Part shown: in pieces, positions 1 through 24,000 of the stretch
Position numbering within the stretch: position 1 is the stretch's first letter
Layout: every line of letters begins with the position of its first letter
NCBI GenBank assembly: GCA_964648205.1
Contig: CAZYNT010000010.1
Coordinates: forward strand, 1 to 24,000
DNA: 24,000 nucleotides
Source: an uncultured Gammaproteobacteria bacterium
GTDB taxonomy: Bacteria > Patescibacteriota > Patescibacteriia > Patescibacteriales > UBA12465
Direction of reading: 5' to 3'
Made by a program: the position numbers and the translations under genes
The notes under the pieces: model-generated
The model's database searches: none
What the model was told of the DNA's origin: nothing
What the model saw: only the letters and a program-made list of their open reading frames with translations

Positions 1-105
1 ACGCCAAATGAAGTCTTTAATGGTCAAAGTGTTGCGTTAAAATGTTGAATGTAGCAAAAGAATGCCGCAATATTTTTTAAATAACCGCTTACTTATTACT
101 TAGAA

Positions 106-2637
106 CTACTTAGAAAAAAACATTTCATCATCGTCTTCAAAAGGCCTGGAGTTAATACTCGGCTTCTCTTTCTTGGCCGGCCTGGAATCTTCCGGCTCAG
201 GCACCGGCCGATCTTTGGTTATTTCTTCGATAATTTCATCTTCGTCTTCAATAACTTCCTCTTCTTGTTCAGGAGTTAATGATAATTCTTCTTTTATTTC
301 TTCTTCCGTTCCCTCTTCTGTTCCCTCTTCATCATTTTTAAAAACTAAAGCATCATCATCGCCTTCTTCATCTCCCAAATAATTATCCGGAACGCTGGCC
401 GCTTTTCTATCGTGCACCGGTATACCGCTCACCGCTTCAGTCGTCGCTTCATACTCTTCTTGAGAAACCAGGACTTCGCGCGGCTTAGCACCGTTAGAAG
501 GCCCGATAATCTGCGCTTCCTCGAGCATATCTAAAATTTTGGCGGCCCGGCCATAACCGATTGACAGCCGGCGCTGCAGCATCGAAGTCGAAGCTTTGTT
601 CGCCTTGATGATAATTTCCTTGGCTGCTTCGAATAATTCATCTTCATCGCCGTGATTACCGTCAAGCCCGACGCCGGCATTGCCGCCGACTTTTTGGCGG
701 TCGGTCACTCCCTCCAAATATTCAGCCGGACCGCTCTTATCCTTAATATAATTGACGACATCATTAATTTCACTATCGCTTAAATATGCTCCCTGGATTC
801 TTTTCGGCTTGGCGAATTCGGCGGTCATAAATAACATATCACCTTGGCCCAAAAGCTTTTCGGCTCCCGAAGAATCTAAAATCGTCTTGGAATCGACCAG
901 CGAGGCGACAGAAAAAGCGATGCGGGTCGGCACGTTCGCCTTGATTAAACCGGTAATGACATCGACGCTCGGCCGTTGCGTCGCTAAAATCAAATGGATG
1001 CCAATAGCGCGGGACATCTGCGCCAAACGAATAATCGCCGCTTCCATATCCTTGCCGCTGGTCATCATAAAATCGGCCAGCTCATCGATAATAAAAACAA
1101 TATAAGGCAATTTTTCTTTAGCCGTTGGATTATAAGATTGGATATTGCGCTTCCCTGCTTTGTTTAAAATGTCATAGCGGCGCTCCATCTCGTTCAAACA
1201 CCACTTGAGGGCGTTAATGGTCTTGTTAACATCAGTGATGACCGGAGTTAATAAATGAGGAATGCCGTTATAAGTCGGGAGTTCAACTCTTTTCGGATCA
1301 ACCATAATAAAGCGCAAATCTTCGGGATTGTTCTGATACAATAAACTGACGATAATCGCGTTCAAACAGACAGACTTGCCGGAGTTGGTCGCTCCCGCTA
1401 CCAGCAAATGGGGCATGCGTGTCAAATCATAGAGCCAAGCCGTGCCAGCCACATCTTTACCCAGCGCGACGAACAGATTATTTTTACGATCTTTGAACGC
1501 CTGGTCTTCTAATATTTCCCTGAGGCCGACAATCGCTTTCGCACGGTTAGGAACTTCGACGCCGACCAGAGATTTCCCCGGAATGGGCGCTTCGATTCTT
1601 ATCGGATGAGCCGCCAAAGAAAGCGACAGGTCGTTATTTAAAGTGGTAATGCGCGACAGCTTAACTCCCTCGGCGGGACGAAATGTATATTGGGTTACCG
1701 TTGGGCCGACTTTAGTTTCGCCCATTTCCACTTCAATTCCGAACTTCTCCAAAGTTTTCTGAATTTTCATGGCATTAGCTTCTGTGTCGCCACCAATCGC
1801 CTTAGAAAATTTATTATTCAAAAGCTCCAGAGGCAAATCTATCTTGATGGAACGCTTGGGCCAGGTTATTTTTTCTTGGACTTTCGGCCTGTCTTTCTGC
1901 GCCTGAACTTTGCTGGGCGCTAAAACTTCGCTCTCTTCGTCTTCTTTTACATCGCTTGGATCGGGTTTAACTTCTTTTTGCTGCCAGCTGTTTAAAATTT
2001 CATCGCGGGCCTCGGCGATAAATTTCTTGCCCTCGCTGTCTTCCAATCCGCTGCTTGAAAATAAATTTTTAAAGAATAAGGCGAAGGGCCGGAATATCTT
2101 GGCGAAAAAACTTTCTCGGCCGATTATGCGGGAAAGTGAAGTATTAAATACCAAAACCAAGGAAATCAAAAAGAGGGCGATTAAAACTAAAACGCCCCCC
2201 CAAAAACCAAAAATATAAAAAAATAATTCGCTCAAATACAGGCCGACATACCCACCCCCGATGCCGAGCTTAACCGTCGCTTCCCAATTAGACTGATTGA
2301 TGAAAAAATGAAACAGAGTTTGATAAGAAACAAAAAGAAGGCCCAATCCTAAATAATCGCTAAATTTCAAGGGATTTTTTGTTTTTCTAATTAAAAGCAA
2401 AGCCCAATACAAAAAAATCAACGGGACCAGCCATTTGCCGAAGCCGAATATCAGCGTGAGCCATTTTGATAAGAATTCGCCAAAATGCCCGGAAAGGTTG
2501 AACAAGCCGAGCAAACTAACCAGGCCCAAAACAATCAGGCCGACAATAATAATGCTACGTTTGGCGCGTTCGTCGAGATTAAACTCCGGCAGAGCGACAT
2601 AATCCATCGGATTGGTAGATTTTTTCTTGCGGGACAT
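106..2637 (-). CDS. ftsK: DNA translocase, FtsK/SpoIIIE family
   Basis: Track ORF 106..2685. It has N-terminal multi-pass hydrophobic segments, Walker A GATNSGKS and Walker B-like FIIDELADFMM. The gamma winged-helix SMLQRRLSIGYGRAAKILDMLE is present. Start trimmed to the ATG at 2637 (MSRKKKS) because the 16 upstream codons look non-native. An unusual ~130-aa acidic tail follows the gamma domain. Confidence 0.9.
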   Translation of the reverse strand: MSRKKKSTNPMDYVALPEFNLDERAKRSIIIVGLIVLGLVSLLGLFNLSGHFGEFLSKWLTLIFGFGKWLVPLIFLYWALLLIRKTKNPLKFSDYLGLGLLFVSYQTLFHFFINQSNWEATVKLGIGGGYVGLYLSELFFYIFGFWGGVLVLIALFLISLVLVFNTSLSRIIGRESFFAKIFRPFALFFKNLFSSSGLEDSEGKKFIAEARDEILNSWQQKEVKPDPSDVKEDEESEVLAPSKVQAQKDRPKVQEKITWPKRSIKIDLPLELLNNKFSKAIGGDTEANAMKIQKTLEKFGIEVEMGETKVGPTVTQYTFRPAEGVKLSRITTLNNDLSLSLAAHPIRIEAPIPGKSLVGVEVPNRAKAIVGLREILEDQAFKDRKNNLFVALGKDVAGTAWLYDLTRMPHLLVAGATNSGKSVCLNAIIVSLLYQNNPEDLRFIMVDPKRVELPTYNGIPHLLTPVITDVNKTINALKWCLNEMERRYDILNKAGKRNIQSYNPTAKEKLPYIVFIIDELADFMMTSGKDMEAAIIRLAQMSRAIGIHLILATQRPSVDVITGLIKANVPTRIAFSVASLVDSKTILDSSGAEKLLGQGDMLFMTAEFAKPKRIQGAYLSDSEINDVVNYIKDKSGPAEYLEGVTDRQKVGGNAGVGLDGNHGDEDELFEAAKEIIIKANKASTSMLQRRLSIGYGRAAKILDMLEEAQIIGPSNGAKPREVLVSQEEYEATTEAVSGIPVHDRKAASVPDNYLGDEEGDDDALVFKNDEEGTEEGTEEEIKEELSLTPEQEEEVIEDEDEIIEEITKDRPVPEPEDSRPAKKEKPSINSRPFEDDDEMFFSK

Positions 2638-2700
2638 ATAAATTAAATAAAAAATGCTAACTTTTACATTTTTATTATACCACACCGCGAATCTAAAGCC

Positions 2701-3741
2701 CTAATTGATTTCAATATCTATAAAAACCGCTTCGGGCACCCGGGTGCGTATTCTTTTTTCAATTTCGTCTATTTTCTTGCCGACTAAACGCGGCACTCTA
2801 TCTATATAGTCCACCGAAAACTTCATAAAATTCTCATAACTCTCTTTAACCTCTTCATATTCATTTTCCAGGAAATGGTGCTGGTTCAGTTCTTTCATGA
2901 GGGCCGAGGCATTAAATTCCACGTCGCACTTGATCAAATATTTATCAACGTCCAGAATAGCCGATTTGAAATCAAGTACCTTCTCAATGGTCGGATCACT
3001 GTTAAATATCTCCAAAACGATTTTTTCGATGTCGGCCGGGATGGCCTTGGTAATCAAGTAGTTCCGATTTTTGGCAATAAGGACAATCGCCATGGCGCCC
3101 AAAAGCAACCCTATCAAGATGGAAGCACCGGCGTCCCAATAATATTGGCCGGTAATATAGGTCAGGACAATACTTATAAAGGCGATGATAATTCCCAAAA
3201 CCGCCAAACTATCTTCATATATTACGGCCAGGGTCGCCGGGTCGGCATTAGCTAAAGCCGAGCTTAACTTGGCTTTGGGCTGGCGGAGCAGATGGCCGCG
3301 CAATTCCCGAACCGCTATTAGAAGAGTGGCCGATTCGATTATAAAGGCGATGGCCAGGATAACAAGAGCCCAAGGATTGAAATGGATTGCTGTCTGATGC
3401 CAGAAGGAGGCAACGCCGTGATAGACGGTTGCGCCGCAGCCGACAAAAAAAATGCCGCAGGCGGAAATGAGCGCCCAGATGAAGCGTTCCTTGCCGTAGC
3501 CGTAATTGAATTCTTTGTCCGGTTTCTTAACCGATTGGCGGACGCCGATAACGAGCAGAAATTGATTGGCCGTGTCCGCCAGACTATGGATAGCTTCGGA
3601 AAACATGGCGCCGGAACCGGTAAAAGCAAAACCGACAAATTTGGCGGCGCAAACCACGGCATTGCCGCAAAAAGCGGCCAAAACTGGCCAGGAACCGGCC
3701 GGGCTGGCAGCATGGCTATGGATTGTTCTAGAAGTAGGCAT
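2701..3741 (-). CDS. Cation diffusion facilitator (CDF) family divalent-metal efflux transporter
   Basis: 346-aa ORF with about six hydrophobic helices. It has the CDF-type metal-site motif FSEAIHSLADTANQ in an early TM helix, plus a C-terminal cytoplasmic domain. The GC-rich TM-encoding 5' half explains the overlapping spurious ORFs in other frames. Confidence 0.85.
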   Translation of the reverse strand: MPTSRTIHSHAASPAGSWPVLAAFCGNAVVCAAKFVGFAFTGSGAMFSEAIHSLADTANQFLLVIGVRQSVKKPDKEFNYGYGKERFIWALISACGIFFVGCGATVYHGVASFWHQTAIHFNPWALVILAIAFIIESATLLIAVRELRGHLLRQPKAKLSSALANADPATLAVIYEDSLAVLGIIIAFISIVLTYITGQYYWDAGASILIGLLLGAMAIVLIAKNRNYLITKAIPADIEKIVLEIFNSDPTIEKVLDFKSAILDVDKYLIKCDVEFNASALMKELNQHHFLENEYEEVKESYENFMKFSVDYIDRVPRLVGKKIDEIEKRIRTRVPEAVFIDIEIN

Positions 3742-3796
3742 ATTATAATAGAATATTATATTAATAGGATATTATATAAAAAGAGGGATGTAAATA

Positions 3797-3930
3797 AAAC
3801 CCCGCCAATAATCTGTAGAGCGCGGCCGGACGTTTTCGGCGTCCGGCGGACGAGAAGCCAATCCTTATTTAGGAGAGAGTTTTTAAATAAGAACCTTACT
3901 TCTCCGCTCTACAGGTTACTAGCGGGGTTT
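3797..3930 (-). ncRNA. Structured three-way-junction RNA element of unknown class (candidate cis-leader/attenuator of the CDF gene, or a small RNA)
   Basis: Nested helices read directly: 3797-3805/3922-3930 (9 bp), 3813-3822/3905-3914 (10 bp), side hairpin 3825-3832/3840-3847 (8 bp), 3852-3857/3899-3904 (6 bp), and apical 3864-3871/3884-3891 (8 bp, 12-nt loop). Internal loop 3858-3863/3892-3898 pairs only in minus-sense RNA (U.G, A-U, G.U, U.G). The minus-sense closing helix is followed by UUUUAUUU. The element lies ~55 nt upstream of the CDF ATG. Strand assignment is tentative. Confidence 0.45.
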
Positions 3931-3980
3931 GGTTTTTGGGCCGAGGCCCGACTTGGTTTGTTTTTTTTCTTTTCTGAAGA

Positions 3981-4040
3981 CACTATTTTATAAAATAATG
4001 TTTTCGGGAAAGAAGCGAACCGGTTGAACGACCGGTTCGC
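3981..4040 (-). terminator. Junction module A: GC hairpin with CGUUCA loop plus AU-rich hairpin, downstream of the 217-aa gene
   Basis: Minus sense reads GCGAACCGGU-CGUUCA-ACCGGUUCGC (4015-4040, 10 bp), then UUCUUUCCCGAAA. Next comes hairpin ACAUUAUUUUA/UAAAAUAGUGU (about 3981-4003), whose U.G pair would be a C.A mismatch on the plus strand. The module starts 22 nt after the stop at 4062. Confidence 0.6.
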
Positions 4041-4061
4041 CAGAAACAATTAAGTTTGCTT

Positions 4062-4715
4062 CTAAATAAAGGAAAACTGCAATCTTCTTCTATATTCTGC
4101 TACGTCTTCCCTTCTAAGCAAAAATTCTCCTAACCAATAGGTTTGGTCGTATTTAGTATTCTTACTACGACCGCCTTCCTGCCAGGCAGAATTTTTTATT
4201 CTTTCTTCAGCTTCTTCCGGAGGGATACTGTTTAGATATTCCTTTACCCTCTCTATGCTGAGTACCTTACCCCAGAAATGCACCTCGTTAGTTCTGGTCG
4301 CCAAGTCTATTATCTCTTCTGGCGACCCGGAAATTAAAGTTTTTTGGAAATCCTTTCTGCTCTGCATAATTTCTGCAAACTCATAACCCATTCCAAAAAA
4401 CCCTTTTCCGTTCCATAGATCAAAGGCCTCTTTAAAAGAAACGTCCTCCCTCGTTATATATACTTCAACGAGTTTCGATGCTATAGTGTGGCAATCACTT
4501 GTACAATAGTCAGCATCTTCCATTTTTATGAAATGGTTAATGATACTCCAGGCTTTTGTCTTATCAACGTCCAGCCTTTTCACTACCACGCTCCACACCT
4601 CTTCTTTATTTTTTTTCTTAGCGTAGTCGATGAGTTCTTCGTAATTCATCTTTTCCAGTTCTTCCTCAGAGGTACCAAATGTTCTGAGTAAAAAATCATA
4701 ATTATCTTTAGCCAT
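4062..4715 (-). CDS. Hypothetical protein (217 aa from the preferred start)
   Basis: Track ORF 4062..4745 starts at a GTG. The in-frame ATG at 4715 (MAKDNYDF) is preceded by GGGGAGAAAA, a good Shine-Dalgarno. I recognise no family motif. Confidence 0.6.
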   Translation of the reverse strand: MAKDNYDFLLRTFGTSEEELEKMNYEELIDYAKKKNKEEVWSVVVKRLDVDKTKAWSIINHFIKMEDADYCTSDCHTIASKLVEVYITREDVSFKEAFDLWNGKGFFGMGYEFAEIMQSRKDFQKTLISGSPEEIIDLATRTNEVHFWGKVLSIERVKEYLNSIPPEEAEERIKNSAWQEGGRSKNTKYDQTYWLGEFLLRREDVAEYRRRLQFSFI

Positions 4716-4771
4716 TTTTCTCCCCGCGCTTACTTTACTCGTCACGGGTTTATTTTTTTAGTTAATACTGA

Positions 4772-4847
4772 TTTTATTCCCATCTCCACTTCTCGCTCTT
4801 GGGGATTAGGGCGCCCTGTTTTATGTCGAGGGAGGACAAAAGAAGAT
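4772..4847. repeat. Conserved intergenic element, copy 1 (partner at 9157-9221)
   Basis: Plus strand ttttattcccatctccacttctcgctcttggggattagggcgccctgttttatgtcgagggaggac aligns by eye with tttttttatccatctgaatttcgctcttaggatttatagcgctcaatttcatgtcgagagaagat at roughly three quarters identity. The central palindrome is GGGCGCCC (4809-4816). Confidence 0.6.
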
Positions 4848-4848
4848 T

Positions 4849-5112
4849 TCATTTTTTTAACGCCCGACGCAGAATTTCTGCAAAATCGCTAGAAGCGCCC
4901 GAATTTTCTTCTGGGCTCTCCTCGTATTTGCTTTCTTTCTGGTTTCCAAAATGATAGTCATAAACATAATTCTTGACATCATTTGGATCGGCGCCGCAAA
5001 AGAAATCCTGACCGCCAATGGAAATCAGGTGGTCATAAACCCGGCTCCGGCCGCAAACACCGACGATGTGTTCATCAATATCGTCAGTATTAAGAGCGGC
5101 TACGCTCTTCCG
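4849..5112 (-). other. 87-codon open frame with no ATG/GTG/TTG start, in the +1 frame relative to the helicase 3' end
   Basis: Hand translation of the minus strand from 5112 gives RKSVAALNTDDIDEHIVGVCGRSRVYDHLISIGGQDFFCGADPNDVKNYVYDYHFGNQKESKYEESPEENSGASSDFAEILRRALKK, ending at a TGA stop (4849-4851). The composition looks protein-like and there is no canonical start, so it is absent from the ORF track. Confidence 0.3.
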
Positions 5113-8100
5113 CTAAGCCCGCTAATTTTTCCATCAGGTCCTTAGCCTCGGAGATAGACTCTTCAGCTCCTGGAAAGTCGGCCTGGCCGGCAGCGCTAGA
5201 GGCAGAGGAAATCAGATCACGGATCTGATTAACTTCGTCAATTACTAAATCTGCAGGAATCTCATTGAGATAATTCTGAAATGATTCCTGAAATTTAGCG
5301 ACGAGTTCAATCGTCTCCGTGTTTTTTTGTTCCAGCTCAGATTTAACCAAAGCAATTTTTTCCTCAACTGCGGCAATGGTGTCGGAGATATTCTCAACAC
5401 TCAAATTAGCAATTGCCGAATCAACTGCTTCTGAAATCTGACGCTGGGCCAATTTGCCCAAAGCGGTCCAGGACCAGTAGCGATACCAGGGATGAACCTG
5501 TCCCAAGCTAGAGCCTGAATAATAGCCAATAAACGATCGAACGGCTTTTAGTGTTTCCACCTCGGCTTCTTCCTGGTTCTTTTTTAGAACCAAGCGCACT
5601 TGATCGCCGGACACGCAGAGAGATGGATAAGCACAAAGGCTTGAACCGTCATCCTTAACGGCGACTTCGATCGGCTTCAGCTGAACTAAAAGATTTTTTA
5701 AATTTTCCTGACCTTCCAGCCAAGAAGAATTAAAGCTTCTTTCCGCCTGCGACCAAGCTTCAGTTAAGCGCTTATTTTCAAAATAAGCTTTAACTTCCAC
5801 CCAGTCACAAAAGCTGTTATTCCAATCAACGCTGAGACTGACTGAACGACCGCCGGGTAGGGTAACTGCCCCCTCGGACTCTTTGGCCATCTGCTCAGTT
5901 ATTTGAATGCTGGCCTGATTTTCTGAATAGGAAACGTGAATTTCTTCGCCGTTAACTATTATTGAATCAGGATTCTCGGCCAAAATCTTAGCTTCCTTAG
6001 CGGCATCAATAACCGGCAGAAGCAATGATTCTGTTTGAGCGTCAGCGAGACGAGCCGTGCCGTTAAGCTTCTCACGGCAGAATTCTTGCCATTCCCAATT
6101 TGAATTCGGGCACAAGAAAATCTTTTCGCCAGAGCGCTGATTAAGCTCGCGCATCCGCTTCGCCGTGGCGACGTTCTGAGCGACAAAATCATATCCGGCC
6201 AGGCTATAGCCGTAATACAATTTGTTCGCCAACCATTGGGCGAAAACTTCAGCGGCCTGAGAATGATCAGGCGTTTCCACGACTTCTTCTTTAACGAGTA
6301 TGCCGTTAAAATAAGTCTGCCGCGTTGAAACGCATGCGTCTTTCTCTGAGTTGTATTGAGGATTTACCCCCTCAACAACCTTAGAAAGCTGCGGTGCGAC
6401 TTCGACGAGCATGGTCGGATTAACGCTCGTGGCCATCGTAACCAGGTGCAGAATCATCCGGCCACGGCGAGTCTGAATCTCAATATCAAACGGAAGTCCG
6501 ATAAGCCAGTCCCCACCGAATTGAAGTTCTTCTCTCGCCTGCTTGCGGATCGTGTCGTCACCGTTTTTCCATTCGCCCCAGCTAACCGACTTATAAAGAT
6601 GGTCGATCATGCCGGAACAGATGGCGCGCATAATATCATCCCGCTTCCCGGAACTCTGCAAAGAATGAACTTTGCCTTTCAGGGAATCGGTTAATAGACG
6701 GCGGCGATCATTAGCCTGATGATAGGCCTTAACAAAAAGGCCATTCAGACGACGGTCTTCGTTCGACAGATTTTTAGCGCCGCGAAAAATTGCCAGTTGA
6801 GCGAGAACATTACTGTCTTTCTCTTCCGGACAAAACTTCCGACGGGCTAAATCATTGCCATCTTCTTCGCTCCCGTCCGGCATTTTCACCTTCCGAGAAG
6901 TGATACCGCCCTGCTCGAGAATTGCAGCGACACTAATAATGTCACCAACTACTCCGAGCTTATCGGCCTCTACGATCATGCGACCATATTGGACCGAAAT
7001 AGGAAGGCGGGCAACCTGGCGGCCGGTGGAAGTTACTTCGCCGTTTTCATCCATACAGCCGAGAGCTCTTAAAGCCCTTTTAGCCTCATGGATCTGATCG
7101 AGAGGCGGCTGATGAAAAAAGCTAAGTTCTTCCGCGTCAATTTTGGCTTCAGCCAAACGGAGAACCGTCTGGTCTAAACGGACGCGAAGAATTTCAGCCA
7201 GCGGAAAATCTAAACGACCTTCGCCCTGGGGGCAATGATCAATGTAGATTCCTTCGCGGCAACGGCCAGCCCGGCCTTTACGCTGTGCGCGGTCAGCCAT
7301 GGAAATAGCGCGCAGGTATAAACCCTCAACGCCGTCCATCAGTTCAATCCGCTTTTCTGTGCCGTCATCAACCACAGCGTCGATGTCCTCGATAGTAATC
7401 GAAGTCTGCGCAACGTTCGTAGCGATGACGCACTTGGCGCGATCGTAAGTTCTGAAAACCTTATCCTGGTCTTCGGACTCCAACTCGCCATGGAGCGGCA
7501 ATATTTCCGCCTGCAGGCCTTCGACTTTTTTCAAAGCGGCAGTCAGTTCCAAAATTTCCGCTTTGCCCGGTTTAAAAACCAGAACATTGCGGCCTTCCTG
7601 AAGAAGGGTCGTAACATCCTGGAGAACGTTCAAGCTCTGCATCCTTTCGGAATGATCAGCCTGACGTTCCTCGACCGGATAACAGCGGCCTGGAACAGAA
7701 ATCACCGGCGCCGAACTAAAAAACTCAGATAATTTTTCCGCCTCTAACGTGGCGGACATTATCACGAGCTTGAAGGCGGCACCATTCTCAATCTGGCGTT
7801 TTGACCAAGCGGCCAAAACTTCCATATTAAGATTCCACTCGTGGACCTCGTCCAGCACCAGGATATGATGCCGTCCGACGCCCATCAATTCTCGCACCAG
7901 GGCTAAGCCATCGGTGCAGAAAAGACAACGGGTGCTGGCGGAATCCTGGCGCTCGTAAGCGGTCCGGAAACCAATTTCCTGCCCGAGCTCCCCGTTCCGT
8001 TCCTGAGCGACGCGTTTGGCCACTGAACGAGCGGCTAAACGGCGCGGCTGAGTCACGACCAAGGAATATCCTTCGTCGAGTAAGAACTGCGGCACGCGGG

Positions 8101-8209
8101 TTGATTTCCCGGCGCCAGTTTCAGCGGTGATTATCGTAACCGAGCTACTTCTCACCGAATTAATAATCTGGACCCGGAAATCATCAACGGGCAATTTCTG
8201 ATTCTTCAT
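5090..8209 (-). CDS. DEAH-box (HrpA/HrpB/DHX-like, superfamily 2) helicase with a long uncharacterised C-terminal region
   Basis: Motif I GAGKST (aa 32-37), Ia TQPRRLAARS, Ib TDG, II DEVH (aa 120-123), III SAT, and VI QRKGRAGR. An HA2-like segment follows (LRLAEAKIDAEELSFFHQPP...LPISVQYGRMIV). About 400 further residues have no motif I recognise, and the extreme C-terminus is probably coiled-coil. Confidence 0.85.
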   Translation of the reverse strand: MKNQKLPVDDFRVQIINSVRSSSVTIITAETGAGKSTRVPQFLLDEGYSLVVTQPRRLAARSVAKRVAQERNGELGQEIGFRTAYERQDSASTRCLFCTDGLALVRELMGVGRHHILVLDEVHEWNLNMEVLAAWSKRQIENGAAFKLVIMSATLEAEKLSEFFSSAPVISVPGRCYPVEERQADHSERMQSLNVLQDVTTLLQEGRNVLVFKPGKAEILELTAALKKVEGLQAEILPLHGELESEDQDKVFRTYDRAKCVIATNVAQTSITIEDIDAVVDDGTEKRIELMDGVEGLYLRAISMADRAQRKGRAGRCREGIYIDHCPQGEGRLDFPLAEILRVRLDQTVLRLAEAKIDAEELSFFHQPPLDQIHEAKRALRALGCMDENGEVTSTGRQVARLPISVQYGRMIVEADKLGVVGDIISVAAILEQGGITSRKVKMPDGSEEDGNDLARRKFCPEEKDSNVLAQLAIFRGAKNLSNEDRRLNGLFVKAYHQANDRRRLLTDSLKGKVHSLQSSGKRDDIMRAICSGMIDHLYKSVSWGEWKNGDDTIRKQAREELQFGGDWLIGLPFDIEIQTRRGRMILHLVTMATSVNPTMLVEVAPQLSKVVEGVNPQYNSEKDACVSTRQTYFNGILVKEEVVETPDHSQAAEVFAQWLANKLYYGYSLAGYDFVAQNVATAKRMRELNQRSGEKIFLCPNSNWEWQEFCREKLNGTARLADAQTESLLLPVIDAAKEAKILAENPDSIIVNGEEIHVSYSENQASIQITEQMAKESEGAVTLPGGRSVSLSVDWNNSFCDWVEVKAYFENKRLTEAWSQAERSFNSSWLEGQENLKNLLVQLKPIEVAVKDDGSSLCAYPSLCVSGDQVRLVLKKNQEEAEVETLKAVRSFIGYYSGSSLGQVHPWYRYWSWTALGKLAQRQISEAVDSAIANLSVENISDTIAAVEEKIALVKSELEQKNTETIELVAKFQESFQNYLNEIPADLVIDEVNQIRDLISSASSAAGQADFPGAEESISEAKDLMEKLAGLAEERSRS

Positions 8210-8216
8210 GGTTTAC

Positions 8217-8280
8217 AATTTTTAGATTGTTATCTAAAAAACAAAAGTTGATTTGTCTCTTAAATAACAATCTAAAAATT
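8217..8280 (-). promoter_or_regulatory. Perfect 17-bp inverted repeat immediately 5' of the helicase start codon
   Basis: aatttttagattgttat (8217-8233) is the exact reverse complement of ataacaatctaaaaatt (8264-8280). The spacer is 30 nt and contains an inner ACAAA/TTTGT pair. The repeat ends 7 nt before the ATG at 8209, and no Shine-Dalgarno is visible. Confidence 0.55.
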
Positions 8281-8321
8281 AACCTTTGAAAAATTTCTAC
8301 TCGTCCAAGAATTTCTTCTCT

Positions 8322-8385
8322 GAGACCACCATTTTAAAATGATGATCTCGGAAAGAAAGACGAGCATGAACGGCTCGTCTTCTTT
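8322..8385 (-). terminator. Junction module C: GC hairpin with CGUUCAU loop plus second hairpin, downstream of the 194-aa gene
   Basis: Minus sense reads AGACGAGC-CGUUCAU-GCUCGUCU (8358-8380, flanked by a further A/U extension), then UUCUUUCC. Next comes hairpin GAGAUCAUCAUUUU/AAAAUGGUGGUCUC (8322-8349). Its two U.G pairs are C.A mismatches on the plus strand. Confidence 0.6.
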
Positions 8386-8404
8386 GAACATTTTTCGCCG
8401 TGTT

Positions 8405-8989
8405 TTATTCGGGGCTAGCTTCAAAATCACCCTCGTACTCGTAGTGTTCGAGTACTTGAAATGATTTTTCTACGCCGATGACATCAGCGATGCCATTAAT
8501 GTGATTAAAAATTATATCCTCTTTGTCGGGAGCGAGGATAATCTCCCCCTTAAGAGTCCGAACTTTCAGCACGGTTCGCTCCTTTTTATAGTACCCGTGA
8601 TTGCAGGTACCATATTCCTCAAATTTCCAGCACCCCATTCCGTCACAGCGGGAATGGTATTCGGAAATTTTGGAAACAAATCTCTCCCTGAGAAGAGACA
8701 CCATCCGATCGCCTCTTCCTTCGGCGACTTTTTCCAACCGCTCCAGGTTGATAATTTCCCTGTCGCGAGAAGAAATTATTTCTTTAAAAGAGGTAACTTC
8801 TTTGAACATGACCTGGAAAATCCAGGTCCAAAAAACTGAGAAGGTGGTCCATAATGCCGCCATTCCCAATTCCGACCAGGACGGGTGCTCGGTTGGTGCA
8901 CACCTCATCCAAAGGAATACTGATATCCACCACATGCACATGATTGCGATGATGGTGTTGGTTGTTCTTTTTGTTTTCATTTTTTTCAT
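8405..8989 (-). CDS. Hypothetical membrane protein with a Cys/His cluster
   Basis: 194-aa ORF with two N-terminal hydrophobic helices (IIAIMCMWWISVFLWM and LGMAALWTTFSVFWTWIFQVMF). The soluble C-terminal domain contains CDGMGCWKFEEYGTCNH. No Shine-Dalgarno is obvious. Confidence 0.55.
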   Translation of the reverse strand: MKKMKTKRTTNTIIAIMCMWWISVFLWMRCAPTEHPSWSELGMAALWTTFSVFWTWIFQVMFKEVTSFKEIISSRDREIINLERLEKVAEGRGDRMVSLLRERFVSKISEYHSRCDGMGCWKFEEYGTCNHGYYKKERTVLKVRTLKGEIILAPDKEDIIFNHINGIADVIGVEKSFQVLEHYEYEGDFEASPE

Positions 8990-8998
8990 TTTTTTCAG

Positions 8999-9051
8999 TT
9001 TAAAGGTTTATCCAATACACCAAATTCTGATGCGCTAAATAAACCTTTAAA
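8999..9051 (-). promoter_or_regulatory. Perfect 13-bp inverted repeat immediately 5' of the 194-aa gene start
   Basis: tttaaaggtttat (8999-9011) is the exact reverse complement of ataaacctttaaa (9039-9051). The spacer is 27 nt, and the repeat ends 9 nt before the ATG at 8989. Confidence 0.5.
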
Positions 9052-9076
9052 TCGTAAAAATGAAAACTTCTTCTCT

Positions 9077-9140
9077 AAAAACATAATTTAAAATTATGTT
9101 TTTGGAAAAGAAGCGAACTGGATGAACAACCAGTTCGCTT
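9077..9140 (-). terminator. Junction module B: GC hairpin with UGUUCAU loop plus perfect AU palindrome, downstream of the 350-aa gene
   Basis: Minus sense reads AAGCGAACUGG-UUGUUCAU-CCAGUUCGCUU (9111-9140), then CUUUUCC. Next is a 13-bp perfect palindrome AAAAACAUAAUUU/AAAUUAUGUUUUU (9077-9103), followed by AGAGAAGAAG, which can pair back to the CUUUUC tract. The stem differs from module A by a compensated C-G to U-A change. Confidence 0.6.
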
Positions 9141-9156
9141 TTTAAACTTTAATTAA

Positions 9157-9221
9157 TTTTTTTATCCATCTGAATTTCGCTCTTAGGATTTATAGCGCTC
9201 AATTTCATGTCGAGAGAAGAT
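9157..9221. repeat. Conserved intergenic element, copy 2 (partner at 4772-4847)
   Basis: See copy 1. The central palindrome here is AGCGCT (9194-9199), where copy 1 has GGGCGCCC. The element begins ~15 nt after the stop of the 350-aa gene. Confidence 0.6.
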
Positions 9222-9236
9222 AGTGTCCATAATTCC

Positions 9237-10289
9237 CTACCTGGTGAATCCAGGCACAGAAACTATCTGGCCGTTCTCGCGGATGACCGCGGGGTGGCCA
9301 GTTGCCGGCGCGACCACGTCGGGACGGGCGCCGCCCAAGGCAGTCAGCAACATTCCGCTGACCACCAAAAACTTACCCGGTTGCGGCGCTGGCAGCCCGG
9401 TGACTTCACCGAACTTCTGTTCGGTGATGCCGTCGCCGTCGAAATCGGCAAACGACGCGGCCACGCGGGGAGCAGGGGCGGCGGGAATAAGGACCCGCCC
9501 ATCGTTAAGCCGCAGCATGTGCGGCGTCAGATTGACAAATTTTTCACCCAATGCGAACCGGGTGAAAAATTCTGCCTCAGTCTGGTTAGGGTAACCGCCC
9601 CAGTAGGCGGAGCCACCCGACTTGCCGAGACCGGAACCGCCGTTCCAGCCTTCGAACTTTTCTTTAAGGACAGCGCACAATTGTCCGTCCCCATAAAAAT
9701 TCACCTCCCCGTCGCCGGAGAGGACCAGGAGCTGGTCGTACTGACCGAATAAACGGTCAGTGACGGTTGCTGACTTGCTGTGCGAAAGGCGCACGATCGT
9801 CAGGCGACCGACGATTTCGCGACTGGCAATCGCGATTTCAGCGGCCGCTTCCTGCTCGGACGTAATACCCTGAGCGGAACGGTCGGCCAAGCGAACCTCA
9901 GCTACTTCCTCGGGCGTGACGTCCATTGCCATCATCGCCGGAATGTAGCCGCTGTCGTTGGCGGCGATGAGCTGCTGATAGCGGTTCGGCTCCAGGCCGA
10001 GCAGGTTCAACACCTGCAGGATGGAGGCCGGTTCCGCGGCTCGGTCGCCATGATGGTCGACCAGAATGACTCCTTCCGGCAGGTCGATGTCCTTGGTCAG
10101 CTCGACCAGAACCGGGACCTTGCCTGCGCTTGCCGCTTCAGCAATTTCAGTGGCATAGGCGGAGGCCGCGGCGCCCCAGCCCAAGTTATTATTTCTGACT
10201 TCGGCGCCGGTCACTGCCAGCACCTGAGCGATTTCGGTCATCTCGGCATCGCGTCCGCCGAGGAAAAATACAAAATTTTTCTTATTCAT
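9237..10289 (-). CDS. Hypothetical protein, strongly GC-enriched (350 aa from the preferred start)
   Basis: Track ORF 9237..10358. I prefer the ATG at 10289 (MNKKNFVFFLGGRDAEM), but the start is ambiguous. Hand counts of 60-nt lines give ~62-65% GC against ~32-42% in the right-hand genes. Three long spurious ORFs overlap it in other frames, as expected for stop-poor GC-rich DNA. Motifs seen are LVDHHG and DFDGDG. Confidence 0.6.
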   Translation of the reverse strand: MNKKNFVFFLGGRDAEMTEIAQVLAVTGAEVRNNNLGWGAAASAYATEIAEAASAGKVPVLVELTKDIDLPEGVILVDHHGDRAAEPASILQVLNLLGLEPNRYQQLIAANDSGYIPAMMAMDVTPEEVAEVRLADRSAQGITSEQEAAAEIAIASREIVGRLTIVRLSHSKSATVTDRLFGQYDQLLVLSGDGEVNFYGDGQLCAVLKEKFEGWNGGSGLGKSGGSAYWGGYPNQTEAEFFTRFALGEKFVNLTPHMLRLNDGRVLIPAAPAPRVAASFADFDGDGITEQKFGEVTGLPAPQPGKFLVVSGMLLTALGGARPDVVAPATGHPAVIRENGQIVSVPGFTR

Positions 10290-10418
10290 TTTTATTGCCG
10301 CTCTTAACGGCTTTTGTTTCCTCCGAAGTGACATTACCCGGATTATCCTGAGGCTCATCTTTTAAAATGAAACACAAAATAATCCGAACAATAGGCTTAA
10401 GTTAAAAATGAAAACAAA

Positions 10419-10480
10419 TTCGCTTTCGTCTTGCCGAAATAATCGGAAGACTCATCAGCCCGTCTGAGACGAGGAGCAAA
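10419..10480 (-). ncRNA. Hammerhead ribozyme, type III topology (candidate)
   Basis: Minus sense reads UUUGCU C CUCGUC-UCA-GACGGG CUGAUGA GUCUUCCGA-UUAUU-UCGGCAAGAC GAA AGCGAA. The CUGAUGA core is present, G10.1/C11.1 close stem II, and GAA, A15.1:U16.1 and C17 are in place. All three stems form; I and II are closed and III is open. The G.U pairs are consistent only with the minus strand. Confidence 0.75.
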
Positions 10481-10481
10481 A

Positions 10482-10506
10482 GGGGCAAGATTGAACGGCT
10501 TGCCCC
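10482..10506 (-). terminator. Junction module D hairpin (CGUUCAA-type loop) abutting the hammerhead; terminator function doubtful
   Basis: Minus sense reads GGGGCAAG-CCGUUCAAU-CUUGCCCC. The following UUUU is part of hammerhead stem III. The hairpin lies 140 nt downstream of the 78-aa gene stop. Confidence 0.4.
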
Positions 10507-10646
10507 CCGAACTTCCCGATGGCTAACGCCAAATCCTTTTCGAGAGAAAGGAACCCACTATTTTTTCTCCAACCGTAAGGGAATTTTATATTGGCTGGGT
10601 TTCATTCCCGGTTAATGCAGATTAGTGACTGCTCCCGGTTTTCAGT

Positions 10647-10883
10647 TCAAAGCGAGAAATCTTCGTAGAAGATTTCTACCTTTTTACCTTCTCTGATAAA
10701 GAGGGTGCCGCCATAAGAACTCCAACCATTCCCTTGGCGCACCTCTTCGTGACCAATGTCGATTTTAACAACATTGGTCACAACCTTACCCTTAAGAGTA
10801 AGGTTGAAGGTGATTGAACTAATCCAGCTCTCGATCGCCAGGCTAGAGGCGTCGAGGCCGAAGTTTTTTGCTAAACTAGCCAT
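10647..10883 (-). CDS. Small hypothetical protein (78 aa)
   Basis: ORF with ATG at 10883 preceded by GAGG about 9 nt upstream. The sequence looks beta-rich and I recognise no family. Confidence 0.5.
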   Translation of the reverse strand: MASLAKNFGLDASSLAIESWISSITFNLTLKGKVVTNVVKIDIGHEEVRQGNGWSSYGGTLFIREGKKVEIFYEDFSL

Positions 10884-10888
10884 AACTT

Positions 10889-10935
10889 AAGCCTCAAGGA
10901 TGCTGCGTTCATAAATCGCTTCATCTTTAAGGCCT
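10889..10935 (-). promoter_or_regulatory. 5'-UTR hairpin sequestering the Shine-Dalgarno of the 78-aa gene
   Basis: Minus-sense AGGCCUUAA (10927-10935) pairs with UUGAGGCUU (10889-10897) over 9 bp, including two G.U pairs that are mismatches on the plus strand. The 29-nt spacer has inner GAUG/CAUC and GCG/CGC pairs. The 3' arm contains the GAGG Shine-Dalgarno and ends 5 nt before the AUG. Confidence 0.5.
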
Positions 10936-10989
10936 ATATATATCTAATTTAACTAATTTTTTAAACTAATTAATTTCGATTATTAAATT

Positions 10990-11633
10990 TTTAAAGTCCT
11001 TTCCCCTCCCGATACTCAGGTCCTGATCTATTTCGAGGAAATTTCCGGGCCCCAAACTTGTTCAAGGTTTGAGACTTCGGCCGATCTCCTCGTAAGAGAC
11101 GGTCGCGATAGCCGCTGTTCACTGATCCTTTTCTCCTTGCGGAAATACGGACACAAATTACTAGGATCGCCTGCGCCTTCGGATACGGTTTGCGACGTAC
11201 CCTCCGGATCGGCTCGACTAAACGCTGATTCTAACTGTTTAAGTTAGAAGCAAACGATAGGCGTTTTGCTAATCTCGGGACATGGACTCTCTCCCGGCTC
11301 ATTTTTTGAACCAATGGCTGTCCATTTCAATCTCCTAAAATCGGCAGTAAACGCTATTATTTTTATAATGTACTAAGAAATAATTTAACCGTTATTTCTT
11401 CGGCTGAGCTTGCGCTCCTTATCCGCAGGGCGGATAGTGATGAAGAGGAGCTACCGACAGTCTTGATAGGAATCTGTTAAAGCGGCATGGGTGATCACTT
11501 TAAACTTCATATTCGATTTTCCTGATAACTGTCATTTTTTATAGAACCGCAAATAAGTTTATTATGACTTTTTCGCAGTATCTAACTCTCTCCACTTCAT
11601 TACTATTCGTCTTGCTTTAGCGCCATTGGCACC
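10990..11633 (-). ncRNA. Structured non-coding region of unknown class (one or more RNAs; boundaries and strand tentative)
   Basis: No ORF of 60 aa or more. There are many GC-rich local helices in an AT-rich context. Examples are 11420-11436 (UAUCCGC/GCGGAUA) nested in 11414-11419/11446-11451, 11375-11400 (9-bp stem), 11232-11248 (TTCTAACT/AGTTAGAA) nested in AAACGC/GCGTTT, and 11276-11296 (CGGGA/UCCCG). Confidence 0.3.
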
Positions 11634-11658
11634 AAAAAAACTCTTCCGAGGAAAGAGT
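11634..11658 (-). terminator. Rho-independent terminator (minus strand)
   Basis: Minus sense reads ACUCUUU-CCUCG-GAAGAGU, a 7-bp stem including one U.G pair, followed directly by UUUUUUU (plus-strand a-run at 11634-11640). Confidence 0.6.
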
Positions 11659-12027
11659 TGTTATTATGATTAGGCGCGATAACAATTAAATGTAAATATT
11701 TGGCCGCTTAATCTAATGGCTCTCTCCTTCCATTAATTAATTTATTTTATTGTAATGTTCTGTCTCGCTAGGCCGAATTTTATCGGCGTCTTATCGGAGA
11801 CTGGGTCTTCCTCATCTTTCTTGATGAGAAGTGGCCGCTCGCCGCTAAGGCGTTTCCTGTCTATACCCTTCGAATTGGACCGACACCATGCTCTCTCCGT
11901 CATAATGTCCGCCACTCTAATTCAGCTAAGTATAGAATCAAGAAGTGTTTGACTTTCTATTGAATGTTTTATTGAATGAACTTTTGGATATTTCCGAATT
12001 TCTCTTTGGCCTTCTCTCACTTTCGAT
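11634..12027 (-). ncRNA. Candidate ~390-nt ncRNA bounded by a promoter and a terminator, with GGAGAGAG-loop hairpins
   Basis: The region lies between the minus-strand promoter (12034-12062) and the terminator (11634-11658), with no credible ORF. Hairpin 11884-11907 is CAUUAUG-ACGGAGAGAG-CAUGGUG, with two U.G pairs valid only on the minus strand. Hairpin 11714-11735 is UAAUGG-AAGGAGAGAG-CCAUUA. Other helices include CUUCUCAUC/GAUGAGGAAG and GCCGA/UCGGC, and AGUGGC/GCCACU encloses a domain. Confidence 0.4.
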
Positions 12028-12033
12028 ACTGAC

Positions 12034-12062
12034 AGTTTAGCACCCTTTGACAACTTTGTCAA
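12034..12062 (-). promoter_or_regulatory. Candidate sigma70-type promoter facing the non-coding region, embedded in the palindrome TTGACAA-CT-TTGTCAA
   Basis: On the minus strand: -35 TTGACA (12057-12062), a 17-nt spacer, then -10 TAAACT (12034-12039). The palindrome at 12047-12062 also yields a plus-strand TTGACA. Confidence 0.4.
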
Positions 12063-12158
12063 TACTAATTAATACATTTCTCAGTAATTGTTAGTAAAAT
12101 ACAAGACAGCACTGCATAAAATATGCGTATTTATTTATTAATTTTGTCATTATTAAAA

Positions 12159-12187
12159 TTGACACTTATCTTTTGTTTTGCTATAAT
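12159..12187 (+). promoter_or_regulatory. Consensus sigma70-type promoter for the TrmB-like gene
   Basis: TTGACA (12159-12164), an exactly 17-nt spacer, then TATAAT (12182-12187), about 88 nt upstream of the ATG at 12275. Confidence 0.6.
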
Positions 12188-12274
12188 AGAGATATAAATA
12201 AGGAATCTGCTTAACGACTAATAAAATAAAAACTTATTTTTGTAAAGTTATCCACAACCCATATTTACAAATAT

Positions 12275-13126
12275 ATGAACGAAAAAATACTTTTAGGCCT
12301 TGGCCTAACTAAAGTCCAGGCCGAAATTCTAACCTGCCTTTTGCAAAACGGCCCCCAAAAAGCCAGCAACATCGCCAACATAACAAAAAGACCTCGAGGC
12401 GTTGCCTATAAGGGTCTTGAAGAATTGATTGATTTAGACTTGGCTATAAAAAAAGAGAGCAAGCTTGGCGTGGCTTTATTTACAGCCGAACACCCTTCTA
12501 ACCTGGAAAAAGTTCTTGAGCGGCGCGAAAAGGAACTGGATAAAACCAAGAAAGAATTCGCCGCTTCCCTGCCGGATCTGGTTTCCGCCTATAACCTGGT
12601 CAGCAATAAGCCGGGAGTCAGATTCTACGAAGGCGAGGAGGGGATTAAAAAAGTTTTGGAAGATACCTTGCTCAGTAACCCCGACAAAAAGCTTTATACT
12701 TTTTCCGATGTGGCTAGCTATGCGACTTATCTTAGCGATTGGAACACAAGCTACTATGCTCCACAAAGAAAAAAGCTCGGCGTTTTTGAGAAAGTTATTA
12801 TCCCCGATAACGCTCGAGCCCTGGAATATATGAAAGATTATAAGTCTAATGAAGTAACGGATATTTTATTTATTGACCATAAAGCCTACCCTTTCGCGAC
12901 TGAAATAAATATTTATAACAACAAAGTTTCTTTCGTGACCTTCGCTCCCGATTTTATGGTCGGCGTAATCGTTGAAAATAAAGAAATATATAAAACCTTG
13001 CTTTCTATTTTTAATTTCATGTGGCAATTCTGCAAACAAAATTTACAAAATTCCCAACCCGCTTGGCTAAAAAGACAAACCACCCCGTCATTACCGGCTG
13101 CCGGCTCAAGCGACCAGTCAGTTTAA
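12275..13126 (+). CDS. TrmB-family winged-helix transcriptional regulator
   Basis: The N-terminus LGLTKVQAEILTCLLQNGPQKASNIANITKRPRGVAYKGLEELIDLDLA matches the TrmB-type HTH pattern. A ~200-aa C-terminal domain follows. The stop codon overlaps the stop of the convergent giant gene. Confidence 0.65.
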   Translation: MNEKILLGLGLTKVQAEILTCLLQNGPQKASNIANITKRPRGVAYKGLEELIDLDLAIKKESKLGVALFTAEHPSNLEKVLERREKELDKTKKEFAASLPDLVSAYNLVSNKPGVRFYEGEEGIKKVLEDTLLSNPDKKLYTFSDVASYATYLSDWNTSYYAPQRKKLGVFEKVIIPDNARALEYMKDYKSNEVTDILFIDHKAYPFATEINIYNNKVSFVTFAPDFMVGVIVENKEIYKTLLSIFNFMWQFCKQNLQNSQPAWLKRQTTPSLPAAGSSDQSV

Positions 13127-16100
13127 TTAAGTTCCGTCGGCTTAACGATATATCTCTGGATGAAACGTAAAATCTCTAGCAAACTGGTTGCTTCTTTAGC
13201 CTCGCTTAAAAGCTCTTCTCGACTCTTATCTATTTTTTCAAAATATCCGGCGGGCGCTTTTTCTAGGTTAGCGAAATAATGTTTTAAAATCGGACGAACG
13301 ACGCTCTCGGCGTATTTTAATTGCTTCTTATTATCCAGCGTTAAAATCTTGCCGCCGATCAAGCCTTCGCCGGCAGCCACTACCTGGTCGCTATTAACCA
13401 AAAGATCAGAGTCATTCTTATAAAAATAGGTGCTATAAGGCTCTTTAAATTTAACAACGCTTTCTTTTTCTTCAAAATCGCCGCGGAAGCCAAAACTGGC
13501 CGAACCGACTTCCGGACAAACAAAATTCAATGATAAAGAGTCTTTCTTAATTGTCTTATCCAGGCCGGCTTTAGAGTCGGTTTTTATTTTTCCTAAATGG
13601 TCTTGCAAACGCTGGAAATAAGCAAGAGACGGAGAACCCTTAGCTAATTTTGATTTTTTTTCATTAATGGAATCACGAATAAGTTTGCAAATGGTATTCA
13701 ATAGTACTTTAGCTTCCGGACTTTCGGGATTATCTAAAACCTCAAATCCTTTTTCTTTGCCAACCTGTTCAAAATTACGGATCACCGACCCTAAAATATC
13801 ATAACGAGCTTCATTAAGATGGCCGATCTTTGTTCCGTTAGTAGACAAAATCCAGGCCAATTCTTCAAGCGCATAGCCGATATATTCTTCCTTTTCCGCC
13901 CCCGAGACAGATTCTTGGACCATAGCGAAGAAGGCTTCTTTAAAAACCGGACTCTCTTTCAAATTTTTAACAATGCCGTTATAACGTTCATAATCTTTTT
14001 GGTTGCCGCTTAAAAATTCTTGGTATCTTTGAACTTTAATATTATCTAAACCAAAAGTATCAATAATTTTTTCATATTGCCTAGCCTCGCAATCGCCAAT
14101 TTCTCCTGCTTTCTGGCGAGCCGCGCTTTCGCTTTTGCCATAACGAACCTGATAATTATTAACCTGGATTTCATCGCAAATAACTAAATTAACTTTCCGG
14201 CCCTGATTATTAAGCCAAAACAAATAGCCGTATATATCAATCGGCTTGGCCGCTTTTTTTTCATTTTCAAAAACCGCTTCCCAGGATGGCAAATCCTTGG
14301 AAATGCCAACCGGAAAATATAAAGGAGCTTGGTCGGGAATATTTTCCGGCTTAACCTCGTTATTTTCAAAATTACTGAAACCATTTGGCAATTTAGTTTC
14401 TTCCTGCCCGTAAATCAGCTGATCCATTTTATTCTCCAAAGCGATTTGCAGGGGGAGGGCTTGCTGTAATTTTTTAATAGCCTCTTCATAAAGAGCCTGC
14501 TCCTCGGAAATCGGCCCGCTCAAAACATCGTGGTATTTTTTTATTTTTTCCGACCAGGCAGATGCTTCCGTTTCTCCGTCGGCCGACCCTTCTTCTTTTT
14601 TTAATTCCGCCAAAACCTGCCGGATGGCTTCCGGGCGGCAGCTTTCGACTTCCGCCATCGTTCGATAATATTCAATCATTTCTTTTATCCGCTCCGCGCT
14701 AAACTTTTTATGCTGTTCAAAGTCCCGGCGAATCAGCGTCTGAGTCGCTTCATCAAAATCCTTGATCATTTGGGGAAAATTTTGATCATCGGCAATTTCG
14801 GCGGCGTCGTCATAAGGCGAAGCAAGCCCTTCCAAAACATCAATGCCGAGCTGACGATAAACTTCGTTAAGTTTTTTGGCCATTTCTCCAAATTCCGCCA
14901 AATTCTCTTGGCTTCTAAGCAACTCCTCATTAAAGCTTGAGACCAATTTATCAATATCAACTGCGCTGGTCGCCGGATCGTTAACTTTAATATTAGCTTC
15001 GGTTAACAAATTACTGGCTCGGGAAAGACTGGCTCGTACGAACCTTTTCGTATCAATATTTTTATCGAAAAATATTTCCTGGTACATCCGTGAAACATCC
15101 TGAGTCTCGCTAGAATCATTAATTTCTGCCACCTTGGAAAGCAGCTGATTAATTTGTTCGGGCTTTAATTTTTTTCCTAAATTAATAATAGCTTCGCCGA
15201 TGCCATAGTCAATATTCAGGCATAAGAATGATTTTATCCGGTTGATTTTATCTTCTTCTGTTTTCGCCTCATTTATAAAGGCGGCGATTTCTCTTACTCT
15301 CTCTTCATTATTTTCACTCAAAAACCTTAATAAATATATCTGGTAGCGGAAAGGGATTTCTTTCAGATCAATGCCTACTTGGTCGTTGATATAGGCTTCC
15401 ATATCAGGGCGATGCATGTGCTTTAAAAATAGAGAAATTTCTTCAGTCTCTTTATCATTTATATAATCGGCCATTTGGCTGTCTTTAGACAGCGAATTAT
15501 AGTCGTAAAAATTAATTTCCAGCGCGTCATTTTTCAAATTTCTACCCAGTGTTTGTAATTTATTGGCTAGCCCCTTGGCAACTTCTGCAAAATTGGCATT
15601 AATCAACGAGCGCTCCCGCTCATAATTTTCAAGCAATTTCGCGTGCCGGCTGCCGGCGCTTTCATATAGCTCCGCCGTTAGCTTCTCGGCGGCCACAAAA
15701 TTATTGTGATGTTCTTTTTTCAAACCCTCATAACCTAACCATAATTGGCCACAGACGTCTTTTCCGTTAAACAACTTTTCCGGCTGGTTATTTTTTTTAT
15801 CAAAAGACTTCAGAAGATTAAGGCCGCTGACAAAATCAACTACCGCCGAATAAGCTTTTTCCGAATTACCTTGTCTATAGCCTGAAACAAATTTTTCCCA
15901 TATCGACTGAAGGTTGGCATTATGTTCAGCTTCTAAAATTTTTGAGGCGGCCGTGTTGAAGTAATCTAAAAAATTATCAGTCGCCTGCAAATTTTGATTC
16001 TTGGCCTTAGCATTTATGTTTGCTCTTTTTATCCGCAAATCGTCTTTCAGTTGGTCAATCTTGTCCTGATTACTAAAAAATTCCAGCCAACTTTCCCGGG

Positions 16101-17313
16101 ATATGCCGGAATCCAGTTGCGACCAAAGATCCGCTAATTTGTTCCTATCTCGACTGTCAATCTCATAGTAGGGCGAGAAAATCCGATCGTTTACCGCGGA
16201 AATTAAATTCTCAACGTTGATTTTTTTGTTATGGGAAAAAACATTTTCAATCTTTTTTAAATCAACTAGGGATATTTTCGCGGGCCGCTCTTTCTTTTGG
16301 TTATATTCATCCGCTGAAAACGGACCATAACTTACGGGGGTATTACTATGATCTATCACGGCCATAGCATCAGCCGCCACTCTCACTAACTTATCGCCGG
16401 GTTGAATCGGAATATTAGAATAAACTATCTTTTCTAATCTGTCCGATTCTTCTTTTTCAGCCAAAGATAAACTTTCGTTAAGGCGCAAATTACCCTTATC
16501 ATCAGAATATTTGACGATGCCCAGGCTAGGATCGACTTCTTCCTTGTCGAGCTGCCTCTCAGTCAAATTTATGGCGTAACGTAAAAATGCCGAGTTGGTG
16601 CCCGTTTTCATGCTCTGCAATAACAGGCGGAGATTATCCAGCCCTCTTTCAGATGTTCCTGTCCCAGCTGCGTCGGCCGATAATAATTTAATTAAATGGA
16701 TTTCGTCAAATTGCTCGGCAAATGATTTCTTTTTAAAGGTTTCTAAAAATCTGGTAAAATTTTCCTGCCCATATTCCCATGATAAGCTATAAACCAAATC
16801 ATCAACCATGCAGCTGCCGATTTGCCCATAAATTTCCGCCGATCGCGTCGCTTTGGCGGCCAGGCCGAACTTATCTTCTATATCAAGATTAGAACTTAAG
16901 CATGGACTGGAACTAAAATAAATATCTTTAATGACTTTTAAAAACTGGTTAAAATTAGGCTCCTTTTGATTTTCTTCACAAAATTTTAATAATTCGCTAA
17001 TCGTTATTTTATTAGCTTCCCTGATTCGTCCGGCATATTCTTCGTTCGGATTAAATTTTTTGTCCGCCTTGGAAAAATATGAATTAATCTTATCTTCTAA
17101 TTCATAATACTTCCGATAATCATCCACCGGCGCTTGTTCATTATTTTTTAAATAATTATTAAAAAAATCATGGGCTAGCGCTTGCAGCTCATTTTTTTGC
17201 TCCGGGTTCAAAAGACTGTTTTCATCATCTGGTATTTTTGTTTCCCGACTCTTTTGGCTGTTTGGAGCCGTTTTAAAATTATTAAAATCTAAACCCTTTG
17301 TTTCCCTAAACAT
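13123..17313 (-). CDS. Very large hypothetical protein (~1,396 aa), mostly helical, no recognised domain
   Basis: Uninterrupted ORF 13123..17334. The track start is a TTG; the first in-frame ATG is at 17313 (MFRETKG), with GGGGAGAG 13 nt upstream, so the start is uncertain. The gene is AT-rich (~32-37% GC in sampled lines). Confidence 0.7.
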   Translation of the reverse strand: MFRETKGLDFNNFKTAPNSQKSRETKIPDDENSLLNPEQKNELQALAHDFFNNYLKNNEQAPVDDYRKYYELEDKINSYFSKADKKFNPNEEYAGRIREANKITISELLKFCEENQKEPNFNQFLKVIKDIYFSSSPCLSSNLDIEDKFGLAAKATRSAEIYGQIGSCMVDDLVYSLSWEYGQENFTRFLETFKKKSFAEQFDEIHLIKLLSADAAGTGTSERGLDNLRLLLQSMKTGTNSAFLRYAINLTERQLDKEEVDPSLGIVKYSDDKGNLRLNESLSLAEKEESDRLEKIVYSNIPIQPGDKLVRVAADAMAVIDHSNTPVSYGPFSADEYNQKKERPAKISLVDLKKIENVFSHNKKINVENLISAVNDRIFSPYYEIDSRDRNKLADLWSQLDSGISRESWLEFFSNQDKIDQLKDDLRIKRANINAKAKNQNLQATDNFLDYFNTAASKILEAEHNANLQSIWEKFVSGYRQGNSEKAYSAVVDFVSGLNLLKSFDKKNNQPEKLFNGKDVCGQLWLGYEGLKKEHHNNFVAAEKLTAELYESAGSRHAKLLENYERERSLINANFAEVAKGLANKLQTLGRNLKNDALEINFYDYNSLSKDSQMADYINDKETEEISLFLKHMHRPDMEAYINDQVGIDLKEIPFRYQIYLLRFLSENNEERVREIAAFINEAKTEEDKINRIKSFLCLNIDYGIGEAIINLGKKLKPEQINQLLSKVAEINDSSETQDVSRMYQEIFFDKNIDTKRFVRASLSRASNLLTEANIKVNDPATSAVDIDKLVSSFNEELLRSQENLAEFGEMAKKLNEVYRQLGIDVLEGLASPYDDAAEIADDQNFPQMIKDFDEATQTLIRRDFEQHKKFSAERIKEMIEYYRTMAEVESCRPEAIRQVLAELKKEEGSADGETEASAWSEKIKKYHDVLSGPISEEQALYEEAIKKLQQALPLQIALENKMDQLIYGQEETKLPNGFSNFENNEVKPENIPDQAPLYFPVGISKDLPSWEAVFENEKKAAKPIDIYGYLFWLNNQGRKVNLVICDEIQVNNYQVRYGKSESAARQKAGEIGDCEARQYEKIIDTFGLDNIKVQRYQEFLSGNQKDYERYNGIVKNLKESPVFKEAFFAMVQESVSGAEKEEYIGYALEELAWILSTNGTKIGHLNEARYDILGSVIRNFEQVGKEKGFEVLDNPESPEAKVLLNTICKLIRDSINEKKSKLAKGSPSLAYFQRLQDHLGKIKTDSKAGLDKTIKKDSLSLNFVCPEVGSASFGFRGDFEEKESVVKFKEPYSTYFYKNDSDLLVNSDQVVAAGEGLIGGKILTLDNKKQLKYAESVVRPILKHYFANLEKAPAGYFEKIDKSREELLSEAKEATSLLEILRFIQRYIVKPTELN

Positions 17314-17385
17314 AACATTAAATTCTCTCCCCAAAATTAATTAATCCCTTATTTTAAATACTTTTTTATCTAAATTTTATCTAAA

Positions 17386-17414
17386 TATAATAACACATTT
17401 TTACTTTTTTGTAA
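17386..17414 (-). promoter_or_regulatory. Candidate promoter for the giant gene
   Basis: On the minus strand: TTTACA (17409-17414), a 17-nt spacer, then TATTAT (17386-17391). Confidence 0.45.
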
Positions 17415-17446
17415 AGATTTTTAAAAAAATAGGCATTTCCCCAATA

Positions 17447-18469
17447 TTAAAAGCCCAGGTTCTTCTTTACTTGGTTTAACAGAATCTCAGCTCTTTCTTC
17501 ATTATGGCCGAATTTTAAAAACCAATAAGTCGAAGTGCGGATCGCCGTCCAATTATAATATAGATCAATCCGCGCCTGGAGATTAGCATCCATTTCCAGG
17601 CCGGCGGCCGACAAATAACTCCGCAGGAATAATTCTTTCATTTTCGCCGCAAACTCGGCGTCATTCAGCTTTGTCGTTATCTTATAATCCAATTGCTGCA
17701 TGAAAGTGCCGAGATCCCGGGCAAAGTCGCCCAAACACAAATCAGTAAAATCAATCAGCCCTACCCTGTCCGCGGCCGTCTTGATGATATTTTCCGGATG
17801 CGCGTCGCCATGAATTAATTTCAAAGGCTCTCCGGAATCAAAAAATTTTTCTTCTTCAGAAATAAAATGCGCGTATATCTTCTGCAGGCACAGCGTATAT
17901 TTATCGCCATAACGCGCCGACATCTCTTGAAAAATTACTGCCGTTCCGGGGATAACCGTCCGAATTCGGGAATTAATGGGGTTAAAGTTAATTTCCGTTC
18001 CCGAAGGAAGCGCGTGCAATTTGGCGAACAGTTCGGCGGAGGCGACAATAATATCTTCAATCGCCTTGTAGTCCTTCTCTTTAATATAGTAAAGCAAATT
18101 TTCCCCCCTCAAGGCGCGGTAAAAGGTGCCGTTGAAGCGCTCCGAATAAAATAGAGGCCGGGGCAAATCTACGCCGTGGCCGGAAAAATTTTTCTTCCAA
18201 AGATACTTAAGGGCGATATAAACATTTTCCCGCTGTTCTTCGCTGTGTGCCGAACAGACGACGGGAATTTTTTTCTCATCGCCGGCCGGCGTCAAAAAAT
18301 AAACATCGAAACCGATGACCACATGATAAGTTGTTTCCCAGATCATTTTTTTGTACGGCTTTATCGCCACGCGCTTGATATCTTTAAAAACCGGATAAAG
18401 CGGCAGGAGCTTACGTTTAAAATAACCCAGGACGAACTGTTCGTCGAATAAATTTAATATTTTATTCAT
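17447..18469 (-). CDS. Phosphotransferase (APH/choline-kinase-like) family kinase, possibly sugar/maltose-kinase-like given its neighbours
   Basis: Catalytic loop LIHGDAHPENI (HxDxxxxN) and metal-binding LIDFTD. The start overlaps the upstream GH57 gene by 8 nt. Confidence 0.65.
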   Translation of the reverse strand: MNKILNLFDEQFVLGYFKRKLLPLYPVFKDIKRVAIKPYKKMIWETTYHVVIGFDVYFLTPAGDEKKIPVVCSAHSEEQRENVYIALKYLWKKNFSGHGVDLPRPLFYSERFNGTFYRALRGENLLYYIKEKDYKAIEDIIVASAELFAKLHALPSGTEINFNPINSRIRTVIPGTAVIFQEMSARYGDKYTLCLQKIYAHFISEEEKFFDSGEPLKLIHGDAHPENIIKTAADRVGLIDFTDLCLGDFARDLGTFMQQLDYKITTKLNDAEFAAKMKELFLRSYLSAAGLEMDANLQARIDLYYNWTAIRTSTYWFLKFGHNEERAEILLNQVKKNLGF

Positions 18470-19637
18470 ATTGTTTTTTCCAGTGTTTTTTCCAGTGCTC
18501 TTCCCAGATCATTTTTTTTATCTTCAGATAATACCTTTCCGCCTCCAGCTTCTTCTTCTTGGTTTTTACGTCATAAAGCGAACGGACGCTGCGGATTAGG
18601 TCTTCCAAGCCGCGTTCGATATCATCGGGGCTCCAAGTATAGGGGCCGAAAAGTTTTGAAAAATCGCGGGCGCTCGCCCACCAGAATGTACAGCTCGCGA
18701 GACCCCGCGCCAGATGCCAGCGATACCAATAATAATTCTTATCTTTTTTGTATTTGGCCTCCAACTCTAAGGAAAGATTAGCTAGGCGCCAGAGATAGAT
18801 CTGAATCTTATTTTTTTTATTCTGCCACAGAAAATAAGCCTGGTTATTTTTTATTTCTCCGGCCGTAGACTCCCAAGAGGAGAGATAAATTTTTATTTTG
18901 GCCGCTTTCTTTCTGGATATTTTATTCAACCAAGCGGACAGCGTCATGGTTTTAAGCCCCCGGCTCTTCACGATTTTTTCTATCTCCCCAGTCGGGTCTT
19001 CATGGCGCAAGCCATACAATTCGGCATCGGTCGCGCTCAAGCGAACCGTTTCTTCTTTCAATAAAGCAAATAATTTGTCGGGTGGATAAGCATTCGATAC
19101 TTCCCGCTGGCGGAAGATGACTTTTAGCCCGCTCGCCTCATCAATATACGGGCGGTTGAGTTCCGGTTTTTCCTTGCCGCCGCCGCTATAAGAAATCTCG
19201 TCTAAAATAATCCATTGGTATCCCAGTTTTTTCACAATCTTGGCCACCGCCGGCGAATAAGCCATTTCAGGCAGAAAAAAACCGGCCGGCTTGAAATTTT
19301 TGCCGAATATCTTTTTTAAAATCTTCTCGTTTTCTTTTATCTGCCGGATTACTTCCCGCTCAGGCAGAAGCGGCAAAAAGCCATGATAATGGGCGGAACC
19401 GGTCAATTCTACCCTCCCTTTTTTCACTAAAAATTTAAGGCGCTCGATAAAAGCTTTTTCTTTAGCCTCTTCCAGGCGCTCAAGCAGGCAGCCGCTGACA
19501 TTGAAAGTCATTTTAATTTCCGGATGCTCCTCCATCAGGCGGATCAAGCGCCAATAGCTTTTGTCCAGCGCCTTGCGAATATTATAAAATTCGGCGTTAG
19601 CGGGCTGATAAAAATGCAAAAAATTAATCCAGGTCAT
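18462..19637 (-). CDS. Glycoside hydrolase family 57-like protein
   Basis: The N-terminus MTWINFLHFYQPAN resembles the GH57 HxHQP beginning. The gene sits in an alpha-glucan context, 5 nt downstream of glgA. Confidence 0.6.
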   Translation of the reverse strand: MTWINFLHFYQPANAEFYNIRKALDKSYWRLIRLMEEHPEIKMTFNVSGCLLERLEEAKEKAFIERLKFLVKKGRVELTGSAHYHGFLPLLPEREVIRQIKENEKILKKIFGKNFKPAGFFLPEMAYSPAVAKIVKKLGYQWIILDEISYSGGGKEKPELNRPYIDEASGLKVIFRQREVSNAYPPDKLFALLKEETVRLSATDAELYGLRHEDPTGEIEKIVKSRGLKTMTLSAWLNKISRKKAAKIKIYLSSWESTAGEIKNNQAYFLWQNKKNKIQIYLWRLANLSLELEAKYKKDKNYYWYRWHLARGLASCTFWWASARDFSKLFGPYTWSPDDIERGLEDLIRSVRSLYDVKTKKKKLEAERYYLKIKKMIWEEHWKKHWKKQYE

Positions 19638-19642
19638 AAATT

Positions 19643-21100
19643 TTAGTCTTTAATGACTCTCTTATAGAGCTCGATATATTTTCGGGCGGGGATTTCCCAG
19701 CTTGTCGAGCGCTTCATCGCCCGCTTCACCAGGCTTTCCCAAACTTTTTTATGCTTATAATTTTCCAACGCCCGGATAATCGTCGCGTAAAATAAAATTT
19801 CGTCTTCAGTTTTAAAAGTAAAGCCGGTTCCTTTACCGGTTGCCGGGTTGAAATCTTCAACGGTGTCATATAAGCCGCCGATTTCGCGGACGACGGGGAT
19901 GCAGCCATAGCGCATCGCAATCAGCTGGTTAATCCCGCACGGCTCATGATTTGAGGGCAGAAGAAACAAATCGGCGGCCGCATAAAGCAGGCTCTCTTTC
20001 TTCTGATCGAAGGGCAGCCAGACGATTTTGGCGCTATTTTTTTTCTGCAGCTTTTTGATGGGCTGGATATATTCTTTGCTGCCATCGCCCAAAAAAACGA
20101 GCTGGATGTCTAGTTTCAAGAGAGCGTCGATGATTTTCAAAATCAAATTAAATCCCTTTTGGAAAGTAACCCGCGAAGTTGTACATAGTATCGGCACGTC
20201 TTTATTGACCGGCAACCCGATATTTTTCTGGAGAAATTTTTTATTTTCAGCTTTAGTGCTTAATTTATTGAACGAATAGCGGCGGTGCAAATCTTTGTCT
20301 TTCTCCGGGTTATAGGTATTATAATCAATTCCGTTGATGATGCCGAATAAGCGGCCGGAGCGATTCTTCAAAATGCGCTGCAAATCCTGGCCGAATTTCT
20401 TGGTCATTATTTCTTCGCGGTACTGCTCGCTGACCGTATTGATTATATCGGCGGACAGGATGGCGCGCTTGGCGAAATTTATATCTTCAAGGCGGGGATC
20501 GCTTAAATGCGGAATCCGGCTGCGCCCGTAATCTCTGCGCGCCAAAGGAATCTCCCACCAATTATGCCCGAGCTGAAAAATCAAATTATGAATCGTAAAA
20601 ACAGTTTTCGCTTTCTTTAGGGTTTTAGAATAACGGAAATCAGTTTTTAAATAATAAGGAATGAGGCCAGTCTGCCAATCATGGCAATGAATAATGTCGG
20701 CCGAAAATTTCAACAAAGACAGCAGCTTTAAAGCGGCGACATTAAATATCAAAAAGCGGGCATTTTCATGAGCCGACCCGTAAATTCTTTTATGCTTGGA
20801 AAAAAAAGTCTTATTTTCAACGAAATAGACGGGCAGGCCTTTCATCAAATAGCCCCGCCAAAAATTAACCCTGACCTTTTCTTGCGAATTAAGGATTAAA
20901 TTAACGTTTTCAAAAATTAATTCCAAATTATGCTCCTTTTTATTAATGGTGCGCCCGTAAAGCGGCGTAATTAAAATAACTTCATGGCCTAACCTGCTTA
21001 AGGCTTTAGGCAGGCTGCGGCTGACATCGCCAAGCCCGCCCGTCTTTGAAAACGGAGCAACCTCGGAGGCGATATGCACAATCTTTAATTTTTTGGGCAT
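19643..21100 (-). CDS. glgA: Glycogen/starch synthase (GT5)
   Basis: N-terminal SKTGGLGDV (KxGGL motif), a length of 485 aa, and a C-terminal GT-B region with PSNHEPCGINQL. Confidence 0.9.
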   Translation of the reverse strand: MPKKLKIVHIASEVAPFSKTGGLGDVSRSLPKALSRLGHEVILITPLYGRTINKKEHNLELIFENVNLILNSQEKVRVNFWRGYLMKGLPVYFVENKTFFSKHKRIYGSAHENARFLIFNVAALKLLSLLKFSADIIHCHDWQTGLIPYYLKTDFRYSKTLKKAKTVFTIHNLIFQLGHNWWEIPLARRDYGRSRIPHLSDPRLEDINFAKRAILSADIINTVSEQYREEIMTKKFGQDLQRILKNRSGRLFGIINGIDYNTYNPEKDKDLHRRYSFNKLSTKAENKKFLQKNIGLPVNKDVPILCTTSRVTFQKGFNLILKIIDALLKLDIQLVFLGDGSKEYIQPIKKLQKKNSAKIVWLPFDQKKESLLYAAADLFLLPSNHEPCGINQLIAMRYGCIPVVREIGGLYDTVEDFNPATGKGTGFTFKTEDEILFYATIIRALENYKHKKVWESLVKRAMKRSTSWEIPARKYIELYKRVIKD

Positions 21101-21573
21101 AACCGGCAGCTTAAACCGCAGATAGCGACGGCCAGAGCGTCCGCCGCATCATCCGGTTTGGGCAGTTCTTTTAAATTAAGGATGAGTTTGACCATTTTTT
21201 GGACTTGCAATTTAGAGGCCTGTCCGTAAGCCGAGACGGCCGACTTAACTTGCGAAGGGGTGTAGTCAACAATGGTCAATTTGTTTTGTTTGAGAGTCAA
21301 GAGAACGACGCCGCGGGCCTGGCCGACAATCAGAGCCGTGCGGACGTTCTTATTAAAAAATAATTGTTCAATCGCGGCTAAATCCGGCCGGTACTTTTTA
21401 ATAATTTTATCGAGGGCGCGATGTAAAATATCCAAGCGCGATATTAAATCTAATTTCGCGTCAGTTTTAATCGAGCCGTAAGTGAGGCAGGTTAATTTGC
21501 TTCCCTCCGATTTAATCACGCCGTAGCCGGTGTCGGCGATTCCCGGATCAATTCCTAAAATAATTTTCGCCAT
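21085..21573 (-). CDS. ruvC: Crossover junction endodeoxyribonuclease RuvC
   Basis: ILGIDPGIADTGYGVI N-terminus, 162 aa, and a C-terminal DAADALAVAIC motif. It overlaps the glgA start by 16 nt. Confidence 0.9.
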   Translation of the reverse strand: MAKIILGIDPGIADTGYGVIKSEGSKLTCLTYGSIKTDAKLDLISRLDILHRALDKIIKKYRPDLAAIEQLFFNKNVRTALIVGQARGVVLLTLKQNKLTIVDYTPSQVKSAVSAYGQASKLQVQKMVKLILNLKELPKPDDAADALAVAICGLSCRLCPKN

Positions 21574-21584
21574 AAGAAGCGGCT

Positions 21585-22304
21585 TTATAATAAATTAGTA
21601 TAATAGTCACTAACATCTTCATTCGCTTCCAGCTCTTCCATAAATTTATCTAATTTCGCCTTATCTTCGGCGTTAAGCTCCATTTTTTCTTTGGCAACAT
21701 ACTCGATTTCAGCCGCTTCTATTTTCAGGCTTTTCGCTTCTAAAAAATCTCTGATTCTTTGCAAATCCCTGATTTCCGTTTGGATTGTAATGCCCTCTTC
21801 TTCTTTCTGGAAATCAACAATATTTTGGTCAATTAATTCCAATTCCAGATCTTCACCGCTCATTTTTTTCCCTTTGATCTCTTCGCTTGAAATTCTGATG
21901 ACGCCTAACTGGGAAAAATTCCATAAAACAGAGCCGAAGGCGCCGCCGATTTTGGTAAACGAATGGCGGACGGTCGAACCGCTGCGGTTTTTATTGTCGG
22001 TCAAACATTTAACCACAATTTGGATTCCGGGCGGGATTATGCCTTCATAATATAATTCTTCAACCGTGGCTCCCGAGAGTTCGCCGGTTCCTTTTTTAAT
22101 CGCGCGCTCAATGTTATCTTTGGGCATACTCGCGTCTCGAGCGCGATCAATGGCGGCGCGCAACGATGGATTCGCGTTCGGATCGCCGCCCTTGCGCGCG
22201 GCAATCGTAATAATATTGGCCAGTTTTGTAAAAACAGCCCCGCGTTTAGCGTCGACTAATTCTTTTTGACGATGGGTTGTCGCCCATTTTGAGTGTCCAG
22301 ACAT
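21585..22304 (-). CDS. yebC: YebC/PmpR family DNA-binding regulatory protein
   Basis: MSGHSKWATTHRQKELVDAKRGAVFTKL is the canonical YebC N-terminus. The protein is 239 aa and the gene lies immediately upstream of ruvC, as in many bacteria. Confidence 0.9.
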   Translation of the reverse strand: MSGHSKWATTHRQKELVDAKRGAVFTKLANIITIAARKGGDPNANPSLRAAIDRARDASMPKDNIERAIKKGTGELSGATVEELYYEGIIPPGIQIVVKCLTDNKNRSGSTVRHSFTKIGGAFGSVLWNFSQLGVIRISSEEIKGKKMSGEDLELELIDQNIVDFQKEEEGITIQTEIRDLQRIRDFLEAKSLKIEAAEIEYVAKEKMELNAEDKAKLDKFMEELEANEDVSDYYTNLL

Positions 22305-22344
22305 AAAATAAATTCATAAATAATCATTTTTATCCTACCGTAAA

Positions 22345-22373
22345 TTGAAATAAAAATCAAGATGAATTATAAT
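22345..22373 (+). promoter_or_regulatory. Candidate promoter for the 305-aa gene
   Basis: TTGAAA (22345-22350), a 17-nt spacer, then TATAAT (22368-22373). Confidence 0.5.
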
Positions 22374-22401
22374 AAAAACATAAGTAAAATAAAGCAAAAA
22401 T

Positions 22402-23319
22402 ATGAATTACAATAATTTGCCGAATCTTGATGAAACCGTTATCAGTGCTCTTGATTTTTTTATTAAAAATAAGCCGCCGCGCCTTAACCTTAAGCCGTTT
22501 TCCCTCCCCTTGGTCGTCGGTAGCGGCAACGCTTTCAATACGGCGCGAATCATCTTTTCCGGTCGGCCGGCGATTATCGGAAACGAAAGCAATTTCAAAA
22601 AAATCTTGAACGGCTATAAAAAATTAATCAAAAATAAAATAATAGATCGCGCCGTTATTATTTCGGCCTCGGGGGAAAAAGATTCCGTTTGGGAAGTAGG
22701 TGCCGCTAAAAAAAGCGGCCTAAAGACAACTCTTCTCACCTGTCAGGCGGAGTCAACCGCCGCCAAATCGGCGGATCAAGTTATTGTCTACAAAAAATTG
22801 CCGGAGCCGTATACTTATAACGTTTCGACCTATCTTGGAATAATTTTGTCCGCGGGCCGCGAAGAAGCGCGCAACATTAAAGAATATCTATTAAAATTAA
22901 AACTAACCAAAAATCTTAAAAAATATACCAGCTATTCCTTCATTCTGCCCGATGAATTTTCGGCGGTCGCGCCCATGCTGGAAATAAAAAGAGATGAATT
23001 GTTCGGTTCGCATGTCTTGTTGCGCGCTTTCAGCTTCGGCGAAGCCAGGCACGCAAAATTCGTCAATAATTCAGACAAAGAGCTGGTTATCAGCTTCGGA
23101 AAAAATAAATATTTCGGCCAGAGACAAAACCGCCTGGAAATAAAAATTCCAAAAAATGCGGGGAGTGGCTTTATGATGGCGCTGGGCTATTACTTGATCG
23201 GCAGAATCCAGGGCGTTAAACCCGCTTTTTTCAAAAAAAACATCGCCGCTTTCTGTAAAAACGGACCCAAAGCTTTTAGTAGTAATAAACCATTCGACGT
23301 AATCGTCGCTGGAAATTAG
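22402..23319 (+). CDS. Hypothetical protein, possibly SIS (sugar isomerase)-like
   Basis: VVGSGNAFNTARI and VIISASGEKDSV resemble SIS-domain glycine-loop and ISxSG motifs. This is a weak, recall-based assignment. Confidence 0.4.
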   Translation: MNYNNLPNLDETVISALDFFIKNKPPRLNLKPFSLPLVVGSGNAFNTARIIFSGRPAIIGNESNFKKILNGYKKLIKNKIIDRAVIISASGEKDSVWEVGAAKKSGLKTTLLTCQAESTAAKSADQVIVYKKLPEPYTYNVSTYLGIILSAGREEARNIKEYLLKLKLTKNLKKYTSYSFILPDEFSAVAPMLEIKRDELFGSHVLLRAFSFGEARHAKFVNNSDKELVISFGKNKYFGQRQNRLEIKIPKNAGSGFMMALGYYLIGRIQGVKPAFFKKNIAAFCKNGPKAFSSNKPFDVIVAGN

Positions 23320-23354
23320 AAAAATTTGCTGAAATAAAACAAAAAACAATAAAA

Positions 23355-23378
23355 GTCCTTATTGATAAGGGCTTTTTT
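23355..23378. terminator. Bidirectional rho-independent terminator between convergent genes
   Basis: GUCCUUA-UUGA-UAAGGGC is a 7-bp stem with one U.G pair and a tetraloop. It is followed by UUUUUU on the plus strand and preceded by AAAA, which gives a U-run on the minus strand. Confidence 0.6.
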
Positions 23379-23393
23379 AATTGTCTTTATCTT

Positions 23394-24000
23394 TTAACGT
23401 CCCTGTTTTTTAACTTCGGCCGTTACCGCCTTAATTTTTTTATTGTCGCCCAGATAATAACGCCGGATCGGCTTCAAGCGCTTATTAAATTCGTAGACCA
23501 GGGGAATGCCATAAGGGATGTTTAGCTCCCCGACTTGAGCTACTGATAATTTGTCTAAATGCTTAGCCAGCGCCCGCAAAGTATTACCCGAAGACGCAAT
23601 AATAATCAGATGGCCCTTTTTTATTTCCGGCGTAATCTTTTCGCGCCAAAGCGCCCTGACCCGTTTTTCCACGTCTTTCAGGCTCTCGCCGCCCGGCGGT
23701 GTCGCGCTATAACCGCGGCGCCATAAATTAAATTGTTTCTCACCGTATTTTTTTCTGATTGCTTCTTTGCTCTGGCCTTGCAAATCGCCGTAATGCCGTT
23801 CATTCAGGCGCCAATCCGGCTTAATCGTTATGCCCTTCAATTTCATCTCCGTTAAAACCAATTCTAAGGTTTTCTGCGCTCTTTTTAGTTCCGAAGTAAA
23901 CGCGTAATCAAAAATAAATTTTTTGGCTTTCAGTATTTTTCCCGCCGCTTGCGACTCCTGGCGTCCGCGCGGACTTAAATTTACGTCCGTCCAGCCGGTA
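23394..24000 (-). CDS. gpmA: 2,3-bisphosphoglycerate-dependent phosphoglycerate mutase (partial; N-terminus beyond the window)
   Basis: The track ORF starts at an internal Met. Hand translation upstream stays open to the window edge (TGWTDVNLSPRGRQESQAAGKILK...FDYAFTSELKRAQKTLELVL). RLNERHYGDLQG and LWRRGYSATPPGGESL are typical of dPGM. Confidence 0.85.
   Translation of the reverse strand, partial: TGWTDVNLSPRGRQESQAAGKILKAKKFIFDYAFTSELKRAQKTLELVLTEMKLKGITIKPDWRLNERHYGDLQGQSKEAIRKKYGEKQFNLWRRGYSATPPGGESLKDVEKRVRALWREKITPEIKKGHLIIIASSGNTLRALAKHLDKLSVAQVGELNIPYGIPLVYEFNKRLKPIRRYYLGDNKKIKAVTAEVKKQGR

Follow-up and report, generated by a model that had tools for sequence, protein, structure and literature searches.

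Type III CRISPR accessory enzymes include several families that degrade signal nucleotides, namely NrN, Crn4/Unk01, AAA-Csx3 and DUF1874/Csx16. Crn4 (the same as Unk01) is a ring nuclease of broad spectrum that uses T, H and R residues in catalysis and also trims polyA RNA (PMC12830947). The enzymes of these families turn signalling off and are not a defence by themselves. In polycistronic prophage transcripts, genes flanked by clustered hammerhead ribozymes are known, and these ribozymes were shown to cleave in vitro (PMC3088659). We found both elements together at one chromosomal locus of Patescibacteria, where the cargo includes the same signal-degrading families. The locus was analysed in a 24-kb window (the whole stretch of DNA examined), in which the segment at 3742-12062 on the minus strand reads as a single-promoter operon.

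A fixed operon between ftsK/CDF and a TrmB-family regulator

In a Patescibacteria clade of tiny, uncultured bacteria, this operon is chromosomally fixed, and the segment is one of its variants. In many Patescibacteria (Falkowbacteria-like) genomes the operon has ftsK/CDF on one side and a divergent TrmB-family regulator on the other (12275-13126, plus strand, in the window). The latter is a transcription regulator (PF01978); the tRNA methyltransferase of the same name was ruled out. The order ftsK, helicase, NrN and leader, then TrmB on the opposite strand, a large protein and glycogen genes, was shared by L003/L014, L016 and L005. The large protein, the glycogen genes and ftsK recurred wherever the contigs of relatives extended to them, and the NrN-helicase pair was part of the framework in several genomes. 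Promoter, leader, junction framework and flanks were kept across genomes with proteins down to 37-60% identity, and only the cargo between the junctions varied. The original prediction had named conservation of the block across the clade as evidence against a mobile module, and such conservation was largely found: TrmB adjoined the leader in nearly all of 16 genome loci, and the promoter-leader-junction framework lay beside this gene in almost all of the related genomes examined.

The sigma-70-like promoter (12034..12062, minus strand) had TTGACA and TAAACT hexamers 17 nt apart, with a TG extension (10/12 matches). The hexamers were kept in every aligned relative, and transcription probably starts at ~12027. 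A long imperfect hairpin with 31-nt arms, followed by a U-run, lay at the downstream edge of the cassettes (3792..3935, minus strand). Homologous sequences were found upstream of CDF or ftsK in L011, L012, L014, L015, L016, L038 and L044. The minus-strand open reading frames were those originally listed (4062-4745, 5090-8209, 8405-8989, 9237-10358 and 10647-10883), and the base composition was patchy as described, with a G + C content of 0.60 and a GC3 of 0.70 in the NrN-Crn4 gene, versus 0.39-0.50 elsewhere.

Leader RNA and junction modules

The operon begins with a structured leader of ~1 kb (11028..12030, minus strand), which confirms the earlier prediction of structured RNA over a length exceeding 1 kb. 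It has several domains, carries the GGAGAGAG motif in hairpin loops, matched no Rfam family and is a previously undescribed structured RNA. Its nucleotide identity to relatives was 74-85% where the proteins were only 54-60% identical, and its length in relatives was 0.65-1.1 kb, 3′ domain included. Domain 1 (11790..11925, minus strand) is optional, and roughly half of the relatives have it; 15 of its 29 pairs had compensatory changes (RNAalifold, 9 sequences). A near-universal hairpin, AAUGG-AAGGAGAGAG-CCAUU (11715..11734, minus strand), was seen in 15 of 24 examined loci. Its GGAAGGAGAGAGCC was invariant in 4/4 distant sequences, and its stem showed a compensatory change from AUGG/CCAU to ACGG/CCGU. 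Further downstream there was a hairpin resembling an intrinsic terminator, ACUCUU/AAGAGU followed by U7 (11632..11659, minus strand). It is a candidate attenuator, since its 5′ arm complements the GGAGAGAG/GGAAGGAG motif and may pair with the GGAGAGAG loops as an alternative fold. Homologous terminator-like hairpins, with a 5′ arm of CUCUCU or CUCUU, were found in 7/19 leaders.

The 3′ domain of the leader (11028..11296, minus strand) has ~270 nt and 13 helices, the last with the invariant loop CUUGAACAA. Pairing of GCAAAC with GUUUGC forms a candidate pseudoknot. In alignment A7 (13 sequences) there were 52 pairs, 32 of them with compensatory changes and 94.8% paired, and none of 500 shuffles was equally good. 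With 32 sequences (alignment A11) compensatory changes were found in 41 of the 52 pairs. The covariance model of this domain (R2) matched 31 loci, always in single copy; the score in the window was 270 bits.

The junctions between genes follow one order: a 3′-UTR stem, a GC-rich hairpin with a GUUCA(A) loop, a type III hammerhead, and a 5′-UTR with a purine-rich ribosome-binding tract. In the window, the hammerhead was found only at the first junction. The other three retained only the hairpin and, from stem III, a pyrimidine remnant, and the window junctions were homologous to the pre-hammerhead modules of relatives.

The window hammerhead (10414..10484, minus strand) is a variant type III form, with the core CUGAUGA...GAAA, three helices and a UC cleavage dinucleotide. 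Stem I has 6 bp and a UCA triloop, stem II is long and bulged, and cleavage is predicted after C10474. Its short stem I and triloop lack the contact between loops that is usual in fast natural hammerheads. The Rfam hammerhead models did not report this copy, even at E ≤ 10, and the L016 copy at the equivalent position scored 42.2 bits with Rfam Hammerhead_3. A clade covariance model (R1), built on 22 copies from relatives, recognized it with 31.5 bits (E 2e-6) as the sole match in 24 kb, and its minimum-free-energy fold was the three-way junction; the hammerhead noted earlier is thus confirmed. In the family, 12/18 pairs had compensatory changes, equalled by 0/500 shuffles. Relatives had one to four hammerheads per locus. 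The model gave 29 and 16 further matches, every one at a gene junction and on the same strand as the operon.

Next to the hammerhead lies the junction hairpin GGGGCAAG-CCGUUCAAU-CUUGCCCC with a GUUCAA loop (10481..10507, minus strand). A GUUCA-loop hairpin accompanied 32 of the 43 hammerhead copies of relatives, with differing stem sequences. Upstream of the NrN-Crn4 gene there is a 5′-UTR hairpin, GGAUUAUUUU...AGGAUAAUCC (10337..10388, minus strand), and conserved counterparts of it, showing compensatory changes, preceded genes in L003, L008, L010, L016 and L044. At the second junction, the hairpin GCGAACUGG-UUGUUCAU-CCAGUUCGC is followed by UUCUUUUCC (9104..9143, minus strand) and the hammerhead is lost; the 60 nt upstream were 92% identical to the L016 pre-hammerhead module. 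The third junction has GACGAGC-CGUUCAU-GCUCGUC and then UUUCUUUCC, without a hammerhead (8359..8379, minus strand), and the fourth GCGAACCGG-UCGUUCAA-CCGGUUCGC and then UUCUUUCCC (4015..4040, minus strand). The last holds the second copy of a duplicated 50-nt element, of which the other copy is at the second junction (3991-4040 versus 9089-9138, 86% identity). Both the repeated junction modules and the duplication of the original prediction were recovered. Terminators were considered for the junction hairpins and rejected in favour of conserved GUUCA-loop junction hairpins.

Cargo genes

The 350-aa protein (9237..10289, minus strand; longer frame of 373 aa, 9237-10358) had been listed as an orphan, in a segment thought to have nothing recognizable beyond the helicase core and no known defence signature. 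None of these descriptions holds. The N-terminal part of the protein (residues ~1-245) is a DHH phosphodiesterase of the NrN type, with the SAM-AMP phosphodiesterase fold, and the C-terminal part (residues ~250-350) a Crn4 ring nuclease, in which the T-P-H and R residues are conserved. PADLOC matched the protein to C3a116 (2.7e-67), DHH_CorA (1.3e-50) and Unk_01 (1.1e-9), and in the PDB its two parts matched NrN 9lq9 (E 4e-53) and Crn4b 9r7b (E 2.7e-11). By Foldseek, the DHH domain matched the SAM-AMP enzyme 9lqa (E 5e-24, TM 0.83), versus TM ≤ 0.49 for generic nanoRNases, pGpG phosphodiesterases and RecJ enzymes. As judged from sequence, the protein is a new fusion of two enzyme types that destroy CRISPR signal molecules. 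The NrN/Crn4 family was present in 17 loci. NrN genes were GC-rich compared with their own locus in most genomes; the high G + C content is thus a trait of the gene family and no sign of recent transfer. NrN-like proteins of 245-265 aa, with 55-73% identity, had named matches in Jorgensen-, Davies-, Kaiser-, Moranii- and Peribacteria.

The predicted DEAH/RHA helicase was confirmed as an HrpA-like RNA helicase of 1039 aa as called (5090..8209, minus strand), with the Pfam domains DEAD, Helicase_C, HA2_N and DUF3418. It scored ~285 bits against NCBIfam HrpA and HrpB, under the equivalog cut-off. In the PDB it matched best Prp16, HrpA and a putative pre-mRNA splicing factor (6i3o); DHX8 and Prp22 ranked lower. 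There were 4471 homologues; most of the best matches were unnamed, and the named ones were Patescibacteria or “HrpA-like”. A frame at 4861..5109 (minus strand), previously listed as start-less and 87 codons long, is the helicase C-terminal tail, with 63% identity to the helicase C-terminus of L016 (E 3e-29). It lies in a different frame from the ORF ending at 5090, which could be a genuine frameshift or an assembly error.

The other three supposed orphans remained without a known family. The putative 78-aa ORF in the first cassette past the leader (10647..10883, minus strand) had no family match and no homologue in the cargo of relatives. The 194-aa predicted membrane protein (8405..8989, minus strand) is a near-orphan: an exhaustive HMMER search gave one relative only, 47% identical, and 183-aa homologues were found in L025 and L040. 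The 217-aa ORFan (4062..4715, minus strand; longer frame of 227 aa, 4062-4745) had no family match and, among 5.8 billion proteins, matched only itself.

In relatives, the swapped-in cassettes encoded Crn4, AAA-Csx3, DUF1874 and MoxR-VWA, and DUF1874/Csx16 and Mvol_0529-family genes were also present. The signal-degrader theme is not exclusive, because relatives also carried a glycosyltransferase, a PIG-L deacetylase, a radical SAM enzyme and many unknowns. Together, the gene families point to a link of the operon with type III CRISPR signalling. No Cas10, CD-NTase, CorA or CARF effector was found within the 24-kb window. Of the suggested “RNA-centred” and “defence-type” module, the first part is supported by the single promoter, the covarying structured leader, the junction ribozyme family and the RNA helicase. 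The second stands only in part: the 350-aa protein and many cassettes of relatives belong to type III CRISPR accessory families, but no sensor, cyclase or effector was seen.

Possible function and alternative readings

With slightly better than even confidence, we read the locus as a fixed leader-hammerhead operon, the cargo of which would reset or blunt cyclic-nucleotide immune signalling. The promoter would drive the multi-domain leader and then a string of gene cassettes, and the long transcript would be split by its hammerheads into one mRNA per gene. Cleavage would leave new 3′ ends capped with the junction hairpin and a 2′,3′-cyclic phosphate, and new 5′ ends starting with a folded ribozyme and a 5′-OH. 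In the window such processing cannot be essential, because three of the four junctions have no ribozyme. The leader would act as a cis-regulatory element, in the window copy through the terminator and its alternative pairing to the GGAGAGAG loops. Its invariant UUGAAC loop may form a kissing interaction with the GUUCAA loops of the junctions, a proposal based on the two invariant motifs, with no clean covariation in the divergent L019 and L021. The common theme of the cargo would be the removal of adenylate-based second messengers: the Crn4 part would open cyclic oligoadenylates, the NrN part would hydrolyse SAM-AMP or short linear products, and the helicase would remodel RNA.

Alternatively, the leader could be released from the operon transcript and persist as a stable RNA that acts in trans. 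It would then have its own function, possibly as a ligand sensor, a ribozyme, a scaffold or a sponge for a protein binding the GGAGAGAG loops. Its length, many helices, invariant loops and candidate pseudoknot exceed the needs of a simple attenuator, the internal terminator of 7/19 leaders would free a 5′ fragment, and in L010 a degenerate hammerhead comes right after the 3′ domain. We consider this improbable, as the leader is always immediately upstream of the cassettes in the same orientation, and no second promoter was evident between it and the first ORF. A horizontally acquired mobile or defence island between housekeeping genes is quite improbable. The different cargo at the same locus, three ORFans, the atypical GC3 of the fusion gene, the PADLOC matches, the clustered hammerheads typical of prophages (PMC3088659) and the presence of the hammerhead-plus-GUUCAA module in three IMG/VR contigs would fit an island. 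Against it, the segment had no integrase or transposase domain and no boundary repeats, and the leader gave no match in viral contigs, so that the “mobile” label is not upheld. Also, the framework and flanks are conserved despite the protein divergence, in L002 NrN-Crn4 (80%) has diverged to a similar degree as the neighbouring TrmB (87%) and large protein (70%), NrN genes are GC-rich in most genomes, and the encoded enzymes are signal degraders, neither sensors nor effectors.

A role in housekeeping RNA turnover or nucleotide salvage, with the CRISPR link only ancestral, appears rather unlikely. The NrN-like DHH enzyme would then be the nanoRNase of the lineage, the Crn4- and Csx3-type proteins would be metal-independent RNases acting on oligoadenylate tails, and the helicase would unwind substrates. 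This would fit the high conservation of the NrN-like protein across several candidate phyla radiation groups, often on the same contig as an HrpA-like helicase even beyond the clade, as well as the polyA trimming by Crn4 (PMC12830947) and the absence of Cas10 nearby. However, four unrelated signal-nucleotide degrader families (NrN, Crn4, Csx3 and DUF1874/Csx16) converge on the locus together with a further type III-associated family, Mvol_0529, and among solved structures the DHH domain is closest to the SAM-AMP enzyme and not to a generic nanoRNase, pGpG phosphodiesterase or RecJ.

Both the helicase and the NrN-like protein in its stand-alone form occur widely across the candidate phyla radiation, which fits a housekeeping RNA role equally well. 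Such a role, if true, would matter for bacteria unable to make nucleotides. From its gene content, the most likely role of the leader-hammerhead operon would be to reset or blunt intracellular cyclic-nucleotide immune signalling.

Gene layout and conservation of the locus

The segment (3742–12062, minus strand) is flanked on one side by ftsK (106–2685, −) and a CDF cation-efflux gene (2701–3741, −). On the other side lies a divergent gene (12275–13126, +), taken in the original prediction for the tRNA methyltransferase trmB; it matches instead Pfam TrmB (PF01978), a sugar-type transcription regulator family. Read along the minus strand, the segment encoded a 78-aa ORF (p78, 10647–10883), a 373-aa ORF (9237–10358), a 194-aa ORF (p194, 8405–8989), a DEAH helicase of 1039 aa (5090–8209) and a 227/217-aa ORF (p217, 4062–4745). 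Counted from the ATG at 10289, the 373-aa ORF has 350 aa and is identical to the database protein P0001. A gap of 1.4 kb (10884–12274) was without a credible ORF. Beyond the TrmB-family gene were a 1403-aa protein (13123–17334, −) and, from 17447 onward and mostly on the minus strand, genes for an APH-type kinase, GH57, glycogen synthase, RuvC and YebC. Searches of the window for tRNA or tmRNA genes and for CRISPR-like or other tandem arrays found none.

Related DNA came from three sources: (i) contigs encoding close homologues of the window proteins; (ii) a scan of one genome per species with an alignment of the TrmB-like proteins, giving 16 loci; and (iii) a metagenome scan with a leader-RNA pattern, giving 29 loci, ~19 of them true. 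By tBLASTn of the window proteins, the same neighbourhood was found in many Patescibacteria genomes, one labelled Candidatus Falkowbacteria. The shared order was ftsK, an interval of 6–9 kb, TrmB on the opposite strand, the large protein, (CDF), the kinase, GH57 and glycogen synthase. The interval held an NrN-like gene and a helicase, ordered as in the window, in the related loci L003/L014, L016 and L005, and was filled by other genes in L011, L015, L017 and L018. Among the relatives examined it was never empty, and the same leader was present in every one.

Domain searches of the window found no integrase or transposase, and the sole repeats were internal junction modules, with no boundary repeats or att sites. 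The absence of such signatures had been noted from the sequence, correctly. Because the same neighbourhood recurs, the interval is never empty and these signatures are missing, the framework is, as judged from gene order, vertically conserved, and the cargo alone varies. This is the outcome that the original prediction of a mobile module had set against itself, and that part of it is not supported. The view of the segment as a mobile island had drawn on patchy base composition. The patchiness is real (GC 0.60 and GC3 0.70 in the gene of the 350-aa protein, identified below as NrN-Crn4), but it is a weak argument for acquisition, because NrN genes were GC-richer than their surroundings in most of the related genomes and the divergence of NrN-Crn4 is in line with that of its neighbours. 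Between the window and the related locus L002, amino-acid identity was 80% for NrN-Crn4, 87% for TrmB and 70% for the large protein. With no recombinase, no boundary repeats or att sites and no presence/absence polymorphism, we consider an island very unlikely.

Several further features of the locus were recorded. The 1403-aa protein adjoined the TrmB-like regulator in nearly all relatives, also in L002 (3028–5604) and L005 (4174–7311). It weakly resembled tRNA-dependent cyclodipeptide synthases (TIGR04539, E 1.3e-4, residues 1036–1149), and its homologue in L002 weakly matched PF16715; otherwise no relationship was recognised. A long imperfect hairpin (3792–3935, −), with 31-nt arms that are 84% complementary and a U-run after them, separated the last cassette from the CDF gene. 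At least seven relatives had homologous sequence shortly before CDF or ftsK, and the hairpin may mark the end of the operon. A near-perfect AT-rich hairpin (8217–8280, −; 29-nt arms, 90% complementary, 20% GC) stood directly upstream of the helicase start codon and may be a translational control element; its score of 36 bits to an Rfam microRNA-like hairpin is not meaningful here. A weak c-di-GMP-I match inside the CDF coding region (3615–3699, +) looked like chance. Four related loci (L012, L013, L015 and L020; CAZFUP01, CAZCQW01, CAYUWA01 and CAYMCJ01) were titled "uncultured Gammaproteobacteria" despite a Patescibacteria-type locus with TrmB homologue, leader RNA and hammerheads; these taxonomic labels look wrong.

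The NrN-Crn4 fusion and the other cargo

Four proteins of the segment had been called orphans. This held, fully or nearly, for the three small ones, whereas the 350-aa protein was identified as NrN fused to Crn4 by PADLOC, PDB profile and Foldseek searches. PADLOC matched the 373-aa ORF to C3a116 (2.7e-67) and DHH_CorA (1.3e-50) over residues 28–254, and to Unk_01 (1.1e-9) over residues 273–368; a stand-alone relative matched Unk_01 with 6.7e-25. A profile of 57 homologues matched the NrN crystal structures (PDB 9lq9 to 9lqc) with an E value of 4e-53. The AlphaFold2 model of residues 1–250 (pLDDT >90) superposed on SAM-AMP-bound NrN (9lqa; Foldseek E 5e-24, TM 0.83), and the model fitted NrN far better than nanoRNases, pGpG phosphodiesterases or RecJ. 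The DHH motif and the acidic metal ligands (D14, E16, D78-H79-H80, N111-D112) were invariant in the 57 homologues. In the type III-B CorA system of Bacteroides fragilis, NrN is the DHH phosphodiesterase that degrades SAM-AMP (PMC10600005). The window protein resembles it in sequence, fold and active-site residues, but is only ~30% identical, is fused to Crn4 and is found apart from the type III/CorA setting: Cas10, CorA and CRISPR arrays were sought in the 24-kb window and the related loci examined, and none was found. Its stand-alone form is also widespread among candidate phyla radiation bacteria.

The profile of the C-terminal domain matched Crn4b (9r7b, E 2.7e-11) and also Crn4a (Crn4 structures 9r7b, 9sma and 9qs9). 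Crn4, the renamed Unk01, is a broad-spectrum ring nuclease in which T13, H15 and R112 are essential (PMC12830947); their counterparts, in N-x-T-P-H and the arginine of VxR(D/E), were invariant here. The AlphaFold2 model of residues 251–350 was of low confidence (pLDDT ~45), with few alignment rows covering the domain. As is the case for Crn4b, the domain was also found in relatives as a separate protein of ~110 aa. An assignment of the domain to DUF1874/Crn2 was rejected (hhalign probability against DUF1874-like cassettes 0.7%).

The known fusions of Crn4 are to the effectors Csm6-2 and TIR-SAVED, whereas in the window it is joined to a second signal-degrading enzyme, outside any CRISPR locus. 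Because the Crn4 paper (PMC12830947) mentions neither DHH nor NrN, and our literature search found no relevant paper naming both NrN and Crn4, the fusion appears to be an undescribed, new domain combination. Ring nuclease activity packaged by fusion is known from Csx1-Crn2 ("fuse to defuse"), and the viral ring nucleases AcrIII-1/DUF1874 act as anti-CRISPRs away from Cas10, in viruses and plasmids. DUF1874/Csx16-like cassettes occurred in relatives and one NrN homologue carried PF08960, but the Crn4 domain is unrelated to DUF1874 and the host here is a cellular chromosome, not a virus.

Across the relatives, NrN and/or Crn4 were found in 17 loci, a Mvol_0529-family protein (PADLOC 2e-24) in 13, a 143-aa unknown protein in seven and the helicase in six to seven. 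AAA-Csx3 (C3a67, 8e-54) with a 164-aa partner was found in four loci, and bpMoxR with VWA, GT8 with PIG-L, and a radical SAM enzyme with weak similarity to viperin in three each. Two loci had a DUF1874/Csx16-like protein (PF08960, 4e-11), and other unknowns were many. By homology, the locus thus gathers four mutually unrelated families of enzymes that degrade signal nucleotides. The window and the related loci showed neither Cas10 nor a cyclase or CARF/SAVED effector, and PADLOC matched accessory or degrading components alone, with no complete anti-phage system (sensor plus effector). The statement that the segment lacks a known defence signature thus holds for complete systems, but not for single components, given the matches to C3a116, DHH_CorA and Unk_01.

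Two cargo types recurred in particular settings. A bpMoxR AAA+ ATPase paired with a CoxE-like VWA protein was absent from the window but recurred beside the helicase/NrN or AAA-Csx3 genes in L006 (1815–10840), L008 (2231–5028), L010 and L018. Since these loci include a distant genome of the candidate phyla radiation as well as members of the clade, a functional link may extend more widely. In relatives, the Mvol_0529-family protein was the commonest first gene after the leader. Its members in L031 and L008 were weakly similar to the cytoplasmic C-terminal domain of the window CDF protein (2854–3156; 27% over 103 aa, E 1e-4).

The helicase had a DExH core with a DEVH motif, Helicase_C and HA2 (Pfam DEAD, Helicase_C, HA2_N). 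Its closest PDB matches were a putative pre-mRNA splicing factor (6i3o), Prp16 and HrpA (~E 1e-69 to 1e-70). It shares the RecA1/RecA2 core and HA2 winged helix of HrpA/HrpB and the Prp/DHX proteins, plus a weak DUF3418 match (HrpA C-terminal region). It scored 285 bits against HrpA/HrpB equivalog cut-offs of 722 and 546, and differs from these proteins in a lineage-specific C-terminal half and tail, the tail being out of frame in the window. The core was 56–62% identical to many homologues, mostly unnamed; the named ones were from Patescibacteria or "HrpA-like". The helicase was often encoded on the same contig as NrN-like genes. In E. coli, HrpA is required for processing a fimbrial operon mRNA.

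A start-less frame of 87 codons (~5109–4861) had been listed as a separate item. The frame exists, but it is the helicase tail, read in another frame: it matches the C-terminal end of the helicase of L016 with 63% identity (E 3e-29). Within 4861–5140 (−), the helicase frame breaks near 5090–5140, and the conserved tail (DEHIVGxCGRxRVYDHL...FFCGADPNDVK.YV.DYHFGN) is encoded in a different one; the break may be an assembly error, or else a real or a programmed frameshift. As for the small proteins, p217 matched only itself in 5.8 billion proteins. An exhaustive HMMER search gave p194 one relative, 47% identical, and two metagenome loci had 183-aa homologues. For p78 no homologue was found, including by phmmer against the cargo of the relatives. 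All three remained orphans or near-orphans against Pfam, PADLOC, NCBIfam and PHROGs.

Leader RNA, hammerheads and junction modules

A strong promoter-like site (TTGACA, 17 nt, TAAACT; 12062–12034, −) was conserved in every relative. The non-coding DNA downstream was 74–85% identical to loci whose TrmB and helicase proteins were just 54–60% identical. Against Rfam 15, the leader had no match at gathering score, and E ≤5–10 gave just chance-level hairpin matches. The Rfam scans covered the window at gathering score, the stretches 3500–12400 and 10390–10520 by E value, and the relatives; overall they returned tRNAs, DUF805b motifs and one sub-threshold Hammerhead_3 match, in L016 alone.

For the 3′ domain of the leader (11028–11296), RNAalifold on an alignment of 13 genomes gave 13 helices with 52 pairs, 32 of them with compensatory double changes. 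In this alignment 94.8% of the cells were paired, against 79.5% in shuffles, and none of 500 shuffles attained the observed covariation. With the 3′ partners slid by one to three columns, only 36–53% were paired. A covariance model of the domain found exactly one copy per locus in 31 loci (window 270 bits). In a 32-sequence alignment (A11), 41 of the 52 pairs had double changes, a count that leans towards the model since the alignment was fitted to it. Domain 1 (11790–11925), with 29 pairs, 15 of them compensatory, was optional among relatives, in which 380–820 nt separated the promoter from the 3′ domain.

Several short motifs recurred in the leader. The motif GGAGAGAG sat in hairpin loops. 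The hairpin AAUGG-AAGGAGAGAG-CCAUU (11734–11715) was nearly universal, with an observed change from AUGG/CCAU to ACGG/CCGU. The loop of helix 13, CUUGAACAA, was identical in 26 of 27 clade members. The helix 7 loop GCAAAC was complementary to a single-stranded GUUUGC ~60 nt upstream, both invariant in A11, making them a candidate pseudoknot, a kind of pairing that RNAalifold cannot show. An intrinsic-terminator-like hairpin was found once per leader, at a homologous position, in the window (11659–11639, then seven U) and in six of 18 other leaders. The 5′ arm of this hairpin (CUCUUUCC or CUCUCUCC) complements the GGAGAGAG loop motif, which suggests terminator/antiterminator switching.

The leader is an undescribed RNA family. 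It shares with OLE, GOLLD, ROOL and raiA the size class, the many covarying helices, the invariant loops and a narrow phylogenetic range, but it matches no Rfam family in sequence or structure and, unlike them, heads an operon and contains an attenuator-like terminator.

The original prediction of a hammerhead in the segment was borne out. Read by eye, 10458–10424 consists of CUGAUGAG, stem II and CGAAA. The catalytic core is that of type III (RF00008), CUGAUGA...GAAA with U16.1 pairing with the last A. Stem III (6 bp) is open, stems I (6 bp) and II (5 + 4 bp, bulged) are closed, and the NUH cleavage site is C-U-C, with cleavage predicted after C10474. The minimum-free-energy fold of 10412–10512 was exactly a hairpin and then the three-way junction. 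With its UCA triloop on stem I and its long bulged stem II, the window copy probably represents a variant form of a known class, a new member with core, U16.1-C17 site and all three stems intact. It stayed below the Rfam gathering threshold (48.5 bits) and was unreported by Rfam even at E ≤10. The best-scoring copy among relatives, that of L016, ~130 nt upstream of the NrN gene as in the window, reached 42.2 bits with Hammerhead_3 (E 2e-7).

A pattern search followed by a covariance model found one to four hammerheads per related locus, all on the operon strand and between ORFs. Twenty-two copies aligned without gaps; their fold was 93.9% paired, with double changes at 12 of 18 pairs. None of 500 shuffles attained the observed covariation score, and the slid controls were ≤50% paired. 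With filters off, the clade-specific model had a single match in the 24 kb (10414–10484, −; 31.5 bits, E 2e-6), compared with 69–84 bits for the relatives.

The same hammerhead subfamily, with an upstream GUUCAA hairpin, also occurred (69–71 bits) in three predicted viral IMG/VR contigs of ~60 kb: L053 (4241–4302), L054 (9038–9099) and L055 (2806–2867). Each had one module among unannotated ORFs; the leader 3′ domain was absent from all three, and PHROGs annotation gave nothing informative. DUF805b motifs (above gathering, ~50 bits) lay on the operon strand in the cassette regions of L015 (4329–4363, −) and L016 (3219–3253, −), the latter directly after the helicase stop and ahead of a hammerhead. 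The window had no DUF805b motif.

Directly upstream of each hammerhead was a hairpin of 7–11 bp with GUUCA(A) in the loop, its 3′ strand running into stem III. The stem sequences varied with pairing kept. A strict hairpin test was passed by 32 of 43 hammerhead copies, and most of the others had an AUUCAA loop. In the window this hairpin reads GGGGCAAG-CCGUUCAAU-CUUGCCCC (10507–10481). Three further junction hairpins had no ribozyme (9143–9108, 8379–8359 and 4040–4015); each was followed by UUCUUUYCC, the counterpart of the 5′ strand of stem III. The 60 nt ahead of the 9143 hairpin were 92% identical to the pre-hammerhead module of L016. The duplicated ~70-nt elements and junction modules seen earlier by eye correspond to these GUUCA-loop hairpins. 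Plain terminators had been considered for the GC-rich junction hairpins and were rejected, as comparison with relatives shows a conserved module. The loops UUGAAC (leader) and GUUCAA (junction) are perfectly complementary, which makes a loop-loop contact possible; since both motifs are invariant in the clade, and change in the divergent loci L019, L020, L021 and L023 without covarying cleanly, we treat it as a hypothesis.

A model of the operon and its meaning

The closest precedent is found in prophages, where multiple hammerheads flank genes, including the anti-restriction gene ardA, in polycistronic RNAs, and cleave in vitro (Perreault et al. 2011, PMC3088659). The two arrangements agree in having several hammerheads on one strand among the genes of a common (here predicted) transcript, in a cargo that changes, and in the proposed role of cutting a long RNA into gene-length mRNAs; ardA, flanked in one of the described cases, is moreover an anti-defence gene. 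The present array differs in that it sits at a fixed chromosomal locus of Patescibacteria without integrase or phage genes, follows a conserved structured leader of ~1 kb and has every ribozyme coupled to a conserved GUUCA-loop hairpin; the window itself keeps only one ribozyme, in variant form. In its architecture, the operon represents a new, cellular form of the arrangement known from prophages.

On balance, and with modest confidence, we favour an operon that combines a regulatory leader, a hammerhead-cut transcript, messenger-clearing enzymes and an RNA helicase. The whole block would be one transcript from the conserved promoter, and the leader would regulate read-through. The hammerheads would cut this transcript into mRNAs, with the hairpin shielding the 3′ end of each and the folded ribozyme the 5′ end. 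The enzymes would clear cyclic oligoadenylates and SAM-AMP, and the helicase would act on RNA.

The main rival is a housekeeping role in RNA turnover or salvage. The widespread occurrence of the NrN-helicase pair in the candidate phyla radiation speaks for it, and the convergence of signal-nucleotide degraders on the locus fits messenger clearance; we regard the housekeeping role as a minority possibility. That the leader acts in trans is unlikely; its size and many helices speak for it, its place directly upstream of the cassettes against it. There is a real chance that the leader goes beyond a variant of a known arrangement. In the fullest form of this idea, which we consider doubtful, the ~1-kb leader would belong to a new class of large bacterial RNAs and would govern the ribozyme processing of its own operon, with loop docking and signal input. 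The invariant UUGAAC loop would kiss the GUUCAA hairpins abutting every hammerhead, and the GGAGAGAG loops would compete with CUCUCC-type strands in the internal terminator and the junction hairpin/stem III region. A cellular signal, possibly oligoadenylate, would then decide on read-through and cleavage of an mRNA for a battery of messenger-destroying enzymes. If true, host-dependent, ultra-small bacteria would possess a counter-signalling system that is cellular and fixed in the chromosome.

For the favoured operon, the implications would be several. Hammerhead-punctuated operons, so far described mainly in prophages, would exist as a stable cellular arrangement, with ribozyme and conserved hairpin module coupled; in the window, this module is caught losing its ribozymes. 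NrN-Crn4 would join in one polypeptide the two known chemistries that destroy type III CRISPR messengers, SAM-AMP and cyclic oligoadenylates. The leader would be a further family of large structured RNAs, strongly covarying and unmatched in Rfam, in the candidate phyla radiation, a group with almost no characterised non-coding RNAs. The operon would also pose the question of what leads host-dependent bacteria, with genomes of ~0.8 Mb, to maintain ring nucleases at a dedicated locus under such heavy regulation.

Follow-up and report, generated by a model that had tools for sequence, protein, structure and literature searches.

Why should four gene junctions on one strand share a hairpin loop, and why should one of them carry a hammerhead ribozyme where the others have an AU-rich hairpin? 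These questions are raised by the 24,000-nucleotide stretch analysed here (the window). A preliminary description of its sequence had placed four GC-rich hairpins with (C/U)GUUCA in the loop on the minus strand. All are present as placed, and our own hairpin scan (minus strand, stem of at least 10 bp, GTTCA in the loop) found exactly four in the window. Dinucleotide shuffles gave a mean of 1.15 such hairpins, even with a laxer cut-off of 6 bp. The observation itself was thus confirmed, and the interpretation attached to it was supported in part, as set out below.

The GC-rich hairpin, HP1, is one part of a junction module that consists of a single-stranded box, then HP1, then a 3' element of one of two kinds, a type III hammerhead or an AU-rich hairpin, HP2. 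In the window, modules A, B and C are of the HP1 plus HP2 kind and module D combines HP1 with a type III hammerhead, all on the minus strand (Table 1). About 25 more copies occur in contigs of related Patescibacteria (designated L001, L003 and so on), and half or more of the junctions have the plain long hairpin rather than the ribozyme. Without exception, the copies lie directly 3' of stop codons, on the gene strand and in one orientation relative to transcription.

Table 1. Features of the junction modules and of the surrounding operon in the window.
Feature	Position	Strand	Description	Basis
HP1 of D	10508-10480	minus	GGGGGGCAAG-CCGTTCAAT-CTTGCCCCTT; 10-bp GC-rich stem, loop CCGUUCAAU	hairpin scan, folding
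HP1 of B	9140-9111	minus	AAGCGAACTGG-TTGTTCAT-CCAGTTCGCTT; 11-bp stem, loop UUGUUCAU	hairpin scan, folding
HP1 of C	8382-8356	minus	GAAGACGAGC-CGTTCAT-GCTCGTCTTT; 10-bp stem, loop CGUUCAU	hairpin scan
HP1 of A (operon's terminal module)	4041-4014	minus	GGCGAACCGGT-CGTTCA-ACCGGTTCGCT; 11-bp stem, loop CGUUCA	hairpin scan, folding
Upstream single-stranded box, module D	10509-10512	minus	GUUC, degenerate form of GUUCAA	read from sequence
Upstream single-stranded box, module B	9142-9147	minus	GUUUAA	
Upstream single-stranded box, module C	8384-8389	minus	GUUCAA	
Type III hammerhead-like ribozyme, module D	10419-10480	minus	stem III UUUGCU/AGCGAA; core CUGAUGA ... GAAA	core scan
HP2 of B	9067-9113	minus	pyrimidine and purine tracts close AU-rich hairpin of ~21 rungs	folding, covariance model
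HP2 of C	8312-8358	minus	UUUCUUUCC, then GAGAUCAUCAUU-UUAA-AAUGGUGGUCUC, then AGAGAAGAAA; conserved U.G pairs	
HP2 of A	3967-4014	minus	25-nt arms	folding, covariance model
Leader hairpin	11049-11075	minus	invariant loop CUUGAACAA complementary to GUUCAA boxes; candidate docking partner	shuffle control run
Motif X	9177-9220	minus	conserved, between stop codon and module B box; paralogous copy 4793-4836	
Post-module box GUUUUCAUUUUUA, after D	10403-10415	minus	second copy 10362-10373	
Post-module box GUUUUCAUUUUUA, after module B	9055-9067	minus		

These modules are a real, conserved RNA family, which had not been catalogued before and comes from a variable operon of tiny uncultured Patescibacteria. 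Searching the whole window against Rfam 15 gave zero matches at the gathering threshold. A 13-sequence alignment has 28 consensus pairs, with compensatory changes in 10 and one U.G pair in 12 of the 13 sequences. The covariance model built from it recovered additional, untrained copies with 40-98 bits in L016, L021, L026 and L047, and in the 24-kb window it matched A, B and C only (92, 93 and 75 bits, respectively). A and B are 86% identical across 50 nt, and their stems differ by the compensated change claimed earlier (aaccgg/ccggtt versus aactgg/ccagtt). RNA folding predicted the hairpins as a tandem pair, with z-scores between -5 and -10. The alignment, the covariance model and the excess of G.U pairs bear out the proposal of a paralogous family with compensatory stem changes, which is also an orthologous one.

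HP1 has 9-12 bp across the family (10-11 bp in the window's four) and displays the box in its loop. Among copies the stems are unrelated in sequence yet compensated. In L047, the ortholog of the HP1 of B has compensated stem changes (GCGGACAG/CUGUCCGC) with GUUCA kept, and that of C (2204-2230) has the stem GGAGGCAAGC/GCUUGCCUUU and the loop CGUUCAA; the HP1 that stands in the place of D's in L001 (4657-4683) is unrelated to it in stem sequence. Orthologs of the HP1 of A are found in L001, L016, L021, L025, L033, L034 and L037. In many copies an A-run lies 5' of the stem, modules A and D of the window being without one. Read from their sequences, the copies with the A-run resemble good terminators for antisense transcription.

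The HP1 loop, of 7-9 nt, is conserved far above the expectation for unconstrained loops. About 22 of 27 HP1 loops retain GUUYA, and GTTCA is the third commonest loop 5-mer in 203 kb, only A/T runs being commoner. The conservation described earlier thus extends to additional copies, but the wider family has exceptions: L037, module 3 of L001, L003, L005, L007, L051 and L052 depart from it, and the L050 lineage has the box CUCGCAC in place of GUUCAA. The same box occurs a second time in each module, as a single-stranded sequence RGUUYRA(AAA) 2-8 nt 5' of HP1 (consensus derived from 25 modules). The box is probably a recognition element common to the modules.

HP2 directly adjoins HP1 and shows the order described earlier for A, B and C, in which a pyrimidine tract leads into an AU-rich hairpin that a purine tract follows, the two tracts pairing to close the hairpin. 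In all 19 copies, 19 consensus pairs, two internal mismatched rungs and the loop-proximal pairs add up to about 21-23 rungs. The HP2 of B has 23-nt arms (9067-9089 and 9091-9113) with a complementarity of 91%, and folds with 19 pairs and one mismatch. The U.G pairs that had been pointed out in two copies proved to be general: the paired columns of the 19 copies contain 55 G.U cells versus 8 A.C cells, which argues that HP2 acts as an RNA of the gene strand, the strand on which the hammerheads also lie. The AU hairpins had also been suggested to replace a ribozyme cassette or to be related to it; replacement holds and the kinship does not, as they have neither a ribozyme core nor similarity to hammerhead stems. 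We rejected HP2 as a ribozyme in its own right, the hairpin being a near-continuous helix with no internal-loop, junction or pseudoknot core, and in A, B and C Rfam gave it no ribozyme match at E<=10.

In module D the position of the AU hairpin is taken by the hammerhead, as first described. By eye its core is canonical: UUUGCUC^, stem I CUCGUC/GACGGG, CUGAUGA, stem II, GAAA and AGCGAA, with cleavage predicted after C10474. Sequence reading and a core scan identified all residues that define a hammerhead core (C3-U4-G5-A6-N7-G8-A9 ... G12-A13-A14, A15.1-U16.1, H17), and three helices are present, of which stems I and II are capped by loops and stem III is open. Stems I (6 bp, with a loop of only 3 nt) and II (5+4 bp) are part of the minimum free energy (MFE) fold; the hand-built hammerhead fold has -19.9 kcal/mol versus -22.6 for the MFE, and lies 2.7 kcal/mol above it. 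The Rfam model Hammerhead_3 (RF00008) did not match D even when 161 nt were searched at E<=10; it matched the L001 counterpart with 40.5 bits (E=6.8e-8), below the gathering score of 48.5 bits. Homologues of the D hammerhead occur at equivalent junctions, and HP1 is joined to a hammerhead in the window, L001 (two), L033 (three), L003 (two), L049 and L052. Stem III begins 0-2 nt 3' of HP1, and 5-8 nt separate the end of HP1 from the predicted cut. Two hammerheads of L033 carry the core change U4C and may be weak or dead.

The hammerhead and HP2 are interchangeable 3' elements, since a single orthologous junction, 3' of a DHH-family gene (80-88% amino-acid identity), has a hammerhead in two genomes (L001 and L033) and HP2 in a third (L021). 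The modules lie in a chromosomal island of Patescibacteria that is not a recognisable prophage. Its cargo differs between genomes and includes a DHH hydrolase of the type III CRISPR accessory kind, an HrpA-like helicase, MoxR-VWA and a Csx3-like protein. Genes whose identity varies among genomes are bounded by the modules, which answers the earlier question of whether copies mark cassette boundaries, and homology among genomes begins exactly at the box. Upstream of the operon lies a leader of about 1.1 kb and downstream of it a structured RNA, both conserved. A promoter scan found no promoter-like sites 3' of the modules; one such site (12062-12034) lies upstream of the leader. Co-transcription of the genes as one long operon is therefore plausible.

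Further conserved sequences accompany the modules. Motif X has a weak predicted consensus structure. The shared sequence GUUU(U)CAUUUU(U)A, noticed in the preliminary description, occurs at three minus-strand sites (9067-9055, 10373-10362 and 10415-10403) against 0.18 expected, and a related GUUC(N)UU(R)AAAA is found 3' of hammerheads in L001 and L033. The AAAGGUU attributed to B and C is shared by them, but as a bare word it is at chance level (6 found versus 7.3 expected).

We consider that the modules are sense-strand RNA punctuation for intercistronic processing, a reading based on sequence to which we give a probability of about one half. The polycistronic RNA would be cut at every junction into single-gene messages, by self-cleavage at hammerhead junctions and by an RNase III-type double-strand-specific endonuclease at HP2 junctions. 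The upstream message would then end with HP1 and a tail of 5-8 nt after a hammerhead cut, or a short tail after an HP2 cut; HP1 would withstand 3' exonucleases, and the downstream message would begin at a fixed 5' end. One shared factor, either a complementary leader loop or a protein, would read the box at its two places in each module. Cleavage at the junctions and a protective role of HP1 are what we infer. RNase III is a candidate for the enzyme cutting HP2 on the basis of helix length, HP2 being as long as is typical of an RNase III site (about two helical turns, at least some 20 bp). The sequence conservation of HP2 (CAUCAUU/AAUGGUG and a conserved C.A mismatch) counts against this role, since RNase III would not need it. 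Nor does protection alone account for the whole function, because a purely protective 3' hairpin needs no conserved loop.

Several known systems resemble the proposed one. In bacterial prophage operons, clustered hammerheads flank genes, and processing of long transcripts has been proposed for them (Perreault et al. 2011, PMC3088659). There as here, several type III hammerheads stand between co-oriented genes of one transcription unit; the module hammerheads, in contrast, are fused to an upstream conserved-box hairpin, half or more of the module junctions use a long hairpin, and the host is a chromosomal island rather than a prophage. We found no paper tying hammerhead ribozymes to Patescibacteria in our literature search. 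The early and late mRNAs of phage T7 contain intercistronic RNase III hairpins, and once these are cut, the upstream message carries a 3'-terminal hairpin that stabilises it. HP2 is similar in that paralogous intercistronic hairpins have about two helical turns, its cleavage being a proposal; it differs in having a separate GC-rich hairpin on its 5' side, conserved U.G and C.A positions, and exchangeability with a ribozyme. RiboJ, a synthetic ribozyme insulator made of a hammerhead and a hairpin, works at the RNA level to uncouple genetic parts that lie side by side. The module likewise places a hairpin next to a hammerhead, but is natural, has its hairpin with the conserved box 5' of the cut, and exists in a non-ribozyme version.

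As for the reader of the box, the end of the 1.1-kb leader forms a conserved stem of about 24 bp capped by the 9-nt loop CUUGAACAA, in which the conserved UUGAAC is the exact complement of GUUCAA. This suggests, without proving it, contact between the two RNAs; that the operon's own leader RNA docks at the boxes is possible, though less likely than not. The leader loop would form kissing or loop-to-strand pairs of 6-8 bp with the HP1-loop and upstream single-stranded boxes, and one leader RNA element would mark every gene junction for processing, antitermination or folding. The box variants C4 to U, A5 to G and A6 to G retain pairing with the leader through wobble, and no variants of U2 and U3 were seen. 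In L049 the leader has CUGAAC alongside the junction loop GUUCAG, and in L050, where four junctions carry the box CUCGCACU, the leader contains AGUGCGA; in shuffles of this leader, the complement of the new box was present with P=0.034. Such a complementary leader loop agrees with the earlier suggestion that the hairpin is recognised by a protein or an RNA, and a co-evolving protein as box reader would also account for these hints.

HP1 could instead be a terminator or insulator, acting partially in the sense direction or bidirectionally, with genes expressed from their own starts or by stepwise attenuation and with HP2 or the hammerhead merely tidying read-through RNA. We regard this as rather unlikely. 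HP1 resembles intrinsic terminators in being stable and GC-rich, in following a stop codon and in its pyrimidine-rich 3' flank, UUCUUUYCC in HP2-type modules; many copies also have a 5' A-run that gives the opposite strand a hairpin followed by UUUUUUGAAC, a canonical shape absent in modules A and D; an Rfam model of a terminator-containing sRNA also matched the plus strand of B weakly. However, HP1 has no proper sense U-tract, above all in hammerhead versions, where the tails are CCGUC, CCAUC or UCCCUC. An intrinsic terminator has a U-tract (at least five U in 8 nt) directly after its hairpin; a consensus terminator scan picked none of the four HP1 hairpins on the minus strand (tails UUCUUUCC or CCGUC), and the canonical terminators of the same contigs look different, having short loops and runs of six or more U. 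A terminator needs neither the conserved 7-9-nt loop nor a directly adjoining ribozyme, and the lack of promoter-like sites after the modules also counts against this reading. Nor are the modules the organism's generic terminators, the outcome that had been named as a refutation: canonical terminators lie elsewhere in the same contigs and the HP2 pattern is rare, a search with it in an 809-kb related genome, which probes HP2 and not HP1, matching just two known HP2 modules.

Nut-like antitermination, in which linear boxes (GUUCAAAA upstream, GUUC-N-UU-R-AAAA downstream) would be boxA-like, the HP1 loop boxB-like, and a complex reloaded at each junction, appears improbable. The form of boxA in Gram-positive bacteria is UGUUCUUUGAAAAC. 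The combination of a linear box with a hairpin whose loop sequence matters, repeated along one operon, does recall the boxA and boxB of lambdoid phages and rRNA operons, and the post-module boxes AUGUUCUUUGAUAG (L001), AGUUCGUUGAAAAA (L033) and GUUCUUUAAAAAG (L051) bear some resemblance to known boxA sequences. GUUCAA, the best-conserved box, is nevertheless without the U-run central to boxA, as in the E. coli boxA GCUCUUUAACAA (term confirmed in PMC2724277). The module box also stands both in a loop and in a single strand, is found at every junction joined to a cleavage element, and is lineage-specific, its replacement by CUCGCAC in L050 being unlikely if it were read by universally conserved NusB/S10.

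Least probable are DNA-level elements (attC-like recombination sites, palindromic operators or a selfish miniature repeat spread through the island): the modules do bound genes that differ between genomes, with homology starting at the box, HP2 is a long near-palindrome, and the L037 loop is inverted in the manner produced by stem-mediated DNA flipping, but a hammerhead, which makes sense only as RNA, can stand in for HP2, G.U pairs outnumber A.C mismatches on the gene strand, all copies have a single orientation relative to transcription, the distance between boxes ranges from 18 to 23 nt, and the attC cores were not seen by eye. In integron attC sites the core sites R''/R' read RYYYAAC ... 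GTTRRRY. Compared by eye with this consensus, the module ends are CUUCUUU.../...AGAAGAA and GTTCAA has C where R is required, so that an integron attC site was rejected; no integrase was found among the scanned window ORFs.

To our knowledge, almost nothing is known about the RNA biology of Patescibacteria. The modules add to it a structured RNA family outside Rfam, and with them come the operon's long conserved leader and the structured RNA at its end. One junction type served by either a self-cleaving ribozyme or, as proposed, a protein-cut hairpin is a natural experiment in RNA processing, and allows the purpose of hammerheads in bacteria, long a matter of debate, to be tested directly. If box-leader pairing is true, it would be a new way to coordinate an operon via RNA-RNA contacts. 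The island genes are typical of conflict and defence systems, which raises a possible link to defence, and it may be through the modules that defence-type cassettes can be exchanged yet still be expressed.

Our own hairpin scan of the window recovered the four minus-strand hairpins (HP1) of the preliminary description, with stems of 10-11 bp and GTTCA in each loop, and a shuffle control for GTTCA-loop hairpins returned about one hairpin even with a 6-bp cut-off. In modules A, B and C, the first of which is the terminal module of the operon, HP1 is followed by the AU-rich second hairpin that had been reported there (HP2); this proved to be a real, long near-palindrome. All three folded into a pair of hairpins in tandem (z-scores -5 to -10), and A and B share 86% identity over 50 nt. 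Module D carries a hammerhead with a complete canonical core in place of HP2; Rfam does not report it. This module was decomposed by hand; a MAFFT alignment of hammerhead modules misaligned the window copy owing to its long stem II. As for the words thought to be shared further downstream, there are three copies of GUUU(U)CAUUUU(U)A where 0.18 would be expected; the bare AAAGGUU of B and C is not enriched. Long AU-rich hairpins with arms of 19-29 bp were also observed directly upstream of the start codons of the downstream genes. Their position is kept in the related loci L016, L021, L025 and L047, and they may be additional sites of processing or act in translational control.

Positions of the features in the window and in related loci
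Feature	Locus	Position	Strand	Remark
HP1 of module A	window	4015-4040	minus	
HP1 of module B	window	9111-9140	minus	
HP1 of module C	window	8352-8385	minus	
HP1 of module D	window	10482-10506	minus	
Start-codon AU-rich hairpins	window	8217-8280, 8990-9060, 10339-10386	minus	
Structured RNA, ~150-180 nt	window	3785-3965	likely plus	fold z-score -6
Terminator after structured RNA	window	3936-3960	plus	
Motif X, ~50 nt	window	9177-9220, 4793-4836	minus	between stop codon and box of some modules
Leader, ORF-free, ~1.1 kb	window	10890-12060	minus	between promoter-like site (12062-12034) and first island ORF
FtsK	window	106-2685		Pfam scan
78-aa ORF	window		minus	island gene run
350-aa protein	window		minus	PADLOC families C3a116 and DHH_CorA, E-values 3e-67 and 1e-50
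194-aa protein	window		minus	island gene run
HrpA/HrpB-like DEAH helicase	window	5090-8209	minus	domain search
C-terminal ~90 residues in +1 frame	window	4861-5106	minus	
Hairpin at frame break, 12 bp	window	5056-5091	minus	
227-aa protein	window		minus	island gene run
Junction after DHH-family gene	L001			HP1 + hammerhead
Junction after DHH-family gene	L033			HP1 + hammerhead
Junction after DHH-family gene	L021			HP1 + HP2
U4C hammerheads	L033	9300, 11963		
HP1 loop, reverse complement	L037	2816-2842		
Junction hairpins	L050	4857, 5429, 6724, 10573	plus	
Canonical terminator	L001	12472		
Canonical terminator	L003	11199		
Canonical terminator	L033	2122		

Pfam scans indicated an ordinary bacterial chromosome, which besides FtsK encodes a cation-efflux protein, RuvC, YebC, glycogen synthase, a GH57 enzyme and a TrmB-like regulator. 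The modules are located in a run of minus-strand genes, an island whose cargo varies between genomes and looks defence- or conflict-related (window 9237-10358, minus strand; L001 2879-4596; L026; L033). The cargo includes a C3a116/DHH_CorA hydrolase, a Mvol_0529-family protein, MoxR-AAA with VWA and a HrpA-like helicase, along with a weak Csx3 match. The two families matched by the 350-aa protein are type III CRISPR accessory DHH hydrolases. The island of L025 consists of one gene between leader and terminal module. Relatives of the helicase were found only in Patescibacteria-type MAGs, and an exact look-up of the window protein in public assemblies found it not to be on record. Its ORF stops at 5090 and the last ~90 residues (FCGADPNDVK...) run on in the +1 frame; the same residues are in frame in L001, a locus from a Patescibacteria MAG of 809 kb (helicase identity 60%). 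A hairpin lies exactly at the break, and its loop, AUUGAUGAACAC, includes the complement of the hexamer found in HP1 loops. An assembly indel, pseudogene formation or programmed frameshifting could account for the break.

Outside the window, L001 has four modules at gene junctions, two of HP1 with a hammerhead and two of HP1 with HP2. One of these hammerheads scored 40.5 bits for Hammerhead_3, below threshold, and was the sole match when modules, leader and terminal RNA were compared with Rfam at all thresholds. A metagenome scan with a search pattern derived from HP2 gave 35 stretches, among them true modules in 10 unrelated contigs; in the 809-kb contig, JBAZKQ010000001.1, the pattern matched only the two known HP2 sites. 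An alignment of 13 modules provided a consensus HP1 (9 pairs) and HP2 (19 pairs), with compensatory changes in 10 pairs. A covariance model made from this alignment retrieved copies outside its training set in L016, L021, L026 and L047 (40-98 bits), two-hairpin modules with weaker matches in L005 and L007, and within the window A, B, C and nothing else. More distant islands, reached via a 143-aa island protein, still have HP1 with HP2 or with a hammerhead at their junctions, and in every locus the modules lie on the gene strand, a few to ~80 nt past the stop codon. Viral contigs searched with the HP1/HP2 junction (HP1 3' strand plus pyrimidine tract) gave no match, and thus no sign of a phage origin.

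In 25 modules the same hexamer, or box, was present twice, once in the HP1 loop and once in single-stranded form 2-8 nt before HP1.

Composition of the box in 25 modules
Box position	HP1 loop	Upstream site
1	G 24/25	G 23/25
2	U 25/25	U 25/25
3	U 25/25	U 25/25
4	C 18, U 6, A 1 (inverted L037 loop)	C 21, U 4
5	A 25/25	A 20, G 4, U 1
6	A 19, U 2, C 4	A 21, G 3, C 1

Among all hairpins with stems of at least 8 bp in 203 kb of related sequence, GTTCA is the third commonest loop 5-mer. Paralogs have unrelated stems, whereas the stems of orthologs differ by compensated changes (window B and C against L047); the loop is therefore under selection of its own. In L050, a more distant island, four junction hairpins have the loop (A)CUCGCAC(U) rather than GUUCAA, with RCACUU upstream, and all five occurrences of this box word are on the gene strand. 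The box is thus lineage-specific yet uniform per genome, as would be expected of sites read by one co-evolving factor. In L037 the HP1 loop, UUAAACUGA, corresponds to the CCGUUUAA loop of orthologous modules in reverse complement and looks like an inversion across the stem. Mimicry of a tRNA T-loop or of a TruB-type GUUCNANNC by the HP1 loop was rejected: in this register the closing pair G53-C61 cannot form, and position 58 is unconserved.

Among the HP2 pairs of 19 distinct copies, 55 cells are G.U and 8 are A.C, and one U.G pair persists in all copies but one. Two internal positions are C.A mismatches (7/19 and 18/19 copies) that would be G.U on the opposite strand. With 38 mismatched cells against 60 for the opposite strand, the gene strand is favoured as the sense strand of HP2, not overwhelmingly; the question is settled by the hammerheads, which come with HP1 in the same place and are readable on the gene strand only. 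That the hammerhead and HP2 replace each other, as had been suspected, was confirmed at the junction following a DHH-family gene, orthologous in L001, L033 and L021 (80-88% amino-acid identity), where L021 differs from the other two. In both versions a pyrimidine tract directly after HP1 pairs with a purine tract, forming hammerhead stem III or the base of HP2. The suggestion that the AU hairpins are relatives of the ribozyme did not hold: HP2 has no internal-loop core and so is a functional stand-in. A degenerate or permuted hammerhead was likewise rejected, as the likeness of 'CGAAA ... CAGAAGA' to GAAA/CUGAUGA fails, with a single hairpin and no junction between the words. Two hammerheads of L033 have CCGAUGAG in place of CUGAUGAG, a U4C core change in otherwise intact stems and context, and may be natural low-activity or inactive variants.

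The island is preceded by a leader region with 75-86% DNA identity to the equivalent regions of L033, L001, L016 and L025. It is much better conserved than the proteins and is probably a large, structured RNA, either a leader or non-coding. Within it are four GGAGAGAG words (11898, 11727, 11593 and 11294), of which at least two fall in hairpin loops. The last element of the leader is a long, conserved hairpin with numerous G.U pairs as read on the gene strand; the 9-nt loop of this hairpin, CUUGAACAA, is invariant in five genomes and is the exact complement of GUUCAA. It can form 6-8 contiguous pairs with most HP1 loops, and the common box variants all still pair via wobble. In L049 the homologous loop is CUGAAC and one junction loop has GUUCAG; the L050 leader contains AGUGCGA at 3937, complementary to its own box. 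The shuffle controls were modest, a box complement occurring somewhere in shuffled leaders with P ~0.2 (main family) and 0.034 (L050), and the site in L050 does not correspond to the homologous hairpin; the leader loop is therefore only suggestive as a candidate reader of the box. An apparent loop-loop covariation in L005 (GUGCAA against UUGCAC) was discounted, the shared core UGCA being a palindrome.

At the other end, a structured RNA adjoins the terminal module, with a 25-bp closing helix (AAAACCCCGCC..CUGUAGAGCG with CGCUCUACAG..GCGGGGUUU) and an internal GGAGAGAG loop. It is kept in the window, L001, L016, L021, L025, L026, L033, L034, L037, L049, L050 and L052. Motif X (CYCGACAUnAAAUUGRGCGCUnUAAUCYYUAAGAGCGAAAU..GGAURRGAAAA) was also found in L001, L016, L025, L026, L034 and L047; with 9 weak consensus pairs and no Rfam match, its identification as a pistol, hammerhead or other ribozyme was rejected.

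The reading we consider best supported, at a probability of about 0.5, is intercistronic processing in which HP1 caps the 3' end and the box signals docking. Cleavage by the hammerhead would leave an upstream RNA ending in HP1 plus 5-8 nt. Termination or insulation is unlikely. An A-run lies 5' of HP1 in many copies and with it would make a good antisense terminator, which we keep as a rival or additional role. On the other hand, HP1 was not flagged by a terminator scan and in the hammerhead modules has no U-tract, and canonical terminators with short loops and long U-runs exist in the same contigs, so that the modules are not generic terminators. Antitermination of the nut type seems improbable; a literature search for a boxA consensus confirmed the E. 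coli sequence alone. DNA-level recombination sites, operators or selfish repeats are slightly less probable still; the attC and operator readings were rejected.

Searching the literature on Patescibacteria or the candidate phyla radiation for hammerheads gave nothing relevant, and the closest described case is that of hammerheads clustered around genes in prophage operons (PMC3088659). We regard as new the composite module, the presence of the box twice within it, the interchange between ribozyme and hairpin at a single junction, and a leader loop complementary to the box.

What the first reader, a model, noticed from the sequence alone, without database searches (positions are those of the whole stretch)
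10419..10480. Complete type III hammerhead ribozyme core between two orphan genes
The reverse complement of 10418-10481 reads UUUUGCU|C|CUCGUC-UCA-GACGGG|CUGAUGA|GUCUUCCGA-UUAUU-UCGGCAAGAC|GAA|AGCGAAU. Every invariant hammerhead position is present in order. These are C3-A9 (CUGAUGA), the G10.1:C11.1 pair closing stem II, G12-A13-A14, A15.1:U16.1, and a C17 in a CUC triplet that obeys the NUH rule. Stem I is a 6-bp hairpin, stem II is 9 bp with one bulged C, and stem III is a 6-bp open helix, which gives type III topology. The U.G and G.U pairs become A.C mismatches on the plus strand, so polarity matches the flanking genes. Predicted scission after the C at plus coordinate 10474 would leave the upstream 78-aa mRNA ending in the stable GC hairpin 10482-10506. 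It would also give the downstream mRNA a 5'-OH end. The 3-nt stem I loop is unusually small, so activity needs testing.
Basis: partly seen in the sequence, partly recalled or inferred. Interest (0 to 1): 0.85.

Follow-up and report, generated by a model that had tools for sequence, protein, structure and literature searches.

The report
Self-cleaving hammerhead ribozyme between two genes
A small self-cutting RNA (a type III hammerhead ribozyme) lies between two genes of an uncultured ultra-small (CPR/Patescibacteria-like) bacterium; it is a conserved member of a known ribozyme class that the standard RNA database misses, and an adjoining hairpin probably protects the RNA end left by the cut.

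Summary
On the minus strand, 10419-10480 holds a complete type III hammerhead. It has CUGAUGA, GAA, an A15.1:U16.1 pair, C17 at +10474, and stems of 6, 9 (one bulged C) and 6 bp. No such motif with stems of at least 5 bp occurred in 1000 shuffles of the window.

Rfam 15 does not detect it, even at E<=10. Comparative evidence settles the question instead. A pattern built only from the core and stem II pulled 20 metagenomic loci. All of them also carry stem I (6 bp plus an NNA triloop) and stem III. Pairing holds in 97.7% of cells and 13 pairs show compensatory changes. A model built without the window scores it at 71.8 bits. A syntenic relative (L089) keeps the element with compensated changes in all three stems.

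This is a CPR subfamily that was absent from viral contigs.

The hairpin abutting the 5' side (10482-10506) is a recurrent partner of type III hammerheads. It occurs in 14/26 CPR examples and 33/47 viral type III examples. It occurs in only 4/44 viral type I examples, against a background of about 11%.

The downstream gene is not an orphan. It is an NrN-like DHH phosphodiesterase fused to a CRISPR-ancillary "Unk_01" domain.

Verdict: a real ribozyme and a new member of a known class. Cleavage itself is untested.

The parts
10419..10480 (-). Type III hammerhead ribozyme. Stem III 10475-10480/10419-10424. C17 = 10474, with cleavage between 10474 and 10473. Stem I 10459-10473. Core CUGAUGA 10452-10458. 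Stem II 10428-10451 with bulged C10433. GAA 10425-10427.
   Evidence: Sequence. MFE fold equals the hammerhead junction. Only descriptor hit in the window, and 0 hits at >=5 bp stems in 1000 shuffles. 76.8 bits with model R1 and 71.8 bits with leave-out model R2. Family covariation.
10482..10506 (-). GC-rich hairpin (8 bp, 9-nt loop) that abuts the 5' strand of stem III. After cleavage it would sit 8 nt from the 3' end of the upstream RNA. With the following UUUU it could also act as a weak intrinsic terminator.
   Evidence: Sequence and fold. L089 has a hairpin of different sequence at the same place. Abutting hairpins occur in 14/26 CPR HHRs against a 10.75% background (P=7.5e-8), and in 33/47 viral type III against 4/44 type I.
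10337..10390 (-). Leader hairpin in the 5' UTR of the downstream gene (CGGAUUAUUUU / AGGAUAAUCCG). It would lie in the 3' cleavage product.
   Evidence: Fold. Conserved in L001 and L002 with one compensatory pair, degenerate in L089.
9237..10289 (-). Downstream gene (350 aa; an ATG at 10358 is an alternative start). The N-terminal ~210 aa is an NrN-like DHH phosphodiesterase. The C-terminal ~100 aa is the 'Unk_01' domain, which is sometimes fused to CARF.
   Evidence: 326 homologues. PDB 9lq9 'NrN' at E 1e-30 (single sequence) and 6.6e-50 (profile). PADLOC C3a116 2.3e-67, DHH_CorA 1.1e-50, Unk_01 9.6e-10.
10647..10883 (-). Upstream 78-aa ORF. It is an orphan and possibly not a real gene.
   Evidence: The only match among 5.8e9 protein clusters is itself. 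No family hit. In L089 the same start context opens a 3-codon ORF.
9104..9140 (-). Canonical terminator hairpin plus U tract after the downstream gene. It is positionally homologous to the hairpin that precedes a hammerhead in L001.
   Evidence: Sequence. Alignment A7 of window, L002 and L001.
11020..11295 (-). Conserved non-coding block upstream on the same strand. It is a possible unknown structured RNA or long leader, and the most likely source of transcripts that reach the ribozyme.
   Evidence: ~75% nt identity to L089, L001 and L003. Stops in every frame in the homologues. 78 predicted pairs, 11 of them with compensatory changes, from only 3 sequences. No Rfam match.
11301..11330 (-). 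Weak sigma-70-like promoter match (TTGAAA-18-AAAAAT) at the 5' edge of the conserved block. A stronger match lies at 12034-12062 (-).
   Evidence: Consensus scan only. It is not conserved in spacing in L001 or L089.

Best explanation
10419-10480 (minus strand) encodes a genuine self-cleaving type III hammerhead ribozyme. It belongs to a subfamily found in CPR/Patescibacteria-type genomes. The subfamily has a 6-bp stem I closed by a C-(NNA)-G triloop, and a long stem II made of 5 bp, a bulged C and at least 4 more bp, with a loop that varies freely.

Proposed mechanism. The ribozyme is transcribed as part of a minus-strand RNA that starts upstream (conserved non-coding block, orphan ORF) and reads through the hairpin 10482-10506. 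It folds co-transcriptionally and cuts between C10474 and C10473. This uncouples two RNAs. The upstream RNA ends in the GC hairpin, an 8-nt tail and a 2',3'-cyclic phosphate, an end that 3' exonucleases handle poorly. The mRNA of the NrN-like gene starts with a 5'-OH and the folded stems I and II, followed by the leader hairpin.

What is shown: motif, fold, covariation, family, hairpin association and gene context. What is inferred: catalysis, co-transcription with the upstream unit, the triloop-to-bulge tertiary contact, and the effects on RNA stability.
For: All invariant core positions are present and in order, and the MFE fold is the hammerhead junction. Chance expectation is below 0.001 per window at the observed stem lengths.

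Twenty metagenomic loci were fished with a pattern covering only the core and stem II. All of them have stem I, the triloop, stem III and a non-G N17. On the 21-sequence alignment, 97.7% of cells pair. Stem I is 100% paired with 5/6 pairs doubly changed, and stem III is 93.7% paired with 5/6 doubly changed. Versions with the 3' partner slid by 1-3 columns pair in only 32-47% of cells.

Leave-out model R2 scores the window at 71.8 bits, E~2e-21. The same models also hit canonical type III hammerheads (L001, 29 bits). Rfam RF00008 itself scores L001 at 36.8 bits, E 5e-7, which links the subfamily to the class.

The syntenic relative L089 keeps hairpin, ribozyme and leader at 77% identity, with compensated changes in stems I, II and III and in the hairpin. 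Tandem same-strand hammerheads flank small gene blocks in L089, L090, L095 and L086. Perreault et al. 2011 (PMC3088659) described this arrangement and showed that such ribozymes cleave.

Hairpin evidence.
Against: No Rfam hammerhead model matches, even at E<=10 on 211 nt. The thermodynamic z-score of the 71-nt fold is only -1.46. In a 271-nt context the MFE pairs the 3' strand of stem III with a downstream U-rich run instead.

The element is absent at this position in the 80-82% identical relatives L001 and L002, so it is dispensable. No promoter was identified with confidence. The hairpin plus UUUU might terminate most transcripts before the ribozyme is made.

Family retrieval started from the window's own stem II, so conservation of stem II is partly by construction. 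No cleavage or transcript data are available.
Confidence: 0.8

Rival explanations
1. The ribozyme is real, but its main job is ribozyme-assisted termination or insulation rather than stabilisation. The hairpin ends most transcripts. The hammerhead severs any read-through RNA. The 5'-OH downstream fragment is then degraded (as with the glmS ribozyme product and RNase J1, from my own knowledge), or it gives a 5'-3' exonuclease an entry point towards the polymerase. On this reading the NrN-like gene is kept low, or is expressed from its own start.
For: The hairpin before L001's hammerhead aligns with the terminator hairpin of window and L002 after the same gene. In L001 the hammerhead is followed by another terminator-like hairpin rather than a gene. 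The window hairpin is followed by UUUU.
Against: Most family members sit 5-180 nt upstream of a same-strand ORF start, which fits production of a translatable downstream mRNA. None of 33 viral abutting hairpins is followed by a U tract. No promoter-like site lies between the ribozyme and the gene.
Confidence: 0.12
2. The ribozyme is a passenger or relic of a mobile or phage-derived cassette. It may be active but has no role for the host. It marks a variable hot spot where accessory genes are exchanged.
For: Presence and absence vary among close relatives: upstream of the gene in window and L089 but not in L001 or L002, and downstream in L001 but not in window or L002. The gene behind the ribozyme differs between window and L089. 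The NrN-like gene has 58% GC against ~40% in the flanks. Prokaryotic hammerheads are reported to be linked to phages (PMC6155905).
Against: This subfamily has 0 hits in 2.9 million viral contigs, whereas a canonical stem II pattern gives at least 120. The copies differ in stems I and III and in the hairpin with compensated changes, which means purifying selection on structure rather than recent copying. The window carries ordinary chromosomal genes.
Confidence: 0.06
3. It is a chance look-alike or an inactive hammerhead-like hairpin cluster.
For: No Rfam hit. The folding z-score is not significant. Perreault et al. list inactive hammerhead-like RNAs.
Against: Zero occurrences in 1000 shuffles at comparable stringency. 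All core positions are canonical. There are 21 family members with covariation in stems that were not used to find them. N17 is never G in 21/21.
Confidence: 0.02

Closest known systems
Hammerhead ribozyme, type III (Rfam RF00008 Hammerhead_3, clan CL00010)
   Same: Identical catalytic core (C3-A9, G12-A14, A15.1:U16.1, H17, G10.1:C11.1), a three-way junction, an open stem III, and closed stems I and II.
   Different: Stem II is 9+ bp with a conserved bulged C and a freely variable loop, instead of about 4 bp plus a loop that contacts loop I. Loop I is a 3-nt NNA triloop. RF00008 gives no match at E<=10, although it scores the canonical neighbour type in L001 at 36.8 bits.
Clustered bacterial/prophage hammerheads flanking genes (Perreault et al. 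2011, PMC3088659)
   Same: Intergenic, on the same strand as the flanking genes. Related loci have 2-3 ribozymes bracketing one- or two-gene blocks (L089, L090, L095, L086). The proposed role is cutting long transcripts into gene-length RNAs.
   Different: The setting here is a CPR chromosome, and the subfamily is absent from IMG/VR. There is a single copy in this window. The abutting 5' hairpin is not mentioned in that paper's text.
RiboJ-type synthetic insulators (sTRSV hammerhead plus hairpin in a 5' UTR; my own knowledge, not checked here)
   Same: A type III hammerhead placed just upstream of a coding region. It removes upstream RNA and leaves a structured 5'-OH leader with a following hairpin.
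   Different: This is a natural element. Its conserved extra hairpin is on the 5' (discarded) side of the cut, not only on the 3' side.
Intrinsic (Rho-independent) terminator
   Same: A GC-rich hairpin at the end of a transcription unit. The window hairpin is followed by UUUU. The hairpin before L001's ribozyme aligns with a true terminator hairpin in window and L002.
   Different: In most family members and in 33/33 viral cases no U tract follows. There the RNA end would be made by ribozyme scission rather than by polymerase release.

Membership tests
Hammerhead ribozyme (class) | Core strand C3-U4-G5-A6-N7-G8-A9 | tested here: met
   CUGAUGA at 10458-10452. Invariant apart from N7 in 21 relatives; it was part of the search pattern.
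Hammerhead ribozyme (class) | G12-A13-A14, followed by the A15.1:U16.1 pair and a non-G nucleotide 17 (NUH cleavage triplet) | tested here: met
   GAA at 10427-10425, A10424:U10475, C10474, triplet CUC. U16.1 is present in 21/21 and N17 is C14/U6/A1, never G. Neither was in the search pattern.
Hammerhead ribozyme (class) | Three helices around the core, supported by covariation | tested here: met
   97.7% of cells paired. 13 of 21 pairs have double changes. 0/500 shuffles reach the observed covariation score (4/500 reach the count of 13). Slid controls pair in 32-47% of cells.
Hammerhead ribozyme (class) | G10.1:C11.1 closing stem II | tested here: met
   G10451:C10428. 20/21 are G-C and one is G-U.
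Hammerhead ribozyme, type III topology | Stems I and II closed by loops, stem III open | tested here: met
Hammerhead ribozyme (class) | Tertiary contact between stems I and II that gives fast cleavage at physiological Mg2+ | tested here: inconclusive
   Loop II varies from 3 to 26 nt in length and in sequence, so it cannot be the partner. The conserved third A of the triloop (21/21) and the stem II bulged C, 5 bp from the core, are candidate partners. The bulge was fixed by the search pattern. Inference only.
Hammerhead ribozyme (class) | Site-specific self-cleavage giving 2',3'-cyclic phosphate and 5'-OH ends | not testable with these tools
   Needs in vitro transcription or end-specific RNA-seq.
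Rfam RF00008 / RF00163 / RF02275-RF02277 (curated models) | Score at or above the gathering cut-off | tested here: not met
   0 matches at gathering score over the window. No hammerhead match at E<=10 on 10350-10560. This fails the model, not the class definition.
Intrinsic terminator (hairpin 10482-10506) | GC-rich stem, short loop, U tract directly after the stem | tested here: inconclusive
   8-bp stem with 6 G-C pairs. The 9-nt loop exceeds the scanner's limit. The tail UUUUGCUC has 5 U in 8. Not listed by the scan.
NrN-like DHH phosphodiesterase (downstream gene) | Sequence homology to NrN/DHH_CorA, including the DHH motif | tested here: met
   PDB 9lq9 'NrN' at E 1e-30 over residues 4-203. 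PADLOC DHH_CorA 1.1e-50. Invariant D78 H79 H80. Enzyme activity and substrate were not tested.

The most novel reading that the evidence does not exclude
Two linked readings go beyond 'another hammerhead'.

(1) A stable hairpin directly abutting the 5' strand of stem III is a general accessory of bacterial and phage type III hammerheads, and I found no description of it. Its role would be to cap the 3' end of the upstream cleavage product. Type III is the only topology in which that product would otherwise end single-stranded. On this reading, hairpin plus ribozyme is a ribozyme-based way of making protected RNA 3' ends that can stand in for the U tract of an intrinsic terminator.

(2) The window's ribozyme represents a CPR-specific subfamily with a new tertiary docking solution, a stem I NNA triloop against a bulged-C receptor inside a long stem II. 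Current covariance models cannot see this subfamily. It recurs next to NrN/Unk_01-type (type III CRISPR-ancillary-like) genes.
Probability: 0.35. Interest if true: 0.65.

Novelty: new member of a known kind. Interest (0 to 1): 0.5.

Why it matters
The biological role of prokaryotic hammerheads is still described as an open question (PMC6155905). This locus adds three things.

First, hammerheads exist in CPR/Patescibacteria chromosomes in a form that Rfam 15 misses completely, so ribozyme censuses based on those models undercount.

Second, it gives a concrete, testable rule: an abutting 5' hairpin at type III but not at type I hammerheads. The rule points to control of RNA 3'-end stability as part of the function. 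It can be tested with simple reporter constructs and end-specific RNA-seq.

Third, it is a natural counterpart of engineered ribozyme insulators.

It does not change what is known about the catalytic mechanism.

Tried and rejected
- Rfam at gathering threshold (window; six related loci) and at E<=10 on the site gave nothing for the window element. I rejected this as disproof because RF00008 does score the canonical neighbour in L001 and the comparative data are strong.
- Thermodynamic significance of the fold is weak (z -1.46), so I did not use it as evidence.
- A MAFFT alignment mixing the long-stem-II and canonical types misaligned the cores. I discarded it and built models on the long-stem-II set only.
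- I looked for the same ribozyme upstream of the closest gene homologues L001 and L002 and found none. The ribozyme therefore does not travel strictly with the gene.
- Viral-contig scans for the subfamily returned 0. I rejected a phage origin for this subtype.
- A filter-off search for a second hammerhead in the window found a next-best hit of 12.4 bits, E 0.08, which is noise.
- The motif GGGGTAAGCGTTGGG, seen 3 times in L089 and once in L002, is not in the window.
- I considered that the conserved non-coding block 11020-11295 might be a reduced RNase P or another known RNA, from a remembered resemblance to GGAAAGUCC and GCAAACCG. Rfam gave no match at E<=1 on 10880-12270 or at E<=10 on 10990-11320, and there is no tRNA or tmRNA. 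I left it as unknown.
- The mini-ORF and promoter readings of UUUUAGGAGAUUGAAAUGGA fail because spacing and ORF length are not conserved.
- Literature searches for hammerheads in CPR, for an upstream hairpin, and for the stem II sequence itself found nothing relevant. The library lacks many subscription papers, so this is weak evidence of novelty.

Full report
OBSERVATION. The minus strand of 10419-10480 reads UUUGCU-C-CUCGUC-UCA-GACGGG-CUGAUGA-GUCUUCCGA-UUAUU-UCGG-C-AAGAC-GAA-AGCGAA.
- C17 is C10474.
- The core is 10458-10452.
- GAA is 10427-10425.
- Stem I is 6 bp with a 3-nt loop.
- Stem II is 5 + 4 bp with C10433 bulged.
- Stem III is 6 bp including one U.G pair.
- The GC hairpin is 10482-10506.

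The MFE structure of 10415-10485 is exactly the hammerhead junction, at -20.1 kcal/mol. Its energy is not unusual for the composition (z -1.46). A descriptor scan I wrote for types I, II and III finds this as the only good hammerhead in the window. In 1000 dinucleotide-preserving shuffles the expected count per 24 kb is 0.025 at stems >=3/3/3, 0.003 at >=4/4/4 and 0 at >=5/5/5. The motif is therefore far beyond chance, even allowing for a scan of many windows.

DATABASE MODELS FAIL. Rfam 15 gives no match in the window at gathering score. It gives no hammerhead match even at E<=10 on a 211-nt slice. The second test could be run here.

RELATED SEQUENCES. The downstream protein has 326+ homologues. 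I fetched 82 loci around them and scanned them with the descriptor. This found same-strand type III hammerheads in L001, L004, L007 and L031. L004 and L007 share the unusual stem II GUYUUCCGA...UCGG-C-AARAY.

I then ran a pattern covering only the core and stem II (CTGAYGAGYYYYCCGR N3-33 YCGGCRRRRYGAAA). It returned 0 viral contigs and 20 metagenomic loci. In every one of the 20, the sequence just upstream forms a 6-bp stem I with a 3-nt loop. It is preceded by a non-G N17 and U16.1. The flanks form stem III, although none of this was in the pattern.

On the 21-sequence alignment:
- 97.7% of pair cells are standard pairs.
- 13 of 21 pairs show changes on both sides.
- Stem I is 100% paired, with 5/6 pairs doubly changed.
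- Stem III is 93.7% paired, with 5/6 doubly changed.
- No shuffle of 500 reaches the observed covariation score.
- Sliding the 3' partner by 1-3 columns drops pairing to 32-47%.

A covariance model of the family scores the window at 76.8 bits. A model built without the window and without its close relative still gives 71.8 bits, E about 2e-21. The same models pick up canonical short-stem-II type III hammerheads at 26-32 bits (L001, L031, L089, L090, L095, L086). Rfam's RF00008 scores the L001 one at 36.8 bits, E 5e-7, below its cut-off of 48.5. This ties the subfamily to the recognised class.

SYNTENIC RELATIVE. L089 is a syntenic relative of the window. It shares the TrmB gene, the conserved non-coding block, and hairpin + ribozyme + leader at 77% identity. 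Its ribozyme differs from the window's only by compensated or wobble changes: U.G to C-G in stem III, U.G to U-A in stem I, and U-A to U.G in stem II. Its 5' hairpin has a different, equally complementary sequence.

SUBFAMILY ANATOMY. Loop I is always three bases with A at the third position (21/21). It is closed by C-G in 20/21. Loop II varies from 3 to 26 nt and in sequence, so the usual loop I-loop II contact cannot apply. The bulged C sits five pairs from the core, about where loop II lies in canonical type III ribozymes. I infer that the triloop docks there. The bulge and the adjacent CCG/CGG pairs were fixed by my search pattern, so their conservation is not independent evidence.

THE 5' HAIRPIN. 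In the window, in L089 and in many other members, a strong hairpin ends exactly where stem III begins. I folded the 45 nt upstream of each ribozyme. A terminal hairpin of >=6 bp with zero gap occurs in 14 of 26 CPR-type hammerheads, against 10.75% of 2000 random positions in the same loci (P = 7.5e-8).

To test generality, I fetched 120 viral loci with a canonical stem II pattern. The results:

| Set | Upstream-abutting hairpin | Downstream-abutting hairpin |
|---|---|---|
| Viral type III | 33/47 | 4/47 |
| Viral type I | 4/44 | 5/44 |
| Background (random positions) | 10.7% | 14.8% |

The 33 viral hairpins comprise 31 different sequences. About half share a GUGUC...GACAC stem. None is followed by a U tract.

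Type III is the only topology in which the 5' cleavage product would end in a bare single strand. Types I and II leave the stem III hairpin at that end. It fits less well with a generic folding aid, because an open stem I in type I would need the same help.

Alignment of the region after the NrN-like gene adds a further point. The hairpin preceding L001's hammerhead is positionally homologous to the true terminator hairpin (9111-9140 plus U tract) in window and L002. Hairpin + ribozyme and hairpin + U tract therefore occupy equivalent places in close relatives. I found no mention of this hairpin in Perreault et al. 2011 or in other searches. That is weak evidence of novelty.

CONTEXT. The window is an ordinary bacterial chromosome segment carrying FtsK, a cation efflux protein, an HrpA-like helicase, TrmB, an APH-type kinase and GH57. 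Its nearest genome match is a Candidatus Falkowbacteria MAG (L003, 80% protein identity). An identical contig occurs in SRR10769896.

The gene 130 nt downstream (9237-10289) is not an orphan. Its N-terminal ~210 residues match the solved 'NrN' DHH phosphodiesterase (E 1e-30, or 6.6e-50 with a profile) and PADLOC DHH_CorA/C3a116. Its C-terminal ~100 residues match 'Unk_01, sometimes fused to CARF'. NrN degrades the SAM-AMP signal of a type III CRISPR system in B. fragilis (PMC11346440). No CRISPR genes were seen among the ORFs I scanned.

In L089 the block between its two hammerheads encodes a 137-aa protein plus a stand-alone homologue of that C-terminal domain. NrN-like or Unk_01-like genes also sit next to hammerheads in L001, L004, L007, L031, L083 and L087. 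That is more often than I would expect, but I could not measure genome-wide ribozyme density.

Other neighbours of family members are varied: a helicase, Fic, PKD, CHAP and hypothetical proteins. The upstream 78-aa ORF matches nothing but itself in 5.8 billion clusters and is not conserved in L089. It may not be a gene.

Several related loci carry two or three same-strand hammerheads bracketing one- or two-gene blocks. Perreault et al. described this arrangement and showed those ribozymes to be active.

MECHANISM, WITH STATUS OF EACH STEP.
- Shown: the element has the sequence, fold, covariation and family of a type III hammerhead. It is intergenic and co-oriented with its neighbours. A hairpin abuts it.
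- Inferred: minus-strand transcription from upstream crosses the hairpin. Promoter-like sites at 11301-11330 and 12034-12062 are consensus matches only.
- Inferred: the ribozyme cleaves between 10474 and 10473.
- Inferred: the upstream RNA keeps a hairpin, an 8-nt tail and a cyclic phosphate.
- Inferred: the NrN-like mRNA starts with a 5'-OH, stems I and II, and the conserved leader hairpin 10337-10390.
- Not established: whether the net effect on the downstream gene is stabilising (insulator-like) or destabilising/terminating.

CAVEATS. There are no cleavage or transcript data. In a 271-nt fold the 3' strand of stem III can pair with a downstream U-rich run instead. The ribozyme is missing at this site in relatives that are 80-82% identical, so it is dispensable. 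The hairpin plus UUUU could stop many transcripts before the ribozyme is made. The family was seeded from the window's own stem II.

VERDICT. This is a genuine hammerhead ribozyme and a new member of a well-known class. It belongs to a CPR subfamily with unusual peripheral elements that Rfam does not capture. The more interesting by-product is the type III-specific 5' hairpin, which gives a testable handle on what bacterial hammerheads are for.

Noticed in passing
window 11020-11295 (also 11711-12268); L089 7869-8305; L001 3185-3456: About 275 nt between the TrmB gene and the orphan ORF are conserved at ~75% nt identity in three related genomes, yet the homologues have stop codons in every frame. 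RNAalifold predicts 78 pairs, 11 with compensatory changes, from only 3 sequences. No Rfam family matches at E<=10 and there is no tRNA or tmRNA. It is possibly an undescribed structured RNA or long leader on the ribozyme's strand.
   Followed up: partly
viral loci L104-L223 (IMG/VR), e.g. L194, L196, L111, L115: 70% (33/47) of canonical type III hammerheads in viral contigs have a strong hairpin ending exactly at stem III's 5' strand. The figure is 9% (4/44) for type I and ~11% for background. About half of the hairpins share a GUGUC-UUCAAA-GACAC-like stem-loop, and none is followed by a U tract.
   Followed up: partly
window 9237-10289 (-); L089 9727-10056; L083, L087, L001, L004, L007, L031: The gene behind the ribozyme is a fusion of an NrN-like DHH phosphodiesterase (PADLOC DHH_CorA/C3a116, PDB 9lq9) with the 'Unk_01' domain that is sometimes fused to CARF. 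Both are known as type III CRISPR ancillary genes, yet no cas genes were seen among the ORFs I scanned. Such genes recur next to hammerheads in CPR loci. The gene is GC-rich (0.58) relative to its flanks (~0.40).
   Followed up: partly
L089 8922-8936, 9209-9223, 10275-10289; L002 12-26: The exact 15-mer GGGGTAAGCGTTGGG recurs three times in L089, each time shortly before a gene start, and once in L002. It is absent from the window. Its role is unknown.
   Followed up: partly
window 10337-10390 (-): A long leader hairpin (CGGAUUAUUUU/AGGAUAAUCCG) in the 5' UTR of the NrN-like gene is conserved in L001 and L002, with one compensatory U-A to G-C change. It is degenerate in L089, where the gene has been replaced.
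   Followed up: partly
window ~11311-11335 (-); L089 ~7802-7822; L001 ~3153-3173: The conserved motif UUUUAGGAGAUUGAAAUGGA (Shine-Dalgarno-like plus AUG) lies just 5' of the conserved non-coding block. The ORF it opens is 8, 2 and 4 codons long in the three genomes, and the spacing to the block varies. Neither a promoter reading nor a leader-peptide reading is convincing.
   Followed up: partly
window 13123-17334 (-): A 1403-aa protein with a weak, sub-threshold match to tRNA-dependent cyclodipeptide synthase (TIGR04539, E 1.3e-4, residues 1036-1149). The homologous gene in L001 carries a weak Pfam CDPS hit.
   Followed up: no
window 12159-12187 (+): A perfect sigma-70 consensus promoter (TTGACA-17-TATAAT with an extended TG) sits upstream of the TrmB-family regulator gene (12275-13126). 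It is divergent from a 10/12 promoter-like site on the minus strand at 12034-12062.
   Followed up: no
L094 ~405-445, L096 ~2770-2805, L085/L086 upstream of the ribozyme: Family members that lack the abutting hairpin instead have C-rich, G-poor upstream tracts that share an (A)AGUAA(G) core with flanking C runs (CCCAAGUAAGUCCCC in L094, AUCAAGUAAGUCCCC in L096, only CCCAGUAAAAC in L085/L086). This may be a second kind of upstream element.
   Followed up: no

Follow-up and report, generated by a model that had tools for sequence, protein, structure and literature searches.

The interval between positions 10884 and 12274 (1391 nt) of the 24,000-nt stretch of DNA analysed here (the window) is flanked by a 78-aa ORF on the minus strand (10647-10883) and by a TrmB-family gene on the plus strand. 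The first-pass annotation had described the interval as free of ORFs, and this description was correct: all frames are rich in stop codons (25-38 per frame), and the sole ORF of at least 60 aa, at 11755-11952 (65 aa), is not kept as an ORF in homologues. Frame-preserving conservation was also looked for among the homologues, which instead differ by hairpin indels whose lengths follow no reading frame, and by compensatory changes in base pairs. Together with the stop density, these exclude a protein-coding gene or pseudogene. The features of the interval and of the adjoining regulator gene are collected in Table 1.

Table 1. Features of the RNA gene and the divergent regulator gene
Feature	Positions	Strand	Description and basis
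Full-length candidate RNA	10988-12027	-	About 1.04 kb; conservation profile, promoter-to-3′-hairpin distance, covariation
RNA promoter	12034-12062	-	-35 TTGACA 12062-12057, 17-nt spacer, extended -10 TGCTAAACT 12042-12034
Conserved 5′ leader	12009-12027	-	UAUCGAAAGUGAGAGAAGG, containing degenerate purine motif GUGAGAGAAG; alignments
Loop module B	11884-11907	-	CAUUAUG-AC-GGAGAGAG-CAUGGUG; motif 11898-11891; model R2, 31.9 bits; stem covaries
Conserved long hairpin between modules B and C	11790-11849	-	UUAGCGGCGAG...CUCCGAUAAG; RNAalifold, 11 homologues, covarying pairs
Loop module C	11713-11736	-	UUAAUGG-AA-GGAGAGAG-CCAUUAG; motif 11727-11720; model R2, 33.1 bits
Internal terminator, candidate attenuator	11632-11659	-	AACUCUUUCC-UCG-GGAAGAGUU, then U7; terminator scan
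Long-range helix D, 5′ strand	11586-11610	-	Holds third GGAGAGAG (11593-11586); RNAalifold
Long-range helix D, 3′ strand	11433-11451	-	GCUCCUCUUCAUCACUAUC; RNAalifold; conserved block
Core domain 1	11271-11342	-	H0 11342-11337/11276-11271, H0b, H1 11325-11320/11287-11282; alignment A2, pair counts
Core domain 2	11169-11255	-	Predicted pseudoknot; H2a 11249-11229; H2b with loop UCGCAAAC 11202-11181
3′ hairpin domain	11024-11110	-	Pa 11092-11086/11040-11034, Pb, Pc; model R1
Purine-rich 3′ tail	10988-11023	-	…GGGAGGGGAAAGGACUUUAAA; alignments, conservation profile; variable DNA beyond
Divergent regulator promoter	12145-12187	+	TTGACA 12159-12164, TATAAT 12182-12187; 12/12 consensus matches
TrmB-family (TrmBL2-like) DNA-binding regulator gene	12275-13126	+	Pfam TrmB; constant divergent partner

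Promoter, strand and extent of the RNA

A consensus scan recovered the minus-strand promoter that had been proposed for this interval, with a -10 hexamer TAAACT (12039-12034) extended by TG; it makes 10 of 12 consensus matches in addition to the TG. The hexamers are near-invariant in an alignment of 21 sequences. All 31 homologous loci (31/31) have their own TTGACA-~17-TGnTAnnnT, which was also found at more distant loci. The pattern TTGACA-N16-18-TAnnnT occurs exactly once per locus upstream of the 3′ hairpin, except at L044, where an additional but weaker candidate is present. Promoter and 3′ hairpin are 1039 nt apart in the window; among the 31 homologues their separation is 244-1281 nt.

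Fold energies alone leave the choice of strand open (z-scores of -3.9 and -3.7 for the minus strand, -2.3 and -5.9 for the plus strand). When G·U pairs were counted for each orientation, the minus sense had 173 and the plus sense 51; a count in the 5′ region gave 51 and 5, respectively. Helix H1 in the core, which is 100% paired, has 21 G·U pairs when read as minus-strand RNA and none when read as plus-strand RNA, and the hairpin at 11884-11907 contains two U·G pairs that are possible solely in the minus sense, as first remarked. An RNA on the plus strand was also considered, given the GNRA-like loops (GUAA) and a few G·U pairs in that sense. The helix D pairing appears in the RNAalifold consensus of both orientations; read from the sequence it has A·C mismatches in the minus sense, as does the Pc hairpin in L011, L017 and L047. 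A plus-strand RNA is outweighed by the conservation of the promoter, the side on which the terminator U-run lies, and the two G·U ratios. The conserved promoter, the minus-side U-run and the G·U counts therefore indicate that the RNA is encoded on the minus strand. The earlier proposal of a noncoding, structured, minus-strand RNA holds.

The proposed extent of the RNA did not hold. A transcript of ~390 nt, delimited by the promoter and the stem plus U7 terminator, had been taken as the complete unit; it makes up only the 5′ third of the conserved RNA. The core and 3′ hairpin, which define the family, lie at 11024-11342, and no promoter separates the core from the terminator. The ~640 nt to the left had been called equally structured and without clear boundaries. 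This part is structured and is in fact the most conserved, and its conservation ends at ~10988. There is no clear terminator after the 3′ hairpin, and the 3′ end was set by the end of the conserved tail. The positions of the RNA start (~12027), of the 3′ end and of the short and long isoforms described below are predicted ones.

Conservation and covariation

Homologues were collected and compared, as the first-pass annotation had recommended. Model R1, built on the 3′ hairpin, scores 94.5 bits in the window and gave 31 distinct matches in as many relatives, at TrmB identities down to 35%; the matches are always upstream of the TrmB gene and on the opposite strand. The core was found in 40 loci with nhmmer. 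Distant TrmB loci lacking an R1 match still show the promoter followed by 3-7 motifs. All RNA loci were gathered via the TrmB gene, so that the linkage of RNA and TrmB was examined in one direction only. The conservation profile shows that the sequence is conserved throughout from ~11025 to 12260. In L095, L097, L024 and L027 the DNA of the RNA gene is 74-86% identical, compared with 54-58% for the TrmB protein. The RNA is modular, with a length of about 210-1250 nt across the family, a six-fold range. In L041, a minimal form of 480 nt, the middle of the RNA is absent, and the promoter, 5′ leader and core are kept, the leader being joined directly to the core. The RNA family is conserved in many ultra-small CPR/Patescibacteria, and no description of such a family was found in the literature searched.

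Helices were curated by hand; RNAalifold on the full MAFFT alignment gave few, and a naive column-pair finder gave spurious ones. In the core, 89.6% of positions are paired and 38 of 65 pairs are changed on both sides, including 7/8 in H2a and 6/7 in H2b. The corresponding values for the 3′ hairpin are 94.8% of cells and 16 of 19 pairs. For core and 3′ hairpin none of 500 shuffles equalled the observed values, and slid controls paired at most 54%. The stem of the loop modules is 93.4% paired (52% in shuffles) and covaries at 7/7 pairs, and none of 500 shuffles equalled the observed value on four of five measures. Sixteen of 33 pairs in the 5′ region occur as two or more Watson-Crick types. Covariation is thus strong in the core, the 3′ hairpin and the module stem.

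Within the helices of core domain 1 lie a hairpin of variable sequence and the fourth GGAGAGAG (11294-11287). In core domain 2, GUUUGC (11255-11250) and GCAAAC (11193-11188) are both almost invariant, and their pairing as a pseudoknot is suggested by complementarity. The 3′ hairpin has an internal loop AUCGG/GAAAU and an apical loop CUUGAACAA (11066-11058).

Known families and other identities

Rfam 15 gave no match at gathering score across the whole window, and nothing in the RNA portions of seven loci with homologues; a permissive search of 10700-12400 gave just four matches at chance level (E 4-10, 12-23 bits). The families covered include RNase P, tmRNA, SRP, 6S, OLE, ROOL, GOLLD, HEARO, raiA, CsrB/Rsm, riboswitches and group I/II introns. 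ARAGORN detected no tRNA or tmRNA. The failure to recognise RNase P, tmRNA, SRP, 6S or a riboswitch by eye was thus confirmed with covariance models. A presumed likeness to RNase P (GAGGAAAUUUCCGGGC compared with GAGGAAAGUCCGGGC) had no covariance-model support, and RNase P was rejected.

The suggested resemblance to OLE, GOLLD and ROOL in a mobile or prophage context was not borne out, since these models were negative and the whole RNA was not found in the phage and plasmid collections searched. The 1041-nt RNA had no blastn match in 50,697 phage or 72,556 plasmid records. Exact-pattern scans of IMG/VR gave chance matches or an isolated hairpin-terminator unit, with no homologue of the whole RNA in the loci fetched. 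The short hairpin-plus-terminator unit does occur in phages by itself.

Two further identities were rejected. A perfect, conserved DnaA box at 12248-12256 raised the possibility of an oriC, but there is no cluster of boxes: with up to one mismatch the interval contains two, and the window five compared with 6.7 expected by chance. No dnaA, dnaN or GC-skew switch is present in the window. A CRISPR/TIGR-type array, suggested by a literature match, is excluded as there are no tandem repeats, just short direct repeats in two copies. Unlike array spacers, the sequences between modules are conserved across genomes, and none of the window genes was identified as cas or tas.

A repeated loop motif and its complement

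The RNA of the window contains four GGAGAGAG motifs, two of them in the 10-nt loops of simple hairpins detected by model R2. R2 gave 45 matches in 682 kb, all on the RNA strand upstream of TrmB, and in the 24.4 kb of the 31 RNAs GGAGAGRG is present in 83 sense and 6 antisense copies. The number of hairpins displaying the (AA)GGAGAGAG loop varies from 0 to 7 per RNA. The module C hairpin is found in most homologues with other stems, for example GCGG/CCGC and AUUAAUGA/UCAUUAAU. A decoy for the Shine-Dalgarno interaction is a weak explanation of the loop, as the window genes are without Shine-Dalgarno sequences and, by our own reasoning, the loop could pair with only six bases of the canonical anti-SD.

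The terminator scan confirmed the stem (11659-11639) and U-run that had been noted ~390 nt from the RNA start. Its 5′ arm, CUCUUUCC, has the form (A)CUCUYUCC and is complementary to the GGAGAGAG loop. A similar hairpin followed by U5-7 is present in 13 of the 31 RNAs and absent from 18, as counted with a relaxed terminator filter; a stricter filter recovered almost none. In 12 RNAs CUCUYUCC lies 36-89 nt 3′ of a module and is followed by a U-run between +9 and +25. The other 19 of 31 have no complement site, and attenuation therefore cannot be the universal function of the family. In the window the minimum-free-energy fold of 11745-11628 is an antiterminator form, with GGAGAGAG of module C paired to CUCUUUCC; with a z-score of -0.9, the folding of the attenuator segment does not stand out. 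A terminator hairpin with its U-run is thus preceded by a sequence that appears able to pair with one arm, and the element at 11632-11659 looks like an internal attenuator rather than a gene end.

Motif and complement also occur together outside this family. At six phage intergenic sites (L148 and the L186 group) an exact CUCUCUCC is present in a terminator loop 38-47 nt downstream of a module; among 81 sites CUCUCUCC was never found upstream of a module. Both hairpins of these phage units are stable and are complementary at the loops only, so their interaction would be a kissing complex and not strand displacement. A viral scan with a 14-mer gave at least 120 matches, mostly due to chance, the informative subset being those with the full stem and the complement. 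The lone other CUCUCUCC hairpin in the window, at 3872-3879 in an element upstream of a cation-efflux gene, could be a chance occurrence, as any given 8-mer should turn up about 0.7 times in a window of this size.

The conservation of the promoter hexamers, the promoter at every homologous locus, the recurrence of the terminator with compensatory changes and the conservation of the entire interval place the initial observation beyond chance. Shown here are the RNA gene and the strand that encodes it, the fold and modules of the RNA, and the joint occurrence of motif and complement.

We propose that the GGAGAGAG loops are pairing elements, and that the upstream loop would compete with terminator formation for the terminator arm. 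An invariant 8-nt purine loop is equally expected of a protein-binding site. The loops might instead bind a CsrA-type (GGA) or Hfq-type (AG repeats) protein that is titrated as by CsrB/RsmZ, the terminator being a side feature or a feedback element. Multiple GGA motifs are displayed in hairpin loops in the window and the 31 RNAs, with one to seven identical loops per RNA on covarying stems, and their number shifts by gain and loss of modules. The promoter is strong, glycogen-metabolism genes (GH57, glycogen synthase) adjoin the RNA gene, and the 19 RNAs without a complement site have modules nonetheless. Furthermore, csrA has been reported as one of the genes with high expression in ultra-small prokaryotes from groundwater (PMC9938205). 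However, there is no CsrA or Hfq gene within the window or the fetched loci, and the CsrB, CsrC and Rsm covariance models gave no match. CsrA recognition does not explain the five invariant bases after GGA, and the recurrence of the exact 8-nt complement beside modules, in these RNAs and in phages, points to RNA-RNA pairing. Titration of a protein thus seems unlikely as the main role of the loops, and pairing is the reading that we develop below.

Evidence for a single transcript

The terminator could also mark the end of a ~390-nt sRNA (12027 to 11632), followed by a separate RNA (about 11610 to 10988) with a promoter of its own that escaped recognition. The canonical stem and U7 at 11659-11632, kept in the 13 homologues mentioned above, would suit such an arrangement, as would the conservation of the two halves as separate BLAST blocks. 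A consensus scan of the window, however, found no promoter-like site after the terminator and before helix D, and in L003-type homologues the terminator directly adjoins helix D. Apart from L044, each locus has a single promoter upstream of the 3′ hairpin; in L041 and L043 there is little or nothing between leader and core; and the majority of homologues have no such terminator. As terminator and helix D are too close together to accommodate a promoter, and as L041 joins the leader to the core, we favour one transcript with an internal terminator and regard two separate RNAs as improbable.

The divergent regulator and the downstream genes

The constant neighbour of the RNA is the chromosomal gene for the TrmB-like regulator. 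An AlphaFold model of this protein (pLDDT 85) gave a full-length match to the TrmBL2 structure 5bpd (E 1e-12). The regulator promoter is invariant in the alignment, and a palindrome TGTCA-N10-TGACA (12145-12164) overlapping its -35 element is a candidate operator. The TrmB-like protein probably controls both divergent promoters.

No such constancy was found on the other side. The gene immediately downstream varies between loci and none of the gene families is present throughout, whereas a riboswitch or other cis-regulatory leader would be expected to have a constant downstream gene or family. Genes for an NrN-like protein (12) and a 133-aa protein (9) recur among 28 loci, at variable distance. 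When the neighbouring proteins were searched against Pfam, NCBIfam and PDB, the NrN-like domain was the sole functional link to emerge. The RNA could in principle be a long 5′ UTR, acting as a processive antiterminator or riboswitch for the left gene cluster (the 78-aa ORF, the NrN-like phosphodiesterase and others). This would fit the lack of a clear terminator after the 3′ hairpin, the co-oriented genes that begin 4-160 nt past the hairpin in several loci, and the recurring downstream gene pool. Yet nearly all genes of the region share that strand anyway, the RNA is far better conserved than anything downstream, and the NrN-like gene of the window was probably acquired, as its GC content is 59% compared with 44% for the window. 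A leader function is therefore decidedly improbable, and we treat the RNA as a gene in its own right.

Discussion

On balance, we think it probable that the locus encodes a ~1.04-kb noncoding RNA, transcribed from the minus strand by a near-consensus extended -10 promoter, that is a modular, loop-pairing regulator with an internal attenuator and belongs to a family of Patescibacteria for which we found no earlier description. Its function is most likely regulatory: the RNA would be multivalent, acting through loops that pair with other RNA (or bind a protein), and would carry an attenuator within it. The RNA would consist of a short 5′ leader, 0-7 (AA)GGAGAGAG hairpins, a pseudoknotted core and the 3′ hairpin. 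The attenuator would set the ratio of short (~390 nt) to long (~1 kb) RNA, and the surplus loops of the long RNA may act in trans on other terminators or loops bearing CUCUCUCC. Candidate targets are the element upstream of the cation-efflux gene (3794-3930) and the attenuators of phage operons. Alternatively or additionally, a factor that binds the loops could tip the attenuation balance. Attenuation, trans targets and regulation by TrmB are inferred.

A bolder version of this scheme, which we put forward tentatively and consider rather doubtful, would be a hitherto unnoticed regulatory network of Patescibacteria made of RNA only. A highly expressed, modular GGAGAGAG RNA would act in trans on CUCUCUCC-loop terminators in host leaders and phage early operons, setting termination genome-wide or disturbing phage expression. 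Its own length would be tuned by an internal copy of the switch, and the TrmBL2-like regulator would serve as the gate.

It is highly improbable that the RNA is a self-assembling ornate RNA in which complementary loops join several molecules into a particle: it is large, with many conserved helices and a pseudoknot, its GGAGAGAG and CUCUCUCC could pair between molecules, and homo-oligomeric structures have been reported for ROOL, GOLLD and OLE (PMC12286853), but its size range and variable number of modules are unlike a fixed architecture, neither its sequence nor its structure matches these three RNAs, and most members have no complement site. More generally, the proposed regulatory RNA resembles OLE, ROOL, GOLLD, raiA and HEARO in its size, its many covarying helices and pseudoknot, and its detection by comparative genomics. 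It differs from them in its negative Rfam searches on the window and the seven homologous loci, its variable modular length, its fixed TrmB-like partner gene, and the absence of the full RNA from the phage and plasmid collections searched.

Like CsrB, CsrC and RsmX-Y-Z, it is a noncoding RNA of many hairpins with a GGA-containing purine loop motif, the copy number of which varies between species. Unlike them, it has an invariant 8-mer, GGAGAGAG, and matches none of their covariance models; it is up to four times longer, with a pseudoknotted core and a 3′ domain; it has an exact loop complement in a terminator in cis; and its hosts are Patescibacteria.

Antisense-RNA-controlled transcription attenuation is well known from the countertranscripts of pT181 and pAMβ1, and the c4 antisense RNA of P1/P7 (Rfam RF01695) shares an operon with its target, which lies downstream of it. 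In these systems a loop and its complement, on one transcript or in trans, decide whether a downstream terminator or block forms, an arrangement comparable to the phage units and to module C and the terminator of the window. There is no homology, and the loop described here recurs many times along a chromosomal RNA of ~1 kb; the proposed pairing is seen only as complementarity and as an alternative fold in silico.

SgrR-SgrS, GcvA-GcvB and OxyR-OxyS are divergent pairs of regulator and sRNA genes, the sRNAs being 100-230 nt long, Hfq-dependent and mRNA-pairing. As in these pairs, the RNA and regulator genes studied here are divergent and share a conserved control region, in this case with the palindrome over the regulator -35. 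In contrast to the much shorter sRNAs of those pairs, the RNA described here is ~1 kb, and TrmB is a candidate regulator of it.

CPR/Patescibacteria account for a large part of the diversity of bacteria and have tiny genomes, and to our knowledge almost no regulatory RNAs have been characterised in them. A ~1-kb RNA that is better conserved than the neighbouring proteins must matter in genomes that shed nearly everything dispensable. Few families of large noncoding RNAs are listed for bacteria, and it would be a new one among them. The invariant loop and its exact complement provide a direct, testable handle, through compensatory mutagenesis of loop (GGAGAGAG to CCUCUCUC) and terminator, and the short attenuator unit, now that it can be recognised, can be searched for in phage genomes.

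A minus-strand RNA gene upstream of the TrmB-like gene

The window is part of a chromosome from the Patescibacteria (CPR); its GC content is 44% overall, and among named relatives a Candidatus Falkowbacteria MAG is the closest. Interval 10884-12274, between a minus-strand ORF of 78 aa and a plus-strand TrmB-family gene, carries a promoter-driven, highly structured and modular RNA gene of ~1.04 kb on the minus strand. The first-pass annotation had described the interval as ORF-free, and the sole ORF of at least 60 aa within it is the 65-aa one already dismissed there; each of the six frames contains 25-38 stop codons. A consensus scan recovered both the promoter and the terminator of the ~390-nt transcript proposed in that annotation. 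The two signals hold, but the unit they were taken to delimit is not the full one; the terminator lies inside the longer gene. The 3′ end of the RNA is placed tentatively at the end of the conserved 3′ tail (~10988). The 78-aa ORF has no family match and no homologue in any of the fetched loci; if it is not genuinely a gene, as may be the case, noncoding sequence would extend to ~10359.

The RNA promoter hardly varies in an alignment of related loci: its –35 hexamer, its TG-extended –10 and the bases that directly follow it (GUAUCGAAAGUGAGA...) are all nearly invariant. One same-strand TTGACA-N16-18-TAnnnT promoter is present in all 31 loci that have the 3′ hairpin; L044, one of these homologous loci, has a second, weaker candidate besides. 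The distance from promoter to the end of the 3′ hairpin is 244-1281 nt in the 31 loci, and 1039 nt in the window. In the window, the segment that separates the internal terminator from the conserved helix following it has no promoter; in L003-type sequences terminator and helix abut. Three loci (L041, L042 and L102) have no equivalent of 11400-12010, yet retain promoter, leader and core.

Fold energies of the interval were better than those of shuffled sequences on the plus and minus strands alike, and therefore left the strand undecided. G·U pairs in hand-curated helices numbered 173 in the minus sense against 51 in the plus sense (21 against 0 in helix H1, 26 against 1 in Pa, and 51 against 5 in the 5′ region of the RNA). 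The bias was opposite in a few helices, namely the Pc hairpin of L011, L017 and L047, and helix D.

Features of the RNA locus and related sites (window coordinates unless a homologous locus or phage-like contig, L plus number, is named)
Feature	Coordinates	Strand	Remark
Cation-efflux gene	2701-3741		
Structured element	3794-3930	minus	upstream of cation-efflux gene
NrN-like gene, 373 aa	9237-10358	minus	residues 27-226 match 9lq9, E 7e-31
78-aa ORF	10647-10883	minus	left boundary of interval
3′ hairpin domain	11110-11024	minus	modelled as R1
Putative pseudoknot, GUUUGC	11255-11250	minus	
Putative pseudoknot, GCAAAC	11193-11188	minus	within hairpin loop
CTCTCTCC	11287, 11586, 11720, 11891	plus	
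Variant of CTCTCTCC	12014	plus	
Internal terminator	11659-11639	minus	stem, then U7
RNA promoter, –10 TAAACT	12039-12034	minus	TG-extended
RNA promoter, –35 TTGACA	12062-12057	minus	17-nt spacer
TGTCA/TGACA half-sites	12047-12062		around RNA promoter
TGTCA-N10-TGACA	12145-12164		palindrome
17-mer TTTGTAAAGTTATCCACA	12240-12258		in 5′ UTR of TrmB-like gene
DnaA box TTATCCACA	12248-12256		perfect; within the 17-mer
1403-aa protein gene	13123-17334	minus	convergent, overlaps 3′ end of TrmB-like gene
P-loop protein gene, ~400-440 aa	L003 1420-2739		
P-loop protein gene, ~400-440 aa	L006 2401-3552		
P-loop protein gene, ~412 aa	L041, ~1363 nt past 3′ hairpin		
Hammerhead-like match	L041 2058-2112	minus	
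Module and terminator	L148 9465-9560	minus	
Module and terminator	L186 3030-3134	minus	

Structure and conservation of the RNA

One public assembly contains the contig in identical form. Homologues of the TrmB-like protein were used to collect at least 140 loci from metagenomes and GTDB genomes. In nearly every close relative, 1.0-1.45 kb of ORF-poor DNA precede the TrmB-like gene, and this gap is conserved as DNA sequence. In L095, L097, L024 and L027 the gap DNA is 74-86% identical to the window, and the TrmB protein just 54-58%. Conserved segments are 11025-11340, patches as far as 11930, and 12005-12274; genes further left of the RNA vary between genomes.

The core alignment (23 sequences, window 11350 to 11015) had 89.6% of cells paired and changes on both sides in 38 of 65 pairs. 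None of 500 shuffles reached the observed values, and slid partners gave pairing of at most 53%. For the 3′ hairpin, 94.8% of cells were paired and 16 of 19 pairs showed both-sided changes. The 5′ third of the RNA has 33 consensus pairs, 16 of them with at least two Watson-Crick types. Two complementary strands that are nearly invariant suggest a pseudoknot.

The covariance model of the 3′ hairpin recovered 31 distinct sequences, among them loci with no more than 35-51% identity in the TrmB protein. More distant TrmB loci negative for this model (L040, L071, L101, L039, L063 and others) have the same promoter followed by 3-7 hairpins with the loop motif described below, on unrelated stems. On these grounds, loop motif, promoter and TrmB partner mark out a wider family, with predicted RNA lengths of about 210 nt to about 1250 nt; the window RNA is in a subfamily with the core and 3′ hairpin in common.

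The TrmB-like partner and neighbouring genes

Surveyed from the TrmB side only, the divergent pairing of the RNA with the TrmBL2-like gene is fixed. The partner protein combines a winged-helix domain with a coiled coil and a C-terminal domain, and its model matches archaeal TrmBL2 over the full length. The promoter of its gene is a perfect consensus. One half of the palindrome TGTCA-N10-TGACA, conserved in all aligned relatives, forms the –35 of this promoter; the palindrome and the further half-sites are candidate operators. The almost invariant 17-mer TTTGTAAAGTTATCCACA is a candidate operator, DnaA site or translation element. A replication origin at this position was rejected, since the DnaA boxes are unclustered.

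A convergent protein of 1159-1403 aa, of no known domain, occupies the same position in 41 loci and is missing from several RNA-bearing loci. The window version has no Pfam domain and no PDB relative; residues 1036-1149 weakly match tRNA-dependent cyclodipeptide synthase, below the threshold. Same-strand genes downstream of the RNA vary between loci, and families that recur there are an NrN-like DHH phosphodiesterase (12 loci), a protein of 133 aa, and a P-loop protein that weakly matches Csx3. PDB entry 9lq9 is the solved structure of an 'NrN' DHH phosphodiesterase, and NrN is a SAM-AMP-degrading enzyme (PMC10600005). The window NrN-like protein carries a fused C-terminal domain of ~100 aa, which in relatives exists as a stand-alone 108-aa version; its gene has a GC content of 59%, against 44% for the window, which suggests acquisition. 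The P-loop protein, with an N-terminal P-loop and the Csx3-like segment, recurs with the 133-aa and 108-aa proteins. It adjoins MoxR-type AAA genes in L003 and L006, and L006 also has a VWA-domain gene. The variable downstream cluster of L041, a Parcubacteria relative, contains a type III hammerhead-like match that, at 40.6 bits (E 1.4e-5), stays under the gathering score of 48.5.

Loop modules and the internal terminator

The plus strand of the window carries four copies of CTCTCTCC, all within the interval, one variant, and no further copies. Read on the RNA strand, the motif is GGAGAGAG; it takes up the 3′ part of a hairpin loop, the usual arrangement being stem-AA-GGAGAGAG-stem. The 31 RNAs (24.4 kb) contain 83 sense and 6 antisense occurrences, with 0-5 copies per RNA. 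A 24-nt model of this module hairpin gave 45 matches in 682 kb, all 45 on the RNA strand upstream of a TrmB-like gene. The module stem was 93.4% paired, compared with 52% in shuffles, and 7 of 7 pairs covary. No Shine-Dalgarno-like sequence is present upstream of any of the 16 predicted gene starts in the window, where upstream regions are AT-rich; the many AGGAG/GGAGAG motifs on the RNA are thus more conspicuous.

The complement of the repeated loop motif is found in nearby terminators. A hairpin followed by U5-7 lies 130-410 nt from the RNA start in 13 of 31 RNAs. Twelve RNAs match CUCUCUCC, which is complementary to the loop motif, with no more than one mismatch at a site 36-89 nt past a module; the site is the 5′ arm of the terminator, and the U-run lies 9-25 nt further. 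The minimum-free-energy fold of window 11745-11628 is a long-range helix, GGAGAGAG:CUCUUUCC, rather than module hairpin plus terminator; its energy is no better than that of shuffles (z = –0.9). The internal terminator is a candidate attenuator: pairing of the loop with its arm would yield short and long RNA isoforms. Surplus loops could have CUCUCUCC structures elsewhere as trans targets, or be bound by a protein, and the TrmB-like protein may regulate the RNA. We hold this pairing and attenuation mechanism to be tentative, with a chance slightly below even; the RNA gene and the mechanism, taken as one reading, are rather probable.

The leading alternative is that the RNA acts as a CsrB-like protein sponge. 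Its anatomy suits a sponge just as well, and expression of csrA in such organisms has been reported for groundwater ultra-small prokaryotes (PMC9938205), but a sponge leaves the recurring exact complement unexplained. The RNA is likened to CsrB/Rsm as a multivalent-loop type and set apart from it by negative covariance-model searches. Its likeness to plasmid countertranscript and c4 RNAs would lie in antisense or kissing-loop control of a terminator. By analogy, it would act most like CsrB/Rsm-type multivalent loops combined with countertranscript/c4-type terminator control. OLE, ROOL and GOLLD resemble it in size and ornateness only.

Complementary loops outside the RNA

A compact unit of complementary-loop hairpin and terminator occurs in two unrelated sequence contexts. 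L148, a phage-like contig with Erf, Gam and primase/helicase genes, has a module hairpin and, 38 nt beyond it, a terminator with the 10-nt loop UACUCUCUCC. The related contigs L186, L189, L197, L205 and L208 have a different module hairpin, with the terminator 46-47 nt after it, the loop AAACUCUCUCC and U8. These phage-like units are placed between two early genes, with a GGAGAGAG-loop hairpin preceding an intrinsic terminator that has CUCUCUCC in its loop. Among 81 viral sites sharing a 14-mer, an exact complement lay at most 155 nt downstream in six and upstream in none. The same pairing logic is thus met in phages, independently of the big RNA.

The structured element upstream of the cation-efflux gene is very stable (–72.5 kcal/mol, z = –9.6). 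Its outer stem, CCCCGC/GCGGGG, is followed by a U-run; the 12-nt loop of its inner hairpin, AAAACUCUCUCC, includes CUCUCUCC, an exact complement of the loop motif of the big RNA. It matches no Rfam family and is the sole CUCUCUCC hairpin site of the window outside the interval; it may be a target in trans or have arisen by chance. On a more radical reading, the RNA might belong to a termination network made of RNA alone that works in trans and reaches into phages.

Family status

The Rfam search that the first-pass annotation had proposed returned no family for the interval; the RNA matched none of the covariance models, and every sequence- and structure-based test of membership was negative. 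No tRNA or tmRNA match was found in the window. Whole-RNA homologues were absent from the phage and plasmid collections searched and from exact-pattern IMG/VR loci, and the literature searched gave no description of the RNA. The family is thus described neither in Rfam nor in that literature, and we file the RNA as a new RNA family, varying on known kinds of RNA regulator.

Follow-up and report, generated by a model that had tools for sequence, protein, structure and literature searches.

Introduction

Complementary loops that start a contact between two RNAs are known from the antisense attenuation systems of pT181, pIP501 and pAMbeta1 and from the kissing of ColE1 RNAI and RNAII. In the attenuation type, the terminator of the target competes with an alternative pairing. 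The RNA described here would resemble these systems in both respects, with dosage feedback as the outcome, but its partners lie on the same strand, kilobases apart and at the two ends of a gene cluster, with no countertranscript. Its purine loop is also repeated one to seven times, and the contact is predicted here from sequence alone. A related principle is found in hok (tac/fbi), in flavivirus cyclisation and in the contacts between the 3' CITE and the 5' UTR of plant viruses, in which the two ends of a molecule are joined through short complementary words that are often placed in loops. Those molecules are single mRNAs or viral genomes, whereas the present case would concern a multi-gene bacterial transcript with a multi-copy 5' partner.

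CsrB, RsmZ and RsmY share with this RNA its non-coding nature, the repeated GGA loops, the terminator and the multivalent display. Yet here the conserved word is 8 nt long rather than GGA, a complementary RNA loop is present, and neither CsrA nor an Rfam match was found. The large 'ornate' bacterial ncRNAs OLE, ROOL, GOLLD and raiA are comparable in size, in dense covarying structure, in patchy distribution and in having a biochemical role that is not known. They have no sequence or Rfam relation to this RNA, which unlike them is the promoter-proximal leader of a cluster and carries a repeated loop word.

A large part of bacterial diversity falls within the Patescibacteria. Their genomes are tiny, and to our knowledge almost no regulatory RNAs have been described in them. 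In this paper we looked at a window of 24,000 nt (the whole stretch of DNA that was analyzed) from a Patescibacteria genome, starting from an 8-mer that had been predicted to be displayed repeatedly in hairpin loops, possibly as a sponge for CsrA-family proteins. A search of the literature on this word, on structured RNAs of Patescibacteria and on hammerhead operons in CPR found no account of the element.

The recurrent 8-mer

The word CTCTCTCC occurs four times on the plus strand within 612 bp (11287-11294, 11586-11593, 11720-11727 and 11891-11898) and a fifth time on the minus strand at 3872-3879, exactly as the original prediction had placed it. The five matches in the window compare with 0.53 expected, in agreement with the earlier estimate of fewer than one copy per 24 kb by chance, and none of 100 shuffles reaches five. 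It had been proposed to count the word over the whole genome, and it was found not to be common: both strands of the 0.9-Mb genome contain 23 copies, which is the chance level (~17-27, by arithmetic from base composition). The 8-mer is thus not a general Shine-Dalgarno word of this genome and its excess is local. Two of the genomic copies are the acceptor ends of tRNA-Ser genes; these were taken as a coincidence and set aside.

Read in the RNA sense, the word is GGAGAGAG. In 23 non-redundant homologous loci (19.4 kb in total) it is present in 59 copies against 0.38 expected, with one to five copies in 21 loci and none in the two truncated fragments. By this comparison of sequences the GGAGAGAG motif is under selection. 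Its position is also constant: within each loop or junction it occupies the 3' side and directly adjoins the 3' strand of its own stem. Other families of the order display it in hairpins whose stems are unrelated, and there, too, it lies in the loop and invariably abuts the 3' strand; two loci (L047 and L050) carry an additional copy inside an inserted hairpin.

The leader RNA

The four-copy cluster lies in an ORF-free region of 1.39 kb that is read on the minus strand. The leader RNA would extend from ~12027 to ~11000, about 1 kb in this genome, and is ~0.5 kb long in the smallest relatives. A promoter at 12034-12062 on the minus strand (TTGACA, 17 nt, TAAACT with TG) places the putative start near 12027; the region 12015-12030 is conserved across relatives, and in three distant homologs the corresponding position has a consensus-like promoter oriented in the RNA sense. 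On these comparative grounds the leader is a real RNA of the minus strand, because its helices covary, the wobble pairs of the block A core, M1, M3 and M4 (described below) are those of the minus sense, and the promoter points in the same sense. Metatranscriptome contigs (X6 and X17-X19) match the leader with 100% identity at 10842-11315, 11130-11287, 11450-11616, 11486-11726 and 11728-11911; they hold no strand information and are no proof of transcription, their depth resembling that of the flanking genes. The region 12006-12500 is without such a contig, and a hole of this kind proves nothing. Wastewater runs contain the DNA of this organism.

Over the window Rfam 15 gave no match that reached the gathering score, and a search of 10600-12400 at E<=10 returned noise only; ARAGORN found neither tRNA nor tmRNA in the window. 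As for coding potential, no conserved frame or start was found in the relatives; the AUGs that follow two of the 8-mer copies are unconserved, so the mini-ORFs are incidental, as had been assumed. Block A contains GAGGAAA-UUUCCGGGC, which resembles P4, and an RNase P identity was considered and rejected, since the true RNase P RNA is elsewhere (RNase P RNA and tmRNA of this genome are located on C5 and C6). The idea that the leader serves the adjacent 78-aa gene was also rejected, because different relatives have different genes at this position.

Analysis of the leader in the minus sense shows several modules. M4 (11877-11910) is a hairpin with the stem CAUUAUG/CAUGGUG at 11884-11907 and a 10-nt loop, ACGGAGAGAG, which contains the 8-mer at 11891-11898. 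In relatives 88.6% of the M4 cells are paired and the 8-mer is invariant, and two pairs are U.G in some sequences and C-G or U-A in others, a pattern compatible only with the minus sense. M3 (11714-11735) has the form UAAUGG/AAGGAGAGAG/CCAUUA with the 8-mer at 11720-11727; over 17 sequences 96.6% of its cells are paired, four of seven pairs show compensatory changes and the loop is invariant in all 17. These are the two clean hairpins with 10-nt loops that had been described, and they answer the earlier call to compare loop conservation with stem covariation: the stems covary while the loops, both conserved and containing GGA (A-N-GGA), do not change. Display in small loops, which had been suggested for the motif in general, is true for M3 and M4; the copy at 11287 is in a junction and the copy at 11586 at a helix edge.

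Downstream of M3 the leader contains an intrinsic terminator (11632-11659, minus strand), with a G+C-rich stem (11659-11639) followed by a U-run. Its 5' arm reads CUCUUUCC here and exactly CUCUCUCC in eight of 23 related loci. When the stretch from M3 to the terminator is folded, the M3 motif is paired, in the minimum free energy structure, with the 5' arm of the terminator, which then does not form (G000, G016 and L065). Minimal leaders are without the internal terminator, and that of G022 consists of M1 only. M2 (11433-11606) is a long helix between 11433-11449 and 11590-11606, with the 8-mer (11586-11593) at its apical edge. It has 170 Watson-Crick cells across 13 sequences, and unlike that of the other modules its wobble pattern fits the plus sense (22 cells, against eight for the minus sense). 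The M1 domain of the conserved core (11267-11346) holds the 8-mer (11287-11294) unpaired in a junction beside an AUGGAC/GUCCAU helix; in its flanking helices the minus-sense wobble cells are 35 and 16, against four and zero, and among 19 sequences the motif is GGAGAGAG in 14 and GGAGAGGG in five. Block A (11026-11266), the conserved 3' core of the leader, includes a hairpin domain at 11028-11128 (model R1). In this block 93.8% of cells are paired, compensatory changes occur at nine pairs, and the alifold energy is -48.6 for the minus sense versus -30.8 for the plus sense. Because the 8-mer is not common, its loops are conserved and the hairpins covary, the original view of a motif displayed repeatedly in a structured, non-coding, minus-sense RNA has held up.

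The 3' element

The fifth copy belongs to a terminator element (3792-3930, minus strand) that closes the gene cluster ~7 kb downstream of the leader. A long closing stem followed by a U-run leads to a three-way junction and, at the apex, to a hairpin (3860-3895) whose 12-nt loop reads AAAACUCUCUCC. The 8-mer within this loop (3872-3879) reads in the minus sense as CUCUCUCC, the exact complement of GGAGAGAG. Covariation analysis gives 96.2% paired cells with compensatory changes in 18 of 37 pairs, and the minimum free energy structure (-74.3) leaves the loop wholly unpaired. All homologs have the closing stem followed by UUUU, as intrinsic terminators do. The loop is CUCUCUCC in all nine sequences of the genus, in 16 of 17 strong order-level matches and also in G037, G022, G055 and G056. 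Inversion of a leader hairpin does not account for this loop, since in both elements the motif is on the 3' side of the loop.

The gene cluster and its neighbouring regulator

Between the leader and the 3' element there are protein-coding genes of variable content (4062-10883; 78, 373, 194, 1039 and 227 aa), all on the minus strand. The locus is a variable accessory gene cluster headed by the leader, and its multi-gene transcript is probably also cut by ribozymes. On the other side of the leader a TrmB-family regulator (12275-13126, plus strand) is transcribed divergently from its own promoter at 12159-12187. Its predicted fold resembles TrmBL2/TrmB, and PADLOC and Pfam searches found nothing in it beyond the TrmB domain. 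TTGACA/TGTCAA dyads lie between the two promoters, and they, rather than the 8-mer, are the likely operators of the regulator. Its orthologue is present in exactly the 12 leader-carrying genomes of the genus, and in five distant loci it is also adjacent and divergent to the leader.

Linkage and complementarity of the two elements

A leader that bears GGAGAGAG is followed, 0.4-9.4 kb downstream, by the 3' element on the same strand in at least 20 genomes; these come from the genus, its order and two further orders and, as related genomes, are not independent samples. Within the genus, 11 of the 12 leader-bearing genomes carry the 3' element. In ten of these 11 it shares a contig with the leader and lies downstream of it, and G013 has its copy on another, small contig. 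In G121, G036 and G160 it is on the same contig and strand, 2.5-9.4 kb downstream. By looking upstream of the element in five further genomes, same-strand copies of GGAGAGAG were found at 0.4-4 kb (seven in G146, three each in G191 and G157, two in G159 and one in G176), where ~0.03-0.13 per 4 kb would be expected by arithmetic from the listed counts. The two other orders are represented by G213 and G227, each with three copies 1.7-4.2 kb upstream of the element. In G125 and G114, whose leader homologs lack the 8-mer, no such 3' element was found. On the opposing side, the 3' element is more widespread than the R1 domain of the leader (25 against 12 of 151 genomes). Four R1-positive genomes that have the motif (G091, G107, G111 and G170) gave no convincing 3' element, and their assemblies are fragmented. 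A pattern scan of metagenomes contained ~14 chance matches among 33, which were filtered by other anchors.

The energy of the 8-bp duplex GGAGAGAG/CUCUCUCC is -12.7 to -13.5 kcal/mol. All observed variants keep the pairing through G.U: GGAGAGGG in M1, CUUUCUCC in the loop of G096, CUCUCUCU in the loop of G227 and CUCUUUCC in the internal terminator arm of this genome. Among the relatives examined, no lineage was found in which both words have changed to a new complementary pair; there is no true trans-covariation, because the motif is nearly invariant. As in kissing loops, the loops are mutually complementary and are conserved while the stems vary. Some points speak against a pairing of the two loops: copy numbers in this genome are unequal, with four purine loops and one 3' loop, an 8-bp kissing helix is sterically tight in a 10-nt loop, and purine and pyrimidine runs have complementarity to many things.

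Discussion

From the sequence comparisons and folding models, a loop–loop RNA pairing between the leader and the terminators is the probable explanation of these data. The most likely partner of the GGAGAGAG loops is the CUCUCUCC loop of the 3' element and not a CsrA-type protein; we infer both the contact itself and its effect. The leader loops would act as RNA–RNA pairing sites with two partners. The first would be CUCUCUCC in the apical loop of the cluster-closing element, and the second, in longer leaders, the 5' arm of the internal terminator, which is similar to CUCUCUCC. If M3 paired with this arm, the internal terminator would be kept from forming, and the same leader loops may be contested by the 3'-element loop of transcripts already completed or by the far end of the leader itself. 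The pairing may lead to feedback attenuation, to control of read-through at the cluster end or to a tying of the 5' end to the 3' end.

An alternative, which we consider unlikely, is that the RNA is a protein sponge or scaffold similar to CsrB/RsmZ or CrcZ, whose purine loops bind an RNA-binding protein while the CUCUCUCC loop is unrelated or a competitor. Multiple identical loops of the A-N-GGA type together with a terminator fit this option, and binding by a sequence-specific protein could also explain an 8-mer that is invariant over class-level distances. However, a six-frame search of this 98.8%-complete genome for CsrA (PF02599) gave no match at E<=1, so the csrA/rsmA homolog that was to be looked for is not there, and Hfq (PF17209) was likewise not found. 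Without these two proteins, and with no Rfam match, membership in the CsrB/RsmZ family fails. The only neighbour that is co-inherited with the leader is a TrmBL2-like, DNA-binding regulator. Nor would a sponge lead one to expect that the cluster ends, on the same strand, with a conserved loop of exact complementarity, or that the variants are limited to wobble-compatible ones.

Another hypothesis, which we regard as quite improbable, is that the loops mimic a Shine-Dalgarno sequence and bind the 30S subunit, thereby protecting the leader from 5' exonuclease or titrating ribosomes; the STAB-SD stabiliser of Bacillus thuringiensis cryIIIA offers a comparison. The 16S tail is complementary to GGAG (in M3, to AAGGAG), and many more GGAG-like stretches occur along the leader in the minus sense. 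The 16S gene is unassembled in this genome and the tail was taken from two genomes of the genus, where it is canonical and ends in CACCUCCUUUCU / GGAUCACCUCCUUUCU. With this tail only 4-6 nt can pair: GGAG alone does so within the 8-mer, at -6.4 kcal/mol compared with -12.7 kcal/mol for the full complement, and the invariant AGAG half is left unexplained. The extended complementarity to the 16S tail that characterizes STAB-SD is thus not seen in the conserved word, which moreover is not enriched genome-wide and is not followed by conserved start codons. Ribosome titration, raised in the original prediction, is therefore weak. Its remark on an anti-SD-like RNA came closest, in that the complement at 3872-3879 is a conserved loop and the likely partner.

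It is improbable to a similar degree that only the internal structure of the leader is at work, the motif pairing with the internal terminator arm or other pyrimidine stretches and the 3' loop resembling its complement independently. The predicted pairing of M3 with the terminator arm agrees with this, as does the M2 motif, which is partly within the long helix. Yet the M1-only leader of G022, which has no internal terminator, still has a CUCUCUCC 3' element downstream, and distant leaders that have no RNA-sense CUCUCUCC nevertheless keep two to six purine loops.

The last option, DNA-level sites of the regulator or a plus-strand RNA whose C/U-rich loops pair with Shine-Dalgarno regions as in RsaE/RNAIII, was weighed seriously because of the M2 helix, with its plus-sense wobble pattern, and a GUUCAA-type loop at 11060, and there is a weak plus-strand promoter-like site at 11341-11369; it is very improbable, since the likely operators are the TTGACA dyads, the '-35' of that site falls inside a covarying minus-sense helix, the motif stems covary with G.U pairs that exist in the minus sense only, and the conserved promoter and the terminator U-run have the minus sense, so that a plus-strand RNA as a whole was rejected on wobble counts and promoter.

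Returning to loop–loop pairing, its broader form can be proposed tentatively: an RNA circuit on the scale of an operon in Patescibacteria, in which the leader and the far-end terminator may recognise each other by an invariant 8-nt kissing pair that sets termination in the leader and/or at the end of the cluster. In such a circuit this termination would depend on completed transcripts or on the nascent 3' end, and the result would be a protein-free dosage controller or an end-to-end clamp for accessory cassettes with ribozyme-separated messages. What was found at this locus is a leader of ~1 kb together with a structured terminator, neither of which is in Rfam. Their loop words are perfectly complementary and are retained within an order and outside it, and the gene content that they enclose varies among genomes. 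If the loops do not pair, their multivalent display would point to some other binder in organisms without CsrA and Hfq. If they do pair, this would be a simple and testable case of long-range RNA–RNA control of a whole bacterial gene cluster; it would provide a handle for finding such clusters, and it would explain why the 8-mer is invariant where all else drifts.

Recurrence of the 8-mer and the leader RNA

The 8-mer CTCTCTCC starts on the plus strand at 11287, 11586, 11720 and 11891 and its complement at 3872, and these positions agree with the original prediction. Counting both strands, the window has five copies where 0.53 would be expected, and a count of five was not reached in any of 100 shuffles. 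Across both strands of the whole host genome (0.90 Mb in 20 contigs, ~41% G+C, with the window as contig 10) 23 copies were found, which is about the chance level calculated from base composition; the 8-mer is therefore not the host's usual ribosome-binding word, and its excess is restricted to the leader locus. The genome's only other structured-RNA copies are in two tRNA-Ser genes (C7:61737-61828 and C17:2205-2290), whose 3' ends read CUCUCUCCG and thus carry the pyrimidine 8-mer in their acceptor 3' strands, which is taken as coincidence.

The four clustered copies lie inside a 1391-bp stretch (10884-12274) that has no credible ORF and is flanked by a 78-aa minus-strand ORF on one side and a plus-strand TrmB-family gene on the other. 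This stretch matched no Rfam family and no tRNA or tmRNA is present at the locus; an identity as RNase P RNA or tmRNA was rejected, as the genome's own copies of both are located elsewhere. Of 69 genomes from the genus, 12 keep the leader DNA, and genome and metagenome scans gathered 23 non-redundant homologous loci. A common plan recurs in every locus: a conserved ~320-nt core (11026-11346) is joined by up to three additional modules, and beyond them lie a conserved segment (12015-12030), a back-to-back promoter pair with TTGACA dyads and the gene of the regulator. The core shows numerous compensatory base-pair changes, and R1, the covariance model of its 3' domain (11028-11128), had matches in 12 genomes of a 151-genome sample of the order. 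The loop of the leader's 3' hairpin contains UUGAACAA in the minus sense (11060-11065; GUUCAA on the other strand), and the hairpins at the inter-gene junctions (4024, 8384, 9120 and 10491) read (C/U)GUUCA(A/U) in the minus sense.

The leader RNA is transcribed from the minus strand, based on four lines of evidence. The consensus fold of 19 sequences has an energy of -48.6 kcal/mol in the minus sense versus -30.8 in the plus sense. In helices found on both strands 21 wobble pairs fit the minus sense versus 10 the plus, and in the covarying core and M1 helices the wobbles fit the minus sense almost exclusively. The minus strand carries a leader promoter (TTGACA-17-TAAACT), with consensus-like promoters in the same sense in the three distant homologs examined, and longer leaders contain a conserved internal terminator whose U-run is also on the minus strand.

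Motif modules and loop display

The purine word GGAGAGAG, which is the 8-mer in the sense of the RNA, occurs 59 times in the 23 loci (19.4 kb) versus 0.38 expected, with none in two truncated fragments and one to five copies in each remaining locus. These copies are orthologous modules across the loci, in the 5' to 3' order M4, M3, M2 and M1. M3 is a minus-strand hairpin with a 10-nt loop, AAGGAGAGAG, that is identical in 17 sequences, while four of the seven pairs of its stem show compensatory changes and 96.6% of the cells pair. M4 displays the loop ACGGAGAGAG on a minus-strand stem that alternates between U.G, C-G and U-A and works only in the minus sense. In M1 the 8-mer is placed in a core junction, and in M2 at the apical edge of a long helix. 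An extra copy in an inserted hairpin is present in two relatives. At L022:2031-2106 and L024:1238-1313 the M4 5' half is fused to the M3 3' half exactly at the shared 8-mer, a footprint of deletion by recombination between motif copies. Outside the window's own genome and G016, eight of the ten R1 matches have two to six GGAGAGRG words upstream on the RNA strand, in hairpin loops of unrelated stems and always flush with the stem's 3' strand. The display in loops put forward in the original prediction therefore holds, as do the conserved loops and covarying stems that it named as tests.

The 17-bp M2 helix (11433-11449 with 11590-11606) shows conserved G.U-type cells only in the plus sense (22 versus 8). 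This helix would suit a plus-strand RNA or DNA-level reading of the 8-mers, but its wobble bias is opposite to that of every other leader helix; conserved A.C mismatches or antisense transcription might account for it.

The 3' element and its linkage to the leader

The fifth copy (3872-3879), CUCUCUCC in the minus sense, takes up the 3' portion of the 12-nt loop at the apex of the 3' element, a 139-nt minus-strand structure (3792-3930) with a long closing stem followed by a U-run (MFE -74.3 kcal/mol). Across nine sequences from the genus, pairing holds in 96.2% of cells, and compensatory changes affect 18 of the 37 pairs; the loop word is invariant in all nine, while the stem below it differs. 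R2, the covariance model of this element, had matches in 25 of the order's 151 sampled genomes, and the loop of its 17 strong matches reads CUCUCUCC in 16 and CUUUCUCC in one. Whatever gene lies beyond it, the 3' element keeps its place where the cluster ends, which argues for a terminal element of the cluster and against a riboswitch-like leader of the metal-efflux gene downstream.

Leader and 3' element are linked in many genomes. Of the 12 genus genomes with the leader, 11 also carry the 3' element, ten of them on the leader's contig at a distance of 5-13 kb and G013 on a separate small contig; where the strand was checked, it lies on the leader's strand, 5-9.4 kb downstream. Elsewhere in the order it follows the leader on the same strand by 2.5-8.3 kb in three genomes (G121, G036 and G160), and in G037 it is on a small separate contig. 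Five genomes had the 3' element without a strict-search R1 match, and all five carry GGAGAGAG on the same strand 0.4-4 kb upstream, in 7, 3, 3, 2 and 1 copies versus ~0.03-0.13 expected per 4 kb from the genome-wide counts of the word. In one of these, G159, an R1 match appears with laxer filters; there (C5:62054-63700) the R1 domain and a CUCUCUCC 3' element form a compact unit on one strand, less than 1 kb apart, and seem to enclose hardly any cargo or none. The same pattern is seen in other orders, in G213 and G227 with three copies each. G227 has more same-strand GGAGAGAG pairs, a few hundred nucleotides apart, outside the R2-linked cluster (C17:29352-29622 and C4:138-536), which may be additional leaders in one genome. 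The assemblies of G125 and G114, whose leader homologs lack the 8-mer, contain no such 3' element.

Cargo and regulator

The genes between leader and 3' element are all on the minus strand and their content differs among relatives. A 373-aa ORF (9237-10358, minus strand) matched two PADLOC models at E 1e-50 to 1e-67, 'C3a116' and 'DHH_CorA', the latter for a DHH hydrolase that accompanies type III CRISPR CorA, and carries an 'Unk_01' portion at its C terminus, so the cargo looks related to defence or signalling. An orthologue of the TrmB-family regulator is present in all 12 leader-bearing genus genomes and is the leader's divergent neighbour in five distant loci; genus genomes without the leader have only paralogues with at most 35% identity. 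Its structure model, in which a winged helix is combined with a long helix and a PLD-like domain, resembles the DNA-binding TrmBL2 and TrmB. The regulator probably controls the two promoters by binding operators rather than acting on RNA. A perfect DnaA-box-like word, TTATCCACA (12251-12259), lies ~15 nt before the regulator's start codon, a placement kept in most homologous loci.

Predicted pairing of leader and terminators

The best-supported mechanism, and the one we lean towards, is a predicted RNA-RNA pairing of the leader's purine loops with pyrimidine words in terminators, chiefly the conserved loop of the 3' element. The variants seen (GGAGAGGG, CUUUCUCC, CUCUCUCU and CUCUUUCC in the internal arm) are all transitions that keep the duplex via G.U. 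In leader loops and 3' element alike the word is on the loop's 3' side and is preceded by A/U-rich or purine spacers, which indicates that the loop of the 3' element is not merely an inverted leader hairpin. Judging by kissing complexes in general, this geometry should allow a loop-loop helix to stack on both stems.

Among the less likely rivals, which include the plus-strand or DNA reading, binding of the loops by some protein other than CsrA or Hfq would also use their conserved display. The CsrB-type sponge of the original prediction stands in its multivalent loops and fails in its defining partner, as neither CsrA nor Hfq was found in the 98.8%-complete host genome. A purely internal structural role of the motif would draw on pairing inside the leader and would leave aside the invariant loop of the 3' element. 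Binding of 30S subunits, as a Shine-Dalgarno mimic, is not favoured, since the genus's canonical 16S tail pairs only with GGAG of the word (-6.4 kcal/mol), and the mini-ORFs are indeed incidental, their start codons after the motif not being kept in relatives.

Returning to the predicted RNA-RNA pairing, 8 of 23 loci have precisely CUCUCUCC as the 5' arm of the terminator inside the leader, and in the window this arm is CUCUUUCC. In minimum-free-energy folds of the stretch from M3 to the terminator, made for the window's genome, G016 and one metagenome homolog, the M3 motif pairs with the terminator arm in all three and replaces both the M3 hairpin and the terminator, a predicted antiterminator-like alternative. 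The CUCUCUCC loop of a 3' element could compete for M3, which would favour termination and may give negative feedback on the gene cluster. Minimal leaders are without the internal terminator, yet keep M1 and the 3' element, so the latter must itself be part of the general function.
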